This document shows, in pieces, positions 1-64,000 of a DNA stretch of 64,000 nt. Each line of letters opens with the position of its first letter. Positions within the stretch are counted from its first letter, which is position 1. A program made the position numbers and the translations under genes. Source of the DNA: Myxococcota bacterium. Lineage in GTDB: Bacteria; Myxococcota_A; UBA9160; JAFDDA01. The notes under the pieces were generated by a model. The model saw nothing but the letters and a program-made list of their open reading frames with translations, searched no databases and was not told where the DNA came from. The DNA is taken from the NCBI GenBank assembly GCA_965228475.1, contig OZ245817.1:224001-288000 (forward strand), given 5' to 3'.

Positions 1-140
1 AGTACGGTGGCGACCGCGAGTTCGGAGGTGCCGAAGACGAAGGCGAACTGGCGTGTCCAGGCCGTCTGGTAGATCAGCGCGGCGAGACCCGAGAGGAAGA
101 AGCAGATCAGGAGGAGGATCAGGGTGGATCGTTCTCGCAT
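1..140 (-). CDS. N-terminal part of a fused MFS/spermidine synthase-like membrane protein (runs off window)
   Basis: Manual translation MRERSTLILLLICFFLSGLAALIYQTAWTRQFAFVFGTSELAVATV matches the FxxSGxAALxYQxxWxR start typical of this family. Confidence 0.75.
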   Translation of the reverse strand, partial: MRERSTLILLLICFFLSGLAALIYQTAWTRQFAFVFGTSELAVATV

Positions 141-314
141 GGGCTCCAAGAGGTAGCGGAAGAACGAACCTCGGGCACGACTCGCCAGCGGTACTCGGGA
201 CCGGCATTTCGCGTGCAGCCCGGTGCGATTCCGCAGGCGAATCCCGATCCATGACAGGGGTTTCCATGGCGCCTAAGATCCGCCTGTCCCCGGGTTCCAA
301 GGGCGGACGATTCG

Positions 315-1538
315 ATGAGCGACGGTCTCGCGCGCTGTTTTTCTCCGGCCCGGCTGGGCGGGCTCGAGCTGCGCAACCGGCTGATCAAGGCGGCGACCTT
401 CGAGGGCAAGTCGCGCGGCGGGCGGGTGAGCGACGAACTCGTCCAGCTCCATCGCCGCATGGGCGAGGGCGGCGTCGCCATGACCACGCTCGCCTACTGC
501 GCGGCCGAAGCGGACGGCCGTCTCCACGAGCACATGCTCTACATGGACGAGGTCGCGCGGCCCGGTCTCGAGCGGCTCATCGCGGCGGTGCGAGAGACCG
601 GAGCGAAGGTCTCGGGGCAGCTCGGCCACTGCGGGAACTTCACCAAGAACCGGGAGTTCCGCGGCAAGCGCCCGCTCGGACCCTCGCGCGGGATCAACTC
701 CTTCGGGCTGACCCACGGCCTGCCCTTCGCCGGGTCGCTCAGCCAAAGCCAGATCCAGGAGCGCGTGCGGGCCTTCGCGCGCGCCGCGCGCTTCATGGTG
801 GATACGGGTTTCGACGCCATCGAGATCCACTTCGGCCACGGCTACGGCATCAGTCAGTTCATCAGCCCGCGCACCAACCGCCGGACCGACGAATACGGCG
901 GCACGCTCGCGAACCGCATGCGCTTCGGGCTCGAGGTCCTCGAAGCCGTGCGCGCCGAGGTGGGGAGCGGCTTTCCGCTCCTCGCGAAGATCAGCATGAG
1001 CGACGGCGTGAAGGGCGGGGTCCGCTACGAGGACTCCGTCGAGATCGCCGCCATGCTCGAGGCGGGCGGCATCGACGCCATCATCTGCAGCGGCGGGACG
1101 AGCAGCATGAATCCGATGCTGCTCTTCCGCGGCGACAGCCTCGCGCCGGGGCTGATCGAGCAGGAAACCAACCCGATCATGAAACTCGGGATGAAGCTTG
1201 CGGGGCCGCGGCTCTTCCGGGAGTACCCCTACGAGGAGACGTACTTCCTCGAACAAGCCCGGCGCATCCGCGACCGCGTGCAGTGCGGCGTCTGCTACAT
1301 CGGCGGCGTGGCGACTTCCGAGAGCATCGCCCGCGTGATGGACGCCGGCTTCGACTTCATCCAGCTCGGGCGCAGCCTGATCTACGACCCGGACTTCCCG
1401 AAGAGCGCCCAGGCCGACGCCGCGCACGAGAACGGCTGCACCCACTGCAACCGCTGCGCGACGCTGATCGACGCGCCGGCGGGGATCCACTGCGTACTCC
1501 GCCCGAACTCCTTCGCTTCGCGGAGTGCCGAGGCCTAG
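315..1538 (+). CDS. NADH:flavin oxidoreductase (Old Yellow Enzyme family)
   Basis: LRNRLIKAAT, GFDAIEIHFGHGY, NRRTDEYGG motifs; C-terminal CTHCNRC. Confidence 0.9.
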   Translation: MSDGLARCFSPARLGGLELRNRLIKAATFEGKSRGGRVSDELVQLHRRMGEGGVAMTTLAYCAAEADGRLHEHMLYMDEVARPGLERLIAAVRETGAKVSGQLGHCGNFTKNREFRGKRPLGPSRGINSFGLTHGLPFAGSLSQSQIQERVRAFARAARFMVDTGFDAIEIHFGHGYGISQFISPRTNRRTDEYGGTLANRMRFGLEVLEAVRAEVGSGFPLLAKISMSDGVKGGVRYEDSVEIAAMLEAGGIDAIICSGGTSSMNPMLLFRGDSLAPGLIEQETNPIMKLGMKLAGPRLFREYPYEETYFLEQARRIRDRVQCGVCYIGGVATSESIARVMDAGFDFIQLGRSLIYDPDFPKSAQADAAHENGCTHCNRCATLIDAPAGIHCVLRPNSFASRSAEA

Positions 1539-3757
1539 GGGGCGCCGAGCCTCGCGCATTCGAGGCCGCCGGGCGCCGCGCCGCAGACGTCGGCCCGGCC
1601 GTCGCCATCGACGTCCCCGAGGCGGACGGTCATGCCGCGCTCCGTGGCGCCCCAGCCTCCCGCGTTCCCGAAGTGGCGCGAGACGTGATGCACCAGTCGC
1701 GAGAACCGGCCGTCCACCGAGAACAGACAGAGCAGTCCCGCGCCGCCGCGGCCGCAGAGATCGGCGCGGCCGTCGCCGGTGACGTCGCCGAGCTGGACGG
1801 TACGCCAGTAGGCCTCGAGCCCGGACCAGCCCGCGCCGTCGGAGAAGTCGCCCTGGGAGCGCATGGCCGGGTCGCGGAAGGCGCTGGCCCCCGGCTCGGC
1901 GAGGGCGCAGTGGACGCCGTCGCCGCCGCGTTCGCAGAGGTCGGCGTCCCCGTCGGCGTCGAGATCCCCGAGGCGGAGCGTGCGTCCGGCCTGCGCGGCG
2001 GGAAGCCCGAGCGCGGTTCCCCATTCGTTCCCGATCCAGGTCGTGCCCGGCCCGAAGCTCGTGCCGTCGCTCCGGTGGCAGGTGACGCCGTCGCCCGCGC
2101 GGGCGCACAGGTCGCTGCGGCCGTCGCCATCGACGTCGCCGAGCCGCAGGGATCCGAAGACCTCCGGGGCCGTCCCCCCGGCGGCGTCGGCGTAGGCCGA
2201 GGTCCAGAGGGCACGCGAGACGAAGGCGCCGCCGTTCGACTGCACGCACCAGACGCCGGCCGAGCCGCGCGCGCAGAGATCGGCGAGCCCGTCGCCCGTG
2301 ACGTCGCCGAGCATCACCGTCGAGCCGTACATCTCGGCGCCCCAACCGAGGGCGTCGCTGAAGTCGTCGTGCCAGCGGGTCGGCGCGGCGAAGCTCCCGT
2401 CGCCCGCGGCGAGCGCGCACCAGGGGCCGTCGGCCCGGCGCGCGCAGGCGTCGTCGTCGCCGTCGCCATCGAGGTCCGCGAGCCCGAGGCTTCGATAGCG
2501 CGAGGGGTCGGATCCGAACTCGGCGGAGGAGAAGTCCCCGGCGGTCGCGGCGGCGGCGGGAGCGGCGGCGAGCTCCCAGTTGCGGGCCAGCACGTCGCAG
2601 GCCACGACGCCCGGCCCACCCGGCCCCGAGCCGACGCAGAGCCCGCCGCTGCCACGCAGCAGCCCATCACTGAGGAGCGTCAGCCGTTGCGCTTCGACGT
2701 CGGCGCAGGTGTCGAGAAGCAGGGACGCGCCGAGGGTCCACGCGGACGCCGCCACGCAGAGCCCCGAGCCGTGTTCGAGGGTTCCTTCGCCGGCGACGCG
2801 GAAGCGCTGCTCCGGCGCGCCCGAGCACGGTGCGAACGCGAGCGCCGCGCCGACGGTGGGCGAAGCCGCCGCGAGGCAATCGCTGCCCCAGGCGAGCGCG
2901 CCCGCCGCCGGCGTCATCCCCGCGCGGGCGATCTCGCGGTCGTTCCAGGCGTTCGGTCCGGCGCCCGCGTCGAAGCCGTGGTAGACGGACTGGATCGCCC
3001 GGCTCTCGGTCTGCTCGTCCGGCGAGAGGTTCACGGGTTCCGAGCTCGTGTTGTAGGTCCGGTAGGAGCGCAGCACGCGCCCGCCGCCCGCGGCGAGGTG
3101 GGCGTCGAAGGCGAAGCGCGCGCCGTAGATGTGGTCCGAGTGATCGCTCCCGTGGTAGTCGCTCGCGTCCATGATGCGGAGCGTGCGGGGGCGGTGGGTC
3201 GCGATGAGGGCGCGCAGGACCTCGACGAGCTCCGGGCCCGTGTACTGCTGCGCGCCGTCGATCGAGTCGATCGTGGTGCCGGGCCCGCCGGTGCGCAGGA
3301 TCTCGAGGCTCTGGAAGCCGGTGGCCGGGTACCCGCTTCCGCCCGGGTTCCCGTCGGGCAGGCGCAGGTAGACCAGGGTCACCGGGGCGCCGACGAGCCG
3401 GCGCGCCACGAGCGAGCGCCCGGCGACGGAAAGAACGCGCGGCTCCCAGACGTCCGGCACGCCGGCCATGGCCGCGTAGGCGGCCTGCACGCCGAGCTCG
3501 CGGTTCTGCCAGTGGCCGTTGGTCAGGCTGCCGGCGTCGCCCGCGGTCAGGTAGACCGTCCAGGATTCGCCGCCGCCCTGGACCCCGCGCAGCACCGCGG
3601 GGTTCATGAAGTAGGTGTCGTCGTCCTGGTGGGCGACGATCTGCATCTGCTCGATCGAGGCGGGCTTGCAGCCTGGTGCGAGCTGGGTCGCAGCCAGCCC
3701 GGCGAGCAGCCACAGGCGAAGGGAGAGGCGAGGACGGAGCGTGGAGCGGGGGAGCAT
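1535..3757 (-). CDS. Putative lipoprotein: PIG-L/LmbE deacetylase + ricin-B lectin-like + six FG-GAP/VCBS repeats
   Basis: Signal ending LAPGC; AHQDDD, YLTAGD and HSDH PIG-L motifs; C..EQRF / C..AQRL ricin-like repeats; six L[GA]D[VL]xxDGxxDxC repeats; start chosen at MLPRSTL. Confidence 0.8.
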   Translation of the reverse strand: MLPRSTLRPRLSLRLWLLAGLAATQLAPGCKPASIEQMQIVAHQDDDTYFMNPAVLRGVQGGGESWTVYLTAGDAGSLTNGHWQNRELGVQAAYAAMAGVPDVWEPRVLSVAGRSLVARRLVGAPVTLVYLRLPDGNPGGSGYPATGFQSLEILRTGGPGTTIDSIDGAQQYTGPELVEVLRALIATHRPRTLRIMDASDYHGSDHSDHIYGARFAFDAHLAAGGGRVLRSYRTYNTSSEPVNLSPDEQTESRAIQSVYHGFDAGAGPNAWNDREIARAGMTPAAGALAWGSDCLAAASPTVGAALAFAPCSGAPEQRFRVAGEGTLEHGSGLCVAASAWTLGASLLLDTCADVEAQRLTLLSDGLLRGSGGLCVGSGPGGPGVVACDVLARNWELAAAPAAAATAGDFSSAEFGSDPSRYRSLGLADLDGDGDDDACARRADGPWCALAAGDGSFAAPTRWHDDFSDALGWGAEMYGSTVMLGDVTGDGLADLCARGSAGVWCVQSNGGAFVSRALWTSAYADAAGGTAPEVFGSLRLGDVDGDGRSDLCARAGDGVTCHRSDGTSFGPGTTWIGNEWGTALGLPAAQAGRTLRLGDLDADGDADLCERGGDGVHCALAEPGASAFRDPAMRSQGDFSDGAGWSGLEAYWRTVQLGDVTGDGRADLCGRGGAGLLCLFSVDGRFSRLVHHVSRHFGNAGGWGATERGMTVRLGDVDGDGRADVCGAAPGGLECARLGAP

Positions 3758-3849
3758 GGACACCTCGATCCCGTGTTCTACCACGGATCGAGGCCCCGGC
3801 GGCGGTGCGAGGCCGGCCCCGGCGGGCAGGGCCGGCCCGAGGCCCGGCG

Positions 3850-4227
3850 CTAGCCCATCCGGTAGAGGTACTCCTCCTGGACGATCTTGCCGGCCTTCAG
3901 CGTGTAGAGCCCGACCTCGCTCATCTGCTGCCGCTCGCCCGAGGCCTTCGGCGTGACGTCGAGATCGAACTGGACGACGAACTGATCCTCGCGGTGGCCG
4001 CAGAAGGGCCCGGTGGCCTGGGTCGCGTGGACCTCGTGGTTGTCGAACCACCAGGCGTGCTTGCCCCGGATGGCGGCGATGCCTTCCATGCGGCCGGGCA
4101 TCTCCTCGGAGTCCTGGCCTTCGATGCTCACGATGTTCTCGTCGTAGTACTTGTCGAGGATCTCGGCTTCCTTGTCCTTGTTGACGAGGCGGACGAACTC
4201 GGTTCCGATTTCGACGGCTTGGCTCAT
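3850..4227 (-). CDS. SnoaL-like/NTF2-family protein
   Basis: YDENIVSIE, GIAAIRGKHAWW, EVGLYT..GKIVQEEYLY; SD-like GGAGGA before ATG. Confidence 0.85.
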   Translation of the reverse strand: MSQAVEIGTEFVRLVNKDKEAEILDKYYDENIVSIEGQDSEEMPGRMEGIAAIRGKHAWWFDNHEVHATQATGPFCGHREDQFVVQFDLDVTPKASGERQQMSEVGLYTLKAGKIVQEEYLYRMG

Positions 4228-4349
4228 GACGTTTCCTCCCTTGGGACGCGGCACGTTAGACTACCCTGGGCGGCGCGCCGTGCGGCGCGTGCCCAGCCGG
4301 TCTGCTGACGCCATGCTGTCAGGAGACCCTCGCGAAAGGAAGCCCGTTC

Positions 4350-5954
4350 ATGGCCGAAGACACCGCCGACGTCCTGGTCATCGGCGCAGGCGCCGCAGGC
4401 GCTGCCTTCTCCTGGGCCATGGCCGAGACGCGCATGAAGATCGTGTGTCTCGAGCAGGGCGGCTGGATGGACCCGGGTCAGTATCCCACCACGGGCATGG
4501 ACTGGGAGATGCAGCGCTTCGGCGCCTTCGGCTTCAGCCCGAACGCCCGCGGCCGCCGCGAAGACTACCCCGTCAACGACACGGACTCGCCGATCAAGAT
4601 CTCGAACTTCAACGCGGTCGGCGGGAGCACCGTCCTCTACGCCGCGCACTTCCCGCGCTTCCATCCGTCGGACTTCCGCGTGAAGAGCCTCGACGGCGTC
4701 GGGGACGACTGGCCGATCGACTACGAGACGCTCGCGCCGTACTACGACGAGAACGCGCGCATGATGGGCGTGGCGGGCCTCGCCGGGGACCCGGCGTACC
4801 CGCCGAAGGAGCCGACGCTGCCGCCGGTGCCGCTCGGCAAGCTCGGCGAAACCCTCGGCCGCGGCTTCAACCGCCTGGGCTGGCACTGGTGGCCGTCCGA
4901 CAGCGCCATCGCCACGGCGGAGCACGGCGGCCGCGCGCCCTGCATCAACCTCGGCCCCTGCATCATGGGCTGCGCCCAGGGAGCGAAGGGCAGCACCGAC
5001 GTCACCTACTGGCCCGTGGCGGTGCGCGAGGGCGTCGAGCTGCGAACGCACAGCCGGGTCGCCGAGATCACCGTCGGAGCGGACGGCCTGGCCGACGGCG
5101 CCGTCTACTTCGACGCGGAGGGGAACGAGCGGCGCGTGAAGGCCGAGATCGTCGTCGTGGCGTGCAACGGCGTCGGGACGCCGCGGCTGCTCCTGAACTC
5201 GGCGTCCAAGGCCTTTCCGGACGGCCTCGCCAACCGCAGCGGCCTCGTCGGCAAGAACCTCATGTTCCATCCCTACGGGATGATCACCGGGGTCTTCGAG
5301 GAACCCCTCGAAGGCTACAAGGGCCCGACGGGCTGCTGCCTGATCAGCCAGGAGTTCTACGAGACGGACGCGTCGCGCGACTTCGTGCGCGGCTACACGT
5401 TCGAGACCCTGCGCGGCATGGGACCGGTGGAGACGGCGATGCTCGGTCTCTCGACCGGACGGGTCCCGATGGGCCGCGAGCACCATGAAGCGTATGCCGC
5501 GCTCTGGAACCGCACGGCCGGCATGGTCGCGATCTGCGAGGACCTTCCGGAAGAGTCGAACACCGTGACGATCGACCCGGAGCTGCGTGACGCGGACGGC
5601 ATCCCCTGTCCCAAGATCGACTACACCCTCTCGCAGAACAGCCGCGACATGCTCGACCACGCCGTCGCGCGCGGCGTCGAGATCCTCGAAGCCGCGGGCG
5701 CGAAGGACACGATGCACACGGCGCCGCTCCCGCCCGCCGGCTGGCACCTCATGGGCACGGCCCGCATGGGCGAAGACCCCGAGCGCTCCGTCGTCGATGG
5801 CTTCGGCCGGAGCCACGACGTGAAGAACCTGTTCGTGATCGACGGCAGCGTGTTCGTGACCTCGGCGGCGGTGAACCCGACCAACACGCTCCAGGCGCTG
5901 GCGCTCCGCACCGCCGACTACATCAAGCAGAACCTCACCACCCTCTTCGACTGA
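4350..5954 (+). CDS. GMC-family FAD oxidoreductase
   Basis: VIGAGAAG, VGGSTV, CxxxGxCxxGC, HLMGTARMG, NPTNT. Confidence 0.9.
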   Translation: MAEDTADVLVIGAGAAGAAFSWAMAETRMKIVCLEQGGWMDPGQYPTTGMDWEMQRFGAFGFSPNARGRREDYPVNDTDSPIKISNFNAVGGSTVLYAAHFPRFHPSDFRVKSLDGVGDDWPIDYETLAPYYDENARMMGVAGLAGDPAYPPKEPTLPPVPLGKLGETLGRGFNRLGWHWWPSDSAIATAEHGGRAPCINLGPCIMGCAQGAKGSTDVTYWPVAVREGVELRTHSRVAEITVGADGLADGAVYFDAEGNERRVKAEIVVVACNGVGTPRLLLNSASKAFPDGLANRSGLVGKNLMFHPYGMITGVFEEPLEGYKGPTGCCLISQEFYETDASRDFVRGYTFETLRGMGPVETAMLGLSTGRVPMGREHHEAYAALWNRTAGMVAICEDLPEESNTVTIDPELRDADGIPCPKIDYTLSQNSRDMLDHAVARGVEILEAAGAKDTMHTAPLPPAGWHLMGTARMGEDPERSVVDGFGRSHDVKNLFVIDGSVFVTSAAVNPTNTLQALALRTADYIKQNLTTLFD

Positions 5955-5962
5955 GAAACCCC

Positions 5963-6415
5963 ATGCCGTTCTCCCCGCAAGACACCGCCACGCTTTCGGC
6001 CGTCCTCGACGAGATCATTCCGCCCAGCGAGGATGGCCGCATGCCCGGCGCCGGCGAAGTCGGCCTCGCCGCCTACATCGAGGAGGTCATCGGGCGTTCG
6101 CCGGAGCTCGGGCCGGCGGTCGAACAGGGGCTCTCGGCGCTCGACGCTGCGGCACGAGAGGCGGGCGGCGCCTTCGCCGAGCTCGATGCGGCGACCCGCG
6201 AGGCGGTCCTGAACGGCATCGCGGGGGAGCAGCCGGCCTTCTTGCCGGGGCTCGCCTTCCAGACCTTCACCGGGTACTACCAGCAGCCGCGCGTGCTCGA
6301 GGGCCTCGGCCTCGAAGGGCGCCCGCCGCACCCGAAGGGCTTCCCGCTCGAGGAGGGCGACCTCGGCCTGCTCGACCCGGTGCGCGAACGCGGGCAGCGC
6401 TACCGCGAGGCCTGA
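5963..6415 (+). CDS. Gluconate 2-dehydrogenase subunit 3-like protein
   Basis: DEIIPP..MPGAGE, FAELD, GYYQQP; directly after the GMC gene. Confidence 0.8.
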   Translation: MPFSPQDTATLSAVLDEIIPPSEDGRMPGAGEVGLAAYIEEVIGRSPELGPAVEQGLSALDAAAREAGGAFAELDAATREAVLNGIAGEQPAFLPGLAFQTFTGYYQQPRVLEGLGLEGRPPHPKGFPLEEGDLGLLDPVRERGQRYREA

Positions 6416-6438
6416 ACGGAGCGAGGCTCGAGCAGCGG

Positions 6439-6840
6439 TCAGGGCGCCGGGTCGAGCCGGACCGCCAGCGAGCGCGAAGCGTCCACGAACATCCCGACCC
6501 AGCGGTCCCGCCAGCCGTAGCGGGCGCGCAGGGCGGCGCGCACGTCGCCGGAGCGGCCGGGAACCGTCTGCGCGCGAAACTCGCGCGCGGCCGCGCCCTC
6601 GAACTCGAGCCGCAGCCGCGGGTCTTCGAGCACGTCGCGGTACCAGGCGTTCTCCGGCGTCCCGGCTTCGAGCCATGGATCCCCGTCGAGCTCGGCGACC
6701 CAGACGTGGGTCGTGCGCGGTTCGCCGCCCGCCGGGTACGTCGTGATGCGGGCGACCTCGGAGGATTCGAGCGCCCAGTAGGTGACGAGAAGAAAGGCCG
6801 CGAGCAGCACCGCTCCGAGGAGCAGCAGCCTGCGTGCCAC
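6439..6840 (-). CDS. Split-barrel (DUF2255/deazaflavin nitroreductase-like) protein with N-terminal membrane anchor
   Basis: GTG start overlaps the ADH stop; hydrophobic N-terminus; RTTHVWV, WYRDVLEDP, RARYGWRD. Confidence 0.6.
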   Translation of the reverse strand: MARRLLLLGAVLLAAFLLVTYWALESSEVARITTYPAGGEPRTTHVWVAELDGDPWLEAGTPENAWYRDVLEDPRLRLEFEGAAAREFRAQTVPGRSGDVRAALRARYGWRDRWVGMFVDASRSLAVRLDPAP

Positions 6841-8039
6841 TAGGCGAGGATCTCCTCGAGGATCCCCTCGCACTCGGGCTGGCTCATGTAGCGGGGCACC
6901 GGGTAGTTGAGATGCGCCTCGGCCAGGGCCTGCTTCGCGATCGCGGGGATGTCCTCGCGCTTCAGGGCCTCGAGCTGGTAGGGGATGCCGATCTCCGCCA
7001 TCAGCTTGCGGACGGCGCCGATGAACGCCTCGGCCTTGTCCGCCTGGCTCGCGCCCGGCAGGCCGACGAGGTCCGCGAGCTCGGCCAGCCGGGCCTCGGC
7101 CTCCGAGCGCGAGAAGTCGAGCACGTGGGGCAGCGCGATCGCGTTCGCCATGCCGTGGGGCGTCCCGTAGTACGCGCCGAAGGTGTGCGCGATCGCGTGG
7201 ACGTAGCCGACGCTCGTGCGCGTGAAGGCCAGGCCGGCGTAGTAGGAGGCCAGTGCCATTCCCTTGCGCGCGTCGAGGTCCGCGCCCTCGGCGCAGGCCC
7301 GGGGAAGGTTCTCGAAGATCAGCTTCACCGCGGCCCTGGCCCAGCGTTCGGTCTGGGCGGTGCTCGTGTTCGCGACGAAGGACTCGACGGCGTGGGTGAG
7401 GGCGTCCATGCCGGTGGCCGCGGTGATCGGCTGCGGCAGCCCCGCCATCAGCGACGGGTCGAGGGCCGCCATCGAAGGCAGGAGCTTCGGGTCGATGAAG
7501 AACTTCTTGGTGTGGGTCTTCGGGTCGGAGACCACGGCCGCGACGGTCACCTCCGAGCCCGTGCCCGCCGTGGTCGGGATGGCGTAGAGCGGGAGCGGCG
7601 CGTTGCGCACCTTCATCATGCCTTCGAGCTTGTGGGCGTCGCCGCCGTTGGTCGCCATGCCGCTGATCACCTTGGCGGCGTCCATGGGCGAGCCGCCGCC
7701 GAGGGCGAGAATCGCGTCGCAGCCTTCGCGTTCGAGCTGCGCGTGCCCGGCGTCGACCTGGTCGAAGTTCGGGTCGGGCTCGACGCCGTCGTAGACCGCG
7801 AAGTCGAGGCCCGCGCCCGAGAGGTTCTCGGTCACGCGGGCGACGATGCCGACCTTCGTGAGCCCGGCGTCGGTCACCACGAGCACCTTCTTGGCGCCGG
7901 TCTGGGCGATGGATTCGCAGAGCTGGGCGGTCGCGTTCTCGCCGATGAAGGTCATCGGCACGCGGTCCGGCAGGAGCTTCGAGAGCGGCTTGGCGACGGC
8001 GAGGCCGGCGCCGTGGAGGGCTTTCTTGAGGGTGAACAT
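6840..8039 (-). CDS. Iron-containing alcohol dehydrogenase
   Basis: GGGSPMDAAK, PTTAGTGSE, GMDALTHAVE, HAIAH, HGMAN. Confidence 0.95.
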   Translation of the reverse strand: MFTLKKALHGAGLAVAKPLSKLLPDRVPMTFIGENATAQLCESIAQTGAKKVLVVTDAGLTKVGIVARVTENLSGAGLDFAVYDGVEPDPNFDQVDAGHAQLEREGCDAILALGGGSPMDAAKVISGMATNGGDAHKLEGMMKVRNAPLPLYAIPTTAGTGSEVTVAAVVSDPKTHTKKFFIDPKLLPSMAALDPSLMAGLPQPITAATGMDALTHAVESFVANTSTAQTERWARAAVKLIFENLPRACAEGADLDARKGMALASYYAGLAFTRTSVGYVHAIAHTFGAYYGTPHGMANAIALPHVLDFSRSEAEARLAELADLVGLPGASQADKAEAFIGAVRKLMAEIGIPYQLEALKREDIPAIAKQALAEAHLNYPVPRYMSQPECEGILEEILA

Positions 8040-8108
8040 GGCGGTTTCTCCTCGAGGGGTTGCCGAGAGCGCGCGCTCGGCCCCGAAGCGGCCGGGCGAG
8101 CCCCGATG

Positions 8109-9476
8109 CTACTCGACGTAGCCCAGTTCGCGAAGGCGCTCGCGCAGCGCCGGGTCGAGCTCGACGTTCTCCTTCGAGCGCCAGTCGAGGCCCCCGGCGT
8201 GCCGGCGGACGGCGGCCTCGCGCGCGTCGAGCAGGGCGCGGCGTCCGGCCGAGAGCGGGCGGGGGGATTGCTCGTTCGGATCGCTCTCGAGGTCGAACTC
8301 CGCCGCGGCGCCCGTCTTCCGGTTGACGAGGGCCTTCCAGCCGTCTCCGCGCAGGGCGGCCTGGGAGCGGAGCGTCAGGAGCTTGGCTCCGCCCGAGGGC
8401 GGCGGCCCTCCCGCGAGGTGGGGCGAGAGGTCCCGGCCGAGCGCCTCGGGCAGGGGCGGCAGGCCGGCCAGGCCGAGGAGCGTCGGCGCGACGTCGTCGA
8501 GCCCGATGACGGCGTCCGAACGCGAACCCTCCGGGATCACCCCGGGCTGCACCCACACGAACGGCACGCGGACCGACGTCTCGAAGAGGTTCCGGAAGTG
8601 ACCCTTCTGTCCGTGCTCGAAGAACTCGTCGCCGTGGTCGGACACCAGGGCGAGGACGGTCGCGCTTCCCTGGGCTTCGATCACCTGGAGGAGCGGGGCG
8701 AGCTGCTCGTCGAGCCAGCGGATCTCGCCGTCGTAGCGTGCCCGGAGGTGTTCCAGATCGCGCGGGTCCATGTCGGCCGAGATCGCGTCGTTGTGCTCGA
8801 AGTTCGTGACGTCGAGGTCGCCGTCGTAGTCCGGGTCGAACATCCGGTCGTAGGGGGCCGGCGGAACGTAGTCGTAGTGGACGTCCCAGAGATGGACGAA
8901 CAGGAAGTACGGGCGTGCATCGCCCGCGCCCGCTTCGAGCCAGGCGAGGGCGTTCCCGACGACCTGGGGCGCGGTCTCGTCGGCGTGGGAGTCCGCGTGG
9001 GCATCGAGGGTCGGCGGGAAGCTCGCGCCCCCGCCCTGGTAGTTCTCGTAGCGCTCGAAGCCCCGGTCGAAGCCGTAGGCGCGGTGCAGGAACGGGGCGG
9101 AGACGAACCCCGCCGTCCGGTAGCCCGCTTCCCGGAGGTGCTCCGCCAGGAGCTGCCGCTCCGGATCGATCCGGTCCGACGGCGTCGCGACGCGGTGGCC
9201 CGGAATCGGCAGGCCCGTCATCAGGGTCACGTGGCTCGGGAGCGTCCAGGACGTCGGCGAGACGGCCTGGGTGAAGACCATGCCGCGTTCGCAGAGCCCG
9301 TCGATGGCGGGGCTCGTCGGACGTTCTGCGCCGTAGCAGCCGAGGCCGTCGGCGCGCAGGCTGTCGATCGAGATGAGGACGAGGTTCGGGCCCGAAGGCA
9401 CGGGTTCCGCCGTGCAGGCGAGGAGCGCGAGCAGTGACAGGGGCACGAGCGAGGCGAAGCGAGCGCGGAGGAACAC
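8109..9476 (-). CDS. Sulfatase-like (alkaline phosphatase superfamily) lipoprotein
   Basis: Lipobox LLAC; SIDSLRAD, WTLPSH, SDHGDEF, C-terminal LRELGYV. Confidence 0.85.
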   Translation of the reverse strand: MFLRARFASLVPLSLLALLACTAEPVPSGPNLVLISIDSLRADGLGCYGAERPTSPAIDGLCERGMVFTQAVSPTSWTLPSHVTLMTGLPIPGHRVATPSDRIDPERQLLAEHLREAGYRTAGFVSAPFLHRAYGFDRGFERYENYQGGGASFPPTLDAHADSHADETAPQVVGNALAWLEAGAGDARPYFLFVHLWDVHYDYVPPAPYDRMFDPDYDGDLDVTNFEHNDAISADMDPRDLEHLRARYDGEIRWLDEQLAPLLQVIEAQGSATVLALVSDHGDEFFEHGQKGHFRNLFETSVRVPFVWVQPGVIPEGSRSDAVIGLDDVAPTLLGLAGLPPLPEALGRDLSPHLAGGPPPSGGAKLLTLRSQAALRGDGWKALVNRKTGAAAEFDLESDPNEQSPRPLSAGRRALLDAREAAVRRHAGGLDWRSKENVELDPALRERLRELGYVE

Positions 9477-9537
9477 GCGAAGAAGACTATCAGAGCCCGG
9501 CTCGGAAGTTGTGCTTTGGCCCCCGGCCTGGTCCGGG

Positions 9538-11040
9538 CTAGAAGCTCGCGCGTTCGTACTCGCTGGGCCGGAAGCGGCGCGCGCGCAGCACGTACTCGCT
9601 CGCGAGCCCCGGGAAGAGTGCGTGGTTCCCGCCGCCGTCCGCCAGGTACCAGCTGTTGCAGCCCGACGCCCAGCTCGTGTGCGGCATGCGCTTCTGGAGG
9701 CTCTCGTTGTAGGCGTCCTGGACGTCCTGTTTCACGTCGAAGTACTTCACGCCTTCGCGCAGCAGACGCCGGATGGCCTGGAGCGCGTAGCCGATCTGGG
9801 CCTCGGTGTAGACGAGCACCGAAGTGTGTCCCGGCCCGGTGTTCGGCCCCATCATGATGAACCAGTTCGGGAAGCCCGAGACCGTCATGCCCTTGTAGGC
9901 GACGGCGCCGCCCTGCCAGGCCTCGTCGAGGGTGCGGCCGCCTCGCCCGAACACGGGGAAGGGTGCGCTCGTGATGCCGAGCTCGAAGCCCGTCGCCAGC
10001 ACGATCGCGTCGAGGTTCCGCTCCTTCCCGTCCTCCGTGCGGATGCCGCGCTCGGTCACGGTCTCGATGCCCTCGGTCACGAGCTCGACGTTCTCGCGCT
10101 CGAAGCAGGGCCAGTAGTCGTTCGAGATCAGGATGCGCTTGCAGCCGAACTGGAAGCTCGGACGGAGCTTCTTGCGAAGCTCCGGGTCCTTCACGCTCTC
10201 TTTCAGATGGCGGAGCGAGCCAGCCTCGCCGATGCCCGAGAGCCGCTTCGAGTTCGAGATCACGAGGGGCCCCATCATCTCGGAGAGCCCGAACAGGAGC
10301 CATCGATAGGCGCGCTGGAGCGCCGGGAAGCGGCGGAAGCGCGCCTTCATCTTCTCGCTGAGGGAGAAGTTCCGCTTGGGCAGGACCCACGCGGCCGTGC
10401 GTTGGAAGACCGAGAGCGAGCCGACCTCCGAGGCGATGCCCGGCACGACCTGGACGGCGCTCGCCCCCGTTCCGATCACGCCGACGTCCTTGCCCGAGAG
10501 GTCGTACTCGTGGTTCCAGCGCGCCGTGTGGAAGAGTTCGCCGCCGAAGTCCTCGAGGCCCGGGATGTTCGGGTAGGCCGGGTCGACGAGCCCGCCGACA
10601 CCGGAGATCACCGCCCGCGCGCGCAGGGTCTCGCCGTCGTTCGTCCGAAGCGCCCAGGTGCCCGTCTCTTCTTCGAAGCGCGCCTCGACGATCTCGGTCT
10701 TCATGCGCAGGTGCGGTCCGAGGCCGTACTTCTCGGCGCAGTGGACGAGGTAGGCCTGGATCTCGCGCGAGCCCGAGAACGACTGCGACCAGTTCGGGTT
10801 GAGCTCGAAGGAGAAGGAGTAGACGTGGGAGGGCACGTCGCAGGCCGCGCCCGGGTAGGTGTTGTCGCGCCAGGTGCCGCCGACTTCCTCGGCGCGTTCG
10901 ATCACGACGAAGTCGTCGATGCCGGCCTTCTTCAGCTGGATGCCGGCACCGATGCCGGCGAAGCCGGCGCCGATCACGATGACGGAGTACGGGGAGGCCG
11001 GGCTCGGCGAGGACTCGGCGGGGGGCGTTGTCGGGCTCAC
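9538..11040 (-). CDS. Flavin-containing (Baeyer-Villiger-type) monooxygenase
   Basis: GAGFAG, GGTWRDNTYPG, FGGELFHTARW fingerprint, GTGASA, ATGF. Confidence 0.92.
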   Translation of the reverse strand: MSPTTPPAESSPSPASPYSVIVIGAGFAGIGAGIQLKKAGIDDFVVIERAEEVGGTWRDNTYPGAACDVPSHVYSFSFELNPNWSQSFSGSREIQAYLVHCAEKYGLGPHLRMKTEIVEARFEEETGTWALRTNDGETLRARAVISGVGGLVDPAYPNIPGLEDFGGELFHTARWNHEYDLSGKDVGVIGTGASAVQVVPGIASEVGSLSVFQRTAAWVLPKRNFSLSEKMKARFRRFPALQRAYRWLLFGLSEMMGPLVISNSKRLSGIGEAGSLRHLKESVKDPELRKKLRPSFQFGCKRILISNDYWPCFERENVELVTEGIETVTERGIRTEDGKERNLDAIVLATGFELGITSAPFPVFGRGGRTLDEAWQGGAVAYKGMTVSGFPNWFIMMGPNTGPGHTSVLVYTEAQIGYALQAIRRLLREGVKYFDVKQDVQDAYNESLQKRMPHTSWASGCNSWYLADGGGNHALFPGLASEYVLRARRFRPSEYERASF

Positions 11041-11158
11041 GGGGGCTCCAAGGGCGCGCTCGGCACTCTATCCGCTCTCGTGGTTCGCTGCCGCCGTTTT
11101 CTCCCCGCGAGCGTTCAGGGCGCGCCCGAGGGCCCGGCATCCTGAGATAGGCTTCGGC

Positions 11159-12241
11159 ATGGCCGAAGCCCCGAGCGAGAGTGAATCCCCGAGCGAAGCC
11201 GAACCCGTCCGCTGGGCCGAGCCGGTCGCCGCCTCCCGCGACGACGCGGAGGTGCTCACGGAAGCCTCCGTCGCGAGCTGGCGCGAGGCGGGCTTCACGC
11301 TCGTCGATGGCGTCCTCCCGCGGAGCCTGCTCGAGGAACTCGCGGCCGAAGCGGCGCGGCGCTACCCGGAAGCCGGCACGCCCGAAGCCGATGCGCGCCG
11401 CGATTTCGGAAGCGGCGGGGCCCTGGTCTTCCCGTCCGAGTGCGACGCGCTGAACGCGGTGACGCTCCATCCCCGCCTGCTGCGGGCGGTTGCGCGCCTG
11501 CTCGGCACGACGCCTCGCGAGCTTCGCCTCACCCAATCGGACCTCTGGCCGAAGTACGGCTACGCTCGCAGCGGGTCGCACCGCGACAACGCCGACCAGC
11601 GCATCCACGTCGACTACCCGAACCATACGCTCGTCCACCCGCCGCCCTGGCACGCGCCGGAAGCGGTCGAGATCATCCTCTACCTGAGCGACGTCGAGGC
11701 GTGCGGGGGCGCGACGGCGGTAGTTCCGCGCCGCGGAGACGGCGATCCGGCGTACCCCTGGCCCATCGTGAAGACGCCGGGGGTCGGCCGTCTGCTCTAT
11801 CGCAACGATCGGGCTTCCGCCGAGGCCTACCTCGAGGCGGAGGACCCGGCCGCGGCGGCGTTTCGCCGCGAGCACCTCTACCCGCGCGAGCGGCGCGCGC
11901 GCTTCGGGTTCGGGAGCGTCCTCTTCTACCGTCACGATACCTGGCACCGCGGGACGCCCCTGCGTCCGGGAACGCGCCGGTTCGCCCAGAACCTGACCTT
12001 CCGCAGGGCCGGGAGCGAGTGGATCAGCACGCTCCACTCGGGCTGGGCCTGGAGCATGTATCGCGAGAGTCAGCGCATGGAGCGGCTCGTCGCCGCGGCG
12101 ACGGTCGACCAGCGCTGCGTGCTCGGCTTCCCTCCGCCCGGCCATGCCTACTGGACGCCCGAAACGCTCGACGCCGTCGAAGCGCGCTACGGACCGCTCG
12201 GGATGGACATGGAGCCGTATCGGAAGGCGTCCTCGTTCTAG
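11159..12241 (+). CDS. Phytanoyl-CoA dioxygenase-like Fe(II)/2OG oxygenase
   Basis: HVD...WHRG facial triad; YLSDV..GGATAVVP. Confidence 0.75.
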   Translation: MAEAPSESESPSEAEPVRWAEPVAASRDDAEVLTEASVASWREAGFTLVDGVLPRSLLEELAAEAARRYPEAGTPEADARRDFGSGGALVFPSECDALNAVTLHPRLLRAVARLLGTTPRELRLTQSDLWPKYGYARSGSHRDNADQRIHVDYPNHTLVHPPPWHAPEAVEIILYLSDVEACGGATAVVPRRGDGDPAYPWPIVKTPGVGRLLYRNDRASAEAYLEAEDPAAAAFRREHLYPRERRARFGFGSVLFYRHDTWHRGTPLRPGTRRFAQNLTFRRAGSEWISTLHSGWAWSMYRESQRMERLVAAATVDQRCVLGFPPPGHAYWTPETLDAVEARYGPLGMDMEPYRKASSF

Positions 12242-13188
12242 ACGTGATTGCGGAGCATGAGCTCCTTCGGATGGGGCTCGAGGTAGGTCTGCCCGGCGAG
12301 GTACTCGACGCCGAGCTTGCGCGCGTAGTGTCCGACGAGGCTCACGGGAACGACGAGCGGGATGATGCCGTCGTGATAGTCCCGGATCAGGCCGGCGATC
12401 TCCTCGCGCGAGGGCGCGTCGAGGCCGTCGCGGAAGTACCCGAGCATGTGCTCGAGCACGTTGCGGTTGCGGCCGGGGGTCGCGCGCTTCGCGAGGGCGT
12501 TCATGAAGGTCGTCTCGTAGGTCTCGCGCAGCTCGGCACGCGGCGTGGTCTTGGCGGCGGCGACGATCCGCCCGAGCTCGCGATAGGCCGCGGGCGAGTG
12601 GGCCATGAGCTGGAGCTTGTGGGCCGTGTGGAAGGCCACGAGCCGCCCCGTCGTCCAGCGTCCGGCGAACAGGTCGCGCAGGCGGCGGTAGGCGAAGATG
12701 CGCTCGATGAAGTTCTCGCGCAGCGGCGGATCGTTCAGGCGCCCCTCTTCTTCGACCGGCAGGAGCGGGAGCCGGCGCATCAGGGCCGCCGCGAACAGGC
12801 CGCGGCCGTCGCGTTTCGCCATGCCGCCCTTTCCGTAGACCCGGACGCGCGCCATGCCGCAGGAGGGCGAGTCCTTCTTCAGCACGTACCCGCACAGGTC
12901 GAGCTTCGCGAGGGCCGCCGTGCGCGGGCCGCTGAAGCGCTCCATCGCGCGGGTGTGGTCCTCGCCGCTCTTCGTGCCGACGAGCCGCGGTGCCTCCGGG
13001 TCGCCCGCCAGGCGGATCGGTTCGCGGGGAATGCTCATGCCCGCTTCGACCTCGGGACACACGGGCACCCACTCGACGAAGCGTCCGAAGGTTCCGGTCA
13101 GGAAACGGTCGTGCTTGTGGCCCCCGTCCCAGCGGACTTCCTGTCCGAGCAGGCAGGAGGAGATGCCGACGAGGATCGGGGCGCTCAC
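12238..13188 (-). CDS. ybgA: DUF523/DUF1722 protein (YbgA, 2-thiouracil desulfurase-like)
   Basis: GISSCLLG.VRWDG, PVCPE, KKDSPSCG, FHTAHK, QTYLEPHP; GTG start overlaps the photolyase stop. Confidence 0.88.
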   Translation of the reverse strand: MSAPILVGISSCLLGQEVRWDGGHKHDRFLTGTFGRFVEWVPVCPEVEAGMSIPREPIRLAGDPEAPRLVGTKSGEDHTRAMERFSGPRTAALAKLDLCGYVLKKDSPSCGMARVRVYGKGGMAKRDGRGLFAAALMRRLPLLPVEEEGRLNDPPLRENFIERIFAYRRLRDLFAGRWTTGRLVAFHTAHKLQLMAHSPAAYRELGRIVAAAKTTPRAELRETYETTFMNALAKRATPGRNRNVLEHMLGYFRDGLDAPSREEIAGLIRDYHDGIIPLVVPVSLVGHYARKLGVEYLAGQTYLEPHPKELMLRNHV

Positions 13189-14594
13189 CGGGCGCCCTTC
13201 GCTCGCGCGGCTTCGTAGCGCTCGAGCGCGAGGCCGCGGCGTTCGGCGTGGTCGACGAGGGGCGGGGGGTAGTCCGGCGCGAGCATCGGAGCCTTCCAGG
13301 GTTCGTGGACGCCCTTGCCTTCGAAGTTGCCGAGCTCCGGCACCCAGCGCCGCACGTATTCTCCCTCGGGATCGTAGCGCTGGCCCTGGAGCGTCGGGTT
13401 GAAGATCCGGAAGTAGGGCTGGGCGTCGGTGCCGGTCGAGGCGGCCCACTGCCAGCCGCCGTTGTTGTTCGCCGGATCGCCGTCGACGAGCTGCCGGAAG
13501 AAGAAGCGCTCGCCTTCGCGCCAGTCGACGAGCAGGTCCTTGGTCAGGAAGCTCGCCACGATCATCCGCACGCGATTGTGCATCCAGCCCGTGGCCGCGA
13601 GCTGCCGCATGCCCGCGTCGACGATCGGAAACCCCGTCCGTCCCTCGCACCAGGCGCGAAAACCCTCGGCATCGTCTTCCCAGACGAGCGCGTCGTACTC
13701 TCGCCGATGGTTGTGCCGCAGCACGTGGGGGTGGCTCGCGAGGATCGCGTGGTAGAAATCCCGCCAGACGATCTGGTCGATCCACTTGTAGAGATGCGGC
13801 CCCGCATCGCGATGCTCGCGGATCGCCTCCTTCGCCGCGGCGACGCACGTGCGCGGCGAGAGCACGCCGAATCGCAGGTAGGGAGAGAGCCGGGAGGTGC
13901 CGTCCTCGGCCGGCGCATCCCGTCCCTCGCCGTAGCGCCGGCCGGGGCCGTCGAGGAAGCGCACGAGCCGGCGCTGGGCCGCCGTCTCTCCTCCGGTCGG
14001 TAGCTCCTTCGGCCCCTCGGCCGGTGCCTTCGCCGCGAGCTGCCGGGCATCGACCGCCCCGGGAACCTTGCCGCGGAAGCCCGGCAGCCGCGGTCGGCGG
14101 CTCGGGTCCGGCGAGTCGGCGAGCCGTTCGTACCAGGACTTCCGGAACGGGGTGTACACCGAGTAGGGCTTGCCACTCCCCGTGCGCAGCTCGTCGGCGT
14201 CGAAGACGACGCGGTCCTTGGTCCGGCGGACGTCGATGCCGGTCTTCCCGAGCCGCCGCTCGACCTCCGCGTCGCGTGCCTTCGAGAACGGGGCGTAGTC
14301 CTCGTTCCAGAAGACGCGGTTCGCGCCGAGCTGCTCCGCAATGCGCGGCACGACCTCCCGCGCCTCGCCCTCGAACAGGGCGAGCCGGGATCCGGCCTCG
14401 CGCAGGTCTTCCGCCAGACGGCCGAGACAATCGATCAGGAGACGCGTGCGCGCCGGACTCGAGTGCGGCCCCGAGAGCAGCCGCGGTTCGAGCACGAAGA
14501 CGCAGAGCAGCTCCTCCGCGCTGCGCGCCGCGGCGGCCAGGGCCGTGTTGTCGCGCAGCCGGAGATCGTTCCGGAACCAATGGATCGCTCGCAC
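13185..14594 (-). CDS. phrB: Class I CPD (deoxyribodipyrimidine) photolyase
   Basis: WFRNDLRLRDN, TSRLSPYLRFG, GWMHNRVRM, NNGGWQW, FRIFNP. Confidence 0.95.
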   Translation of the reverse strand: MRAIHWFRNDLRLRDNTALAAAARSAEELLCVFVLEPRLLSGPHSSPARTRLLIDCLGRLAEDLREAGSRLALFEGEAREVVPRIAEQLGANRVFWNEDYAPFSKARDAEVERRLGKTGIDVRRTKDRVVFDADELRTGSGKPYSVYTPFRKSWYERLADSPDPSRRPRLPGFRGKVPGAVDARQLAAKAPAEGPKELPTGGETAAQRRLVRFLDGPGRRYGEGRDAPAEDGTSRLSPYLRFGVLSPRTCVAAAKEAIREHRDAGPHLYKWIDQIVWRDFYHAILASHPHVLRHNHRREYDALVWEDDAEGFRAWCEGRTGFPIVDAGMRQLAATGWMHNRVRMIVASFLTKDLLVDWREGERFFFRQLVDGDPANNNGGWQWAASTGTDAQPYFRIFNPTLQGQRYDPEGEYVRRWVPELGNFEGKGVHEPWKAPMLAPDYPPPLVDHAERRGLALERYEAARAKGAR

Positions 14595-14655
14595 GCCCGT
14601 AGGCTAGCTCGCGCGCCCGGGCCGTCCCCTGCGCCGCACCGTCCGCACGGCCGGC

Positions 14656-15321
14656 CTACCAGGTGTCGACGTGGGTGACCTTCTCGAGCGGTTGCCGCCG
14701 CGCCGGCCGGAAATCCGTCCCCCGCGTGTACGCGCAGGGGATCAGGGCGACCTGCATGACCTCGTCGTAGGGGATGCCGAGGAGTTCGGCGACGGTCTTC
14801 TCGTGGATCAGGTGGAGGGTCGTCCAGGCGGTGCCGATGCCGCGCTCGCGGGCCGCGAGCATGAAGCTCCACGCCGCCGGGATGATCGATGCGTAGACGC
14901 TCGCCTGGGCGATGTTCGCCATCGGGCCCGTCACCGAGTCCGTCCGGCCTTCGACGCAGGGAATGAGGAAGACCGGCGCGCGGCGCAGGTTCTGCGCCAG
15001 GTACTCGGCCGAATCGATCACCCGCTCCTGCTGCGCGCGCTCGGCGTCGCTGCGTCCTTCGGCGATGGCGTGCGCGGACTGGGGCATCTTGCGGTAGACG
15101 TCGAAGGCGGCCTCGTAGAGATCCGCGATCTTGCCGCGCTTCTCCGCATCGGTGACGAGTACGAAGTGCCAGCCCTGGGCGTTCGACCCGGTCGGGGCCT
15201 GGAGCGCGAGCTGGAGGCACTCGTTCACGACGTCGAGCTCGAGGGGCCGGTCGAAGTCGAGCCGCTTGCGCACGGCGCGGGTCGTGGCGAGCACCTGGTC
15301 TGCACTGAGTCCGAGTTTCAT
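14656..15321 (-). CDS. Nitroreductase family protein
   Basis: TTRAVRKRLD, QAPTGSNAQGW, LAARERGIGTAWT. Confidence 0.9.
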   Translation of the reverse strand: MKLGLSADQVLATTRAVRKRLDFDRPLELDVVNECLQLALQAPTGSNAQGWHFVLVTDAEKRGKIADLYEAAFDVYRKMPQSAHAIAEGRSDAERAQQERVIDSAEYLAQNLRRAPVFLIPCVEGRTDSVTGPMANIAQASVYASIIPAAWSFMLAARERGIGTAWTTLHLIHEKTVAELLGIPYDEVMQVALIPCAYTRGTDFRPARRQPLEKVTHVDTW

Positions 15322-15379
15322 GGGGTCCTCTCGGTTCGTCGTTTCCCGTTCGGGGCCTAGCCTACAATCGCGGGTCGCG

Positions 15380-16315
15380 ATGAGCATCCGGATTCGACGC
15401 CTGCCCGGCAATCCGATCCTCCGGCCCGGCATGGACGCCCGCATGGGGGAGAACCTGAACGGACCCTCCCTGGTGCGCGTGCCCGACTGGGTCGAAGGCC
15501 GCCTCGGCCGCTACTACCTCTACTTCGCCGATCACCAGGGAACCTACATCCGACTCGCCTTCGCGGACCGGATCGAAGGGCCGTGGACCGTGCACGAACC
15601 GGGGACGCTGCGCCTCGAGGACTCGCTCTTCCCGGCGAGCCGCGCGGCGCTGACCGGCGGCGACGCGGATCTCGAGCGGCTCTACGAGGCCGGCTTCCTC
15701 TATTGCCACATCGCCTCGCCCGACGTCCACGTCGACGAAGAGGCCCGGCGCTTTCGCATGTACTACCACGGTTGGCACGAGGATCGGCGTCAGCTCACCC
15801 GGGTGGCGCTCTCCCGCGACGGGCTCCACTTCGAGGCGCGGCCCGAGATCCTCGGCAATCCGTACTGGCGTGGCTTCCACCACCGGGGCGCTCACTACGG
15901 CATGGTGATGCCGGGCTGGATCCTGCGCTCACAGGATCCGCTCGGCGGCTACGAGCTCGGGCTGCAGCTCTTCCCGGACGAAATGCGCCACGCCGCCCTG
16001 CGCGTCGAGGGCGACGAACTCCAGGTGTTCTGGACGCGCGTCGGGGATGCGCCCGAACGGATCCTGCTCTCACGGGTGACGCTCGAGGGCGATTGGCGAA
16101 CCTGGTGCGCGGGCGCCGAGGAGCCGGTCCTTCGTCCCGAGACGGAGTGGGAGGGGGCACACCTGCCGAACGAACCCTCGGTGCGCGGCTTCGCGCCGAC
16201 GCCCGCGAACCAGCTGCGCGATCCGGCCCTGTTCGAAGAGGAAGGTCGCCTCTGGCTGCTCTACTCGGTCGCGGGCGAACGCGGCATCGCGATCGCGGAG
16301 ATCGAGTCGCTCTAG
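15380..16315 (+). CDS. Five-bladed beta-propeller glycoside hydrolase-like protein
   Basis: GNPIL, NGPSL, YYLYFADH, HIASPDV, QLRDPA. Confidence 0.6.
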   Translation: MSIRIRRLPGNPILRPGMDARMGENLNGPSLVRVPDWVEGRLGRYYLYFADHQGTYIRLAFADRIEGPWTVHEPGTLRLEDSLFPASRAALTGGDADLERLYEAGFLYCHIASPDVHVDEEARRFRMYYHGWHEDRRQLTRVALSRDGLHFEARPEILGNPYWRGFHHRGAHYGMVMPGWILRSQDPLGGYELGLQLFPDEMRHAALRVEGDELQVFWTRVGDAPERILLSRVTLEGDWRTWCAGAEEPVLRPETEWEGAHLPNEPSVRGFAPTPANQLRDPALFEEEGRLWLLYSVAGERGIAIAEIESL

Positions 16316-16322
16316 CGCGCGC

Positions 16323-16946
16323 CTAGCGGCGGCGTCGCAGGCCGGCGGCGAGGAGGCCCGAGGCCGCGAGCCACGCGAGCGCCGGTTCCGGCACGGGCCG
16401 GAAGGCCGATTCGAAGATCTCGATCGAGACGTCGACGGGGCCTTCGGCGATCTGGAGATCGAGGTAGCCGCGGTAGGGGCTGCCGTCCGGGATCTCGAAG
16501 AAGAAGCCCGCGAAGCCGCGGTCCACGAAGGCGGTGTAGCCGTCCTCGCTCCAGAGCAGTGAGCTCCCGGGCGCCGCGACGGTCGGGGCGGCGGCGCCGA
16601 GCACGCCGTCGGCGTCGGCGAAGAAGCTCACGGCGCCGGGGGTGCCGAGGACTTCGTTGTTCATGCCGGCGACGGTCTGGGGCGTCAGGCGCAGCTCCCC
16701 GCCGTAGCCGATGCCGAGGTCGAAGCCCTCGAGGACGAGATCGGTCAGACCGTCGCCGTCGATGTCGAGCCCGACGCCGGCTTCGAGATCGTTCCGGTCG
16801 AAGACGCCGCTCTCCTGGCCGACCGTCCAGCCGGCGGGCGCCGCACCGGCGCTCCCCGCGCAGAGGGCGATGGCTCCGGCTGCGAGGGCCGTTCGGCGGA
16901 GCTTCCCGAGGAAGCGGCGGGTCTTTCGGTCGGATCTTCGGCGCAT
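16323..16946 (-). CDS. PEP-CTERM sorting-domain protein
   Basis: Signal peptide; DIDGDGLTD Ca-loop; C-terminus PVPEPALAWLAASGLLAAGLRRRR. Confidence 0.85.
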   Translation of the reverse strand: MRRRSDRKTRRFLGKLRRTALAAGAIALCAGSAGAAPAGWTVGQESGVFDRNDLEAGVGLDIDGDGLTDLVLEGFDLGIGYGGELRLTPQTVAGMNNEVLGTPGAVSFFADADGVLGAAAPTVAAPGSSLLWSEDGYTAFVDRGFAGFFFEIPDGSPYRGYLDLQIAEGPVDVSIEIFESAFRPVPEPALAWLAASGLLAAGLRRRR

Positions 16947-16987
16947 GACGGCTCCTGCAAGCGGTTCGTGTGCAGCTTCGGCTTCGA

Positions 16988-17021
16988 GGCAATTGGCGCC
17001 CGGCTTCCGGGCAATTGGCGC
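16988..17021. repeat. 12-bp direct repeat GGCAATTGGCGC x2 with 22-bp period in a divergent intergenic region
   Basis: Exact copies at 16988-16999 and 17010-17021. Confidence 0.7.
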
Positions 17022-17073
17022 AGCTCCGCCTCTGGGCGATGCTCCGGAGGTGAGTGGGGGCCGGGGCGCGCTT

Positions 17074-18288
17074 GTGGCAAAGGGAAAGCGCAAGGGGCGG
17101 ATCGTGTTCGCCTGGGAGCTCGGCGGCGGCCTCGGCCACCTGGCGCGCATCGCGCCGGTCGCAAGCGGCCTCCTGGCGGAGGGCCATGAGGTCGCCGCGT
17201 TCGTCCCGGACCCCGGCCGTGCGGAGCCCTTCCTTCCCGGCGTCGAGCGGATCGCCGCCCCTCCCCTGCCTGCGCGGGCCGAGCGCGCACCCGCGGCGAA
17301 CTTCGCCGAGGTTCTCGCAGAGGCGGGCTTTGCCGAGCCGCACGTCCTGGCGGGGCGCGCCGACGCCTGGCGCGCGGCGCTCTCCCTCGCGGCGCCCGAC
17401 GTCCTGGTCTTCGACCACGCGCCGACCGCCCTCCTGGCCTCCCGGGGCCTCGAGATCCCTCGCGTCCTGCTCACGACGGGGTTCGCGCTGCCGCCCGACA
17501 CGAGCCCCCTGCCTTCCCTGCTTCCGGACGTGCCGACACCCGCGGAGCCCTCGGCCGCCGAGACGCGCGCCCTCGCGGCCGCGAACGCCTGGGCGGAAGC
17601 CCGGGGCGTTCCGGAGCTGCCCCGCCTCGCGTCCCTCTTCGCCGAGGTCGAAGCCGCCTTCGTCGCCGGCTGGCCCGAGCTCGACCACTACGGCGCCCGG
17701 CCGAGCCTCGAATACCTCGGCCCCTGGCCCGGTCCGGCCGCGCCGGCCCCCGACTGGCCCGCGGGTTCGGGGGTGAACGTCTTCGCCTACCTGAAGCCCT
17801 TCCCGCGGCTCCCGGCGTTGATCGAGATCCTGCATCGCTCGGGGCTGCCGAGCCTGGTGGTGGTCGAAGGCGCCGAGGAAGCGCTGGCGCGTGAGCTCTC
17901 GCGCGGCAGCGTGAAGGTCGGGAACGCCGCGGTCGCGATCGAGGCCGCCGCGCGCGAGGCGTCCGTCGCCGTCACCCACGCGGGCCATGGCACGACCGGC
18001 GCGCTCCTGCGCTGCGGGACGCCGATCCTCGCCATCCCCCTGGTGGTCGAGCAGCTCCTCGTCGCCCGGCGGATCGTCGCGTTGCACGCGGGGCTGGTCG
18101 CATCGGCCGACGCGCCCCAGCAGATGATCGACGGCCTGAAGCGGCTGATCGAGGTTCCGCGCTTCAGCGCCGCGGCGCGGCGGTTCGCGGGCCGGCGCGC
18201 CGCGGAAGAGCCGGCGGAATCCGTCGCGAAGGTGGTTGCCCGAATCGGCGCTCTCGCGTCGCCGAGACCGAACCGGCTTCTCAGCTGA
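17074..18288 (+). CDS. GT-B glycosyltransferase (family 1/28-like); start uncertain (17050 or 17074)
   Basis: WELGGGLGHL, DHAPTALLA, THAGHGT, PLVVEQ. Confidence 0.8.
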   Translation: MAKGKRKGRIVFAWELGGGLGHLARIAPVASGLLAEGHEVAAFVPDPGRAEPFLPGVERIAAPPLPARAERAPAANFAEVLAEAGFAEPHVLAGRADAWRAALSLAAPDVLVFDHAPTALLASRGLEIPRVLLTTGFALPPDTSPLPSLLPDVPTPAEPSAAETRALAAANAWAEARGVPELPRLASLFAEVEAAFVAGWPELDHYGARPSLEYLGPWPGPAAPAPDWPAGSGVNVFAYLKPFPRLPALIEILHRSGLPSLVVVEGAEEALARELSRGSVKVGNAAVAIEAAAREASVAVTHAGHGTTGALLRCGTPILAIPLVVEQLLVARRIVALHAGLVASADAPQQMIDGLKRLIEVPRFSAAARRFAGRRAAEEPAESVAKVVARIGALASPRPNRLLS

Positions 18289-19687
18289 TCCCGAAGACGC
18301 CCTTCAGGTGGTCGTTCAGGAAGCGTCGCTTCGGGTCGAGCCCTTCCCGGACCTCGAGGAAATCCCGCCAGCGCGGGTAGCGCGCCGCGAGCGCGTCGGC
18401 GGTCATGGTGTGGAGCTTCCCCCAGTGCGGTCGCCCCTCGTACTTCCAGAAGATCGGCTCGATCGCGTCGAAGTACGGGCGGTAATCCTGGTCGTGGAAC
18501 TGGTGGATCGAGATCGTGCAGCCGTCGCGGCCGCTGAACATGGAGAGCCATACGTCGTCGGCCTTCACGTAGCGGTACTCGATCGGGAACACGATCGGGA
18601 TGTTGCGCGCCTCGATCGTGTCGAGGATCTCGCGCAGACATTCCGGCCCGGCTTCGGCCGGCACCGTGTACTCCATCTCGCGGAAGCGGGTGAGACGGGT
18701 GTGGGTGAGGACGCGGTAGGAGGGGCCCGTGCGCCGCGTCTCGCCCGGGTCCGCGAGGCGTACCGCCGCGTCGAACAGGCGGCTCCCGACGGCGGGGATG
18801 CCGCCGAGCCAGCGGTAGACATCGCGCAGGATCTCCGGGCCGGCCTCCTCTTCGGGCGCCTCGTCCGGAGCGCCCGGCTCGGCCGGGTCCGTCGCGACGG
18901 TGAGGGCCATGCGCGAGTGCGGCAGCGCGAAGAACTCGAAGTGGCGGTGCTTTCGCGCGAGGGCCGGCGCCTCTTCGAGCAGGTCCTCGATCCGCGCCGC
19001 GCGCGTTACCTCCGTCAGCCGGAAGGGCGCCTGATTCTGGAGCGTCATGCGCAGCGTCATCCCGAGGGCACCGAGGGAGCAGCGCGCCGCGTGGAAGACC
19101 TCGGCGTTGCGCTCGCGGTCGCAAACGATGCGTTCGCCTTCCGGCGTGGCGAGTTCGAGCGCGACGATCTGGCTCGAGAGCGAACCGAAGGCGGTGCCGG
19201 TCCCGTGGGTCGACGTGGCGACGGCGCCGGCCAGGGTCTGGTAGTCGATGTCCGGGAGGTTCGGCATCGCCAGGCCGTGCCCGGCCAGGGCCGGGCCGAG
19301 CTGGTGCAGACGGGTGCCGCCGTGGACCTCGGCGCGCAGGGTTCGCGCGTCCGCCCGGACGACGCCGGTCAGCCCGTCGGCGGAGAGGAGTGTGCCCTCG
19401 CTCGGCACCAGGGCGCTGAAGGAGTGGCCCGCCCCCACCGGGCGGATCGGAGCCGGTGCCGTGGCGAGGGCTTCGAGTAGGGACGCCTCGTCGCGCGGGG
19501 CGAGTCGGGCCTCCGGCCGGCAGCCCTGGTTCGCGCCCCAGTTGCGCCAGGGCAGGCGCTCCCCGGCCTCGTAGGCCGGGAGCTCCTCCGAGGCGGGTCC
19601 GAGGTCGGTGGGCTTGCAGCCGGGCAGGAGCCCGGCCGCCGCGGCGGTCAGGCCGGCCTGCAGGATCTCGCGGCGGGTGAGTCGCAT
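18281..19687 (-). CDS. Tat-exported FAD-linked aldonolactone oxidase family protein
   Basis: TRREIL Tat motif, VGAGHSFS, EMEY, PIEYRYV, GRPHWGK. Confidence 0.9.
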   Translation of the reverse strand: MRLTRREILQAGLTAAAAGLLPGCKPTDLGPASEELPAYEAGERLPWRNWGANQGCRPEARLAPRDEASLLEALATAPAPIRPVGAGHSFSALVPSEGTLLSADGLTGVVRADARTLRAEVHGGTRLHQLGPALAGHGLAMPNLPDIDYQTLAGAVATSTHGTGTAFGSLSSQIVALELATPEGERIVCDRERNAEVFHAARCSLGALGMTLRMTLQNQAPFRLTEVTRAARIEDLLEEAPALARKHRHFEFFALPHSRMALTVATDPAEPGAPDEAPEEEAGPEILRDVYRWLGGIPAVGSRLFDAAVRLADPGETRRTGPSYRVLTHTRLTRFREMEYTVPAEAGPECLREILDTIEARNIPIVFPIEYRYVKADDVWLSMFSGRDGCTISIHQFHDQDYRPYFDAIEPIFWKYEGRPHWGKLHTMTADALAARYPRWRDFLEVREGLDPKRRFLNDHLKGVFGIS

Positions 19688-19703
19688 CCGCGTGGGCCTC
19701 TCC

Positions 19704-20081
19704 CTACCGGGCCGGGCCCGTCGCAGGGTTCGTCGGGTTGGCCCCGTCCCCGGGCTCCGGGACGGGAAGGCCCGCGAGGACCGCGATCAGCCGGCGAAGC
19801 TCGGTTTCGGTGCAGGCGCCGCAGGTTCCGAGGGGCGGCATGCCCCGGTAGCCGTTCACGGTGTTGCGCAGGAGGGTCTCCATCCCCTTCTCCCGGCGAG
19901 GCGCCCAGGCCTTTAGATCGCCGATCTGGGGCACGGCGCCGCCGGGCAGGGAGTGGCAGGAGGCGCAGATCCCCTGGAGGACCTGGGTCTCGGCCGGCCC
20001 GAGCTCTCCGCCCCGGGCCGGGAGCGCCAGCAGCAGGCAGGCCGCCAGGGCGGGCAGCAAAGGGGGGTGCGCGGCCTTCAT
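19704..20081 (-). CDS. Cytochrome c5-like monoheme cytochrome
   Basis: Signal peptide, CASCH, WAPR..KG, GMPP.GTCGAC. Confidence 0.85.
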   Translation of the reverse strand: MKAAHPPLLPALAACLLLALPARGGELGPAETQVLQGICASCHSLPGGAVPQIGDLKAWAPRREKGMETLLRNTVNGYRGMPPLGTCGACTETELRRLIAVLAGLPVPEPGDGANPTNPATGPAR

Positions 20082-20191
20082 GACCCGGACGGTTAGCGTT
20101 CCCGAGGGCTTCGGCAAGGCAAGGACGGCGACCGAGGGGCGAGCTAGCCTCGGGCGCCAGGGCCACAGGCCCTTCGGAGGAACCCAAGCCG

Positions 20192-21451
20192 ATGGATCCG
20201 GTCGCACATGCCTTAGTGATCGCCGTTTGTCTCCTGCTGTCCGCCTTCTTCTCGAGCAGCGAGACGGCCCTGCTCCGCCTACGCGACGACGAGGTGGAGC
20301 GCGACGTCCAGGCGGCCCATGGGCCCGCGGTCCTCGCCGCCCAGCGCCTCCTGCGCTCGACCTCGCGCCTGCTCGTGACGATCCTGCTCGGGAACAACGT
20401 GGTCAACATCCTCGCTGCGTCGGTTTCCTCCGCGCTCGCGATCCACTACCTCGGGGAGCGCGTCGGCATCGCCGCCTCGACCCTGGCGTTGACGCTGACG
20501 GTCCTGATCTTCTGCGAGGTCATGCCCAAGGCGCTCGCCGCCCGGAACCCGCGCGGCGTCTCCTACGCGCTGGCCCTGCCGCTCTACCTGCTGCATCAGC
20601 TCCTGCGCCCGGTGCATCTGCTCTTCGACCGCGTCGTCGACCCCTTCGTCGAAGCGGTGACCGGCGGCCACGGCCACGAGGACGACGGCAGCGCCTACAG
20701 TGAAGAGGTGCTGCGCATGGCGCGGCGCCTGCGTCAGGGGCAGCCCGACGGCTCGGCGCTGGCGATCATCCGCGCCGCGGCCGACGCCGCGGACACCACG
20801 GTGGAGACCGTGATGGTTCCCGCCACGGAGATCGTCGCCTTCGACGAAGGCACGGCGCCGGAGGAGCTGCTCGAGAAGATGCTCGCGAGCCGCTTCACGC
20901 GCGTCCCGATCCAGCGCGAAACCGTCGACGACATCGTCGGCAACGTGCACCTGAAGGACGTGATCCGGCTCGTGCGTGCGGGCCGGAGCGATCTCAGCGC
21001 GGCGATCCGGCCGGTCCTGCGCGTTCCGCCGCGCAAGCCGATCCTCGACCTGCTCTCGGACATGCAGCGTGCCTTCATCCACTGCGCCATGGTGAAGGAC
21101 GAGTTCGGCCGCACCCTCGGCCTGCTGACCCAGGAGGACGTGCTCGAGGAACTCGTCGGAGAGATCCGCGACGAGTTCGACCGCGAAGAACTCCTGACGG
21201 TGCGCCGGGTGTCGGACAGCTCCTACCGGGCCCTCGGGCGCGTCAAGGTGGCCGACTTCAACCGCGAGACGGGCTGGGAGGTTCCGGCCGAGCCCGGAGA
21301 CTCGCTCTCGGGCCTGCTCTTCAACGCGCTCGGCCATCCGCCTCGCGAAGGCGATACCGCCGACTTCCCCGGCTACCAGCTCGAGGTCATCTCGGTCTCC
21401 GGAACGCGGGTGACCGAGATCGGCGTCGAGAAGGTCGAGGTCGAGGCCTAG
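20192..21451 (+). CDS. CNNM/CBS/CorC (hemolysin-family) protein
   Basis: SAFFSSSETA, ILLGNNVVN, EVMPK, CBS pair, EDVLEELVGEIRDEFD. Confidence 0.92.
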   Translation: MDPVAHALVIAVCLLLSAFFSSSETALLRLRDDEVERDVQAAHGPAVLAAQRLLRSTSRLLVTILLGNNVVNILAASVSSALAIHYLGERVGIAASTLALTLTVLIFCEVMPKALAARNPRGVSYALALPLYLLHQLLRPVHLLFDRVVDPFVEAVTGGHGHEDDGSAYSEEVLRMARRLRQGQPDGSALAIIRAAADAADTTVETVMVPATEIVAFDEGTAPEELLEKMLASRFTRVPIQRETVDDIVGNVHLKDVIRLVRAGRSDLSAAIRPVLRVPPRKPILDLLSDMQRAFIHCAMVKDEFGRTLGLLTQEDVLEELVGEIRDEFDREELLTVRRVSDSSYRALGRVKVADFNRETGWEVPAEPGDSLSGLLFNALGHPPREGDTADFPGYQLEVISVSGTRVTEIGVEKVEVEA

Positions 21452-22686
21452 GAGCGCTCGAGCCAGCCGAGTTCGCGCAGGCGCTCGGCGAGCGCCTCGC
21501 CGGCCACGCGGTGTCCCTCGGCGTTCCAGTGACGGTCGCGTCGGTAGTAGAAGTCCTCGCCGCGTCCGCGCATCCGCGGCAGCAGGTCGAGGCACTCGAG
21601 CTCGAGTTCGGCGCAGAGCGCCGCGAGCCTGCGGTTCGGTTTCTCGAGGTCGTAGGCGTCCGGGTCGTAGCCGTACCTTCGAGCGGTCGTCTCGTAGTAG
21701 CTCGGCCAGGTCTGGTAGAGGTCCGGGATCACGACCACCAGCACGCGGGCGCCCGCCTCCGCCGCGAACTCCTGGAACTTGGCGAAGGTGGCTCCGAGCA
21801 GCTTCCAGGCGTACTGGATGTCCTCGGGGTCCTCCTCCTCGCACAGTCGAAGGAGCGGGAACGCGCGGGACTTGGTCTCGCGGCCACGCCAGCCGTCGAT
21901 CCGGGCACGCAGCACCGAGCCCTTCCAGATCTCGCCGCCGTAGTCGCGGGCGTTCTCGATGAGCGTCCACGTGTGGAGGTGCTGGCGGATGAAGTTGCCG
22001 AAGCGCTTGCCCTGCTGCTTCTCCCACTTGCGGGCCCAGCGCTCCTCGGACTCGCGCCGCAGCCGGGCGACCTCCTCCTCCGAGACCTGCTTCCCGATCA
22101 GCACGAACTCGCCGTTCTCGTCGAAGCCCCAGCGCGGCGGCGTGTGCTCGGGCCGCGGCACGCGTGTCACCAGGTCGTTGCCCATGTAGAAGCCGATGAC
22201 CAGCACGTCGTGCTCGTAGCGCAAGCCGTGCTTCATGTAGACCTTCAGCTCCCCGGGCGGATCCCCGGCGGGCGCGCCGAGGTTGATGGCTTCGACGCCG
22301 TCCACCTCGCGCTCGAGGACTTTCATGAAGATCTCGTCGTTCTCGACGCCGTGGCCCCAGGTGAAACTGTCGCCGACGGTCACGATGCGGGTGCGGTCGT
22401 CTTCCCGGGCGAAGCCGTGTTCGCCGTCGCGGAAGCCCCGGGAGTTGTGGATCAGCGTCGTCTTGAAGGAGCTGTTCGCGAAGATGCCGCGCTTGTTCGG
22501 GATCCCCTCGGCACCGAGGAAGGGTTCGTACCGGAAGAACAGATCCCGCTTGCGCAGGTCGGACTGGGGGCTGATCTCGCGCACCGCCAGCTCGGTCAGG
22601 GCCAGGCAGACGAGGAACGTCATGCTGAACATCACGAAGCCGAACAGCACGCGCTTGAACAGGGAAGTGCGCCTTCGGGTCGCCAT
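21448..22686 (-). CDS. Membrane-anchored SGNH/GDSL hydrolase-fold protein
   Basis: N-terminal TM, NSRGFRD, GDSFTWG, GNDL, DRHWNAEGH. Confidence 0.85.
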   Translation of the reverse strand: MATRRRTSLFKRVLFGFVMFSMTFLVCLALTELAVREISPQSDLRKRDLFFRYEPFLGAEGIPNKRGIFANSSFKTTLIHNSRGFRDGEHGFAREDDRTRIVTVGDSFTWGHGVENDEIFMKVLEREVDGVEAINLGAPAGDPPGELKVYMKHGLRYEHDVLVIGFYMGNDLVTRVPRPEHTPPRWGFDENGEFVLIGKQVSEEEVARLRRESEERWARKWEKQQGKRFGNFIRQHLHTWTLIENARDYGGEIWKGSVLRARIDGWRGRETKSRAFPLLRLCEEEDPEDIQYAWKLLGATFAKFQEFAAEAGARVLVVVIPDLYQTWPSYYETTARRYGYDPDAYDLEKPNRRLAALCAELELECLDLLPRMRGRGEDFYYRRDRHWNAEGHRVAGEALAERLRELGWLERS

Positions 22687-22734
22687 CGAGACCTCCTCCC
22701 CCTCCGGAGGTGGCTTCCGGGCGGGCGCCGGAGC

Positions 22735-23295
22735 TTAGCGGACGGGGCGCTCGGGCAGCGCGGCGAGCCCCGGCTCGGGCTGCACGCCGAGCGTGTTGAG
22801 TGCCATCGAGACGAGGTTGTACTGGCCGACCGCGAAGACGAGGTCCATGCGCTGCTTTACGGAGAGCTCCGCGAGCCGCTCCCAGGTGGCGTCCGAGATG
22901 AACGAGTCGGCATGGAGTTCGTCGGTGGCGTCGAGCAGCGCGGCGTCGAGGGCGTTCCAGCCGGGCGCCTGCGAGCCATCCGGGATGCGATCGATCTCCT
23001 CCTGGGTCAGACCCGAAGCGAGACCGATGGCCGCATGCTGACCCCATTCGTAGCCGGCACGGCAGAGCCAGCCGATGCGCAGGATCACGAGCTCGCGCTC
23101 CCGGGCCGGCAGCGTCGACTTCGCCAGCACGTGGTTGCCGAAGACGAGCCAGCGCTTCAGCAGCCCCGGGTGGTGCGCGAGCGTGCGGAAGATGTTCAGC
23201 ATCGGCGCGCCGTCGGCGACGCCGAAGCGTTCGCGGACCTCGGGCGGAAGCTCTTCGTCCGAGAGCGGGGTGAGACGCGGGCGGGAAAGGCGCAT
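22735..23295 (-). CDS. Carboxymuconolactone decarboxylase/AhpD-like protein
   Basis: NIFRTLAHHP, RERELVILR, YEWGQH. Confidence 0.88.
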   Translation of the reverse strand: MRLSRPRLTPLSDEELPPEVRERFGVADGAPMLNIFRTLAHHPGLLKRWLVFGNHVLAKSTLPARERELVILRIGWLCRAGYEWGQHAAIGLASGLTQEEIDRIPDGSQAPGWNALDAALLDATDELHADSFISDATWERLAELSVKQRMDLVFAVGQYNLVSMALNTLGVQPEPGLAALPERPVR

Positions 23296-23354
23296 GGGAT
23301 CCTCCTCGCCCGACGATACACGAGCGAGGGTCCGGGAAGGCGCCCGCGGCCGAC

Positions 23355-25205
23355 CTAGGGGCCGGCGCGTGCCCGCCGCCGCCGCGCGAGCCAGGGCAGG
23401 AGAAGCGCGATCTCCCCGCCGAGCCCGCAGCCGCTTCCGGTCTCGGCGTCGCGATGGGGCTTGTTCACGCACTGCGGGTCCGGCCCGGCCGGGTCGCCGT
23501 TTCCGACGCCGAGGATCGACTCCCCGCCGTCGAAGTCCGTTCCGACGGCGCCGTCGTTGTCGATGCCGTCCTGGCACTGCGGGTCTTCGATCAGCGTCTC
23601 CGCGGTGAGGCAGCCCGGGTCGGCCGGGAAGTCCGTGAAGCCGTCGCCATCGTCGTCGAAGCCGTTGCGGCACTGGGGAATCGGGTCGGCGGCGGCGGCG
23701 ACGCCGCCGGTGGTGTGGCCCTGGACGCCCGTCGAGGTCGTCACCTCCCAGGTGGTCGGGTCGATGGCATCGTAGAGCTTGCGGGTGTCGGCGGACTGGT
23801 TGCCGACCAGGTAGAGGCGTCCGTTCGTCGCGGAGTAGGCGAGCCCCGAGTCCGTCCGCGGCAGGTCGACCTGGGTGACGGCGGTGACGTTGCACAGGCC
23901 GGGCGGACAGCTGTTCGGGTCGATCGTGTAGAGGCCACCGCCGGAAGAGGCGTAGAGCACGCCCGCGGCGCTGTCGTAGGCGAGGCCGGTGAAGCCCGAG
24001 GAGAAGCCGAGGTTCAGCCCGCCGAGGTTCGTCACCGTGGCGTCGTCCGGGTCGATCGAGAGCAGGTCTTCGAAGGCGGAGGCGTCGTCGTCGAGCGCGA
24101 GCAGCCGATCGTCGGCGAGGTCGTCGGTCGGGCCCGGGTCGAAGGCCAGGGCGATCACGTCCTGGATGCCCGTGAGCGTTCCGACGGTTCCGATGACGGC
24201 GCCGGTCGTCGCGTCGAGCGTGAGGAGCTGGTCGTCGCCGGCCGTCGGGGTGACGGCGAAGATGACGCCTCGCCCCGGGGCGAGCCCGCGCGGTTCGGCG
24301 CCGCTGCCGATGGCCCCGCCGTTCGTCCAACCGCCCGTGGCGCCGGAGGTGATGAGCGCGTCGTCGGGCGTGGCGCCGGTCAGCGCCTCCGGCCCGCCGG
24401 CGATCACGAGCTTCACGTTCGCGTCCGACGGCAGGCCCTCGCAGAGGCCGCCCGAGCAGGCGCCGGTGGTGGCGCCTTCGGTGCAGACCGTCCCGTCGGC
24501 CTCGTAGTTCGATGCGTCCACGTGGCAGTCACAGCTCCCGCCGGTTCCGGTGCGCCCGTCCTGGTAGTGGCCGCACTCCGTCGCGTCGAGGCACCCGCCG
24601 CCGCCGCCCGGCTGCATGATCTGGCAGCTGTCGGCCGTCACGTGGTTCAGGCAGGCGTTGTGCCCGCGTTCGTGGGCGAGGGTCTGGTCGAGCGAGTCGA
24701 AGAGCTCGTGCGCTTCGAGGGTGACGACGGAGACGAGGAACGGGTCGTCGTTGGGGTTCCCCGTACAGAAGGGGGTGTCGCCGCAGCCGATGGCCGTGGT
24801 GGTCGGCACGCCGCACCAGCCGAGGCTGTCGACGAAGAAGACGTTCGAACCGCTGAACCCCGCGACGGCATCGAGGGCGGCGAAGTCCGCGGCGCTGCTC
24901 GGCACATCGAGGCCGTCCCCGGTCGTCCCGAACACGCTGACGGAAACGGTGCCGAGCTCGACGCAGCACGGGCCTTCGAAGGGGCCCTGGTTGCCCTTCA
25001 GGAGCCGGGAGGCATCCGCCGTCGCCTCGGCGATCAGGCCCTCGAAGTAGGAAAGGGGCTGCGTGCCCGCGCCCTGGTCGGTGAGGTCGATGTGCACGAA
25101 CCAGGTGAGGTCGTGGAGATCGACGGTCTCCGCGGCCCGCGCGCCGGAGGGAGCCGTCGCGAAGAAGGCAAAGGCGAACGCGAGAGCGAGCGTGGCGCGG
25201 CTCAT
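23355..25205 (-). CDS. Secreted Cys-rich metzincin-like protein with propeller region and C-terminal CGLGGE tail
   Basis: Signal peptide; HERGHNACLNH then IMQP Met-turn; GLA/LA[FY]D repeats; Cys/Asp repeats; GCGLGGEIALLLPWLARRRR. Confidence 0.7.
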   Translation of the reverse strand: MSRATLALAFAFAFFATAPSGARAAETVDLHDLTWFVHIDLTDQGAGTQPLSYFEGLIAEATADASRLLKGNQGPFEGPCCVELGTVSVSVFGTTGDGLDVPSSAADFAALDAVAGFSGSNVFFVDSLGWCGVPTTTAIGCGDTPFCTGNPNDDPFLVSVVTLEAHELFDSLDQTLAHERGHNACLNHVTADSCQIMQPGGGGGCLDATECGHYQDGRTGTGGSCDCHVDASNYEADGTVCTEGATTGACSGGLCEGLPSDANVKLVIAGGPEALTGATPDDALITSGATGGWTNGGAIGSGAEPRGLAPGRGVIFAVTPTAGDDQLLTLDATTGAVIGTVGTLTGIQDVIALAFDPGPTDDLADDRLLALDDDASAFEDLLSIDPDDATVTNLGGLNLGFSSGFTGLAYDSAAGVLYASSGGGLYTIDPNSCPPGLCNVTAVTQVDLPRTDSGLAYSATNGRLYLVGNQSADTRKLYDAIDPTTWEVTTSTGVQGHTTGGVAAAADPIPQCRNGFDDDGDGFTDFPADPGCLTAETLIEDPQCQDGIDNDGAVGTDFDGGESILGVGNGDPAGPDPQCVNKPHRDAETGSGCGLGGEIALLLPWLARRRRARAGP

Positions 25206-25876
25206 CGGTTCACCTCCCGGCCGCGCTGGGCATCGAGGGCGGCTTCGCCCTCGCGGGCGACGGCGCGCATCAGCGCCAGCCCTTCGCTCGCCTCCGCTGC
25301 GACGCTCGGGTCCGCCGTGAGCTCGGTCAGCCGGGCGGCGGCTTCGGGACGGCCGGAGGTCGCGAGGGCGCCGAGGGCACGGCGGCGCTCGTCCCGGGCG
25401 AGCCGTGCACCCTGGTGGTGCCGGAAGTGCCAGGCGGGGGAGGCGCTGCGCGCGCCCGGGCCACCCGTCCGGGCGAGGAGCCAGGCCAGCGCGCGATCGT
25501 CCGTGGAGGCCAGATGCCCCATGGCCGAACTCGTCGCGCGCAGCGCGCGGAAGGTGGCGCGGTCGACCTCGCCCGGGCCCGCGCTCGCGGCGTAGGCGGC
25601 GAGCGCTTCGTAGCCCCCGGCGCAGCCGATCAGGCCGATCGCTTCGATCGCGTTCCCGCGCTTCGCGCCGGCTTCCGGGTCGCCGAGCCACGCGAGCAGC
25701 TCCGGGCAGGCTTCCCCGCCGAGGGACAGGGCGACATCGCGGGGCACGCCTTCGTAGAAGGGGGTCGCGACGAAAGTGGCGACCTCTTCCGCCGTCGCCG
25801 CGCGAGCCTCGGGGGCGGCGGCCACGAGGACGGGAGCGAGCATCCAAAGCAGGGCGAGCGGGGCGCGTCTGGGCAC
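25202..25876 (-). CDS. Secreted HEAT-repeat-like helical protein
   Basis: GGAG SD before GTG; signal peptide; NAIEAIGLIG, AMGHLA, RALGALATSG; stop overlaps next ATG. Confidence 0.6.
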   Translation of the reverse strand: MPRRAPLALLWMLAPVLVAAAPEARAATAEEVATFVATPFYEGVPRDVALSLGGEACPELLAWLGDPEAGAKRGNAIEAIGLIGCAGGYEALAAYAASAGPGEVDRATFRALRATSSAMGHLASTDDRALAWLLARTGGPGARSASPAWHFRHHQGARLARDERRRALGALATSGRPEAAARLTELTADPSVAAEASEGLALMRAVAREGEAALDAQRGREVNR

Positions 25877-25974
25877 GGCGTTCTCCGGGTCCGGTTGGAC
25901 CGGGAGTTTCGGCCACACGCCCGGGTCTGTCACGCGGGGGGCGGGAACGTCCGCTCGCGGGCCCGTTTCCCGGC

Positions 25975-27327
25975 TCAGACGGGCTCGCGCATCGTCACGA
26001 ATTCCTCGGCGGCGGTCGGGTGGATTCCCACCGTGGCGTCGAACTGCGCCTTGGTTGCGCCCGCCTTGAGTGCCACTGCGAAGCCCTGGGTGATCTCACC
26101 CGCGTCCGGGCCGACCATGTGGAGGCCGAGCACGCGGTCGCTCGCGCGGTCGACGATGAGCTTCATGAGCGTGCGCTCCTCGCCGCCCGTGAGGGTGTGC
26201 TTCAGCGCACGGAACTCGCTCCGATAGACGTCGATCTCGAAGCCTTCCTCGCGGGCCTGGGCCTCGGTCCGGCCGACGGTGCCGATCGGCGGCTGGCTGA
26301 ACACCGCCGTCGGGACGTCGGTGTGGTCGGGCTCGGTCGGGTTGCCGCCGAAGACCGTCTCGGTGAAGGCCATGGCCTCCTTGATGGCGACCGGCGTGAG
26401 CTGCAGCCGGTTCGTGACGTCGCCGATCGCGTAGATGTGGGGAACGTTCGTGCGCGAGTACGCGTCGACGGGGATCGATCCGTCGGCCGCCGTCTCCACG
26501 CCGGCCTTGTCGAGGCCGAGGTTCGCGGTGTTCGGGTGTCGGCCCGTCGCGAACATCACCTGGTCGACGGTGAGCGAACTCCCGTCGGTGAGGTTCGCGC
26601 GGATCGCCTCGCCGCTCTGCTCGAGGCTCGTCACGTTCGTATCGAAGCGCAGGTCGATGCCCTTCTTGCGCATCTCGCCGGCCAGGTGGGTGCGCAGGTC
26701 TTCGTCGAAGCCGCGCAGGAAGAGCGGGCCCCGGTAGAGCTGGACCGTCTCGGCCCCGAGGCCGTGGAAGATCCCCGCGAACTCGACGGCGATGTAGCCC
26801 CCGCCGACGATGAGCACGCGCCCGGGCATCTCCGGCAGGTGGAACGCTTCGTTCGAGGTGATGCCGAGCTCCGCGCCCGGCAGATCCGGCAGCGTCGGCC
26901 AGCCGCCCGGAGCCACGAGCACGTGCTCGGCCCGAATGCAGCGCCCGCCGACGTCGAGGGTGTGTTCGTCGATGAAGGCGGCCCGGCCCTCGATCCGCTC
27001 GACGCCAGCACCGTCGAGGAGCCCGGCGTAGACGCCGTTCAGGCGCAGGATCTCCTGGTCCTTCTTCGCGATGAACTCGGCCCAGTCGAAGCGCGGCGCG
27101 CCGATGCGGAACCCGTAGCCGCGCTCGGCGTCCTCGATCTCCTCCCGCACGTGGGAGGCGTAGACGAGCAGCTTCTTCGGGATGCAGCCGACGTTCACGC
27201 AGGTGCCGCCGAGGGCGCTCTCCTCGGCGACGGCGACCCGCGCGCCCCGGGCCGCGGCGGTGCGCGCGGCGCGGGTGCCGCCGGAGCCGGCGCCGATCAC
27301 GAAAAGGTCGTAGTCGAACTGGGACAT
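25975..27327 (-). CDS. gor: Glutathione-disulfide reductase
   Basis: GGTCVNVGCIPKK, GGGYIAVEFA, QLTPVA, IHPTAAEE. Confidence 0.95.
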   Translation of the reverse strand: MSQFDYDLFVIGAGSGGTRAARTAAARGARVAVAEESALGGTCVNVGCIPKKLLVYASHVREEIEDAERGYGFRIGAPRFDWAEFIAKKDQEILRLNGVYAGLLDGAGVERIEGRAAFIDEHTLDVGGRCIRAEHVLVAPGGWPTLPDLPGAELGITSNEAFHLPEMPGRVLIVGGGYIAVEFAGIFHGLGAETVQLYRGPLFLRGFDEDLRTHLAGEMRKKGIDLRFDTNVTSLEQSGEAIRANLTDGSSLTVDQVMFATGRHPNTANLGLDKAGVETAADGSIPVDAYSRTNVPHIYAIGDVTNRLQLTPVAIKEAMAFTETVFGGNPTEPDHTDVPTAVFSQPPIGTVGRTEAQAREEGFEIDVYRSEFRALKHTLTGGEERTLMKLIVDRASDRVLGLHMVGPDAGEITQGFAVALKAGATKAQFDATVGIHPTAAEEFVTMREPV

Positions 27328-27463
27328 GGTGCCTCCCTAGGTGCGGTTCCGATGCCGCGTGGCGGGCGGCGTCACAGCGCCCGGTCGACGGCGCCCCGGC
27401 CCGGTCGGCGGGTTCCCCGCGCAGACGAGCGCCCGCCGCCACGATGCCCTAACACAACGCCCA

Positions 27464-28345
27464 ATGGCAGAGGCTCCTCGCAAGATCCCGGCGCTCGTGA
27501 TCTCCGGCTTCCTCGGCGCGGGAAAGACCACCCTCGTCCAGGGGGTGCTGCGCCACGCCCTCGAGAACGGCATCCGCGTCGCCCTGGTCTCGAACGAGCT
27601 CGGTGCCCTCGGCATCGACCGGGCGCTCCTCGGGAGCGGCGGTGAGGCCTACGTCGAGCTCGAGGGCGGATGCGTCTGCTGCGAGCTCTCGGACGATCTG
27701 GTCGAGACGCTCGAGCGGCTGCACGAGGAGGTCGGCCCGGACCGGATCGTCGTCGAGACGTCGGGGGTCGCGCTGCCCTTCGATACGCAGCTCAACTTCT
27801 GGCGGGAGCCGGTCCGCCGCTGGATCGGCGACGACACGGCCGTGGTGGTCGTGGACGCCGAACAGGTGGCGTCGGGCCGCGACCTCGAGGGGACCTTCGA
27901 GGATCAGGTGAGCTCGGCGGACCTGATCGTGCTGAACAAGGTCGACCGGGTCGAAGAGGGCGACCTGCCAAAGATCGAGGCCCGGATCCGCGAGCTCGAG
28001 CCCGACGCGCCGATCCTGCACGCCGTGCGCGGGGCCATCGACCCCAGCGTGCTCTTCCCGCCCGAGCGCGGCGCCGTGGACCGCGCCGGAGAAGCGCCCG
28101 CCGCACGCCCGCACGACCACGAGCACTTCGCGACGGAGGAGATCCGCATCCCGCACGGGATCTCCGAGGCCGCGCTCCGGGAACGGCTCGACCGCCCGGA
28201 GCTGCTGCGCGCCAAGGGCTTCGTCGTCACCGACGCCGGCCCGCGCCTGCTCCAGCGGGTCGGTCCGAGGACGGAGTTCTCGGTGCCGGAGGTCGACGTC
28301 GCGGAGGATCTTCTCGGCCGGATCGTGCTGATCCGGCGAGCATGA
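27464..28345 (+). CDS. COG0523/CobW-family metallochaperone GTPase
   Basis: GFLGAGKTT, GCVCC, ETSGVA, NKVD, HDHEH, RAKG. Confidence 0.9.
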   Translation: MAEAPRKIPALVISGFLGAGKTTLVQGVLRHALENGIRVALVSNELGALGIDRALLGSGGEAYVELEGGCVCCELSDDLVETLERLHEEVGPDRIVVETSGVALPFDTQLNFWREPVRRWIGDDTAVVVVDAEQVASGRDLEGTFEDQVSSADLIVLNKVDRVEEGDLPKIEARIRELEPDAPILHAVRGAIDPSVLFPPERGAVDRAGEAPAARPHDHEHFATEEIRIPHGISEAALRERLDRPELLRAKGFVVTDAGPRLLQRVGPRTEFSVPEVDVAEDLLGRIVLIRRA

Positions 28346-30081
28346 CGGGGAAGCCGATGTCTTGCGATCTCTTCGCCGCGGTGCGCGCCGCCGCAGTCCT
28401 GCTGGGTTCGATGGGGATGGCGTTGGGAGCGCCTCCGGAGGCACGGGCCTCCGAGACCGCGCGCGGCACCGTATTCGAAGACCTCGACCGCGACGGCCTG
28501 CGCGATTCCCACGAGCCCGGCCTCCCCGGTGTCCGCGTCTCGGACGGCCGCCACGTCACCACGACCGACGAGGAAGGCCGCTGGTCGCTCGAGATCGCCG
28601 ACGAAGCCGTGCTCTTCGTGATCAAACCGGCCGGCTTCGCGCCGCCCGTCGACGGCAGGAAGATCCCGCGCTTCTTCTACCTGCACCGGCCCGCGGGTTC
28701 GCCGCCCGGCCTCCGCTACCCCGGCATCGCGCCGACGGGCCCGCTGCCCGAATCGATCGACTTCCCCCTCTTGCGCCAGGAGGAGCCCCGCCGCTTCTCC
28801 GTCCTCCTGTTCGCGGACACGCAGCCCCAGACGAGTGCCGAACTCGACTTCCTGCGCGACGACGTCGTCGCGGAGCTGATCGGAACGCCTGCTCGCTTCG
28901 GCATGACCCTCGGCGACATCGCCTACGACGACCTCTCCCTCCTGCCGCGCCTCGCGAGCGTCGTCGGCCAGATCGGCATCCCCTGGTACAACGTGCCCGG
29001 CAATCACGAACTGAACTTCCTGGCCGTCGACGATCGGCACTCGCTCGAGACCTACCAGCGGAACTTCGGCCCGCCCTACTACTCCTTCGACTACGGCGAG
29101 GCCCACTTCGTCGTGCTCGACAACATCGTCTACGAAGGGTTCGGCGAGGCCGATCCGGCGGACTACCGCCCGCGCGGGGGCTACGAGCCGCGCATCGACG
29201 AAGTGCAGCTCGCATGGCTCGAGCAGGACCTGGCCTTCGTGCCGAAGGACCGCCTCGTCGTGCTCGCGATGCACGCGCCGATGCGCACCGCATCGAGCAA
29301 GAAGGACACCCCGGCCGACAACCGTGCGAGCCGCCGCGACCTGTTCAAGCTGCTCTCGGGGCGCGAGAACCTCTACGCCATCGCCGGCCACACCCACACG
29401 ACGGAGCATCACTACTTCGGCCCGGAGGACGGCTTCGAGGGGCCCGGCGAGCTGCATCACCACGTGCTCGCGACGGCTTCGGGGAGCTGGTGGAGCGGGC
29501 CGCTCGACGGCCGCGGGATCGCGACGGCGGAGCAGCGCGACGGCACGCCGAACGGCTGGCACGTCCTCGAGATCGACGGCGCTCGCTACACCACGCGCTA
29601 CCGCGCCGCGGGCCACCCCGCGGAGTTCCAGATGCGCATCTCCATCGACAAGACGCACCACGGGTATCGCCCGGAGGCGATGCGCGACGTCCGCCCCGGC
29701 GCGCTGCTCGACGGCGGGATCTCCGAGGACGCCGTCGCGGCGGCGCGCGTCGTGGTGAACCTCTTCGACGGCGGCCCGCGCTCGAAGGTCGAGATGAGGA
29801 TCGGCGACGGGCCCTCGACCCCGCTCGCGCGAACGCCGATCTTCGACCCCTACGTACGGGAGCTCTTCGCGCGCCACGCCGGCGTCGTGAAGCCCTGGGT
29901 CGAGGCCGTCCCCTCCACGCACGTCTTCGTCGCCGACCTCCCGGATGGGCTCGAGCCGGGGACCCACACGCTCACCGTCGAGGCCATCGACGAGTTCGGT
30001 CAGCGCCACGTCGGACACCGCATCGTCGAGGTCCACGGCAGCAGCGCCGCCGACGCGGACGCCATCGACTACGTCCGCTGA
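28342..30081 (+). CDS. Secreted calcineurin-like metallophosphoesterase (MetallophosN/C type)
   Basis: GTVFEDLDRDG, ADTQ, LGDI, PGNHE, AMHAP, GHTH, DGTPNG. Confidence 0.88.
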   Translation: MTGKPMSCDLFAAVRAAAVLLGSMGMALGAPPEARASETARGTVFEDLDRDGLRDSHEPGLPGVRVSDGRHVTTTDEEGRWSLEIADEAVLFVIKPAGFAPPVDGRKIPRFFYLHRPAGSPPGLRYPGIAPTGPLPESIDFPLLRQEEPRRFSVLLFADTQPQTSAELDFLRDDVVAELIGTPARFGMTLGDIAYDDLSLLPRLASVVGQIGIPWYNVPGNHELNFLAVDDRHSLETYQRNFGPPYYSFDYGEAHFVVLDNIVYEGFGEADPADYRPRGGYEPRIDEVQLAWLEQDLAFVPKDRLVVLAMHAPMRTASSKKDTPADNRASRRDLFKLLSGRENLYAIAGHTHTTEHHYFGPEDGFEGPGELHHHVLATASGSWWSGPLDGRGIATAEQRDGTPNGWHVLEIDGARYTTRYRAAGHPAEFQMRISIDKTHHGYRPEAMRDVRPGALLDGGISEDAVAAARVVVNLFDGGPRSKVEMRIGDGPSTPLARTPIFDPYVRELFARHAGVVKPWVEAVPSTHVFVADLPDGLEPGTHTLTVEAIDEFGQRHVGHRIVEVHGSSAADADAIDYVR

Positions 30082-30186
30082 TCGCGGTGAAAAGCCTCCG
30101 CTCGGAGCGTCCGGCGGCCCTCATCATCACATCAATGAAACGCAAAAGACGCTCTGTGAAGACGTAAAAGACATAGATTCGTGACA

Positions 30187-30357
30187 ATGAGTACGAAATC
30201 GCACGAATCGAACACGTTGCTCGACACGATGGCCCTGGCGGGCATCGCGGTCGGGTTCGCCATGCTCGTTCCGGCCGCCTGGTCTCCGGACCTGCGCGCC
30301 CTGGCCTTCCCGGGCTACGCGATCCTGCTCCCGAGCCTGATCTACGGCCTTCGCTGA
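30187..30357 (+). CDS. 56-aa predicted membrane microprotein (absent from ORF track)
   Basis: MSTKSHESNTLLDTMALAGIAVGFAMLVPAAWSPDLRALAFPGYAILLPSLIYGLR; mostly G/C third positions; AT-rich upstream; could also start at the internal Met. Confidence 0.6.
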   Translation: MSTKSHESNTLLDTMALAGIAVGFAMLVPAAWSPDLRALAFPGYAILLPSLIYGLR

Positions 30358-30381
30358 GGGCTGCCCGGATCCCGGGCCTTC

Positions 30382-30984
30382 CTAGAACGTGTAGGCGAAG
30401 CGGAGCTGCGGGTGCTTGCGTCCGCGCTCGTCCGAAGCCACCACCACGCCCCAGTGTTCGAGGCCCTTGTGGATCGGGTCGATCCACCAGTCCGCCTCCG
30501 CGCTGCTGCGCTGCTTCAAGCGGTAGCGGAGCTCGCCGAGCATCCAGCCGATGCCCGTCGTGAAGATCAGGTCCTGGGTGCTCGGATGCTCGGTCCAGGA
30601 CTCGAACAGGTACTCCCAGGTCACCGAGGCGCCGAGGCTGAAGCCGAAGCTCCCGACCATTCCGAAGTTCGCCTCGCGCGCACGCAGGTACGTCTCCGAA
30701 CCCCAGAGCGGGTGGAGCACGAAGTTGTAGAGCGCCGAGTCGTCGTCGCGCCGCGGGCCGTCGGAGAAGGCGCTCTTGAAGTTGCCGAGGCCCGGCCAGT
30801 CGTCCGCCTCGCCGGAGAGGACGAGCGCCGCGAACTGCAGGCTGAGGCCGCCTGCGGTGTAGAGGACGGGCTTCCGCCAATCGACCGGGCGTTCCGGGTC
30901 GCCGAAGAGCTCCCCCGCTCCGGCGGAGGCCGGCGTCGCGAGGGCGAGGAGGAGGGCGAGTGCGAGAGGCTTCATCTTCTTCAT
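30382..30984 (-). CDS. DUF3943-like exported/outer-membrane protein
   Basis: Signal peptide; DDD..YN.VLHP..GS.TY..AR; WEY..E...PS.QDLI.T. Confidence 0.75.
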   Translation of the reverse strand: MKKMKPLALALLLALATPASAGAGELFGDPERPVDWRKPVLYTAGGLSLQFAALVLSGEADDWPGLGNFKSAFSDGPRRDDDSALYNFVLHPLWGSETYLRAREANFGMVGSFGFSLGASVTWEYLFESWTEHPSTQDLIFTTGIGWMLGELRYRLKQRSSAEADWWIDPIHKGLEHWGVVVASDERGRKHPQLRFAYTF

Positions 30985-31159
30985 GAGCGGTTGGACGGTG
31001 CCAGGGGGCAGGAAATTCGCAGCCGATTCGTCGGACCGGCGCGGGCCCGGCGTCGGACGGACGCAGCGTCGGCGGAGAAACCGGATGATGACAGGGCAAC
31101 AACGAGGTCGATCAGTCGACTAGTCTGCCCGATCTTCGCCCCGCGCCCCGGAGGACGCA

Positions 31160-32209
31160 ATGCGCGACTACACCCGGCACGACGAGGCTCTCACCTGGCT
31201 CGCCCCCTACGGCCCGGATCTGGCCTGGGGTTTCACCAACCACCACCCGATGGTCGTCGAGGCGCTCGCCTCCCTCGGCCGCGGCGAAGCCGCCCTCCCC
31301 TGGCTCGAAGCCCATGCCGAGGGCCTCGTCGAACGGCCTGCGCCGCACGAGCCGATCGGGGACGATTGGCAGGAAGCGCTCGGCGTGCCGGCGCGCTTCG
31401 CCGACTGGGAGGCCCACTTCGCGCGAGCGCTCGAGGAGGTGCCCTGGCAGGAGGTCGTCGCGCGCTGGGCGCCGGCGCTCCTGCCTGGCCTGGCAGGCGC
31501 CGCCACCCACGGTGTGATCCGTGCCGCCCACGCGGCCCGCGCCCTGAGCGAGGCCGACACGGCCCTGCGTCGGGCGGAGCTCGCCGCCGGACTCGGCTAC
31601 TGGGCGGCTACGTGGCAGACGCTTCCGTCGGCCGTTTTCGAGGGCTCGGCCCGGCCCGTGGCCCGGAGCGCCCGGGAGGCCCTCGCCGAGGTTCCGATGA
31701 TCCGGGAGCTCCGGCCCGAGGCGGCCTCCATCGTCGCGGCGCTCGCCGCGCTCGACGAGCATCCTGCCTTCGCTCCGGTAATCGCCCTCTTCGACGTCGA
31801 GCGGGACCCGGCGCAGGCCGTCTCGGATCTGACCGCGACCTTCGCCCGGGTCCTGCTCGCGAGCAGCGAGGATCGGATCGACGCCATCGTCTTCACCCAC
31901 GGCGTGACCAGCGCCGAGACGCTCCGCACGCTCCTTCCCCTGCTCGGCGAAGCGGGGCAGCGGCTCGCCCTGGCCCACGCGTGGCAGGCCGGCGCTGCGC
32001 TGCACGCGGCCTACGGCCGGGCCCTGCCGGGCGACGCCCCGCCGGCAGCCGCTCCCGACCCGCGGGAGCTCGTCGAGCAGGCGATCGCCTGCGGAGACGA
32101 CCACGCGATCAAGCTCACCGCGGCCTGCCTCGGGGAGTACGGGAGGGAGGGCGATCCGGTCTACCTCGCGGCCGCCCGGCGAGGGATCGAGCGGCTCGGG
32201 GGCGCCTGA
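31160..32209 (+). CDS. Questin oxidase family (DUF4243) protein
   Basis: NHHPM, AATHGVIR, HGVT, DDHAIK. Confidence 0.8.
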   Translation: MRDYTRHDEALTWLAPYGPDLAWGFTNHHPMVVEALASLGRGEAALPWLEAHAEGLVERPAPHEPIGDDWQEALGVPARFADWEAHFARALEEVPWQEVVARWAPALLPGLAGAATHGVIRAAHAARALSEADTALRRAELAAGLGYWAATWQTLPSAVFEGSARPVARSAREALAEVPMIRELRPEAASIVAALAALDEHPAFAPVIALFDVERDPAQAVSDLTATFARVLLASSEDRIDAIVFTHGVTSAETLRTLLPLLGEAGQRLALAHAWQAGAALHAAYGRALPGDAPPAAAPDPRELVEQAIACGDDHAIKLTAACLGEYGREGDPVYLAAARRGIERLGGA

Positions 32210-32260
32210 GCCATGGGGCCCGGGAGCGCCTGGGCGGCCGAAATCGGGCTTGATCAAAAG

Positions 32261-32275
32261 TGAGACTCAGTGTCA
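32261..32275 (+). promoter_or_regulatory. Candidate TetR operator TGAGACT-C-AGTGTCA between a -35-like TTGATC and a -10-like CATGAT
   Basis: Near-perfect palindrome (1 mismatch) about 10 bp upstream of the TetR ATG. Confidence 0.65.
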
Positions 32276-32285
32276 TGATTTGACC

Positions 32286-32954
32286 ATGCCCCCGTCCTCC
32301 CCCAGTCCGCGCGGGACGAACCGCGCCCCGGCCGCGCCGGGCCGCCGCGAGCGGAACAAGCGGCGTACCCGGCTGCGGCTCGCCGAGGCGGCCCTGCGTC
32401 TGGTCGAGGCGCGCGGCTTCCGGGAGGTGACGGCCGACGAGATCGCCGAGGCGGCCGGCGTCTCGCGCAGCACCTTCTTCCGCTACTTCGCCAGCAAGGA
32501 GGCGGCGCTCTTCGTCTGGCGGGAGGACGTGCTCGCGCTCTTCGAAGCGGAGCTCGCCCGCCGCGAGCCCGGTGAAGCACCGCTCGCCGCGGTGCGCCGG
32601 GCCTGCTTCGCCATGGCGCAGCGCTACGTCGCGGACCGTGCCTTCGTGCTTCGCCACGAGGCGCTCGTGAAGGTCTCGCCGGAGCTCGTGGCCTGCGAAC
32701 TCGAGGTGGACCGCAGGGTCGAAGAAGCGATCGCCGCTGCACTCGTCGCCCGGAGCCCGAAGAGCGCGCGGGCCCGGCGCCACGCCCACTTTCTCGCCGG
32801 TGCGACCTTCGGCGTCCTTCGCGCCGCGATCCGCGAGTGGTTCGCCGCCGAAGCGCGGCCCGATCTCATCGCACTCGGCAATCAGGCCTTCGATCTGCTG
32901 GAGAACGAAACCGCCCTCGACGCGCCGTCGGGGAAGACAGGAGTGAAGAGATGA
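32286..32954 (+). CDS. TetR-family regulator
   Basis: RERNKRRTR, EIAEAAGVSRSTFFRYFASKE. Confidence 0.92.
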   Translation: MPPSSPSPRGTNRAPAAPGRRERNKRRTRLRLAEAALRLVEARGFREVTADEIAEAAGVSRSTFFRYFASKEAALFVWREDVLALFEAELARREPGEAPLAAVRRACFAMAQRYVADRAFVLRHEALVKVSPELVACELEVDRRVEEAIAAALVARSPKSARARRHAHFLAGATFGVLRAAIREWFAAEARPDLIALGNQAFDLLENETALDAPSGKTGVKR

Positions 32955-34402
32955 AGATTCCGAAGACCGGCCTTTCGCGAGACGAGATCTTCGAGCGCCT
33001 CGAGCGCTACCGCGAGCACGACACGCCCTGGCGGGAGGGTCGCACCTGGGCCTACGTCTACGACCCGGGCGCCGAGGCGGAGTCCGTGATCAAGGACGCC
33101 TTCTCGAGCTACCTCTCCGAGAACGGCCTCGATCCGACGGCGTTCCCGAGCGCGCTCCAGATCGAGAACGAAGTCATCGCCATGGCGGTCGGCCACCTGA
33201 ACGGCGACGAGAACGTCGTCGGGAGCTTCACGAGCGGTGGCACCGAGAGCCTGATCCTCGCGGTGAAGGCCGCGCGCGACCACGCGCGCGAGAAGCGTCC
33301 CGAGGTGACAACGCCGGAGATGATCCTTCCGGAGACCGCGCACGCCTCGTTCCAGAAGGCGGCCCATTACCTGGGTGTGAAGCCGGTGATCGTGCCCGTC
33401 GACCCGGAGACCTTCCGCGCCGACGTCTCCGCCATCCGCGAAGCCATCACGGACCAGACGGTGCTGCTCGTCGGCTCGGCCATCTCCTATGCCCACGGCG
33501 TGGTCGACCCGATCCCCGAGCTCGGCCAGCTCGCACTCGAGAAGAACCTGCTCCTCCACGTCGACGGCTGCATGGGCGGCTTCATGCTGCAGTACTTCGA
33601 ACGGCTCGGCGGGACGCACCCCCTCTTCGACTTCCGGGTGCCCGGCGTGACGTCGATCTCGATGGACCTGCACAAGTACGCCTTCGCGGCGAAGGGGGCC
33701 TCGGTGATCCTCTACCGCTCGAAGGACCTCCGGAAGTACCAGATGTACGCCTGCTCGAACTGGACGGGCTACACCGTGATCAACCCGACGGTGCAGAGCA
33801 CGAAGTCCGCGGGTCCGGTCGCCGCCTCCTGGGCCGCGCTCAAGTTCATCGGCGACGACGGCTATCTCGAGTTCGCCCGCCAGGTGAAGGACGCGACGGA
33901 GCGCATCGCGAAGGCCGTCGACGAGATTCCGGAGCTGCGCATGCTCGGGGAACCCGAGATGAACCTCGTGGCCTTCACTTCGGAGACGGTGAGCGTCTTC
34001 CACATCGCGGACGAGATGAAGGAGCGCAACTGGTTCGTCCAGCCGCAGCTCGCCTATGGCTGCTCGCCGGAGAACATCCATCTCTCGATCAACCCGGGGA
34101 GCGTCCACTGGGTGGATTCGATGCTCTCGGACCTTCGCGAGAGCATCGAGAAGGCGAAGCTCCTGCCCTCGGGTGAGCTGGCGCCGAAGATCCAGGCGGC
34201 CTTCGGGGATCTCGCGCCCGAGGAGCTCGACGATTCGGTCTTCGAGAACCTGCTCGGGATGGCCGGCGTCTCCGGGACGAGCCTGCCCGGGCGCATGGCC
34301 GAGATCAACGAGGTGCTGAACGCGCTGCCCGTCCCGCTGCGGGAGCGGCTGCTCGTCGAATACCTGAACGTGCTCTACCAGCCGGAGGGCTCGGGTTCGT
34401 GA
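32951..34402 (+). CDS. Group II PLP-dependent decarboxylase/sphingosine-1-phosphate lyase-like enzyme
   Basis: TSGGTES, AHASFQKAA, HVDGCMGGF, SMDLHKY, KGASV. Confidence 0.85.
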   Translation: MKIPKTGLSRDEIFERLERYREHDTPWREGRTWAYVYDPGAEAESVIKDAFSSYLSENGLDPTAFPSALQIENEVIAMAVGHLNGDENVVGSFTSGGTESLILAVKAARDHAREKRPEVTTPEMILPETAHASFQKAAHYLGVKPVIVPVDPETFRADVSAIREAITDQTVLLVGSAISYAHGVVDPIPELGQLALEKNLLLHVDGCMGGFMLQYFERLGGTHPLFDFRVPGVTSISMDLHKYAFAAKGASVILYRSKDLRKYQMYACSNWTGYTVINPTVQSTKSAGPVAASWAALKFIGDDGYLEFARQVKDATERIAKAVDEIPELRMLGEPEMNLVAFTSETVSVFHIADEMKERNWFVQPQLAYGCSPENIHLSINPGSVHWVDSMLSDLRESIEKAKLLPSGELAPKIQAAFGDLAPEELDDSVFENLLGMAGVSGTSLPGRMAEINEVLNALPVPLRERLLVEYLNVLYQPEGSGS

Positions 34403-35778
34403 GCGACGACGGGCCCAAGAGCGACGGCGGGCTCGAGGCGCTCGACAAGGCCCACGTCTTCCATCCCTACACGTCGATCGCGCAGCAGCAGGAGCGCGGT
34501 TCCCGGCTCTGGGCAGAGGGCAAAGGCGTCTTCGTGCGCGACGCCGACGGGCGCGAGTACCTCGACGCGATGGCCGGACTCTGGTGCGTGGCGGCGGGCT
34601 ACGGGCGCGAGGAGATCGCCGACGCCATGGCCGAGCAGGCGCGCCGCCTCGCCTACAGCCACGGCTTCCTCGCGAACGCCACGGAGCCGGCGGTGCGGCT
34701 CGCTTCGCGCATCGCCGCGCTGGCGCCGCCGGGGCTCGAGCACGTGTTCTTCTGCAACTCGGGCTCCGAGGCGAACGACACGATCGTGAAGCTCGTCTGG
34801 TACTACTGGAACCTGCGCGGGCGCACCGAGAAGAAGAAGATCATCTCGCGCCATGGCGCCTACCACGGCGTCACCCTCGCGGCGACCAGCCTCTCGGGCC
34901 TCCCCTACATGCATCCGCTGTTCGACGCGCCGATGCCCCGTTTCCTGCACGCGCGAAAGCCGCACCTCTATCGCGAGGGCGTGCCCGGCGAGAGCGAAGC
35001 CGCCTTCGCGGAACGGCTCGTCGACGAACTCGACGCGATGATTCGCGCCGAGGGGCCCGAGACCGTCGGCGCCTTCATCGGCGAACCGCTGATGGGTGCG
35101 GGGGGAGTGATTCCGCCGCCCGAGGGCTACTGGGAGGGCGTGCAGGAGGTGCTTCGCCGGCACGAGGTCCTGCTCGTCGCGGACGAGGTGATCTGCGGCT
35201 TCGGCCGTCTGGGCGTGCCCTTCGGCTCGCAGCGGTACGGGATCGCACCAGACATGATGACCATCGCCAAGGCGGTGACGAGCGCCTACTTCCCCGTGTC
35301 CGGCGCCGTGGTCAGCGATCGGGTCTGGGAGACCTTCGCCAAGGGCTCCGAGGAGCACGGGCCCGTCGCCCACGGGCATACGACGAGCCTCCATCCGGTG
35401 GGCGCGGCGGCCGCCCTCGCGAACCTCGATCTGCTCGAGGGCGAGGGCCTGCTGTCGCGGGCGAAGGACGTCGGCCCGGCCTTCCAGGCAAGGCTGCGCG
35501 AAGCCGTCGCCGGGCATCCCCACGTCGGCGAGGTCCGGGGGGAAGGGTTGATCGCGGCAGTCGAGTTCGTGGCCGACCGGGAGGCTCGCCGGCCCTTCGC
35601 CCCCGAACGCAAGACGGGCCTCCGTTTCCACGAGGCCCTGCTCGAAGAGGGATTGATCTGCCGCGCGCTCGGCGACAGCCTCGCCTTCTGTCCGCCCCTG
35701 GTGGCGAGCGAAGCCGAGCTCGGCGAGGCCGTCTCGCGCTTCGCGCAGGGCCTCGAGCGGTTCGACTTCGACGCTTGA
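34399..35778 (+). CDS. Class III (omega-amine) aminotransferase
   Basis: DAMAGLWC, SGSEAND, AYHG, DEVICGFGR, AKAVTS. Confidence 0.92.
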   Translation: MSDDGPKSDGGLEALDKAHVFHPYTSIAQQQERGSRLWAEGKGVFVRDADGREYLDAMAGLWCVAAGYGREEIADAMAEQARRLAYSHGFLANATEPAVRLASRIAALAPPGLEHVFFCNSGSEANDTIVKLVWYYWNLRGRTEKKKIISRHGAYHGVTLAATSLSGLPYMHPLFDAPMPRFLHARKPHLYREGVPGESEAAFAERLVDELDAMIRAEGPETVGAFIGEPLMGAGGVIPPPEGYWEGVQEVLRRHEVLLVADEVICGFGRLGVPFGSQRYGIAPDMMTIAKAVTSAYFPVSGAVVSDRVWETFAKGSEEHGPVAHGHTTSLHPVGAAAALANLDLLEGEGLLSRAKDVGPAFQARLREAVAGHPHVGEVRGEGLIAAVEFVADREARRPFAPERKTGLRFHEALLEEGLICRALGDSLAFCPPLVASEAELGEAVSRFAQGLERFDFDA

Positions 35779-35905
35779 GCAAGGGCGACGCCTGAGCGAT
35801 GGCGTAGACCCCGCGATCCTGCGCACACCCTTCCGGTGAAGGAGCGCACGCGGCTCCCCTTGCCGGGTTCCGATGAGGATTCGTCCATCGTCGTCGGAGC
35901 CCCCC

Positions 35906-37381
35906 ATGAAACGCTTTCCCTCGGTTCACGCGGTACTCGCCTTGCCGCTGCTTTGCGTGTCGGTTCCGGCGAGCGCCTCGCTCACGCAGATCGCTTCGGA
36001 GCTCTTCGCGAGCGGGCTCAACAACCCGATGTTCGCGACCGCGCCCGCCGGCGACCCGCGCCTGTTCGTGGTCGAGCGGGGCGGCTCCATCCAGGTGCTG
36101 CACGACGGCGTCCCGAACGCGACGCCGTTCCTGAGCCTCGTGGGCCAGGTCGGGCAATCCGGGGAGCAGGGCATGTTCGGCCTGGCCTTCGACCCGGACT
36201 ACGAGACCAACGGCTTCTTCTTCGTGCTCTACAACGATCTCGCCGGCGACTCGGTCCTGGCTCGCTACTCGGTCAGCGCGGACCCGGACGTCGCCGATCC
36301 GAACGGCACCGTCCTCTTGACCATCTCCCAGCCCTTCAACAACCACAACGGGGGCACCGTCGCCTTCGGCGCGGACGGCTTCCTGTACTTTTCGGTCGGC
36401 GACGGCGGCTCGAGCAACGACCCGGGCGAGGTGGCGCAGGACCCGCAGTCGCTTCTCGGCAAGATGCTGCGCATCGACGTCGCGGTGCCGCCGGCGCCGG
36501 GCTCCCTCGAGCTGCTCGGACAGAACTACGCGATCCCGGGCGACAACCCCTTCGTGGGTGACGAGAACACGCGCCCCGAGATCTGGGCCTTCGGCTTGCG
36601 CAACCCGTACCGGTTCAGCTTCGACCGCCTGACGGGAGATCTGTGGATCGCCGACGTCGGTCAGAACGCGAGCGAGGAGATCGACTTCGAACCGGCCGGC
36701 GATCCGGGCGGCCGCAACTACGGGTGGGACGTCGTCGAAGGCACGCTCTGCAACCTCGTGGATCCGGCGCCGCCGCCGGCGCCCCAGTGTGGCGACCCGG
36801 CGCTCACGGATCCGGTCTTCGAGTACTTCCACACCCGCGGCAACTGTTCGATCACCGGCGGCTTCGTCCACCGCGGCACCGTCCCGGCGATCGGCGGTCA
36901 GTATCTCTACGGCGACTTCTGCACCGGGCGCATCTGGAGCCTCGACCCGCAGACCATGTTCGAGACGGACCGCACAGCCGAGCTCGGTGCAGCAGGCGGC
37001 GTGGGTTTCTCGCTGGTCGGCTTCGGTGAGGACGGCTTCGGCGAGAGCTACGTGGTGCTCCGCAACGGCAGCGTGCACCGGATCGTGGCGGCTCCGCCCG
37101 AGTGCAGCGACGGGATCGACAACGACGGCGACGGCCAGATCGACGTCGCCGATGCGGGCTGCCTCCACGCCGGCTGGCCCGAAGAGGACCCCGCCTGCGA
37201 CAACGGCTTCGACGACGACGGGGACGGCTCCGCCGATCTCGAGGACGGCGGCTGCTTCAACCGGCCGTGGATGATCTCCGAGCGCGGCATGGCGGCCTGC
37301 GGGCTCCTCGGCGGCGAAGGCATGGCGCTGGTGTGCCTCGCGCTGGCGTTGCGCCACCGGCGCTGGCGCCTGCGCCCCTAG
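35906..37381 (+). CDS. Secreted PQQ-dependent sugar dehydrogenase (GSDH fold) with C-terminal CGLLGGE tail
   Basis: NHNGG, GDGG, LGKMLRID, GLRNPYRFSFD, DVGQN..EE, NYGW; Cys/Asp repeats and TM-basic tail. Confidence 0.88.
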   Translation: MKRFPSVHAVLALPLLCVSVPASASLTQIASELFASGLNNPMFATAPAGDPRLFVVERGGSIQVLHDGVPNATPFLSLVGQVGQSGEQGMFGLAFDPDYETNGFFFVLYNDLAGDSVLARYSVSADPDVADPNGTVLLTISQPFNNHNGGTVAFGADGFLYFSVGDGGSSNDPGEVAQDPQSLLGKMLRIDVAVPPAPGSLELLGQNYAIPGDNPFVGDENTRPEIWAFGLRNPYRFSFDRLTGDLWIADVGQNASEEIDFEPAGDPGGRNYGWDVVEGTLCNLVDPAPPPAPQCGDPALTDPVFEYFHTRGNCSITGGFVHRGTVPAIGGQYLYGDFCTGRIWSLDPQTMFETDRTAELGAAGGVGFSLVGFGEDGFGESYVVLRNGSVHRIVAAPPECSDGIDNDGDGQIDVADAGCLHAGWPEEDPACDNGFDDDGDGSADLEDGGCFNRPWMISERGMAACGLLGGEGMALVCLALALRHRRWRLRP

Positions 37382-37403
37382 CCCCCGCGGCCGACTTGGG
37401 GAG

Positions 37404-37952
37404 CTAGTCGAGCCCGAGCTCCCGCCGCTTCTCGAGGACGAAGGCCTCGTACTCCGGGCCGTCCCAGGCACGGTGCTCTCCCGCGCGGTAGGCCGCGGCG
37501 TTGCGCTGGTAGAGCCATGCGTTCAGCCGATTCTCCGCCGCGCTGTCGCGCTCCTTGATCACCTTGCCCGGAACGCCGGCGACGATCGAGTGCGGCGGGA
37601 TGACGGTCTTCTCCGTCACCACGGCGCCGGGCGCCACGATGGATCCGCGGCCCACCATCGCGCCGTCCATCACGACCGCGTTGATGCCGATCATGCAATC
37701 GTCTTCGATGGTGGCACCGTGCACCGTCGCGTGGTGCGTGATCGAGCAGAAGTCGCCGATGATCGTCGGCGCGCCGTAGCCGACGTGGATCATCACGAAG
37801 TCCTGGAGGTTCGTGTTCCGGCCGATGCGGACCTCGAGGGTCTCCGCCCGGATCACGCATTTCGGCCAGAGCGAAGAGCCGGCGCCGATCTCGATGCGTC
37901 CGTAGAGCTCGGCGCTCTCGGCGATGAAGACACTCGGGTCGATGTTCTGCAC
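37404..37952 (-). CDS. Gamma carbonic anhydrase family protein
   Basis: Hexapeptide repeats, TNLQD.VMIH, H.ATVHG, GVPGKV. Confidence 0.9.
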   Translation of the reverse strand: MQNIDPSVFIAESAELYGRIEIGAGSSLWPKCVIRAETLEVRIGRNTNLQDFVMIHVGYGAPTIIGDFCSITHHATVHGATIEDDCMIGINAVVMDGAMVGRGSIVAPGAVVTEKTVIPPHSIVAGVPGKVIKERDSAAENRLNAWLYQRNAAAYRAGEHRAWDGPEYEAFVLEKRRELGLD

Positions 37953-37964
37953 GGAGGCCTCGGG

Positions 37965-38492
37965 TCAGAAGGGTTTCGCGATCGCGATGACGAACAGCGC
38001 CGGAACCAGCACGATCACGACCGGTTCGGTCACGCGGAAGAAGAGCCAGTGGTACTCCATGTACCGCTCGTAGCGCGCCATGTCGCCCTGCTCCCGGAGC
38101 CGCGCCTTGTTCCCGCCGAGGTGCGAGAGGTGGATGTCGACGATCTCCATGGGAAGGATGACGAGGATCCCGATCCAGAGCTTCGCCGTGACGAAGCTCG
38201 CCGTGGTCAGGGAGAAGCCGCCGATCCAGAGCAGCAGGCCCGCCGTCACGACGAGCACCACGAAGGCCACGTGCTCGAGGGAGGCGCCGCGGTCGAAACG
38301 TTCCATCAGGTCGTCGCGCCGGGCGCGGGCCTCGGCGTCGTCGGGGTGGCGCTGTGCCCGGCGGAAGGCCGGCTTCAGGTAGTAGGCCCAGGCGACGGCG
38401 GTGCTGAACGCCCAGAGCGCGGCGGCCAGGACGTGAAGCGCCTTGACGTAGCCGTACCAGGGAAGGAGTCCGGTGCGAACCTCTTCGAGCAT
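37965..38492 (-). CDS. Four-TM membrane protein (CopD/DUF2269-like)
   Basis: KALHVLAA, hydrophobic segments, C-terminal AKPF. Confidence 0.6.
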   Translation of the reverse strand: MLEEVRTGLLPWYGYVKALHVLAAALWAFSTAVAWAYYLKPAFRRAQRHPDDAEARARRDDLMERFDRGASLEHVAFVVLVVTAGLLLWIGGFSLTTASFVTAKLWIGILVILPMEIVDIHLSHLGGNKARLREQGDMARYERYMEYHWLFFRVTEPVVIVLVPALFVIAIAKPF

Positions 38493-38530
38493 GTCGAGAC
38501 CCTACCACTCCCCGCGTCGTCGCCGTGCCT

Positions 38531-39406
38531 CTAGAGCGGCGTTCCGTGGGCGCGGGCGAAGGGGAGGAACGCGTCGGCGATGGCGGTGAATACGGGCCGG
38601 TCGTGGGCCGCGCCGATCGGGGCGCCGTCGAGACTCGCCACCGGGACCACGCGGGCGCCGGTTCCCGTCAGGAAGACCTCGTCGGCCGAAAGCACGTCCA
38701 TGCGTGAGAGCGGTTCTTCGGAGACGGGACGGCCCTGCGCGGCGGCGATCTCGAGCACGCTCGCTCGCGTGATGCCCTCGAGGCAGCCCTCGTTCGGCGG
38801 CGGCGTGCGCAGGGTACCCCCGCGCCAGACGAACAGGTTCGCGACGCTCGCCTCGGCGACGCGGCCCTCGGCGTTCAGCACGAGCGCTTCGTCGGCCCCG
38901 CGCAGGCGCGCTTCGCGCTTGGCGAGGACGCTGTTCAGGTAGTTCAGGCTCTTCACGCGCGGGTCGATCGCGTCGAGCGCCGGCTTGCGCACGCTCGCCG
39001 TCACGAGCTCGAGACCCTGGGCGCGCTTCTCCGGCGGATAGAGCCGCGCTTCGGCGGCGATGCAGAACACGCGGCCGGGTCCGCAGCGCGTCGGATCGAC
39101 GCCGAGCTCGCCGTCGCCGCGCGTGACCACGAGCCGCAGGTAGGCGTCGTCGCGCCCGAGCGCGCGCGCGGATTCGAAGACGGCCTTCTCGAGCGTTTCG
39201 GCGCCGCCGGGCACTTCGAGCCCGATCCCACGGGCGCCCGCGAGCAGGCGAGCCAGGTGATCGCGCAGGCGGAACACCCTGCGCTCGTAGACGCGAATGC
39301 CCTCGAAGATGCCGTCGCCGTAGAGAAGCCCGTGATCCGTGACCGGGAGCTTCGCTTCCTTGGGGGGAAGGAGTTCACCGTCGAGCCATACGATTCCGTC
39401 GATCAT
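38531..39406 (-). CDS. ilvE: Branched-chain amino acid aminotransferase (class IV)
   Basis: DHGLLYGDGIFEG, YLRLVVTRG, KSLNYLN, LEGITR, FLTGT. Confidence 0.88.
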   Translation of the reverse strand: MIDGIVWLDGELLPPKEAKLPVTDHGLLYGDGIFEGIRVYERRVFRLRDHLARLLAGARGIGLEVPGGAETLEKAVFESARALGRDDAYLRLVVTRGDGELGVDPTRCGPGRVFCIAAEARLYPPEKRAQGLELVTASVRKPALDAIDPRVKSLNYLNSVLAKREARLRGADEALVLNAEGRVAEASVANLFVWRGGTLRTPPPNEGCLEGITRASVLEIAAAQGRPVSEEPLSRMDVLSADEVFLTGTGARVVPVASLDGAPIGAAHDRPVFTAIADAFLPFARAHGTPL

Positions 39407-40200
39407 CCGTCCGCTCCTGCCACCCCATCTGCCACCGTCGTTCCCTCGGCGCGTCCCAGCCTTTCGCTCACGCGCTTGGCGCCGGCGCAGAGCGTCTCGA
39501 CGACGTGCCGTTCGCCGAGCCGTTCGAGTGCCGGGGCCGAAGCGGCCGCGATCAACGCACCCACCAGGCCGCCGCCCCCACCGAAGACCGGCGCCGCCAC
39601 GACCGAGAGCCCTTCGATCCACTCGCCGCGGTTCGCCGCCCAGCCGAGTTCCCGCGCTCGCTCGACCTCGCGTGCGAGCGCTTCGCCCGATTGCGTGCGC
39701 TCCGTGAAGCGCGTCTCCGGTGCAGCGACCAGGCGCTCCGGCGCGAAGGCGCGGTAGAGCTTCCCGACGGCCGTGGCGTGGCTCGGGACCGCCGCGCCGA
39801 CCTGCGGTGCCGCGCGCAGGAAGCCGTCGCCTTCCACCTTGTCGAGGACGACCAGGGCGCCGCCGCGCTCGGCGACGAGGAAGAAGGTCTCGCCGAGCTC
39901 GGCCGCGCTGGCTTCGAGCACCGGGCGGGCCGCGGAGATCAGGCCATCCGCCTGGACGACGGCGGCGCCGAGCCCGGCCAGGGCGAAGCCGAGCCGGTAG
40001 CGCCCTTCGGCGCGCTCGACGAAGCCGCGCCCGGCCAGGGTGCTCAAGAGGCGGTGGGTACTGGCTTTGGGGAGCGATACCCGGCGGGCGAGTTCGCTCA
40101 CGCCGAGGGCGCCTTCGGCCCGGCCGAGCTCGAGCAGGATCAGGAGCGCGCGATCGACCGTCGCGGTGGCGGGCTCGGGCGTCGGGCGGGGGGAGGCCAT
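39403..40200 (-). CDS. IclR-family regulator
   Basis: VDRAL.IL, LPKASTHRLL.TL, HATAVGK. Confidence 0.92.
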   Translation of the reverse strand: MASPRPTPEPATATVDRALLILLELGRAEGALGVSELARRVSLPKASTHRLLSTLAGRGFVERAEGRYRLGFALAGLGAAVVQADGLISAARPVLEASAAELGETFFLVAERGGALVVLDKVEGDGFLRAAPQVGAAVPSHATAVGKLYRAFAPERLVAAPETRFTERTQSGEALAREVERARELGWAANRGEWIEGLSVVAAPVFGGGGGLVGALIAAASAPALERLGERHVVETLCAGAKRVSERLGRAEGTTVADGVAGADG

Positions 40201-40212
40201 CGGTTCCCTCTC

Positions 40213-40235
40213 GATGTTCCGATTAATGGAACATC
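40213..40235. promoter_or_regulatory. Candidate IclR operator GATGTTCC-N7-GGAACATC
   Basis: Perfect 8-bp inverted repeat 12 bp upstream of the IclR start. Confidence 0.75.
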
Positions 40236-40278
40236 TATCCGTCAGTTGAAACGATCCTACTCGCGCGCCCCCGTGGAG

Positions 40279-41961
40279 TCAACCGGGGATTCCGAGCCGC
40301 AGCAGCGCCTGGGCCGCGCGGGCTCCGTCGATGGCGGCGCTCATGATCCCGCCGGCGTATCCCGCCCCTTCGCCGCAGGGGAAGAGGTTGGCGAAGCCCT
40401 CGGCGGTGAAGTGCTCGGCGTGGCGGGGCATGCGGACGGGGCCGGAGCTGCGGGTCTCGACGCCGACGAGGATCCCTTCGGCGCCCGCGAAGCCCGGGAT
40501 CTCGCGTTCGAAGGCGGCGAGCCCGCGGGCCACCGCCCGGTGCACCGGCTCCGGCAGCAGGCGGTCGAGCCGGGCCGGGCGGGTTCCGAAGCGGTAGCTC
40601 GTCCGGGCGAGTCCGGCGCTCGGCCGTCCGGCCAGGAAGTCCGGAACCGCCTGGGCCGGCGCCGTGTAGTCGCCGCCGCCGGCCGCGAAGGCGGCCCGTT
40701 CGAGTTCGGCCTGGAAGGCGACGCCCGCGAAGGGGCCAGCGCCGTACTCGCGCGGGCCGAGCGTGGTGACGACGGCCGCGTTGGCGAAGGGCGAAGAGTG
40801 GCGCGAGTTGCTCATGCCGTTGGTGCACAGCAGGCCGGGCTCGCTCACGCTGGCGACGATCTGCCCGCCCGGGCACATGCAGAAGGTATGGGCCGCGGGG
40901 CCGGCTTCGCCCGCGCGACACACGAGCGCGTAGGATGCTGCCCCGAGGAGGTCCGCCTCCGGCCCCTCGCCGTGGCGTCCGCGATCGACGAGTCGTTGAG
41001 GGTGCTCGACGCGCACGCCGAGCTGGAACGGCTTGGCCGAGAAGACGACGCCGTCCGCCGCCAGCTGCTCCCACGTGTCTCGCGCGCTGTGGCCCGGGGC
41101 GAAGACGACGGCGTCGCAGGCGATCTCGCCGTCGCTCGTTCGCAGGGCCGTCACGCGCTCGCGCGAACCCGGCGCGAGCACGAGTCCCTCGACCCGCACG
41201 CCGAAGCGGAAGCGGGCGCCGAGCGCTTCGATCCGCTCGCGCAGCCGGGGCAGGATGCGATGCAGGCGGTCCGTGCCGATGTGGGCGCGCGCGTCGAAGC
41301 CAATCGCTTCCGGCGCGCCGGCGGCGACGAGCTCCGCGAGGAGCGGTGCCTCGAGCGGGTCGGAGACGCGCGTGTAGAGCTTGCCGTCGGAGTAGGTCCC
41401 GGCGCCGCCTTCGCCGAACAGGAGGTTCCGCTCGGGGTCCGGCGTTCGCGTCCGGTCGAAGCGGGCGATGGCCCGGCCCCGCTCGCGCAGCCCCGGACCG
41501 CGGTCGAGAAGCGTCACGGCGACGCCGTGGCGGGCGAGGACGAGCGCGGCGAACAGACCGGCGGGCCCGGTTCCGACCACCGCGACCCGCGCACCCGCGA
41601 TCCCAGGGCCGACCGCGTCGACCTCGAGGCCGACCGCCTCGGGCGTCGCCGTCACCCGGCCCGCGCGAAGCGCCCGCTCGAGTGCGCCGCTCGTGGTGCC
41701 TTCGGCGACGGTGACGTCCGCGTGGAGGACGAAGGCGAGCCGCCGGTGAGCGCCGCGCTTTCTTGCATCGAGGGACTTGCGAACGATCCGAAGGCTCCGG
41801 AGCGCCTCGCCGCCGAGCCCCGCCGCCGCCGCCACCTGCTCGCGGACGGCGTCCTCCGGGGCGTCGACGGCCACGCGGACTCCGAGCACCCGCAGGTGTC
41901 GGAGCTTCCCGGAAGGCTCATCCACCCCGTCGGGCGTTCGCTGGCCAGGCTCCTCTTCCAC
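40279..41961 (-). CDS. FAD-dependent oxidoreductase (COG2509-like)
   Basis: SLDARK, GTGPAG, FGEGGAGTYSDGKL, HIGTD, FCMCPGG, GEGAGYAGGI. Confidence 0.88.
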   Translation of the reverse strand: MEEEPGQRTPDGVDEPSGKLRHLRVLGVRVAVDAPEDAVREQVAAAAGLGGEALRSLRIVRKSLDARKRGAHRRLAFVLHADVTVAEGTTSGALERALRAGRVTATPEAVGLEVDAVGPGIAGARVAVVGTGPAGLFAALVLARHGVAVTLLDRGPGLRERGRAIARFDRTRTPDPERNLLFGEGGAGTYSDGKLYTRVSDPLEAPLLAELVAAGAPEAIGFDARAHIGTDRLHRILPRLRERIEALGARFRFGVRVEGLVLAPGSRERVTALRTSDGEIACDAVVFAPGHSARDTWEQLAADGVVFSAKPFQLGVRVEHPQRLVDRGRHGEGPEADLLGAASYALVCRAGEAGPAAHTFCMCPGGQIVASVSEPGLLCTNGMSNSRHSSPFANAAVVTTLGPREYGAGPFAGVAFQAELERAAFAAGGGDYTAPAQAVPDFLAGRPSAGLARTSYRFGTRPARLDRLLPEPVHRAVARGLAAFEREIPGFAGAEGILVGVETRSSGPVRMPRHAEHFTAEGFANLFPCGEGAGYAGGIMSAAIDGARAAQALLRLGIPG

Positions 41962-42100
41962 ACCTTCTCCGTTCTGCAGCAGGCCGCTCGCGGGCCTCCG
42001 GCCGTGCTTCTCCCGGGATTCGGCCGTTTTTCGCCCAGCGGCTTCCCCGAAGGCGGTAGCATCGCACCGCTTTCACGATTCTCGATTGGGGGGAGAGACC

Positions 42101-43144
42101 ATGCACGACCCGGCCACGAAACGCACCATCGCCCAGGCCGTCGGCCTGGCGTTCGCTCTCCTCCTCGCTCCCCAGACCGCCCGGGCCGAGTGGGTCGATT
42201 GGATCCTCGAGGCCTCCTTCGAGACGAAGTTCACCGACAACCTGAACCAGACCGCCTTCGACAACGACGAGGCGAGCGACTTCATCTTCTCGCCGAAGCT
42301 CGCGGCCGGCCGGATCTTCCAGCTCGGCGACCTCACCCGGCTCTCGGGAACGATCGACGTCGAGGGGACGACCCATGCCCGCTTCGATCGTCTGAACGCC
42401 GTCACCTACGGCGTCACCGTGGCCGCGCACCACAAGTTCGGACTCGGGCGCAACAAGCCCTGGGCGCGGGCGCACGCCTCGGGCGCGCGCTTCGACCTGC
42501 GCGAGCACGGCCGCGACAGCTGGCTGATCGGGACGGGGCTCGAGTTCGGCAAGCGCTTCACGCCGCGCTTCGACGTCTCGATCGGCTGGGGCTACGACGT
42601 TCGCGAGGCGGAGAGCGGCCGCGCCGCGGTGGTCGGATTCAACGACAACGTCTGGGATCAGGCGCGCCACCGCGTCACGGCCCAGGCAAACTTCCTCGTG
42701 ACGGACCTGCTCCTCTTCACCGGCGGTCTCGAGTACCTGAACGGCGACTTCCTCTCGAGCTGCCCGAAGGTGAACACGGCCGCGGCCCTCGGCGTTGGTC
42801 CCGGGCCTGGCCCTGGACCCGGGCCCGGCCCCGGACCTGGCCCTGGACCGGGGCCCGGACCCGGCCCCGCGCCCGGCCCGGGCGTTGCCGCCGTGGCCGG
42901 CGGCGGAAGCCTGCTGCAGCGGGAGAGCCCGCAGTCCCTCGCCCTCGACGAAGTCTTCGGCAACGATCCGGGCGACTGCATCTATCGGATCGACGGAGAG
43001 ATCTACGCCGCCTTCGTCTCGCTGAACTACCCCGTGACGGACCGGGTGAGCGTCGACCTCGGCTACCGCTTCCAGCACGGCGACGGCAAGATCCTGCACT
43101 ACCAGACGAACTCGGCGAACCTGACGTTCACCTACCGCTACTAG
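42101..43144 (+). CDS. Outer-membrane beta-barrel protein with (GP)n loop
   Basis: Signal peptide; amphipathic strands; C-terminal LTFTYRY. Confidence 0.75.
   Translation: MHDPATKRTIAQAVGLAFALLLAPQTARAEWVDWILEASFETKFTDNLNQTAFDNDEASDFIFSPKLAAGRIFQLGDLTRLSGTIDVEGTTHARFDRLNAVTYGVTVAAHHKFGLGRNKPWARAHASGARFDLREHGRDSWLIGTGLEFGKRFTPRFDVSIGWGYDVREAESGRAAVVGFNDNVWDQARHRVTAQANFLVTDLLLFTGGLEYLNGDFLSSCPKVNTAAALGVGPGPGPGPGPGPGPGPGPGPGPGPAPGPGVAAVAGGGSLLQRESPQSLALDEVFGNDPGDCIYRIDGEIYAAFVSLNYPVTDRVSVDLGYRFQHGDGKILHYQTNSANLTFTYRY
42797..42883 (+). repeat. Coding repeat (Gly-Pro)12-Ala-Pro-Gly-Pro-Gly
   Basis: Read directly; synonymous codons vary. Confidence 0.95.
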
Positions 43145-43146
43145 CC

Positions 43147-43785
43147 GTGAAGCTCGCATTGTTCCTGGCCTGGGCGGTCGTTGCCGCGCTGCCGGCGTCG
43201 GCCGGCACCGTCACGGCGACGATCGTCGACAAGAAGGGCAAGCCGGTCGAGGACGCCGTGCTGCTGGCCTACCCCGCTTCGCCGGGGAAACGCGCGCGCA
43301 AGCCCGCCACGGTCGACGTCGACCAGGTCGACAAGGAGTTCAAGCCGCGGGTGTCCGCCGTCGCGGTCGGGACGCCGATCCGCTTCCCGAACTACGATCA
43401 GATCCGCCACCACGTCTACTCGTTCTCGCCCGCCAAGAACTTCGAGATTCCGCTCTACAAGGGCGTCCCCGCGGAGCCGATCGTCTTCGACCAGCCCGGT
43501 GTCGTGACCCTCGGCTGCAACATCCACGATTGGATGCAGGGCTGGGTGTTCGTGGCGGAGACGCCCTACTTCGTGGTGAGCGATGCGAGCGGCAAGGCGG
43601 AGCTGACGGGTCTTCCCGCGGGAGCGACGAGGCTCCGCGTCTGGCACCCCAACCTGAAGGGGAAGCCCGAGGCGACCGAGCAGGCCGTCGAGGTCGGCTC
43701 CGGGAGTCAGGCCGTGGCCTTCGAGATCGACCGCAAGAAGGGTTGGAAGACCCGCCGCGGCGGTCGCAGCCGCGACCGCTACTAG
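43147..43785 (+). CDS. Secreted cupredoxin-like protein ('methylamine utilization protein'-type)
   Basis: DQ.DKEF.P, FPNYD.IRHHVYSFS, LGCNIHDWM, VWHP; GTG start 2 bp after the barrel stop. Confidence 0.8.
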   Translation: MKLALFLAWAVVAALPASAGTVTATIVDKKGKPVEDAVLLAYPASPGKRARKPATVDVDQVDKEFKPRVSAVAVGTPIRFPNYDQIRHHVYSFSPAKNFEIPLYKGVPAEPIVFDQPGVVTLGCNIHDWMQGWVFVAETPYFVVSDASGKAELTGLPAGATRLRVWHPNLKGKPEATEQAVEVGSGSQAVAFEIDRKKGWKTRRGGRSRDRY

Positions 43786-43802
43786 GCCCATCGCGAGAAG
43801 CG

Positions 43803-44453
43803 CTATTTGCCGAAGCCTTCCGGTGCGTCCGGCTGGTTCTCGGGCGCCGCGCGCTGGAACGCTTCCAGTTCGAGGCAGCGGTCTGCGATCCCCGTGAGGG
43901 TCGGGTAGGGCCCGAGGTCGATGCCACCGCGGCGCGCGTTCCCAACCTGGGGAACCACGCAGACGTCTGCGAGGGTCGGGGCCTCGCCGTGGCAGAAGGA
44001 TCCGGTGGCGGGGTGATCCGCCAGGAGCGCTTCGAGCGCCGCGAGGCCGCGCTTCACCCAGTGCCGATACCAGTGGCCGCGGTCTTCGTCGCTGACGCCG
44101 ACCTCGCCGAGGTGGACCAGCACCCCGGTGTTCTGGAGCGGCTGGACGTCGGCGACCACGGCCAGGGCGAGCTGGCGGACCCGGGCGCGCCCGGCGGCGT
44201 CCGCGGGCAGCAGCGGCGGCTGCGGAACCTTCTCTTCGAGGTACTCGAGGATCGCGAGGGCTTGGCTCAAACGGACGTCGCCATCGACGAGGAACGGGAC
44301 CCGTCCCTCGGGGTTCAGCGCGAGGTATTCGCCCCCGAGCTGCGCCCCCTCGAAGAGGTTCACGAAGACCGGCTCGTAGGAGAGCCCCTTCCACTCGAGC
44401 GCGATCCGTACGCGGTAGCTCGCCGACGACAGAATGAACGTGTAGAGCTGCAT
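43803..44453 (-). CDS. maiA: Maleylacetoacetate isomerase (zeta GST)
   Basis: SSASYRVRIAL, QALAILEYLEE, DVQPLQN, PENQPD. Confidence 0.92.
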   Translation of the reverse strand: MQLYTFILSSASYRVRIALEWKGLSYEPVFVNLFEGAQLGGEYLALNPEGRVPFLVDGDVRLSQALAILEYLEEKVPQPPLLPADAAGRARVRQLALAVVADVQPLQNTGVLVHLGEVGVSDEDRGHWYRHWVKRGLAALEALLADHPATGSFCHGEAPTLADVCVVPQVGNARRGGIDLGPYPTLTGIADRCLELEAFQRAAPENQPDAPEGFGK

Positions 44454-44520
44454 TCCGCGAGTCTATCGGACCTGCCCGGGCACCGGCCTTGCGGCGCGGC
44501 CCGGTTGCTAGCCTCTTCGC

Positions 44521-45390
44521 ATGGCTGCTCTCCCCCATCCTGCCGGGGCGGCGATTCGCCACGCTCCGCTCCGTGCGCCGCACCGCATGGCGATGGGCCT
44601 CGCGCTTCTCGGGGATCCCGCGCAGTGGCTCGTCCTCGATGCGGACCTCGAGCAGGACGCCGCGGAGAAGCGACGCCTCTTTGCCGAAGTGCCGTCGCAG
44701 GTGTTCGTCGAGCTCCCCGCTTCCCGGGCGGCGCAGCGTGAGACGCGGGACGTCCTCGCCGCGCACCTCGCCGCGCATCATCCGGACGCGCCCCGGCCGC
44801 TCCCGGCGGACGGGGAAGCGCCTCCGCTGCTCGCCGCGAGCTGGCGCGTCCAGGAAGATCTCTCTCTGCTCGAACGGGACGAGTCCTGCTGGCGGCTCAC
44901 GGCGGCGAGCGTCTGCTTCCCGACGCGCTGGGATCTGCCTTCGAAGCTCGGCGACACGCTGACCGGGATCCACGACCCGGTTCCCGGCTACCGAGCGGCG
45001 CTCGGGGCGCCCGCGGAGCGCTTCTTCGACGGCCTCCGCCCGGGCCGGATCGCGGTGCGCGCGAACTGGTCCCTCGTCGACTCGCCGGAGCTCTTCCAGC
45101 CGCTCCACGGAAACCGCGACGCGGCGCGCCACGTCACCCATGAAAACGTGGCGGAGTCCGTCTGGCTTCGCACCGAGCGGCAGACCCTGTGCCGCATGCC
45201 CGAGACCGGTGCCGTGCTCTTCACGATCCGCGTGCTGCGCGATCCGCTCGCGGCGTTCGCGGAGGCCCCGGAGCGCGCGCGCCTGCTCGCGGAAGATCTG
45301 CGGACCCTTCCCGAGGATCTCGCCCGCTACAAGTCGATCCCTGATCTACGGCGCCCCGTCCTCGCCTGGCTCGATGCCGTTGCGCGTTGA
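44521..45390 (+). CDS. DUF3445 / heme-dependent oxidative N-demethylase alpha-subunit-like protein
   Basis: QEDL, VCFPTRW...KLG, IHDPVP, RANW, RTERQTL..MP.TGAVLFTIR. Confidence 0.85.
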   Translation: MAALPHPAGAAIRHAPLRAPHRMAMGLALLGDPAQWLVLDADLEQDAAEKRRLFAEVPSQVFVELPASRAAQRETRDVLAAHLAAHHPDAPRPLPADGEAPPLLAASWRVQEDLSLLERDESCWRLTAASVCFPTRWDLPSKLGDTLTGIHDPVPGYRAALGAPAERFFDGLRPGRIAVRANWSLVDSPELFQPLHGNRDAARHVTHENVAESVWLRTERQTLCRMPETGAVLFTIRVLRDPLAAFAEAPERARLLAEDLRTLPEDLARYKSIPDLRRPVLAWLDAVAR

Positions 45391-46020
45391 ACGCAGACGC
45401 TTCTCCATGAACACGCGGCCCGGCGAGCCCGTCACGCGTTCGTAGCCGCGCACGGTGCGCTCCGCCGTCACGGCAAGCCCCTCGCGCTCGTAGAGCCGGC
45501 GCGCCGGGTTCGACATCAGCGTGCTGAGTACCAGCCGCTCGCAACCGCGCTCCTTCGCCACGGCTTCCGCGCGTCGAAGCAACCGTGCGCCGAGCCCGCG
45601 GTTGCGCGCGTGCGGCGCGACGTGGAGTTCGACGACGTGCAGCGCCCGGCCCGGGAGCGGAAAGCTCAGCCGCGATCGCAGCCAGCCGCGATGGGCGAGC
45701 CCGGGGATCTGCCACGGACGGAACGTCGCGAGCACGGCCGGCAGGACCGACGCGCCCGCGACGCCCGTTTCACCTCCCGCGCTTCCCGTTTCCTCCACGG
45801 CGAGCACGCCGACGGGCGTCGCGCCCTCGAAGGCCGCGTGGAGCTCCAGGCTCGGGGCTGGGTGGGCGCCCGTCTCGAAGAGGCGCTCTCCCAGGCGACG
45901 GGCGAGCGTTTCGCTTCCGGCGATGCCGCTCATCTCGGGCCCCGGCGGTTCGTAGATCAGTCGCGCTGCGGCGGCGCGTTCGTCGGGGCGGACGGCACGG
46001 ATGTCGAGCGCCTCACCCAC
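45346..46020 (-). CDS. GNAT N-acetyltransferase
   Basis: LHVAPHARNRGLGARLL, NPARRLYER.G. Confidence 0.85.
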   Translation of the reverse strand: MGEALDIRAVRPDERAAAARLIYEPPGPEMSGIAGSETLARRLGERLFETGAHPAPSLELHAAFEGATPVGVLAVEETGSAGGETGVAGASVLPAVLATFRPWQIPGLAHRGWLRSRLSFPLPGRALHVVELHVAPHARNRGLGARLLRRAEAVAKERGCERLVLSTLMSNPARRLYEREGLAVTAERTVRGYERVTGSPGRVFMEKRLRSTRNGIEPGEDGAP

Positions 46021-46636
46021 CGAGTGAGACCAGACCGGAGACGAGAGCTGCGAAGAGCAGGGAGGACGGGCCGATCGCGAGGAGCGCGGTCCAGGCGAAG
46101 CGCCCAAACGGCACGCCCTTCATCGCGGCCGCGATGTTCACGGCGTGCGCGCCGTAGGGGACGTAGCGGCCGAAGATCAGGAACGCCGGGTGGTCGGCCG
46201 GAAGCCGCTTCAGGAATCCCGGAAGGCGTTCCAGGGTCTTCGGGTCCGCGTCGAGGTCGCGCACCATGAAGCGGACCAGGCCGTACTCGAGGAAGCTTCC
46301 GCCGACCCAGCCGAGCCAGCACAGGAAGGCGCCGAGCCAGAACCCGTAGACGCCGATGCTCACCGCGGCCACCAGTTCCCCGGGAACGGGGGACGCGGAG
46401 ACCACGATCTGCGCCGGCACCAGGAACCACATGGCCGAGGTGCCGAAGCGCTCGCGGATGCCTTCGGCCCCGCCGAGGGCGTCGATGCCCTGGACGAGCA
46501 GCACGCCGCCGGCCACGACCGCGAGGAAGGCGAGGAACCCGCGCGAGCGGATCACGCGCCCGGCAAGGCTCGTTTCGGGTTCGAGCGGGTCGGTCAGGGT
46601 CTCGAGTTCGGCCGGTGCGTCCACGTCGTCCTCCAT
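46013..46636 (-). CDS. VTT/DedA (TVP38/TMEM64) membrane protein
   Basis: SPVPGE, YGFWLG, RYVP...VN.AA; start could be 46651. Confidence 0.75.
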   Translation of the reverse strand: MEDDVDAPAELETLTDPLEPETSLAGRVIRSRGFLAFLAVVAGGVLLVQGIDALGGAEGIRERFGTSAMWFLVPAQIVVSASPVPGELVAAVSIGVYGFWLGAFLCWLGWVGGSFLEYGLVRFMVRDLDADPKTLERLPGFLKRLPADHPAFLIFGRYVPYGAHAVNIAAAMKGVPFGRFAWTALLAIGPSSLLFAALVSGLVSLGG

Positions 46637-46751
46637 CCTGCGGGAGGGCATCGCAAGCCCCGTGCCGGGAGGCGGCCGTCTGGGGCCCGGTCCGCGGGTG
46701 CGGCCTGCCAGGGGCAGCCGACACCCGCAGCCTACGGAGCGCAGGAAAGCC

Positions 46752-46804
46752 TTGACATGGGAAAAAATCCCACGCATGATTCAGTTGAGTGGGAATATTT
46801 CCCA
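46752..46804 (+). promoter_or_regulatory. Sigma70-type promoter TTGACA-N17-CATGAT with two TGGGA-N5-TCCCA palindromes
   Basis: -35 at 46752-57, -10 at 46775-80; palindromes at 46758-72 and 46790-804. Confidence 0.8.
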
Positions 46805-46838
46805 TTCTATAAAACTCAATGAAATCGGAGACTTCACC

Positions 46839-47312
46839 ATGCGAGCCCCCTTCCTCTTTGCCTTGGCTCCCCTCCTCCTGGCCCTCCCGGCCTCGGCCCA
46901 GGAGATCGCCGTCGATCTCGACGATCTGGGCGATTCGGTCGAGATCGTCCGCGAAGCCGAGATCGCGGACATCCTTCGCCCCGTCCCGGACCGCGACTCC
47001 GTGGATACGGCGATCGTCTTCACGAACAAGCGCGGTTCCCAGACGGCGGCCAAGTGCATCGGCCTCGATGCCAAGGGCAACGTCGTCGGGCGCGCCTACA
47101 CGCGCGTCGCCGCCAACGGCCTCGCGATCCTGTTCGCCTCGGACCTGACGGACGACGCCGACGTGATCGGCAGCGCGCGCTGCGCTTCGCGTCCGGGCGT
47201 CGTCGCCTCGGCCTTCCTGCTCTCGCCCGGCAGCGTCACGGATCTCCCCGTGCAGCAGCGCCGAAGCCGCGGCGCGAAGCGGATCCTGGTCCCGGTGGTG
47301 GCCACCTACTAG
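46839..47312 (+). CDS. Secreted hypothetical protein (beta-rich, two Cys)
   Basis: GGAG SD; signal peptide ending ASA. Confidence 0.75.
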   Translation: MRAPFLFALAPLLLALPASAQEIAVDLDDLGDSVEIVREAEIADILRPVPDRDSVDTAIVFTNKRGSQTAAKCIGLDAKGNVVGRAYTRVAANGLAILFASDLTDDADVIGSARCASRPGVVASAFLLSPGSVTDLPVQQRRSRGAKRILVPVVATY

Positions 47313-47380
47313 GGAGGGGGACCGGGGGTGCCGCTCGTTCCCCAGGAGCGGCCCCCCGGTCAATCCGGTATCCCTCGGCC

Positions 47381-48241
47381 ATGCCGCGTTGGCGTCGCGT
47401 TCGAGCAGGCTCGCTGGCGTTGCTGGGCGGGGTCGTTCTCGCCTGCCTTCTCGCTTCCCGGCCCGCCGGGGCGAGCGAGGAGGCCGTCTCCGCCAAGCCG
47501 TGGTGGGCCGGCGAGCTCGCGCTTCGGGTCGGCGCCGACTGGAGCAGCGGCGACTACGGCGGCGCCGAAGAGACGGACCTCTGGTTCGTGCCCGTCTCGC
47601 TCGGCTACACCTTCGACGGCTTCGCCCCGACGCCCTATGCCTGGGATCAGTTCGAACTCCGCGTGAGCAGTTCGTACCTGCGCATCCGCGGCCCCGGGGA
47701 CTTCTTCACCGACGGCGCGGCCGGCGTCAGCGCGAACCGCCGCAGCGACGAAGGCGTCGGTGACACCTGGCTGCGCGGCATCTACGTCTTCCTGCCGAAG
47801 CCGACGATGCCGCTCCCGGTCTTCGAACTCGAAGGCAAGCTCAAGATCCCGACGGCCAGCAACACCCGGGACCTCGGCACCGGAAAGCTCGACGGCGCCC
47901 TCGAAGCGACGGTCTCGCGCAGCTTCGGCCCGGTGACGCCGCTGCTCTCGGTCGGCTGGCGCTTCCGCAAGGACCCGGCGGCCACCAACCTGCGGAGCCA
48001 CGCCACCGCGAGCGCCGGCGCGAGCTTCCGGCTCCACGAACGCCTCAGCGCAGGCCTGCTCTACGACTGGCGCGATCGTTCCGCCGAGGGCCGCTCGCGC
48101 TCCCACGAGCTCGTCCCCCACCTGAGCTTCAAGCCGACGCCGCGGGTCGCGATCTCCCCCTACGCCGTCTGGGGGATCGCGGGCTACGTGCCGGACTACG
48201 CGTTCGGCGTGACGTTCCGCTACCAGATCCGGATCGACTGA
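47381..48241 (+). CDS. Outer-membrane beta-barrel (MetA-pathway/transporter-like)
   Basis: SSGDYG, GVGD, KIPTA...LGTGKLD, C-terminal FGVTFRYQI. Confidence 0.75.
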   Translation: MPRWRRVRAGSLALLGGVVLACLLASRPAGASEEAVSAKPWWAGELALRVGADWSSGDYGGAEETDLWFVPVSLGYTFDGFAPTPYAWDQFELRVSSSYLRIRGPGDFFTDGAAGVSANRRSDEGVGDTWLRGIYVFLPKPTMPLPVFELEGKLKIPTASNTRDLGTGKLDGALEATVSRSFGPVTPLLSVGWRFRKDPAATNLRSHATASAGASFRLHERLSAGLLYDWRDRSAEGRSRSHELVPHLSFKPTPRVAISPYAVWGIAGYVPDYAFGVTFRYQIRID

Positions 48242-48268
48242 GACGATCGGAGCGTCGCCGGCCGGCGC

Positions 48269-49525
48269 TCAGCGCACGTCGAAGATCTGGATGGCGTCCT
48301 GGGTCGGCGCGCGCTCGATCCGGTCCGGCCGCTCGAAGACCTCGGGCCGTTCGAGCTCCGGCCGCTCGGGGGTCTCGGGCCGCTCCGGCCGTTCGATCCG
48401 CTCCGGCTTCACCGGCCGATCGGGCCGCTCGACGGGCCCGACGGCGGCGCGTTCCGGTCGAACCCGGGTCGCTGCGCCCCCGCTCCGAGCGTCCGGGCGT
48501 TCCGGGGCCACGGGCTTCGGCAGCGCGCCTGGGCCGGGCCGTTCGGGCTTTTCGGGACGCGTCGGTGTTTCGCGAACCAGCACCCGCTCGGCGCGGACCG
48601 CGCGCTCGCGGAGCGGCCCCTCGGCGATGATCCGGCGGTCGCGCTCGGGCCGCGCCCCGGCTTCCGCCGGAAGCTCGAGCTCGATGCCCGGTAGCGCGAC
48701 CGTGCCGGGGCGCTCGCCGGGCCGCGCGTAGCCCTCGATGGAGAGTCGTTCGAAGACGCGGCCCCCCGCGCGCCCGCTCGCGAGCTCCGCGCGGATCTCC
48801 GCGAACCGGGCGCGGCCGTCGGGCATCCGTGCATGCCGGACCACACGGGAGGCCACGAGTCTTCCATCGGCGCCGGGGAGCGCCGCAACTTCCAGGGCAT
48901 CGCCGGGTTCGAGTCGTTGGAAGGTGAGCGGTGCCGCGTCGGAGCTCGAAACGATCGGGGTTCCGAACGGAACCTCCACCACGCGGCCTCCGACCACCAG
49001 GCGTCCGCGCGCGTCGTCGAGCGCGGCGATCACGCCGAGGACCGCGCTCACGACTTCGATGCGGTCGGTGAAGAGCCGGCCCGCGCGCGGCTCGGCGACG
49101 AGCCAGACCACCTGGCCCACCGCGAGGTCCCGTGTCGTGCCGACCGTTTCACCGCGGAGGAGCACCGTCGCTCCCGCGTCGTAGCCGATGCGGAGACCGT
49201 TCACGCAAAGGCTCCCGAAGCCCGTGACGGTGCCGAACACACCCGTCCCCCCGACGCCGCCCGCCGGCAGATGGCCCGTTCCTCCGACGCCGCCTTCGCG
49301 TTCGGGCGCGTTCCCGGTCCCCCCGACGCCGCCGCGGGGGGAGAGCCCGGTGCCGCCGACCCCGCCCGGGCTGTGCCCGGTTCCGCCGAGCCCCGAGCCC
49401 CCGGAGCCGGCGAGCAGGGTGGCGTCGGCCAGGGCGCACGGGCCGTCCGCCGCCGCGGGCGCGCCCGCGCAGGCCAGCGCGAGGGCGAGCAGGGCCCGCG
49501 TGGCGATGCGCGCCGGGCTAGCCAT
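48269..49525 (-). CDS. Exported DUF5666-domain protein with GGxGGTG and ERP repeats
   Basis: Signal peptide; 5x G[GS][VL]GGTG-type repeats; GTVTGFGSLCVNG; C-terminal ERPE repeats. Confidence 0.8.
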   Translation of the reverse strand: MASPARIATRALLALALACAGAPAAADGPCALADATLLAGSGGSGLGGTGHSPGGVGGTGLSPRGGVGGTGNAPEREGGVGGTGHLPAGGVGGTGVFGTVTGFGSLCVNGLRIGYDAGATVLLRGETVGTTRDLAVGQVVWLVAEPRAGRLFTDRIEVVSAVLGVIAALDDARGRLVVGGRVVEVPFGTPIVSSSDAAPLTFQRLEPGDALEVAALPGADGRLVASRVVRHARMPDGRARFAEIRAELASGRAGGRVFERLSIEGYARPGERPGTVALPGIELELPAEAGARPERDRRIIAEGPLRERAVRAERVLVRETPTRPEKPERPGPGALPKPVAPERPDARSGGAATRVRPERAAVGPVERPDRPVKPERIERPERPETPERPELERPEVFERPDRIERAPTQDAIQIFDVR

Positions 49526-50378
49526 CGCTCTCGTCCTCATCCCCGAGGGCTTCGTAGAAGTAGATCCCGAAGTTGATGCGGCCCTCGGCGCCCTCGGCAT
49601 CGCCGTCGCGGCGCTGCAGCGCGAGGGCGCGCTCGTTCACCGAGAGCAGCGCGTCCATCCCGAGCCGCTCGGAGAGCTCGCGCAGTTCGGCGACGGCCTC
49701 GGGGGTCAGGCCGTCGTAGTAGACGCTGCGATCGGGCAGGGTCGGCTCGCCGCCGCGCAGGTTGTGCGCGCCGGCGGCCGCATGGTCCGCGAGGTTCCGG
49801 CCGAAGAAGAAGGCCTTCTCGTCGAACCCCTTCTCGGGGACGAAGGCGCGCGTGTTCAACACGACGCGGTCCTGCGAATCGATCCCCGCCACGCCGAGCC
49901 GGAGCCACTCGTCGAGGACCGTGCGCGGCCGAACGTCCTTGCTGACGGACTCGACGAGCCCGTCGAAGGAAACGGCACCACCCTGGCTCGCGAGCCGCGG
50001 GAGCGGAAGCGGGCGGCCCCGCGCGTCGCGGTAGGCGGGCTCGCCGAGCCAACGTGAGACCAGCAGCGCGCCGAGCGACGCGGTCCGTCTCGCCTCCGGG
50101 TTGCCGCCTTCTTCCCGCAACCGCTTCACGTCCTTGCGGTGCACGCCGGTCAGCAGGTGCACGCGCGTGTTGGTCTGACGCCGGCCCTCGAGCGGGAAGT
50201 CCCGCTCGGCGACCTCGACGTAGATCTCCTTCAGCAAACCGGCGAGGACCGGAAAGGTCACGCGATGCTCGACGAGCAGGCGAACCAGGGGCCGGAGCAG
50301 TCGACGCAAGGCACCCAGCAGCGCGCGCGGCGGTGCGCCCGCGTCCTCCGGCTGGCCGCCGCTGGGCTTTGCGCTCAT
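49518..50378 (-). CDS. DUF6502 family protein (putative DNA-binding regulator)
   Basis: RRLLRPLVRLL, LLTGVHRKDV, SFDGLV..VSKDVRPRTVLDEW, NLADH..A..HNL, GIYFY; GGAG SD. Confidence 0.82.
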   Translation of the reverse strand: MSAKPSGGQPEDAGAPPRALLGALRRLLRPLVRLLVEHRVTFPVLAGLLKEIYVEVAERDFPLEGRRQTNTRVHLLTGVHRKDVKRLREEGGNPEARRTASLGALLVSRWLGEPAYRDARGRPLPLPRLASQGGAVSFDGLVESVSKDVRPRTVLDEWLRLGVAGIDSQDRVVLNTRAFVPEKGFDEKAFFFGRNLADHAAAGAHNLRGGEPTLPDRSVYYDGLTPEAVAELRELSERLGMDALLSVNERALALQRRDGDAEGAEGRINFGIYFYEALGDEDESDG

Positions 50379-50425
50379 CGTGTCTCCGTCGTGTCCCCGG
50401 GGTGGGGAAGAGGTTCTCGCGAGCG

Positions 50426-50440
50426 TGGGAAAAAGTACCA
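50426..50440. promoter_or_regulatory. Third TGGGA-N5-T(A)CCA site upstream of DUF6502
   Basis: TGGGAAAAAGTACCA, one mismatch to the palindrome. Confidence 0.6.
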
Positions 50441-50582
50441 CAACAAGCGAGGCGCGCCTCTCGTGTGGATCGCGTTCTCTGACAAAAAGTTCAATTCAAT
50501 CAATCCTTTGCGGGGGTTTCTGCCGGCCCGGTTCCGGCCATCGGGGTGGGGAAGCCGAGTCCCTCCCGGTACCGTCTGGACC

Positions 50583-51041
50583 ATGACTTCCCGAGGCCAT
50601 CGTCAGACTCCGCTCTCGCCCCGCCGCGCCGGTGCCATTCTCCTCACGCTGTTCGCCCTTGCCTGCGCGCCGGCACAGGAAGGCGGCGGCGAGGGCCCGC
50701 TCGTCGCCTTCGAAGAAGACCGCTTCGGACTCGTCGTGCAGGAGGTCGCCGCGGAGGGGAGCCGCGCGCTGCATACCCGGCTCACCCAGCGCGGCGAGTG
50801 GCACTTCAGTCTCGACTACCCGATCCGCATGGAGCTCGAGGCCGAAGGCCTCGCGCTGCAGCGGACCTGGCGCAAGGCCGAGGCGGTGGAAGTGGCCGAA
50901 GGTGCCGTGGCGTTCCAGGTCCCCTTCGAGGTCGCGAAGGAGGGCGGCGGTCGCGTGGCCGGGACGCTGCACTTCGGCGTGTGCCGGTCCGACGAGCTGT
51001 GCGAACCGGTCAGCGAAACGTTCGAGACGCGGCTGCGTTGA
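50583..51041 (+). CDS. Lipoprotein with DsbD-N-like Ig fold
   Basis: LALAC lipobox; WHFSLDYP; FGVCRSDELCEP (CxxxxxC). Confidence 0.6.
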   Translation: MTSRGHRQTPLSPRRAGAILLTLFALACAPAQEGGGEGPLVAFEEDRFGLVVQEVAAEGSRALHTRLTQRGEWHFSLDYPIRMELEAEGLALQRTWRKAEAVEVAEGAVAFQVPFEVAKEGGGRVAGTLHFGVCRSDELCEPVSETFETRLR

Positions 51042-51068
51042 CGTGGGGGCGGCCGGGGACGGCCTCGC

Positions 51069-52697
51069 TCAGGCGCTGACGGCGATCTGCGGCCGCGGAG
51101 CGACTCGCTGCGGCGCCCGCTCCCGGACGGGGTTCTGCAGGCGCTCGAGCCGCTCCTCGAGATCGAGGACGAGGTTCGCCGAGCGCCGCACGGAGATCGC
51201 GCTCTCCCCCGGTTCACCGGCGGCGATGCGGCGGCCGATCTCGTCGTACATCAGGCGATACGCGTCGAGCCGCGGGATCCGGCGCCGCCGCAGAACGCGG
51301 CTGCCGTTCTCGGCCTGGTAGCGCGACTGATCCTCGATCGTCACGGTGGCGCCGTTGGCGCGGAGCTCGACGTGGTCTCGGACCCCGAGGCGCCGGCTGC
51401 CCCGGTCGGTGAGGGCCATCGTGAAGAACGCACCGTTCTCGAGGGTGACGGAGGCGTTCAGCGACCCGTCCGGCGCAGCGGCGAGCTGCATGTCCGAGAC
51501 CGCAGCGAACTCGTTCAGGTAGAGGAAGTGGTCGAGCCAGTGGCAGCCGTTCGAGAGCAGGCGGCTTCGCGAGTTGGGCCAGCGGTACCAGTGGAGGGCC
51601 GGGAGCGGCACCTCGAAGACGACCGCGTGGTAGGAAACCGGCTCCCCGGGCTCGACGCCGAGGTCCTCGCGGGCCATGGCGTTGAAGGGCAGATAGCGCC
51701 GCTGGTAGCCGCTGAAGACGGAGCCGTTGCCTTCGCGCATGGCGGCGAGAAGCTCGCGAAGCTGCGGGCGCGTCGTCGCGATGGGCTTCTCGATGAGCAC
51801 CGCCGCGCCGCGCCGGAGCGCCTCGGCCGCCACGGGCGCGTGGGTGTGGTGGTAACCGGCGACGATGACGGCGTCGTGGGTCTGCTCGGAGAGGTGCGGG
51901 GAGCTGTCCCAGGTGACGCCGGCCGGGCGGCGGAGCGGGATCTGGGTCGGATCGATCTCGTGGATGCGGTCGACCGTCAGGTGGTTCCGGAGCGCCGGGA
52001 GGGCGACGGTCTTCGCGTAGTTGCCGTAGCCGAACAGGGCGGCGCGAGGCCGGCCGTCGATTCGATCCACCCGCGGAGCCGGCAGGACCGTGGCCGGCGC
52101 GGTCTCCGGCGCCGCGAAGGACTGTGCCTTCTTCCAATCCGCCTCGCGGACCGCGCGCCCGGCTTCCTTCATGAGGATCTCGAGCGCGGCGCTCGGAAGG
52201 TTCAGTCCGGCTTCCGCGTGCCATCCGCGGACCCCGACCCACCACGCGGCGCCATCGGAAGGTTGGAGCGCGAGATGGAGGAGCGTGTTCTTCGCCAGTT
52301 CGGGGACGGCGCCCGACTCCGCGGCCACCACGAGGCCTTCGGGTACGACGACGCCGTCGGTGCAGGCGGGACCTGCGGGAGACAGGAACACGACGCTCTC
52401 ACCGGTGCGCAGCTTCCCGCTCCCGGGGCACTCGACGACGCGGCCGAAGCCGCAGGAGACGAACTTCGCGTTGCGATGGCGCTCGCTCGTCCGGGAGAGG
52501 ACCTTGCGGGCCGTGGCCGTGGGGCCGATCTCGCGGAGGTAGTTCCAGACGAGCCGGGCGTTGCGCGGCTTGGTCGGGTAGAGCCCTTCGATGGCCTCGA
52601 GGTTCAGGAGGCCGCGGACCTGGATCCGGACCTCGTGCTCCCGGCGGTGGGGGTCGGCGAGACCCTCGACCCAGTCCTTTCCCAGCCGTGCGCGCAC
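51069..52697 (-). CDS. Gfo/Idh/MocA oxidoreductase with N-terminal extension
   Basis: AGGAGG SD before GTG 52697; GYGNYA, HHTHA, IEKP, GYQRR, NGCHWLD. Confidence 0.82.
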   Translation of the reverse strand: MRARLGKDWVEGLADPHRREHEVRIQVRGLLNLEAIEGLYPTKPRNARLVWNYLREIGPTATARKVLSRTSERHRNAKFVSCGFGRVVECPGSGKLRTGESVVFLSPAGPACTDGVVVPEGLVVAAESGAVPELAKNTLLHLALQPSDGAAWWVGVRGWHAEAGLNLPSAALEILMKEAGRAVREADWKKAQSFAAPETAPATVLPAPRVDRIDGRPRAALFGYGNYAKTVALPALRNHLTVDRIHEIDPTQIPLRRPAGVTWDSSPHLSEQTHDAVIVAGYHHTHAPVAAEALRRGAAVLIEKPIATTRPQLRELLAAMREGNGSVFSGYQRRYLPFNAMAREDLGVEPGEPVSYHAVVFEVPLPALHWYRWPNSRSRLLSNGCHWLDHFLYLNEFAAVSDMQLAAAPDGSLNASVTLENGAFFTMALTDRGSRRLGVRDHVELRANGATVTIEDQSRYQAENGSRVLRRRRIPRLDAYRLMYDEIGRRIAAGEPGESAISVRRSANLVLDLEERLERLQNPVRERAPQRVAPRPQIAVSA

Positions 52698-52804
52698 GCA
52701 ACTCCTCCTACCGTGGAGTGGGAGGGAGCCGGTGTGTCGTGGCACAAGAAGTTGCGGCGCTCCGGAGAAAACCCGTAAATGGATGGATTTGCTATGGAAA
52801 TTGT

Positions 52805-53866
52805 TCAGCGGGTGGGGCGGAAGCAGTCCACGAGCCGCTTCGCGTAGGCGACCACGTGCCCCACCTTGGCCGCCTCCGTGCGGCCCAGGCGCACGACCAC
52901 GAGATCGAGCTTCGGGCTCATCAGGATGCGCTGGCCGAAGGCGCCGTTGCAGGAGAAGAGGCCGAGGCTCCCCGGGATCACCCAGAAGTGGGCGCCGTAG
53001 AGCCCGTCGGATTGGGGGCTCGGTGTGCGCACGTAGTCGACCCAGCCCTCGGGCAGGATCCGCCGGCCGTCGAAGACGCCGTCGCGCAGGTGGAGCAGGC
53101 CGAAGCGGGCGAAGTCCCGGGCCGAACAGTAACAGTGGCTTCCGCCGACGAAGGTCCCGGCTTCGTCGAAGCGCGGCTTGGCGGTCGTCATGCCGAGCGG
53201 TTCGAAGAGCTCTTTCGCCATGAAGGCGCGCATGCCGTCTTCACCGCCGCCGACGGTCTCCGAGACGAACCGCGAGAGCAGGTTGCTGGCGCCGCTGTTG
53301 TAGTTCCAGCGGGCCTCGGGCTCGGCGACCTTGGGCAGCGTCGCCGCGAAGCCGGCGACGTCGTCCTTGCCATGGCCGAACAGCATCGGGATGACGTCGG
53401 ACTCCTCCTCCGGGTAGTAGCGGACGGATCCGTTGCCGAGATGCTCGGCTTCGCGGAAGCGCAGCCCGTCGACCATGCGGAGCATCTGATCGACGGTGAT
53501 CGCGCGCCGCGGATCGCCCTCTCCCCACTCCTTCACGGGGATCGGCGCGTGGAGGTCGATGCGTCCTTCGCGCACGAGGATGCCGACGAGGGCGCAGGTG
53601 ATGCTCTTGGCCATGGACCAGGAGAGGAACGTGTCGTCCGGCGAGACGTCCGGCGCGTAGCGTTCCGCCACGATCGCGCCGTGCTGGACGATCACGACGC
53701 CGTGCGTGCGTTCGAGATCGTCGGGTTCGGGCTGCGCGAAGGCGTGGTCGAGCAGGGCCTCGAGCGCGTCGCGGTCGACGGCCGGGTCGAGCGGCGCTTC
53801 GGGCCACGCGGTGGTGGGCCAGGGGGTCTCGGCAGGCTGGGTCGGGAGCGGGAGGAGGTCCGGCAT
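52805..53866 (-). CDS. Serine hydrolase (beta-lactamase class C-like)
   Basis: SWSMAKS (SxxK), WNYNS, ARDFARFG, GAFGQ. Confidence 0.9.
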   Translation of the reverse strand: MPDLLPLPTQPAETPWPTTAWPEAPLDPAVDRDALEALLDHAFAQPEPDDLERTHGVVIVQHGAIVAERYAPDVSPDDTFLSWSMAKSITCALVGILVREGRIDLHAPIPVKEWGEGDPRRAITVDQMLRMVDGLRFREAEHLGNGSVRYYPEEESDVIPMLFGHGKDDVAGFAATLPKVAEPEARWNYNSGASNLLSRFVSETVGGGEDGMRAFMAKELFEPLGMTTAKPRFDEAGTFVGGSHCYCSARDFARFGLLHLRDGVFDGRRILPEGWVDYVRTPSPQSDGLYGAHFWVIPGSLGLFSCNGAFGQRILMSPKLDLVVVRLGRTEAAKVGHVVAYAKRLVDCFRPTR

Positions 53867-53987
53867 GGCGGGAGCATACCATTCGGGTCTTTCCGACCTC
53901 GGCGGGGTCTCTCCGAACTCGGAGCAAGGTCTGCCCGCGGCCGATGGTTCTTGAAAAGGCTCATCCGTTCTCAGAGACTGTTCGGCC

Positions 53988-56261
53988 ATGCGAAGACACA
54001 GCGCGTTCGGGGCCTTGGCTTCTCTTCTCCTGCTCACGGGGGCGGGCTGCGGCGGCAGCGAGCGGGACGCCGGCGTGATCGAGGGGCCGGGCCGCACGGC
54101 CGAGGCCATCGAGGCCGTCGAACGCGGACAGGAAGCGGGCCGGGCGGGCGTCGACGGCGTCGCGGGGGGAGCGCGCTCGGCGCCTCCGCGGCAGATCCTC
54201 TTCGGCGACCTCCACGTCCATACCACCTTCTCCCTGGACGCGTTCTTCTTCTCGCTGCCCGTCGTCGCGGGAGAGGGGGCGCATCCCCCGGCCGACGCCT
54301 GCGACTACGCGCGGCACTGTTCGCAGCTCGACTTCTTCGCCCTGACGGATCACGCGATGGGGATCTCGCGGGAGCACTGGGACGCGACGAAAGAAAGCCT
54401 TCGCCAGTGCCAGGCCCGCGCCGGCGATCCGGCGGACCCGGACATCGTGGCGCTCGCGGGCTGGGAGTGGACGCAGGTCGGCACGCGGCCGGACGATCAC
54501 TGGGGACACAAGAACGTGATCTTCCCCGGGCTCGCGGACGAAGAGCTGCCCGCGCGTCCGATCAACTCCTTGACCGACGAGCAGGCCGAGCTGGCCGGTT
54601 CCGGAGGCGGAGGGCGCCGTTGGGCGGGCGTCGGGACCAAGGTGATCGGTGCCCTCGATCCCCTCGGCTGGAGCGAGTACGCGGACTACGGTGCCTACCT
54701 CGAGCAGCTCGCCGAGCGCGAGGTCTGCGAGCGCGGCGTCGACACGCGCGAGCTCCCGCCGGATTGCGCCGAGAACGCGCCGACCCCGGGCGTGCTCTTC
54801 GAGAAGCTCGCCCAGTGGGGCCACCCCGTGATGGTGATTCCGCACGGAACGACCTGGGGGCTCTACTCGCCGCCGGGGACCGAACTCGACAAGCAGCTCA
54901 CCCGCTCGGAGCACGACCCGAAGGTGCAGGGGGTGATGGAGATCATGTCGGGCCACGGCAACTCGGAGGAGTACCGGAGCTTCCGCGCCGTCGAGCACGA
55001 AGGCGGGGAGGCGGTGTGCCCGGAGCCGAGCGAAGGCTTCATGCCGTGCTGCTGGCGGGCGGGCGAGATCATGCGCGAGCGCTGCGGCGAGCGGTCGAGC
55101 GAGGAGTGCGAAGAACTCGTCTCCCTCGCGCGACAGTACACGCTCGAAGCGGGGGTGAATCCGCAGCAGGTCTTTCCGGATACGCGCGGCGAGGATTGGC
55201 TCGACTGCGATCAGTGCCGCGACTGCTTCAAACCCTCCCTCGGCTACCGCCCGAAGGGTTCCGCCCAGTACGCCCTGGCGCTCGGGAACTTCGACGAACC
55301 GGACGACGCCGGTGACCCGATGCGCTTCCGGTTCCGCTTCATCGCTTCGAGCGACAACCACACCGCCCGCCCCGGCACGGGCTACAAGCAGTACGAGCGG
55401 CGCCGGATGACCGAGTCGACGGGGACGCGATCGGCCTTCTACGACCGGCTCTTCCGCTGGGCCCAGCAGCGTCCGCTCGGCGAGTGGGAGCCGGGGACGC
55501 CGACCGAGCCCCCGCCGCCCGGCCCGACGATCCGCGGTGCCGACACCGAGCGCGTGGCGAGCTTCCTCTACCCGGGCGGCCTCGCGGCCGTGCACGCTGA
55601 CGGCCGCAGCCGCGAAGCGGTCTGGGACGCGCTCCAGCGCGGCGAGATCTACGGAACGAGCGGCCCCCGGATCCTGCTCTGGTTCGACCTCTTGAACGGG
55701 AGCGAGGGGCCCGTGCCCATGGGCAGCGAGGCCGAGCTCGCCTCGGCGCCGCGCTTCGAGGTGCGCGCGGTCGGATCCTTCGTCCAGCAGGAAGGCTGCT
55801 CCGAGGAGAGCACGAGCGCCCTCTCCGAGGAGCGGCTCGACTACCTCTGCCGCGGCGAGTGCTACCACCCGAGCGACGAGCGTCACCCGATCGCGGCCAT
55901 CGAGGTCGTCCGCATCCGTCCGCAGATCCGGCCGGACGAGCCCATCGAAGATCTGATCGAGGATCCCTGGCGGCGCTTCGAGTGCGACCCGAACCGCGCC
56001 GAAGGCTGCGTCGTGCGGTTCGGCGACCCGGAGTTCGACCGCATCGCGCGCGACGCCGTCTACTACGTGCGCGCCATCCAGGAAGAGACCCCGGCGGTCA
56101 ACGGCGCGAACCTGCGCACCGAGTTCGACGCCGAGGGCCGCCCGGTGAGCACCGAGCCCTGCTTCGGCGACTTCCGCACGCCCTTCGACGAGGACTGCCT
56201 CGCCCCCGTGCAGGAGCGCGCCTGGTCCTCGCCGATCTTCGTGGGCCACGCGGGGAGCTGA
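53988..56261 (+). CDS. DUF3604 (PHP-like) lipoprotein
   Basis: GAGC lipobox; FGDLHVHT..SLDA, TDHA, SSDNH, YGTSGPRI, QERAWSSPI. Confidence 0.88.
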   Translation: MRRHSAFGALASLLLLTGAGCGGSERDAGVIEGPGRTAEAIEAVERGQEAGRAGVDGVAGGARSAPPRQILFGDLHVHTTFSLDAFFFSLPVVAGEGAHPPADACDYARHCSQLDFFALTDHAMGISREHWDATKESLRQCQARAGDPADPDIVALAGWEWTQVGTRPDDHWGHKNVIFPGLADEELPARPINSLTDEQAELAGSGGGGRRWAGVGTKVIGALDPLGWSEYADYGAYLEQLAEREVCERGVDTRELPPDCAENAPTPGVLFEKLAQWGHPVMVIPHGTTWGLYSPPGTELDKQLTRSEHDPKVQGVMEIMSGHGNSEEYRSFRAVEHEGGEAVCPEPSEGFMPCCWRAGEIMRERCGERSSEECEELVSLARQYTLEAGVNPQQVFPDTRGEDWLDCDQCRDCFKPSLGYRPKGSAQYALALGNFDEPDDAGDPMRFRFRFIASSDNHTARPGTGYKQYERRRMTESTGTRSAFYDRLFRWAQQRPLGEWEPGTPTEPPPPGPTIRGADTERVASFLYPGGLAAVHADGRSREAVWDALQRGEIYGTSGPRILLWFDLLNGSEGPVPMGSEAELASAPRFEVRAVGSFVQQEGCSEESTSALSEERLDYLCRGECYHPSDERHPIAAIEVVRIRPQIRPDEPIEDLIEDPWRRFECDPNRAEGCVVRFGDPEFDRIARDAVYYVRAIQEETPAVNGANLRTEFDAEGRPVSTEPCFGDFRTPFDEDCLAPVQERAWSSPIFVGHAGS

Positions 56262-56358
56262 TCCGCCGCGGAGCGCTGCGGAAGACTTCTACCCCCGTGC
56301 GAAGAATCTTGCGTTTTTCGCGTCACCCGGAGGGCCGGGGTGGGTACTCACGGGGGCC

Positions 56359-56556
56359 ATGACGCTCGGCCAATGCGCAAACTGCATGATGAACGCGCCG
56401 CTCCTGCTTCGCCGCTTCAAGGGAGCTGCCTATCGCGCGTGGATCTGCGAAGACTGCGAGCGGTCGATCCCGCTCGACGAGCTGCGTCACCCGGAGCGCT
56501 CCGTGGCCCGCGCGGCCCCGGCCGCTCGAAGCGCGCCGCCGCCCCGCCAGCGCTAG
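56359..56556 (+). CDS. Small zinc-ribbon protein
   Basis: CANC...CEDC in 65 aa, filling an otherwise empty intergenic gap. Confidence 0.55.
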   Translation: MTLGQCANCMMNAPLLLRRFKGAAYRAWICEDCERSIPLDELRHPERSVARAAPAARSAPPPRQR

Positions 56557-56569
56557 CCGCGCCCGCCCT

Positions 56570-57667
56570 TCAATCCAGCCCGTAGAGCGCCGCGACGTTG
56601 CCGCCGAGCACGGCGCGCTTCTGCTCGCCGCTCATCCCCTCGGTCACCTCTTCCAGGATCCGCGCCGTGTGCGGGTACGTGCCGTCGCTGTGGGGGAAGT
56701 CGGTGGCCCAGAGCACGCGTTCGAGGTTCATGGCGCCGAGGACGTGCTTCACGCTGTAGTCGTCCTGGAAGGTCACGTAGACGTTCTCGTTCATGTACTC
56801 GCTCGGCATGCGCGAGAGGTCGCCGCCCGGCAGGTGGAAGCGGTGCCGCTCCCAGGCGTGGTCCATGCGGAAGTTGAAGTGAGGGACCCAGCCGGCGTCG
56901 GCTTCGACGCACACCACGCGCAGGTCCGGGTGACGCTCGAAGACGCCGCCGAGGATCATCATCATCATGATGTCCTGGTTCCCGCGCACGGTCACGATCT
57001 GGTAGACGAGCACCGGGCCGCGGATCTTGCCGCCGAGGTCGCCCTTGCTCGTCAGGATGTGGAAGGAGACCGGGAGCCCGAGCTCGACGCAGCGCTCCCA
57101 GATCGGGTCGTAGCAGGGGTGGTGGTAGTCCTCGAGGGTGGGCGTTCCGGGGAACATGACGCCGCGGAAGCCGGCGGCGGCCGCCGCTTCGATCTCGGCC
57201 AGGCCGTCCTCGATGGTGCGCAGGCTGACGAGTGGAATGCCGAGGAGACGCTTCGGCGCCGCTTCGCAGAAGGCCGCGAGCCAGCGGTTGTAGGCGTCGA
57301 AGCAGGCCTTCATGTAGTCCGGGTCGGGGTGGTTGCAGAGGGCCATGCCGACGCTCGGGTAGAGCACCTCGGCGGCGATGCCGTCCTCCTCCTGGATGGC
57401 GAGCCGCTCCTTGGCATCCCATCCCGAAGGGTGGAGCTCCTCCCAGCGCATCGGCTTGCCGAGGTCTTCCGGTGTGCGGCCGACGGTGCAGACCGTGCCG
57501 AGGGGGATGTTGATGCCGATGTCCGGGATCTCGAGGATGGCGGTGCCGCGCGCGTCGTAGCCCTTGCGCGGGCGGCGGTCCCGGAAGCGCGGGTCGATCT
57601 CCGCGTAGCAGTCCTCGGTTTCCGCGATGTGCGAATCGGCCGAGATGAGCGGATGGGGCTGTGCCAC
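56570..57667 (-). CDS. Amidohydrolase_2 family protein
   Basis: ISADSH, AYNRWL, FHI, VFERHP.L, WATDFPHSDGT; GAGGAG SD before GTG. Confidence 0.9.
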   Translation of the reverse strand: MAQPHPLISADSHIAETEDCYAEIDPRFRDRRPRKGYDARGTAILEIPDIGINIPLGTVCTVGRTPEDLGKPMRWEELHPSGWDAKERLAIQEEDGIAAEVLYPSVGMALCNHPDPDYMKACFDAYNRWLAAFCEAAPKRLLGIPLVSLRTIEDGLAEIEAAAAAGFRGVMFPGTPTLEDYHHPCYDPIWERCVELGLPVSFHILTSKGDLGGKIRGPVLVYQIVTVRGNQDIMMMMILGGVFERHPDLRVVCVEADAGWVPHFNFRMDHAWERHRFHLPGGDLSRMPSEYMNENVYVTFQDDYSVKHVLGAMNLERVLWATDFPHSDGTYPHTARILEEVTEGMSGEQKRAVLGGNVAALYGLD

Positions 57668-57722
57668 GGCGGCTCCTCGCGACGGTCGGCGCAAAGCATA
57701 CCAGCCGGGCCCGGTCGGAGGG

Positions 57723-59345
57723 TCACGACTGCGGGGGGAGGGGCTCCTTGCCGAGGATCGCGTCGGCCGCCTTCTCGGCGATCATCATCACCGGGGCGTA
57801 GATGTTGGCGTTGGTGATCTTCGGCATCACCGAGGCGTCGACGACGCGCAGGCCCTCCGTGCCGTGGACGCGGAGGGAATCCGGGTCGACCACGGAGCCC
57901 TCGCCCGTTCCCATCTTGCAGGTGCACGAGGGGTGGAGGGCCGTCTCTCCTTCGTGGGCGACCCATTCGAGGATCTCCTTCTCGGTCTCGACCTCGGGCC
58001 CTGGCGAGAGCTCTCCGAGGTCGAACTCCCGGAAGGCCGCCTGGTCGAAGATGCGGCGCGCGCACTGGATCGCTTCGACCCATTCGCGGCGGTCCTGCTC
58101 GGTCGACAGGTAGTTGAAGCGCAGGCTCGGCTGCTCGCGCGGGTCGGCGGAGCGGATGCGGAGGGAGCCGCGCGCGTCCGAGAGCATGGGGCCGATGTGA
58201 AGCTGGTAGCCGTGTCCCGGCGTCGGGCGCGTGCCGTCGTAGCGGATGGCCAGCGGAAGGAAGTGGATCATCAGGTTCGGGTAGGGCTCGCGCGGGTTGC
58301 TGCGCACGAAGCCGCCGGCCTCGAAGTGGTTGCTCATGCCCGGCCCCGTCCCCGCGAGCCACTGCATGCCGATCCACGGCCGCCAGTGCCAGCGCACGCT
58401 CGGCGCCATCGAGACGGGCTGCGAGCAGGCGTGCTGCACGTAGACCTCGAGGTGATCCTGCAGGTTCGCACCGACGCCCGGCAGGTCGTGGCGCACGTCG
58501 ATGCCGACGTCGCGCAGGAGCGCGGCGGGGCCGATGCCCGAGAGCTGGAGGAGCTGCGGCGAGTTGATCGCGCCCCCGGCGCAGATCACCTCGCCGGCGG
58601 CGACGCGCCGTATGCGTCCGCGGTGCAGGAACTCGACGCCCGTCGCGCGCCGGCCCTCGAAGAGGATGCGCGTCGCGAAGGCGCGGCTCTGGACGTGGAG
58701 GTTCGGCCGGGACTTCACCGGGTGAAGGTACGCGCGCGCGGCGCTCCGCCGCAGGCCGCGCCGGAGGTTCCGGTCGAATCGCCCGAAGCCTTCCTGGCAC
58801 TCGCCGTTCACGTCGTCGGTGCGCGCATGGCCGGCCTGTTCGGCGGCGGCGAAGAAGGCATCGAAGAGCGGTCCTCGGGCGGGTCCTCGCTCGAGCGCCA
58901 GGGGGCCGGTGCGGCCGCGGTAGGCGTCGTCGCCGTGCTCGCAGCTTTCCATCCGCTTGAAGTAGGGGAGGCAGTGCGCGTAGCTCCAGCGCTCGAGCCC
59001 GGGTTCGCGCGCCCAGCCGTCGTAGTCGGCGCGGTTGCCGCGCTGGAAGATCATGCCGTTGATGCTGCTCGATCCGCCGAGGAGCTTGCCGCGCGCGTGG
59101 TAGATCTCGCGGCCCGCCATGTGGGGCTCCGGCTCGGAGCGGTAGCCCCAATCGTAGAAGCGGCTGCCGAGGGGGAGCATCAGGGCCGCGGGCATGTGGA
59201 TCGCGACGTCCCACCAGGCGTCCGGACGGCCGGCCTCGAGGACGAGGACCCGGTGGTTCGGGTCCGCGCTCAAGCGGTTGGCGAGGGCGCAGCCCGCGGA
59301 GCCGCCGCCGACGATGACGAAGTCGTAGGTCTCTTCGCGACGCAT
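57723..59345 (-). CDS. betA: Choline dehydrogenase
   Basis: [49 protein letters not shown]. Confidence 0.9.
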
Positions 59346-59352
59346 GGCGGGT

Positions 59353-59892
59353 TCAGCCTCGGGTCATCTCGCGCAGCGCGCGGAGGGTGTCCGCGCCGAG
59401 TTCGCCTTCGAGCTGGGGCAGGCCGAGCAGGGCCGAGAGCCAGAGGCCGTCGGCGGCGAGGCGGACGAGGGTGGCGGTGGTCGGGTCGAGGCCGTCGTCG
59501 CGCAGCCGCTCGTGCCAGCGCTCGAAGCGTTTCCGGACCTCGGCCATGTGGGCCGAGTCCCGGCCGAGGGTGGCGAGGATGCCGGCCATGAGCTGCGCCG
59601 AGTTGTCGGCGGGCTTGCCCTCTTCGGTGACGGTCGTCGCGAGGTAGGCGCGGGTGAAAGCGCCGGGCGTCGGATCGTCGGCGCCGAGGGTGTCGAGCTG
59701 GTGGTCGAATCGCTCGAGCATGCGCTCGCACAGGCCCGCGACGAGGGCCTCCTTCGAGCCGAAGTGGTAGAGGAGCCCGCCCTTGCTGACCCCCGCCGCG
59801 GCGGCGATGGCGTCGAGGACGAGGCCGCCGGGGCCCTCGGTGAGGAGGCGCTCCTCGGCTGCGTTCAGGACTCGCTCGCGGGTGTCGCTCAT
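59353..59892 (-). CDS. TetR-family regulator (non-BetI type)
   Basis: AGVSKGGLLYHFGSKE; RLAADGLW. Confidence 0.9.
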   Translation of the reverse strand: MSDTRERVLNAAEERLLTEGPGGLVLDAIAAAAGVSKGGLLYHFGSKEALVAGLCERMLERFDHQLDTLGADDPTPGAFTRAYLATTVTEEGKPADNSAQLMAGILATLGRDSAHMAEVRKRFERWHERLRDDGLDPTTATLVRLAADGLWLSALLGLPQLEGELGADTLRALREMTRG

Positions 59893-59901
59893 GGGGTGGA
59901 C

Positions 59902-59921
59902 TATACCGTCTGGACGGTATA
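59902..59921. promoter_or_regulatory. Candidate TetR operator TATACCGTC-TG-GACGGTATA
   Basis: Perfect 9-bp arms between divergent TetR and BCCT genes. Confidence 0.85.
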
Positions 59922-59990
59922 TTTCAAAACCTCCCGTTCTTCCTCGGGAATCCGTGCCATCATGTCTCTCCTTCCCATGGCGAACCCGGC

Positions 59991-61502
59991 TTGAAGCAGC
60001 TCCTGGCCCGCATCGGCCTCCCGAACCCCATCTCCTGGATCGCGGTCGCCGGCCTGCTCCTGTTCGTGTTCGGAGCCGTCGCCTCGATCGAGACCGCGAG
60101 CGCCGTTCTCACCGGCGCGAAGGACGGGGTCCTCGGGCGGTTCGACTGGCTCTTCGTCGGCGTCGCGAGCGCAGCGGTCGGGGTGGTGGCGTTCCTCTCG
60201 GTCTATCCGCGCGCGAACGTGCGGCTCGGGCCCGAGGGCGCGCGCCCCGAGTTCGGGAACCTGCCCTGGTTCGCGATGCTCTTCTCGGCGGGTCTCGCTT
60301 CGGGCCTGCTCTACTGGGCGGCGGCGGAGCCCATCCTCCACTTCGCGGAGAACCCGTTCCTCGCGGCCGCCGGCGGCGGGCCGGATGCCGCCGTCCGGAC
60401 GGCGATGCGCATCACGGTCCTCCACTGGGGGCTCCACGGCTGGGCGTTCTACGTGCTCGCCGCGCTCGCGATCTCGGTCTACAGCTACCGCCACGGCCGC
60501 CCGCTGACCTTCCGCTCGGCGCTCTACCCGGTGCTCGGGCCCCGTTGGATCGATCGCTGGCCCGGGCACGCCGTGGATCTGCTCGCGCTGTTCGGGACGG
60601 TCTGCGGCGTCGCGACGTCGATCGGGATCTCCGCCGCCGGCATGAATGCGACCCTCGGCGCACTCCTCGGGCTCGACGTCGCGATCTCCAACCAGATGGG
60701 CATCGTGTTCTCCGTCTGCGCGCTCGGCATCCTCTCGGCGCTCTCCGGTCTGGCGCGGGGGATCCGGCGGCTCTCGGAGCTCAACGTCTGGGTGAGCGGC
60801 GCACTCCTGCTCGTCTTCGTCGCGCTCGGCCCGACGCTCTTCCTCGGCGAACTCCTCGCACGCACGACCCTCGACTACCTCGTGAACGTTCTCCCGGCCG
60901 GTGCCTGGCTCGGCACCGCCGAGCCCGACCGCGCGTGGCAAGGCGCCTGGACGGTCTTCTATTGGGGCTGGTGGCTCGCGTGGACGCCCTTCGTGAGCCT
61001 CTTCATCGCGCGCATCTCGCGCGGCCGGACCGTTCGCGAGTTCGCCGTCGCCGTGATGCTGGTGCCGACCGGCGTGATCCTCGTGTGGATGACGGTCTTC
61101 GGCGGGACGGCGCTCCACCAGGAGCTCTCGAGCGCCGGCGCCGTGAGCGCCGCGGTCGGCCGAGACTACAGCCTCGGCATCGTCGCCGTCGTCCAGAACC
61201 TCGGGGTTTCCGCGATCACGCCCGTCCTGCTGGCGACCGCTGCCTTCCTGCTCTTCACCTGGCTGATCACCTCGCTCGACTCCGCGACGCTCGTCGTGTG
61301 TCACCTGCTCGGCGCGGCGGAGTCGCGGGGGGCGAAGGTCTTCTGGGGCCTCGCGCTCGCCGCGGTGACCGCCGGGCTGCTTCGCGTGGGCGGCCTCCCG
61401 GCCCTGCAGGCGGCGTCGGTCGTGGTCGGCCTTCCCCTCGCGCTGCTGATGGTCCTGCTCGGCGGCGGCCTGCTCCGCGACGCGGTGCGCGGCCGCCTCT
61501 AG
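59991..61502 (+). CDS. BCCT betaine/carnitine/choline transporter
   Basis: WFAMLFSAG, HWGLHGW, WTVFYWGWWLAWTPF, RISRGRT; TTG start. Confidence 0.92.
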   Translation: MKQLLARIGLPNPISWIAVAGLLLFVFGAVASIETASAVLTGAKDGVLGRFDWLFVGVASAAVGVVAFLSVYPRANVRLGPEGARPEFGNLPWFAMLFSAGLASGLLYWAAAEPILHFAENPFLAAAGGGPDAAVRTAMRITVLHWGLHGWAFYVLAALAISVYSYRHGRPLTFRSALYPVLGPRWIDRWPGHAVDLLALFGTVCGVATSIGISAAGMNATLGALLGLDVAISNQMGIVFSVCALGILSALSGLARGIRRLSELNVWVSGALLLVFVALGPTLFLGELLARTTLDYLVNVLPAGAWLGTAEPDRAWQGAWTVFYWGWWLAWTPFVSLFIARISRGRTVREFAVAVMLVPTGVILVWMTVFGGTALHQELSSAGAVSAAVGRDYSLGIVAVVQNLGVSAITPVLLATAAFLLFTWLITSLDSATLVVCHLLGAAESRGAKVFWGLALAAVTAGLLRVGGLPALQAASVVVGLPLALLMVLLGGGLLRDAVRGRL

Positions 61503-61515
61503 GGGCAGCGTCTCT

Positions 61516-62103
61516 TCAACGCTTTCGCCGGTAGATCGTCATCGCGACACCGCCCGGAGTCGCCCCGGTCTTGGCGAGCTCGAGCCCGGCCGGGACGGTC
61601 CCGTCGCGAAAGAGTCGCCGTCCCTGGCCGAGCACCGCGGGAAAGGTCCAGAGGCGGAACTCGTCGACGAGGTCGTGGGCGAGCAGGGTCTGGATGAGTT
61701 CGCCGCTGCCGTGGACCTGCAGGAGCGGCCCGTCCTTCGCCTTCAGCCGAGCGATCTCACCCGGAACATCGCCGGTCACGACGGTCGAGTTCTGCCAGCG
61801 GGCCCGGTACCCCGGCGAGCGCGTCACGACGTACTTCGTCGCTTCGGTCATGCGGCGGGCCATCGGGTCGCTCGGGTCCGCACCGTCGAAGCTCCCGGCA
61901 AAGATCTCGTAGGTCCGGCGTCCGAACAGCATGTCGTAGGGCTCGGCCATGGCTTCGGCTCGGACCTGCTGCATGACCTCTTCCCAGTAGGGCGCAGCCC
62001 AGCCGCCCTGCGTGAAGCCGCCGGAGGGGTCCTCCTCGGGGCCGCTCGGGCCCTGGAGGACTCCGTCCAGGGTCAGGAAGGTCAGCAGTGCGAGCGGTCT
62101 CAT
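61516..62103 (-). CDS. Dihydrofolate reductase/RibD C-terminal family protein
   Basis: TLDGVLQGP, FGRRTYE, GSGELIQ, DEFRL..FP.VLG.G. Confidence 0.88.
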   Translation of the reverse strand: MRPLALLTFLTLDGVLQGPSGPEEDPSGGFTQGGWAAPYWEEVMQQVRAEAMAEPYDMLFGRRTYEIFAGSFDGADPSDPMARRMTEATKYVVTRSPGYRARWQNSTVVTGDVPGEIARLKAKDGPLLQVHGSGELIQTLLAHDLVDEFRLWTFPAVLGQGRRLFRDGTVPAGLELAKTGATPGGVAMTIYRRKR

Positions 62104-63560
62104 TCCGAGTTCCCCTTCACGCGCCGGTAGAGCGAGACGTAGCCGAGGGTGCCGATGATGCTGAGCACCGTCGAGATCCCCATCATGTGGGGGCCGATCC
62201 CGTCCCACGCCGGAAGCCAACTCGTCCCGGACCATCCCACGTAGAGCAACATACCGAGGAACGGTGCGAAGGCGCCGCGCACGCCGGTCAGGGTCACGTG
62301 CACGCCCATGTAGCGCGCCGCGCGTTCCGGGCTCGCGAAGTCGTTGTGGCCGATCTGCCAGGCGAGCAGCCCGCCGCCGCGCGCGATGCCGAGCATGGCG
62401 CGGCCGACGCCGATGAAGAGCAGCGAGCCCGCGATCGCACCGCCCCAGACGATCGCCTGGGAGAGCGCCCAGAGCCCGCTGTGCTTGGCGCGGAACTCGG
62501 CGATGTGAATGCGGTCCATCCACGGGGCCCAGAGAGGAAGCGAGACCATCGAGAACGAGAGCGGCAGCACGAGGGAGAGGGCGATGCTCACGCTGTAGGA
62601 CGCGCCGAGGTCGCGCGAGACGAGCAGGATCAGCGGGCCCTCCATGATCATGTTCGCGCTGCCGATCACGAACTGCCAGAGCTGGTAGCGCGCGAAGAGC
62701 GGGTCGCTGCGCAGGAGCGCGAAGAGGCCGCGGCCCGGTTCCGCCGGCGGCTCCGGGAGCGAGGACTCCGGTGCGTTGGCGCCCTCGGGCCGCGGCAGCA
62801 GCGGTTCGCCGCGCTCGGCCGCGAGGTGTGCCTTCTCCCCGACGAGCTCGACCCGGGCGAAGGCGAGCAGGCCGATCGTCGCGATGGCGGCGCCGAGCGG
62901 ATAGACCCAGCGGAACGAGTTCGGGTCCGCATCGAGGGCGAAGCCGGCGACGAGCGCGGTCAGCGTGATCGCGGCGGTGGTGTAGAGCGAGAGCCGCGCG
63001 GTGATGCGGCTCCGGACGTCGCCCGGGTAGTTGAGGGTCCAGACCGTGCTGCGCACCGTGAGGATCCCGCCGATCAGGAGACGCGCGAGCACGACCGCCA
63101 CGGCGAGCAGCGGCCCACCCGAGGGGTCCGAAGGAAGGAAGGCCACCGCCGCGACGAGCCCGATGAACACGGTCTGCATCGCGGTGAGCAGCGGGACCTT
63201 GGGCCGCCCCTCGGCGACGCGTGCCCACAGCACGCTCGAGAGGTTCCCGAACATCGGGGCCGCGGAGATCAGCGCGAGCAGCGTCGGGTGCACGTCGTAG
63301 ACCTTGTCCGCGATCACGCCGACGACGCCCGCTTCCATGAGCCCGCCCGCGGCCGGGAGGGTCCAATCGCGCACCCGCTCGCGGCGGTAGCTCGCGCGGG
63401 CGATGCCCTCGAGGCGCGGCAGGCCGAAGCGCCCGGAGCCGCCCCGGGGCCCGGGCTCGCTCGGGGCGCCCTGCTCCCCAGAAACGAAAAGCCCGGCCAC
63501 CGGGGCCGGGCTCTTCGAGCGATCTCGGGCGCGCGATGTCCGGCTCCTATCCCCTGACAT
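62100..63560 (-). CDS. MFS transporter
   Basis: Many TM segments; AAGGAG SD 10 nt before ATG 63560; stop overlaps the DHFR-like start. Confidence 0.8.
   Translation of the reverse strand: MSGDRSRTSRARDRSKSPAPVAGLFVSGEQGAPSEPGPRGGSGRFGLPRLEGIARASYRRERVRDWTLPAAGGLMEAGVVGVIADKVYDVHPTLLALISAAPMFGNLSSVLWARVAEGRPKVPLLTAMQTVFIGLVAAVAFLPSDPSGGPLLAVAVVLARLLIGGILTVRSTVWTLNYPGDVRSRITARLSLYTTAAITLTALVAGFALDADPNSFRWVYPLGAAIATIGLLAFARVELVGEKAHLAAERGEPLLPRPEGANAPESSLPEPPAEPGRGLFALLRSDPLFARYQLWQFVIGSANMIMEGPLILLVSRDLGASYSVSIALSLVLPLSFSMVSLPLWAPWMDRIHIAEFRAKHSGLWALSQAIVWGGAIAGSLLFIGVGRAMLGIARGGGLLAWQIGHNDFASPERAARYMGVHVTLTGVRGAFAPFLGMLLYVGWSGTSWLPAWDGIGPHMMGISTVLSIIGTLGYVSLYRRVKGNSE
63481..63516 (-). terminator. 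Intrinsic terminator-like hairpin inside the MFS N-terminal coding region
   Basis: Minus strand AGCCCGGCC-CCGGT-GGCCGGGCT-TTTCGTTTC. Confidence 0.6.
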
Positions 63561-63639
63561 GGGGCGTCGTCTCCTTCGGCTGCGGGACGCAGAAGAAAGC
63601 GTGGGCGGGGCACCAGGCGTGGAGGATCGGGGCAGACAT
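63547..63639 (-). CDS. Candidate 30-aa leader peptide MSAPILHAWCPAHAFFCVPQPKETTPHVRG
   Basis: Manual translation; overlaps MFS SD and ATG; TAGACT -10-like hexamer at 63651-56. Confidence 0.4.
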   Translation of the reverse strand: MSAPILHAWCPAHAFFCVPQPKETTPHVRG

Positions 63640-63806
63640 CGGCCCGGCCGAGTCTACACCAGGAGCCCTGGGTCGCTTGGCCGGGGCTTTTAGGCCTCAA
63701 TCGGGTGATTCCGCGACACTTTTCCTTGACCGGGCCCACAAACCTGAGCAAGACTCACATTTTCTCGGGTTCTGGAACTCCCAGGCCCTCCGCCCAGGCG
63801 CCCCGC

Positions 63807-64000
63807 ATGTCCTCAGCCGTTTCCCTCGAGCCCCGCCGAAGGCCGACGCAAGCCCGCTCCCGCGAGCGCGTCGAGCGCATCCTCGCCGCCGCGCGGGAGC
63901 TCTGCGAGGTCCAGCCCGCGGACTCCGTCACGACCTCGGCGATCGCCCGGCGGGCCGGCCTCTCGATCGGTTCGCTCTACCAGTACTTCCCGAACCGGCA
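63807..64000 (+). CDS. TetR-family regulator (5' part, runs off window)
   Basis: PRRRPTQARSRERVERILAAA...TTSAIARRAGLSIGSLYQYFPNR. Confidence 0.9.
   Translation, partial: MSSAVSLEPRRRPTQARSRERVERILAAARELCEVQPADSVTTSAIARRAGLSIGSLYQYFPNR

Follow-up and report, generated by a model that had tools for sequence, protein, structure and literature searches.

A candidate regulon of a DUF6502 protein with a HetR-like predicted fold and a TGGGA-N5-TCCCA operator

Cassette layout and operator geometry

Three copies of the palindrome TGGGA-N5-TCCCA accompany a four-gene cassette at 46752-50440 of the window (the whole 64,000-nucleotide stretch analysed). Judging from sequence comparison and structural models, the cassette is likely to be a small regulon in which a DUF6502 protein predicted to have a HetR-like fold binds the palindrome and represses its own operon and the convergent P0003 and barrel genes. 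The features are as follows.

46752..46757, + strand: -35 hexamer TTGACA of the predicted target promoter (promoter scan)
46758..46772, no strand: operator O1, exact copy filling the 17-bp spacer (28.1 bits)
46775..46780, + strand: -10 hexamer CATGAT (promoter scan)
46790..46804, no strand: operator O2, exact copy (30.6 bits)
46839..47312, + strand: P0003, exported protein of 157 aa, predicted ASRT/ASRAH-type beta-sandwich
47320..47361, + strand: strong GC hairpin without U tract, between P0003 and the barrel gene (folding against shuffles)
47381..48241, + strand: P0004, outer-membrane beta-barrel of 286 aa, COG4313 / PF13557 / FapF kind
48269..49525, - strand: P0002, exported DUF5666 protein of 418 aa
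49518..50378, - strand: P0001, DUF6502 regulator of 286 aa, clade A
50426..50440, no strand: operator O3, one mismatch (24.3 bits)

The 15-mers that the first-pass annotation had placed at 46758-46772, 46790-46804 and 50426-50440 were found there, the first two exact and the third with one mismatch. The promoter it had read around O1 was recovered by the promoter scan, with TTGACA-17-CATGAT at 46752-46780 as the sole promoter-like site found in 46500-51000 (0.1 in shuffles). Target transcription is predicted to start near 46787; O2 lies 32 bp (three helical turns) after O1 and at about +4 to +18 relative to this start, just past it as had been proposed. The DUF6502 and DUF5666 genes overlap, as described earlier, by 8 nt (49518-49525), and O3 lies 47 nt before the DUF6502 ATG at 50378 (minus strand), close to the original estimate of about 48 bp. 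The DUF6502 gene is present in a single copy in the genome. Contigs from runs X1 and X2 span the whole stretch, and one from run X3 covers both left operator sites, all with zero differences; these three runs may themselves be the source of the assembly.

NCBIfam held no family for any of the four cassette proteins, and Rfam gave no match in 40000-57000. The hairpin at 47320..47361 (z -3.07; equally stable in 0 of 200 shuffles) was not called as a terminator; it may act by reducing expression of the barrel or by stabilising the first cistron.

Spacings of tandem sites in other loci clustered at 26-36 and 58-69 bp. TTGAC[AG] directly adjoined the operator at 34 of 149 unique sites from other loci, 29 of which (counted from the listing) had A2/T6 of a -10 hexamer at 17 bp. 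Read on the minus strand, O3 contains TG-G-TACTTT (50440-50432), which is predicted to be the extended -10 of the promoter driving the regulator itself; TGG-TAnnnT-TTCCCA occurred in 13 of 23 regulator-proximal sites among those listed, and on this comparison the mismatch in O3 is a conserved feature. The refined operator, as predicted from the sites, is about 17 bp long (gTGGGAW-N3-WTCCCAc). At two further loci (L070, L075) an ATG overlaps the end of the regulator-proximal site.

Repression and autoregulation are likely because the sites fill a sigma-70 spacer, follow the start or cover the regulator's extended -10. MerR, too, binds between -35 and -10. That DUF6502 acts on the palindrome as an activator or dual regulator, HetR- or MerR-like, through a shape switch on the spacer, is nonetheless improbable: the nearest fold, HetR, does autoactivate (PMC4649674), but the spacer already measures 17 bp, the optimum, and a consensus -35 precedes it at 34 sites, which leaves nothing to remodel; moreover, O2 sits past the predicted start and O3 overlies a predicted -10.

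The palindrome against chance and across genomes

With up to one mismatch, TGGGA-N5-TCCCA occurred three times in the window (1.18 expected), a number reached in 12 of 100 shuffles. Two exact copies were found in the 5.0-Mb genome (0-3 for other spacers), both in the cassette and 32 bp apart, and 47 copies had one mismatch, with an AT-rich core at 50426 alone. The bare counts were at chance level and were rejected as proof of non-randomness, and the case therefore rests on other genomes; the excess over chance here is the clustering and the AT core. The earlier statement that such sites are unlikely by chance thus stands for clustering and core but not for numbers. In a genome-wide scan, one of the checks originally proposed, a matrix trained on 149 sites, all from other genomes, ranked the three cassette sites top (30.6, 28.1 and 24.3 bits), with a 13-bit gap to the next (11.1).

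Enrichment near DUF6502 orthologues, as anticipated by the first-pass annotation, was observed: a site with up to one mismatch lay within 350 nt upstream of 43 of 57 DUF6502 loci, compared with 0 for the seven other spacers (2-4 and 6-9), and 14 loci had no site at that threshold. Exact N5 copies numbered 60 in 785 kb (0-1 for other spacers). Within the same order (60 genomes), the N5 pattern occurred in 15 genomes, every one DUF6502-positive. It was present in 15 of the 17 clade A genomes, and in none of the 5 that have clade B alone or of the 38 that lack the family. Clade A was present but the N5 pattern was not found in two genomes (G004, G030). Of the 7 clade B genomes, 6 had the N6 pattern, against 0 of the other 53, and two genomes (G019, G038) carried both clades and both site types together. 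The two clades were separated by a branch with support 100 in a quick version of the tree. In a second order (80 genomes), the strict 17-mer occurred in 5 genomes, all clade A (5/7), while the 69 genomes lacking the family had none; N5-type palindromes lay at 7 of 8 A-type loci and N6-type at 6 of 10 B-type loci. Because the patterns were drawn up with upstream regions already in view, matches beside the regulator do not count as independent, nor do related genomes. On these comparisons clade A pairs with TGGGA-N5-TCCCA and clade B with the N6 site, and the clade-specific spacers suggest orthogonal repressor-operator pairs.

An origin of the sites as chance AT-rich promoter patches, repeat elements or RNA hairpins has a negligible probability and is already refuted by the cross-genome counts. 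Bare window and genome counts would agree with it, as would genome G066, where of seven identical copies, the four examined sit inside a longer REP-like palindrome; against it, O1 lies in an untranscribed spacer, enrichment is confined to spacer 5, and the 13-bit gap separates the cassette from the remaining genome. Lone distant sites within genes or repeats (L130, L131, G066) were discounted as chance occurrences.

Very improbable, too, is binding of the palindrome by another, unlinked regulator with DUF6502 as merely one of its targets. The pairing of DUF6502 and palindrome does come from sequence comparison, but sites are absent from the 38 and 69 genomes without DUF6502, the spacer follows the DUF6502 clade even within one genome, and the three non-regulator cassette proteins all have signal peptides.

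His or Thr at position 80 (H80, T80) was rejected as the spacer determinant, as L208, L210 and L211 have His yet N6 sites. Hosts named in the records were Myxococcota, Pseudomonadota and Planctomycetota, and the DUF6502 family comprises at least 3,136 clusters. The DUF6502 Pfam family is hereby assigned a testable role and an exact operator; the operator is very rare in genomes and therefore reads out regulons, which include exported proteins of unknown function and candidate small RNAs.

Predicted fold of the DUF6502 protein

P0001 matched PF20112 (E 3e-36; 125 bits, gathering cut-off 27; positions 2-262 of 268) and P0002 matched PF18914 (DUF5666; E 2e-9), in agreement with the family names given before. 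Pfam returned PF20112 alone for P0001 at E up to 0.05, with no HetR model, and the Atlas gave no usable match beyond PF20112. A 120-sequence DUF6502 profile reached no HetR chain in the PDB at E up to 10, and gave one unrelated weak hit. A literature search found no paper on the DUF6502 family and nothing in print on the cassette.

The P0001 model (pLDDT 83.8) consists of N-terminal helices with an HTH (residues 70-90), consistent with the HTH-like segment noticed at first, a winged-helix-like middle (100-178) and a hood-like C-terminal domain (187-277). Foldseek ranks 1-5 were all HetR (269-288 columns, E 0.05-0.14). VIA-align superposed 220 residues on HetR 4j00_A (Z 7.2) and 76 of 76 on the isolated HetR hood 4ynl_B (Z 6.2, rmsd 3.2); HetR scores of 6-7 are modest, as Z < 8 is called common by the aligner. 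Whole-chain alignment ran end to end over 211-220 residues with 11-13% identity and an rmsd of about 11 A. HetR was the sole full-length structural match, with these modest scores, and TetR entries matched the HTH region only (residues 41-92). The regulator reading thus holds for the HTH, but in place of a plain HTH repressor the model is HetR-like. C-terminal strands left unpaired in the monomer model fit a dimer; HetR forms an intertwined homodimer. Residues S71, R72, T77, G78, R81, K82 and D/E83 of the HTH are common to clades A and B, as is the half-site.

HetR, the master regulator of heterocysts in cyanobacteria, has been described as an activator with positive autoregulation and as a novel kind of transcription factor whose folds are its own (PMC4649674). 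Its structures (PDB 4HRI, 4IZZ, 4J00, 3QOD; hood with PatS6, 4YNL) are of similar length to P0001, and its domain order (DNA-binding, flap, hood) is matched in the predicted model, at modest scores. Both have a site at their own promoter and palindromes built on GGG/CCC triplets. HetR has no detectable sequence similarity to P0001, and its site is gggN5ccc instead of GGG-N7-CCC (clade A) or GGG-N8-CCC (clade B). Unlike HetR, the site geometry of DUF6502 points to repression. Tandem operators at the target promoter and one at the own promoter are shared with TetR- and MarR-like local autoregulated repressors, but outside the HTH the P0001 model is HetR-like. The hood acids through which HetR binds PatS are E253, E254, D256, D270 and D278; conserved acids of DUF6502 are D198, E/D216 and D258. 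Invariant hood residues of DUF6502 are D198, N206, R217, R267 and G271. If the HetR architecture is shared outside cyanobacteria, as appears to be the case, this would bear on the origin of the heterocyst switch, and DUF6502 would offer a second system for studies of hood-domain signalling.

A bolder reading, which is unlikely, makes DUF6502 a branch of the HetR fold that is widespread outside cyanobacteria and works as a peptide-sensing switch: fragments of its own exported repeat-tailed products would re-enter the cytoplasm, bind the hood and lift repression. If true, this would be HetR-PatS-like feedback of reversed sign, in orthogonal N5, N6 and N7 operator versions. No RGSGR was found in the partner proteins.

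Proposed mechanism and exported partners

Repression would involve a DUF6502 dimer on O1, in the spacer, and on O2, past the start, on one helix face, blocking the near-consensus promoter, and DUF6502 on O3 would cover its own weak extended -10 promoter, giving negative feedback. By analogy with PatS and HetR, a ligand at the hood domain would free the DNA, after which the exported proteins would be made strongly. The initial reading of DUF6502 as an autoregulating repressor of palindrome-bearing genes is supported by the sites and the model. The weakest step concerns the role of the products, most likely binding or uptake at the cell surface by a module that would join a protein predicted to bind small molecules or sugars to a COG4313 channel and a periplasmic repeat protein.

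P0003 has no Pfam family, two conserved cysteines and a family of 208 clusters. Its model (pLDDT 91) best matched the ASRT/ASRAH superfamily (PF07100), namely TM1070 (1nc7; Z 8.5, rmsd 3.5, 96 aligned) and ASRT (2ii7; Z 5.3), the TM1070 score being well above those of unrelated structures (Z 5.3 and below); Foldseek gave no clear match, the fold being seen with the wider aligner only. Sequence hints to ASRT/ASRAH entries were weak (E 0.85; 2 of 119 members). In the passages of PMC2739507 on the superfamily, stand-alone ASRAH forms are intracellular, secreted forms are amidase fusions or actinobacterial lipoproteins, and ligand (sugar) binding is a prediction even for founding members; P0003 differs from the forms so described as a stand-alone exported protein with a conserved cysteine pair. 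Full-length members of the P0003 family were present in 10 of 60 genomes, each of which has clade A; an operator lay within 260 nt of 9 of 12 of the family's genes, several far from the regulator gene (no site at 3 of 12).

P0004 itself had no Pfam match; the Atlas linked it to PF13557 clusters (0.98), and PF13557 was found in 2 of 4 relatives scanned. Its family profile matched FapF (5o67; E 8e-8), and the family consensus has the PT[AG] motif. Of 29 loci with a convergent barrel gene, 22 had no site upstream of it. The envelope targets named in the first-pass annotation are thus upheld for the exported P0003 family, but the barrel is not a direct target everywhere. Targets at other loci, as judged from their sequences, are mostly exported, many being small proteins with long charged repeat tails and near-consensus promoters; some are non-exported (alpha/beta hydrolases, a PqqD-like protein, candidate RNAs).

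FapF/COG4313 channels (PF13557; SphA, Pput2725, TcpY) are, like P0004, encoded with exported partners. A regulon for Fap-like export of an extracellular matrix or fibre, and not for binding or uptake, would suit the homology of the barrel family to FapF and the many small repeat-tailed targets, but is rather unlikely. According to the sections of PMC6173800 on these systems, most descriptions of COG4313 barrels are of channels that take up hydrophobic molecules, and the C39 peptidase FapD is required for Fap export; the cassette has no FapA-E and no gene matching the C39 peptidase family, and the P0004 barrel is short. A scan of 9 window proteins revealed neither FapD C39 peptidase nor FapB/FapC amyloid subunits. 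For P0003 the prediction is a compact beta-sandwich held by a disulfide bond, and the tails, on inspection, are Glu/Arg/Pro-rich and not amyloid-like.

P0002 has a signal peptide, GGTG repeats, the DUF5666 domain (164-228) and a Glu/Arg/Pro-rich tail; in the literature excerpts retrieved, DUF5666 was mentioned in tables only. A general conserved C-terminal signal was not found in DUF5666 partners, and P0002 lacks the ERSGR-like end. This pattern, chosen after inspection of the tails, terminated 6 of 59 DUF5666 partners (shuffled tails: mean 0.05, maximum 2). Several exported repeat-tailed products end in ERSGR-like residues, near the ERGSGR of PatS.

Cassette layout and rarity of the palindrome

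The four-gene cassette was well supported as a real, if predicted, regulon. It carried three palindromic sites, the candidate operators O1, O2 and O3 (TGGGA-N5-TCCCA, the N5 site), laid out as follows:

46758-72: O1, filling the spacer of TTGACA-17-CATGAT
46790-804: O2, 32 bp after O1
46839-47312, plus strand: gene of P0003, a 157-aa exported protein
47381-48241, plus strand: barrel gene (product P0004)
49525-48269, minus strand: DUF5666 gene (partner P0002)
50378-49518, minus strand: DUF6502 gene (regulator P0001)
50426-40: O3, one mismatch, ending 47 nt ahead of the DUF6502 start codon

The sequence check bore out the first-pass annotation in its positions for the three 15-mers, in O1 lying within the TTGACA-N17-CATGAT spacer (the sole promoter-like site detected within 46500-51000), in O3 lying about 48 bp ahead of DUF6502, and in the overlap of the DUF6502 and DUF5666 genes (8 nt). 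Both genes were single-copy in the genome. Of the neighbouring genes, the one divergent from DUF6502 (50583-51041, +) encoded a small exported protein that weakly matched DsbD_N, and the one divergent from P0003 (46013-46622, -) encoded a VTT-domain membrane protein. Another exported pair, at 41933-43785 (+), had no operator upstream; it consisted of a barrel-like protein of 403 aa carrying a (GP)n insert, followed by a carboxypeptidase-regulatory-like domain protein.

The claim that AT-cored 15-mers of this kind were unlikely by chance held in part. Bare match counts were not significant, either in the window (3 with at most one mismatch vs. 1.18 expected; 12 of 100 shuffles reached 3) or in the genome (2 exact N5 matches vs. 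0-3 for other spacers). The clustering of exact copies, the AT core and the matrix rank did favour it: both exact copies in 5.0 Mb were O1 and O2, and among 47 one-mismatch copies O3 alone had an AT-rich core. With a scoring matrix built from 149 sites of other genomes, a genome-wide scan ranked the three cassette sites first (O2 30.6, O1 28.1 and O3 24.3 bits), followed by tRNA-like matches (≤11 bits); from this gap, the regulon in this genome would comprise the two cassette promoters.

Association of the palindrome with DUF6502 across genomes

The expected enrichment at DUF6502 loci was confirmed. A site (≤1 mismatch) lay ≤350 nt upstream of the match in 43 of 57 loci found with P0001, vs. 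none for seven alternative spacer lengths, and exact N5 copies numbered 60 vs. 0-1 for other spacers; the consensus was gTGGGAW-N3-WTCCCAc. The 45 genomes behind the first loci had an exact site in 33 cases, and reversed controls totalled 13.

A quick tree (86 rows, with the fragmentary G045 gene assigned via its HTH) separated clade A, which includes P0001, from clade B by a fully supported branch. Within the same order, PF20112 (DUF6502) occurred in 22 of 60 genomes, which were incomplete and, where related, non-independent, and whose site patterns were written after some upstream regions had been inspected. The N5 pattern occurred in 15 genomes, every one clade A (15/17), and in none of 5 clade B-only genomes or 38 genomes without DUF6502; its reversed-pattern control gave 0 in the 60. 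The N6 pattern occurred in 6 of 7 clade B genomes and in 0 of 53 others. Genomes G019 and G038 held both regulators and both sites, and an N6-like site accompanied the clade A gene L069 of G004.

A second order repeated the link of site to DUF6502. The strict 17-mer was present in 5 of 80 genomes, all clade A (5/7), and in none of 69 without DUF6502. In upstream regions, with four more divergent loci excluded, N5-type sites accompanied 7 of the 8 A-type loci, and 6 of the 10 B-type loci had N6-type sites.

Other operator variants were an N7 palindrome upstream of the divergent regulator of L058 and TGAGA-N6-TCTCA ahead of two B-type genes (L211, L221). Genome G107 had nine DUF6502 paralogues of several clades; in G066 (L193-L196) a REP-like palindromic repeat with seven identical copies held the exact operator core.

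Predicted regulator architecture and promoter geometry

The P0001 model (pLDDT 83.8) comprised N-terminal helices, an HTH at residues 70-90, as the first-pass annotation had suspected, a winged-helix-like middle domain and a C-terminal domain. The top five Foldseek entries were HetR chains, aligned over the full length (E 0.05-0.14). VIA-align gave HetR Z 7.2 (220 residues, rmsd 10.7), and among 48,161 chains compared HetR was the only full-length match. The hood of PatS-bound HetR alone matched residues 187-277 (Z 6.2, 76/76, rmsd 3.2). Because these scores were modest and neither a Pfam scan of P0001 nor a family profile search of PDB found a sequence match to HetR, the models suggest HetR-like architecture, not membership of the HetR family. 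A search of the openly accessible literature (main texts) found no publication on DUF6502 or this likeness.

According to Hu et al. (2015; PMC4649674), HetR is an intertwined dimer, binds gggN5ccc and releases DNA when PatS6 occupies the hood. Relative to the HetR site, that of DUF6502 retained the triplets and had a longer spacer. HTH residues were common to clades A and B, as was the half-site, and spacer length probably reflects the geometry of the predicted dimer. Residue 80 as spacer determinant was ruled out by the second-order upstream regions.

TTGAC[AG] immediately preceded the site in 34 of 149 unique sites (a few rows from near-duplicate genomes), 29 of them with a -10-like hexamer at 17 bp. 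A second site typically followed three helical turns on, likewise for O1 and O2; this geometry points to repression. Read towards the DUF6502 gene, O3 was TG-G-TACTTT. Decay as the source of its mismatch was ruled out by recurrence of TGG-TAnnnT-TTCCCA in 13 of the 23 regulator-proximal sites listed; none of the 34 TTGAC-abutting sites began with TGGTA. The O3 operator may itself contain an extended -10 promoter, with which near-leaderless starts at L070 and L075 were consistent. At these loci and at L111, L112 and L119, the regulator start codon came a few bases at most after the operator, which suggests a leaderless mRNA.

Most probably, a DUF6502 dimer represses both promoters and is relieved by a ligand: the predicted dimer would shut the strong promoter of the exported-protein genes and its own weak one, and a ligand on the hood would release them.

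Predicted targets and candidate small RNAs

The P0003 family (208 clusters, no Pfam model) had 127 full-length members; a simple score marked 113 of them as probably exported, and two cysteines were present in 105. The P0003 model (pLDDT 91) matched TM1070 (Z 8.5) and ASRT (Z 5.3), both of the ASRAH superfamily, for which PMC2739507 predicts binding of sugars or small molecules. Ten of the 60 relatives, every one with clade A, had full-length homologues; operators at 9 of 12 homologue genes, several distant from the regulator gene, argued for P0003 as a true regulon member. In some genomes that lack DUF6502 (L151-L154), P0003-type domains also lay close to the C-terminus of proteins 1000-1700 aa long, with no operator upstream of the match.

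The barrel, of the COG4313/FapF kind, was present in 38 of 57 loci and, in the window, was separated from P0003 by a hairpin. Since 22 of 29 convergent copies had no upstream site, predicted operator control of the barrel is secure only in the window's lineage. The cassette products may form a surface binding or uptake module, the preferred reading, with Fap-like export (PMC6173800) as the second choice.

In the papers examined, DUF5666 was mentioned only in tables. The DUF5666 partner proteins numbered 59 once rows had been removed as clade B/C (9), cut (9), non-partner (7) or duplicate (1); 57 of these 59 complete partners had GGTG-type repeats, and the tail was charged and proline-rich. The most far-reaching possibility would be feedback by peptides derived from the exported tails. 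Its basis is the hood match together with ERSGR-like ends, seen in 6 of the 59 partners; this pattern was picked post hoc, and P0002 lacks it.

Most of 36 site-proximal proteins scanned had no Pfam family, and most had signal peptides by inspection; the targets that departed from this pattern were hydrolases, one PqqD-like protein and a pair of candidate small RNAs. In the first candidate, of Rhodospirillaceae type (L003:7655-7856, -), a divergent operator-flanked promoter faced a conserved ~190-nt stretch, matched in L005-L009, L011, L012, L019, L025, L028, L035, L036, L055 and L057, with frame-breaking indels and a terminal hairpin with compensatory changes; it is a candidate operator-controlled small RNA, and Rfam scans of 4 of these loci gave no match. 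The second, a conserved and apparently non-coding stretch, followed distant operators in four alphaproteobacterial genomes (L188:3195-3480, L189:3188-3480, L191:2860-3140, -, and L192:2760-3041, -), and Rfam gave nothing for it with E ≤ 0.1.

In gammaproteobacterial loci L013 (Pfam-scanned), L014, L017, L023, L027, L030, L037 and L038, the divergent gene encoded an alpha/beta hydrolase with no evident signal peptide. Other genes behind sites encoded a 1215-aa multihaem cytochrome c (L031:3819-7463) and, at L199:3203-3901, L159, L125:4103-5656 and L201:2918-3577, type IV pilin-like proteins (in a pair of related genomes), a C25 peptidase and a YceI protein.
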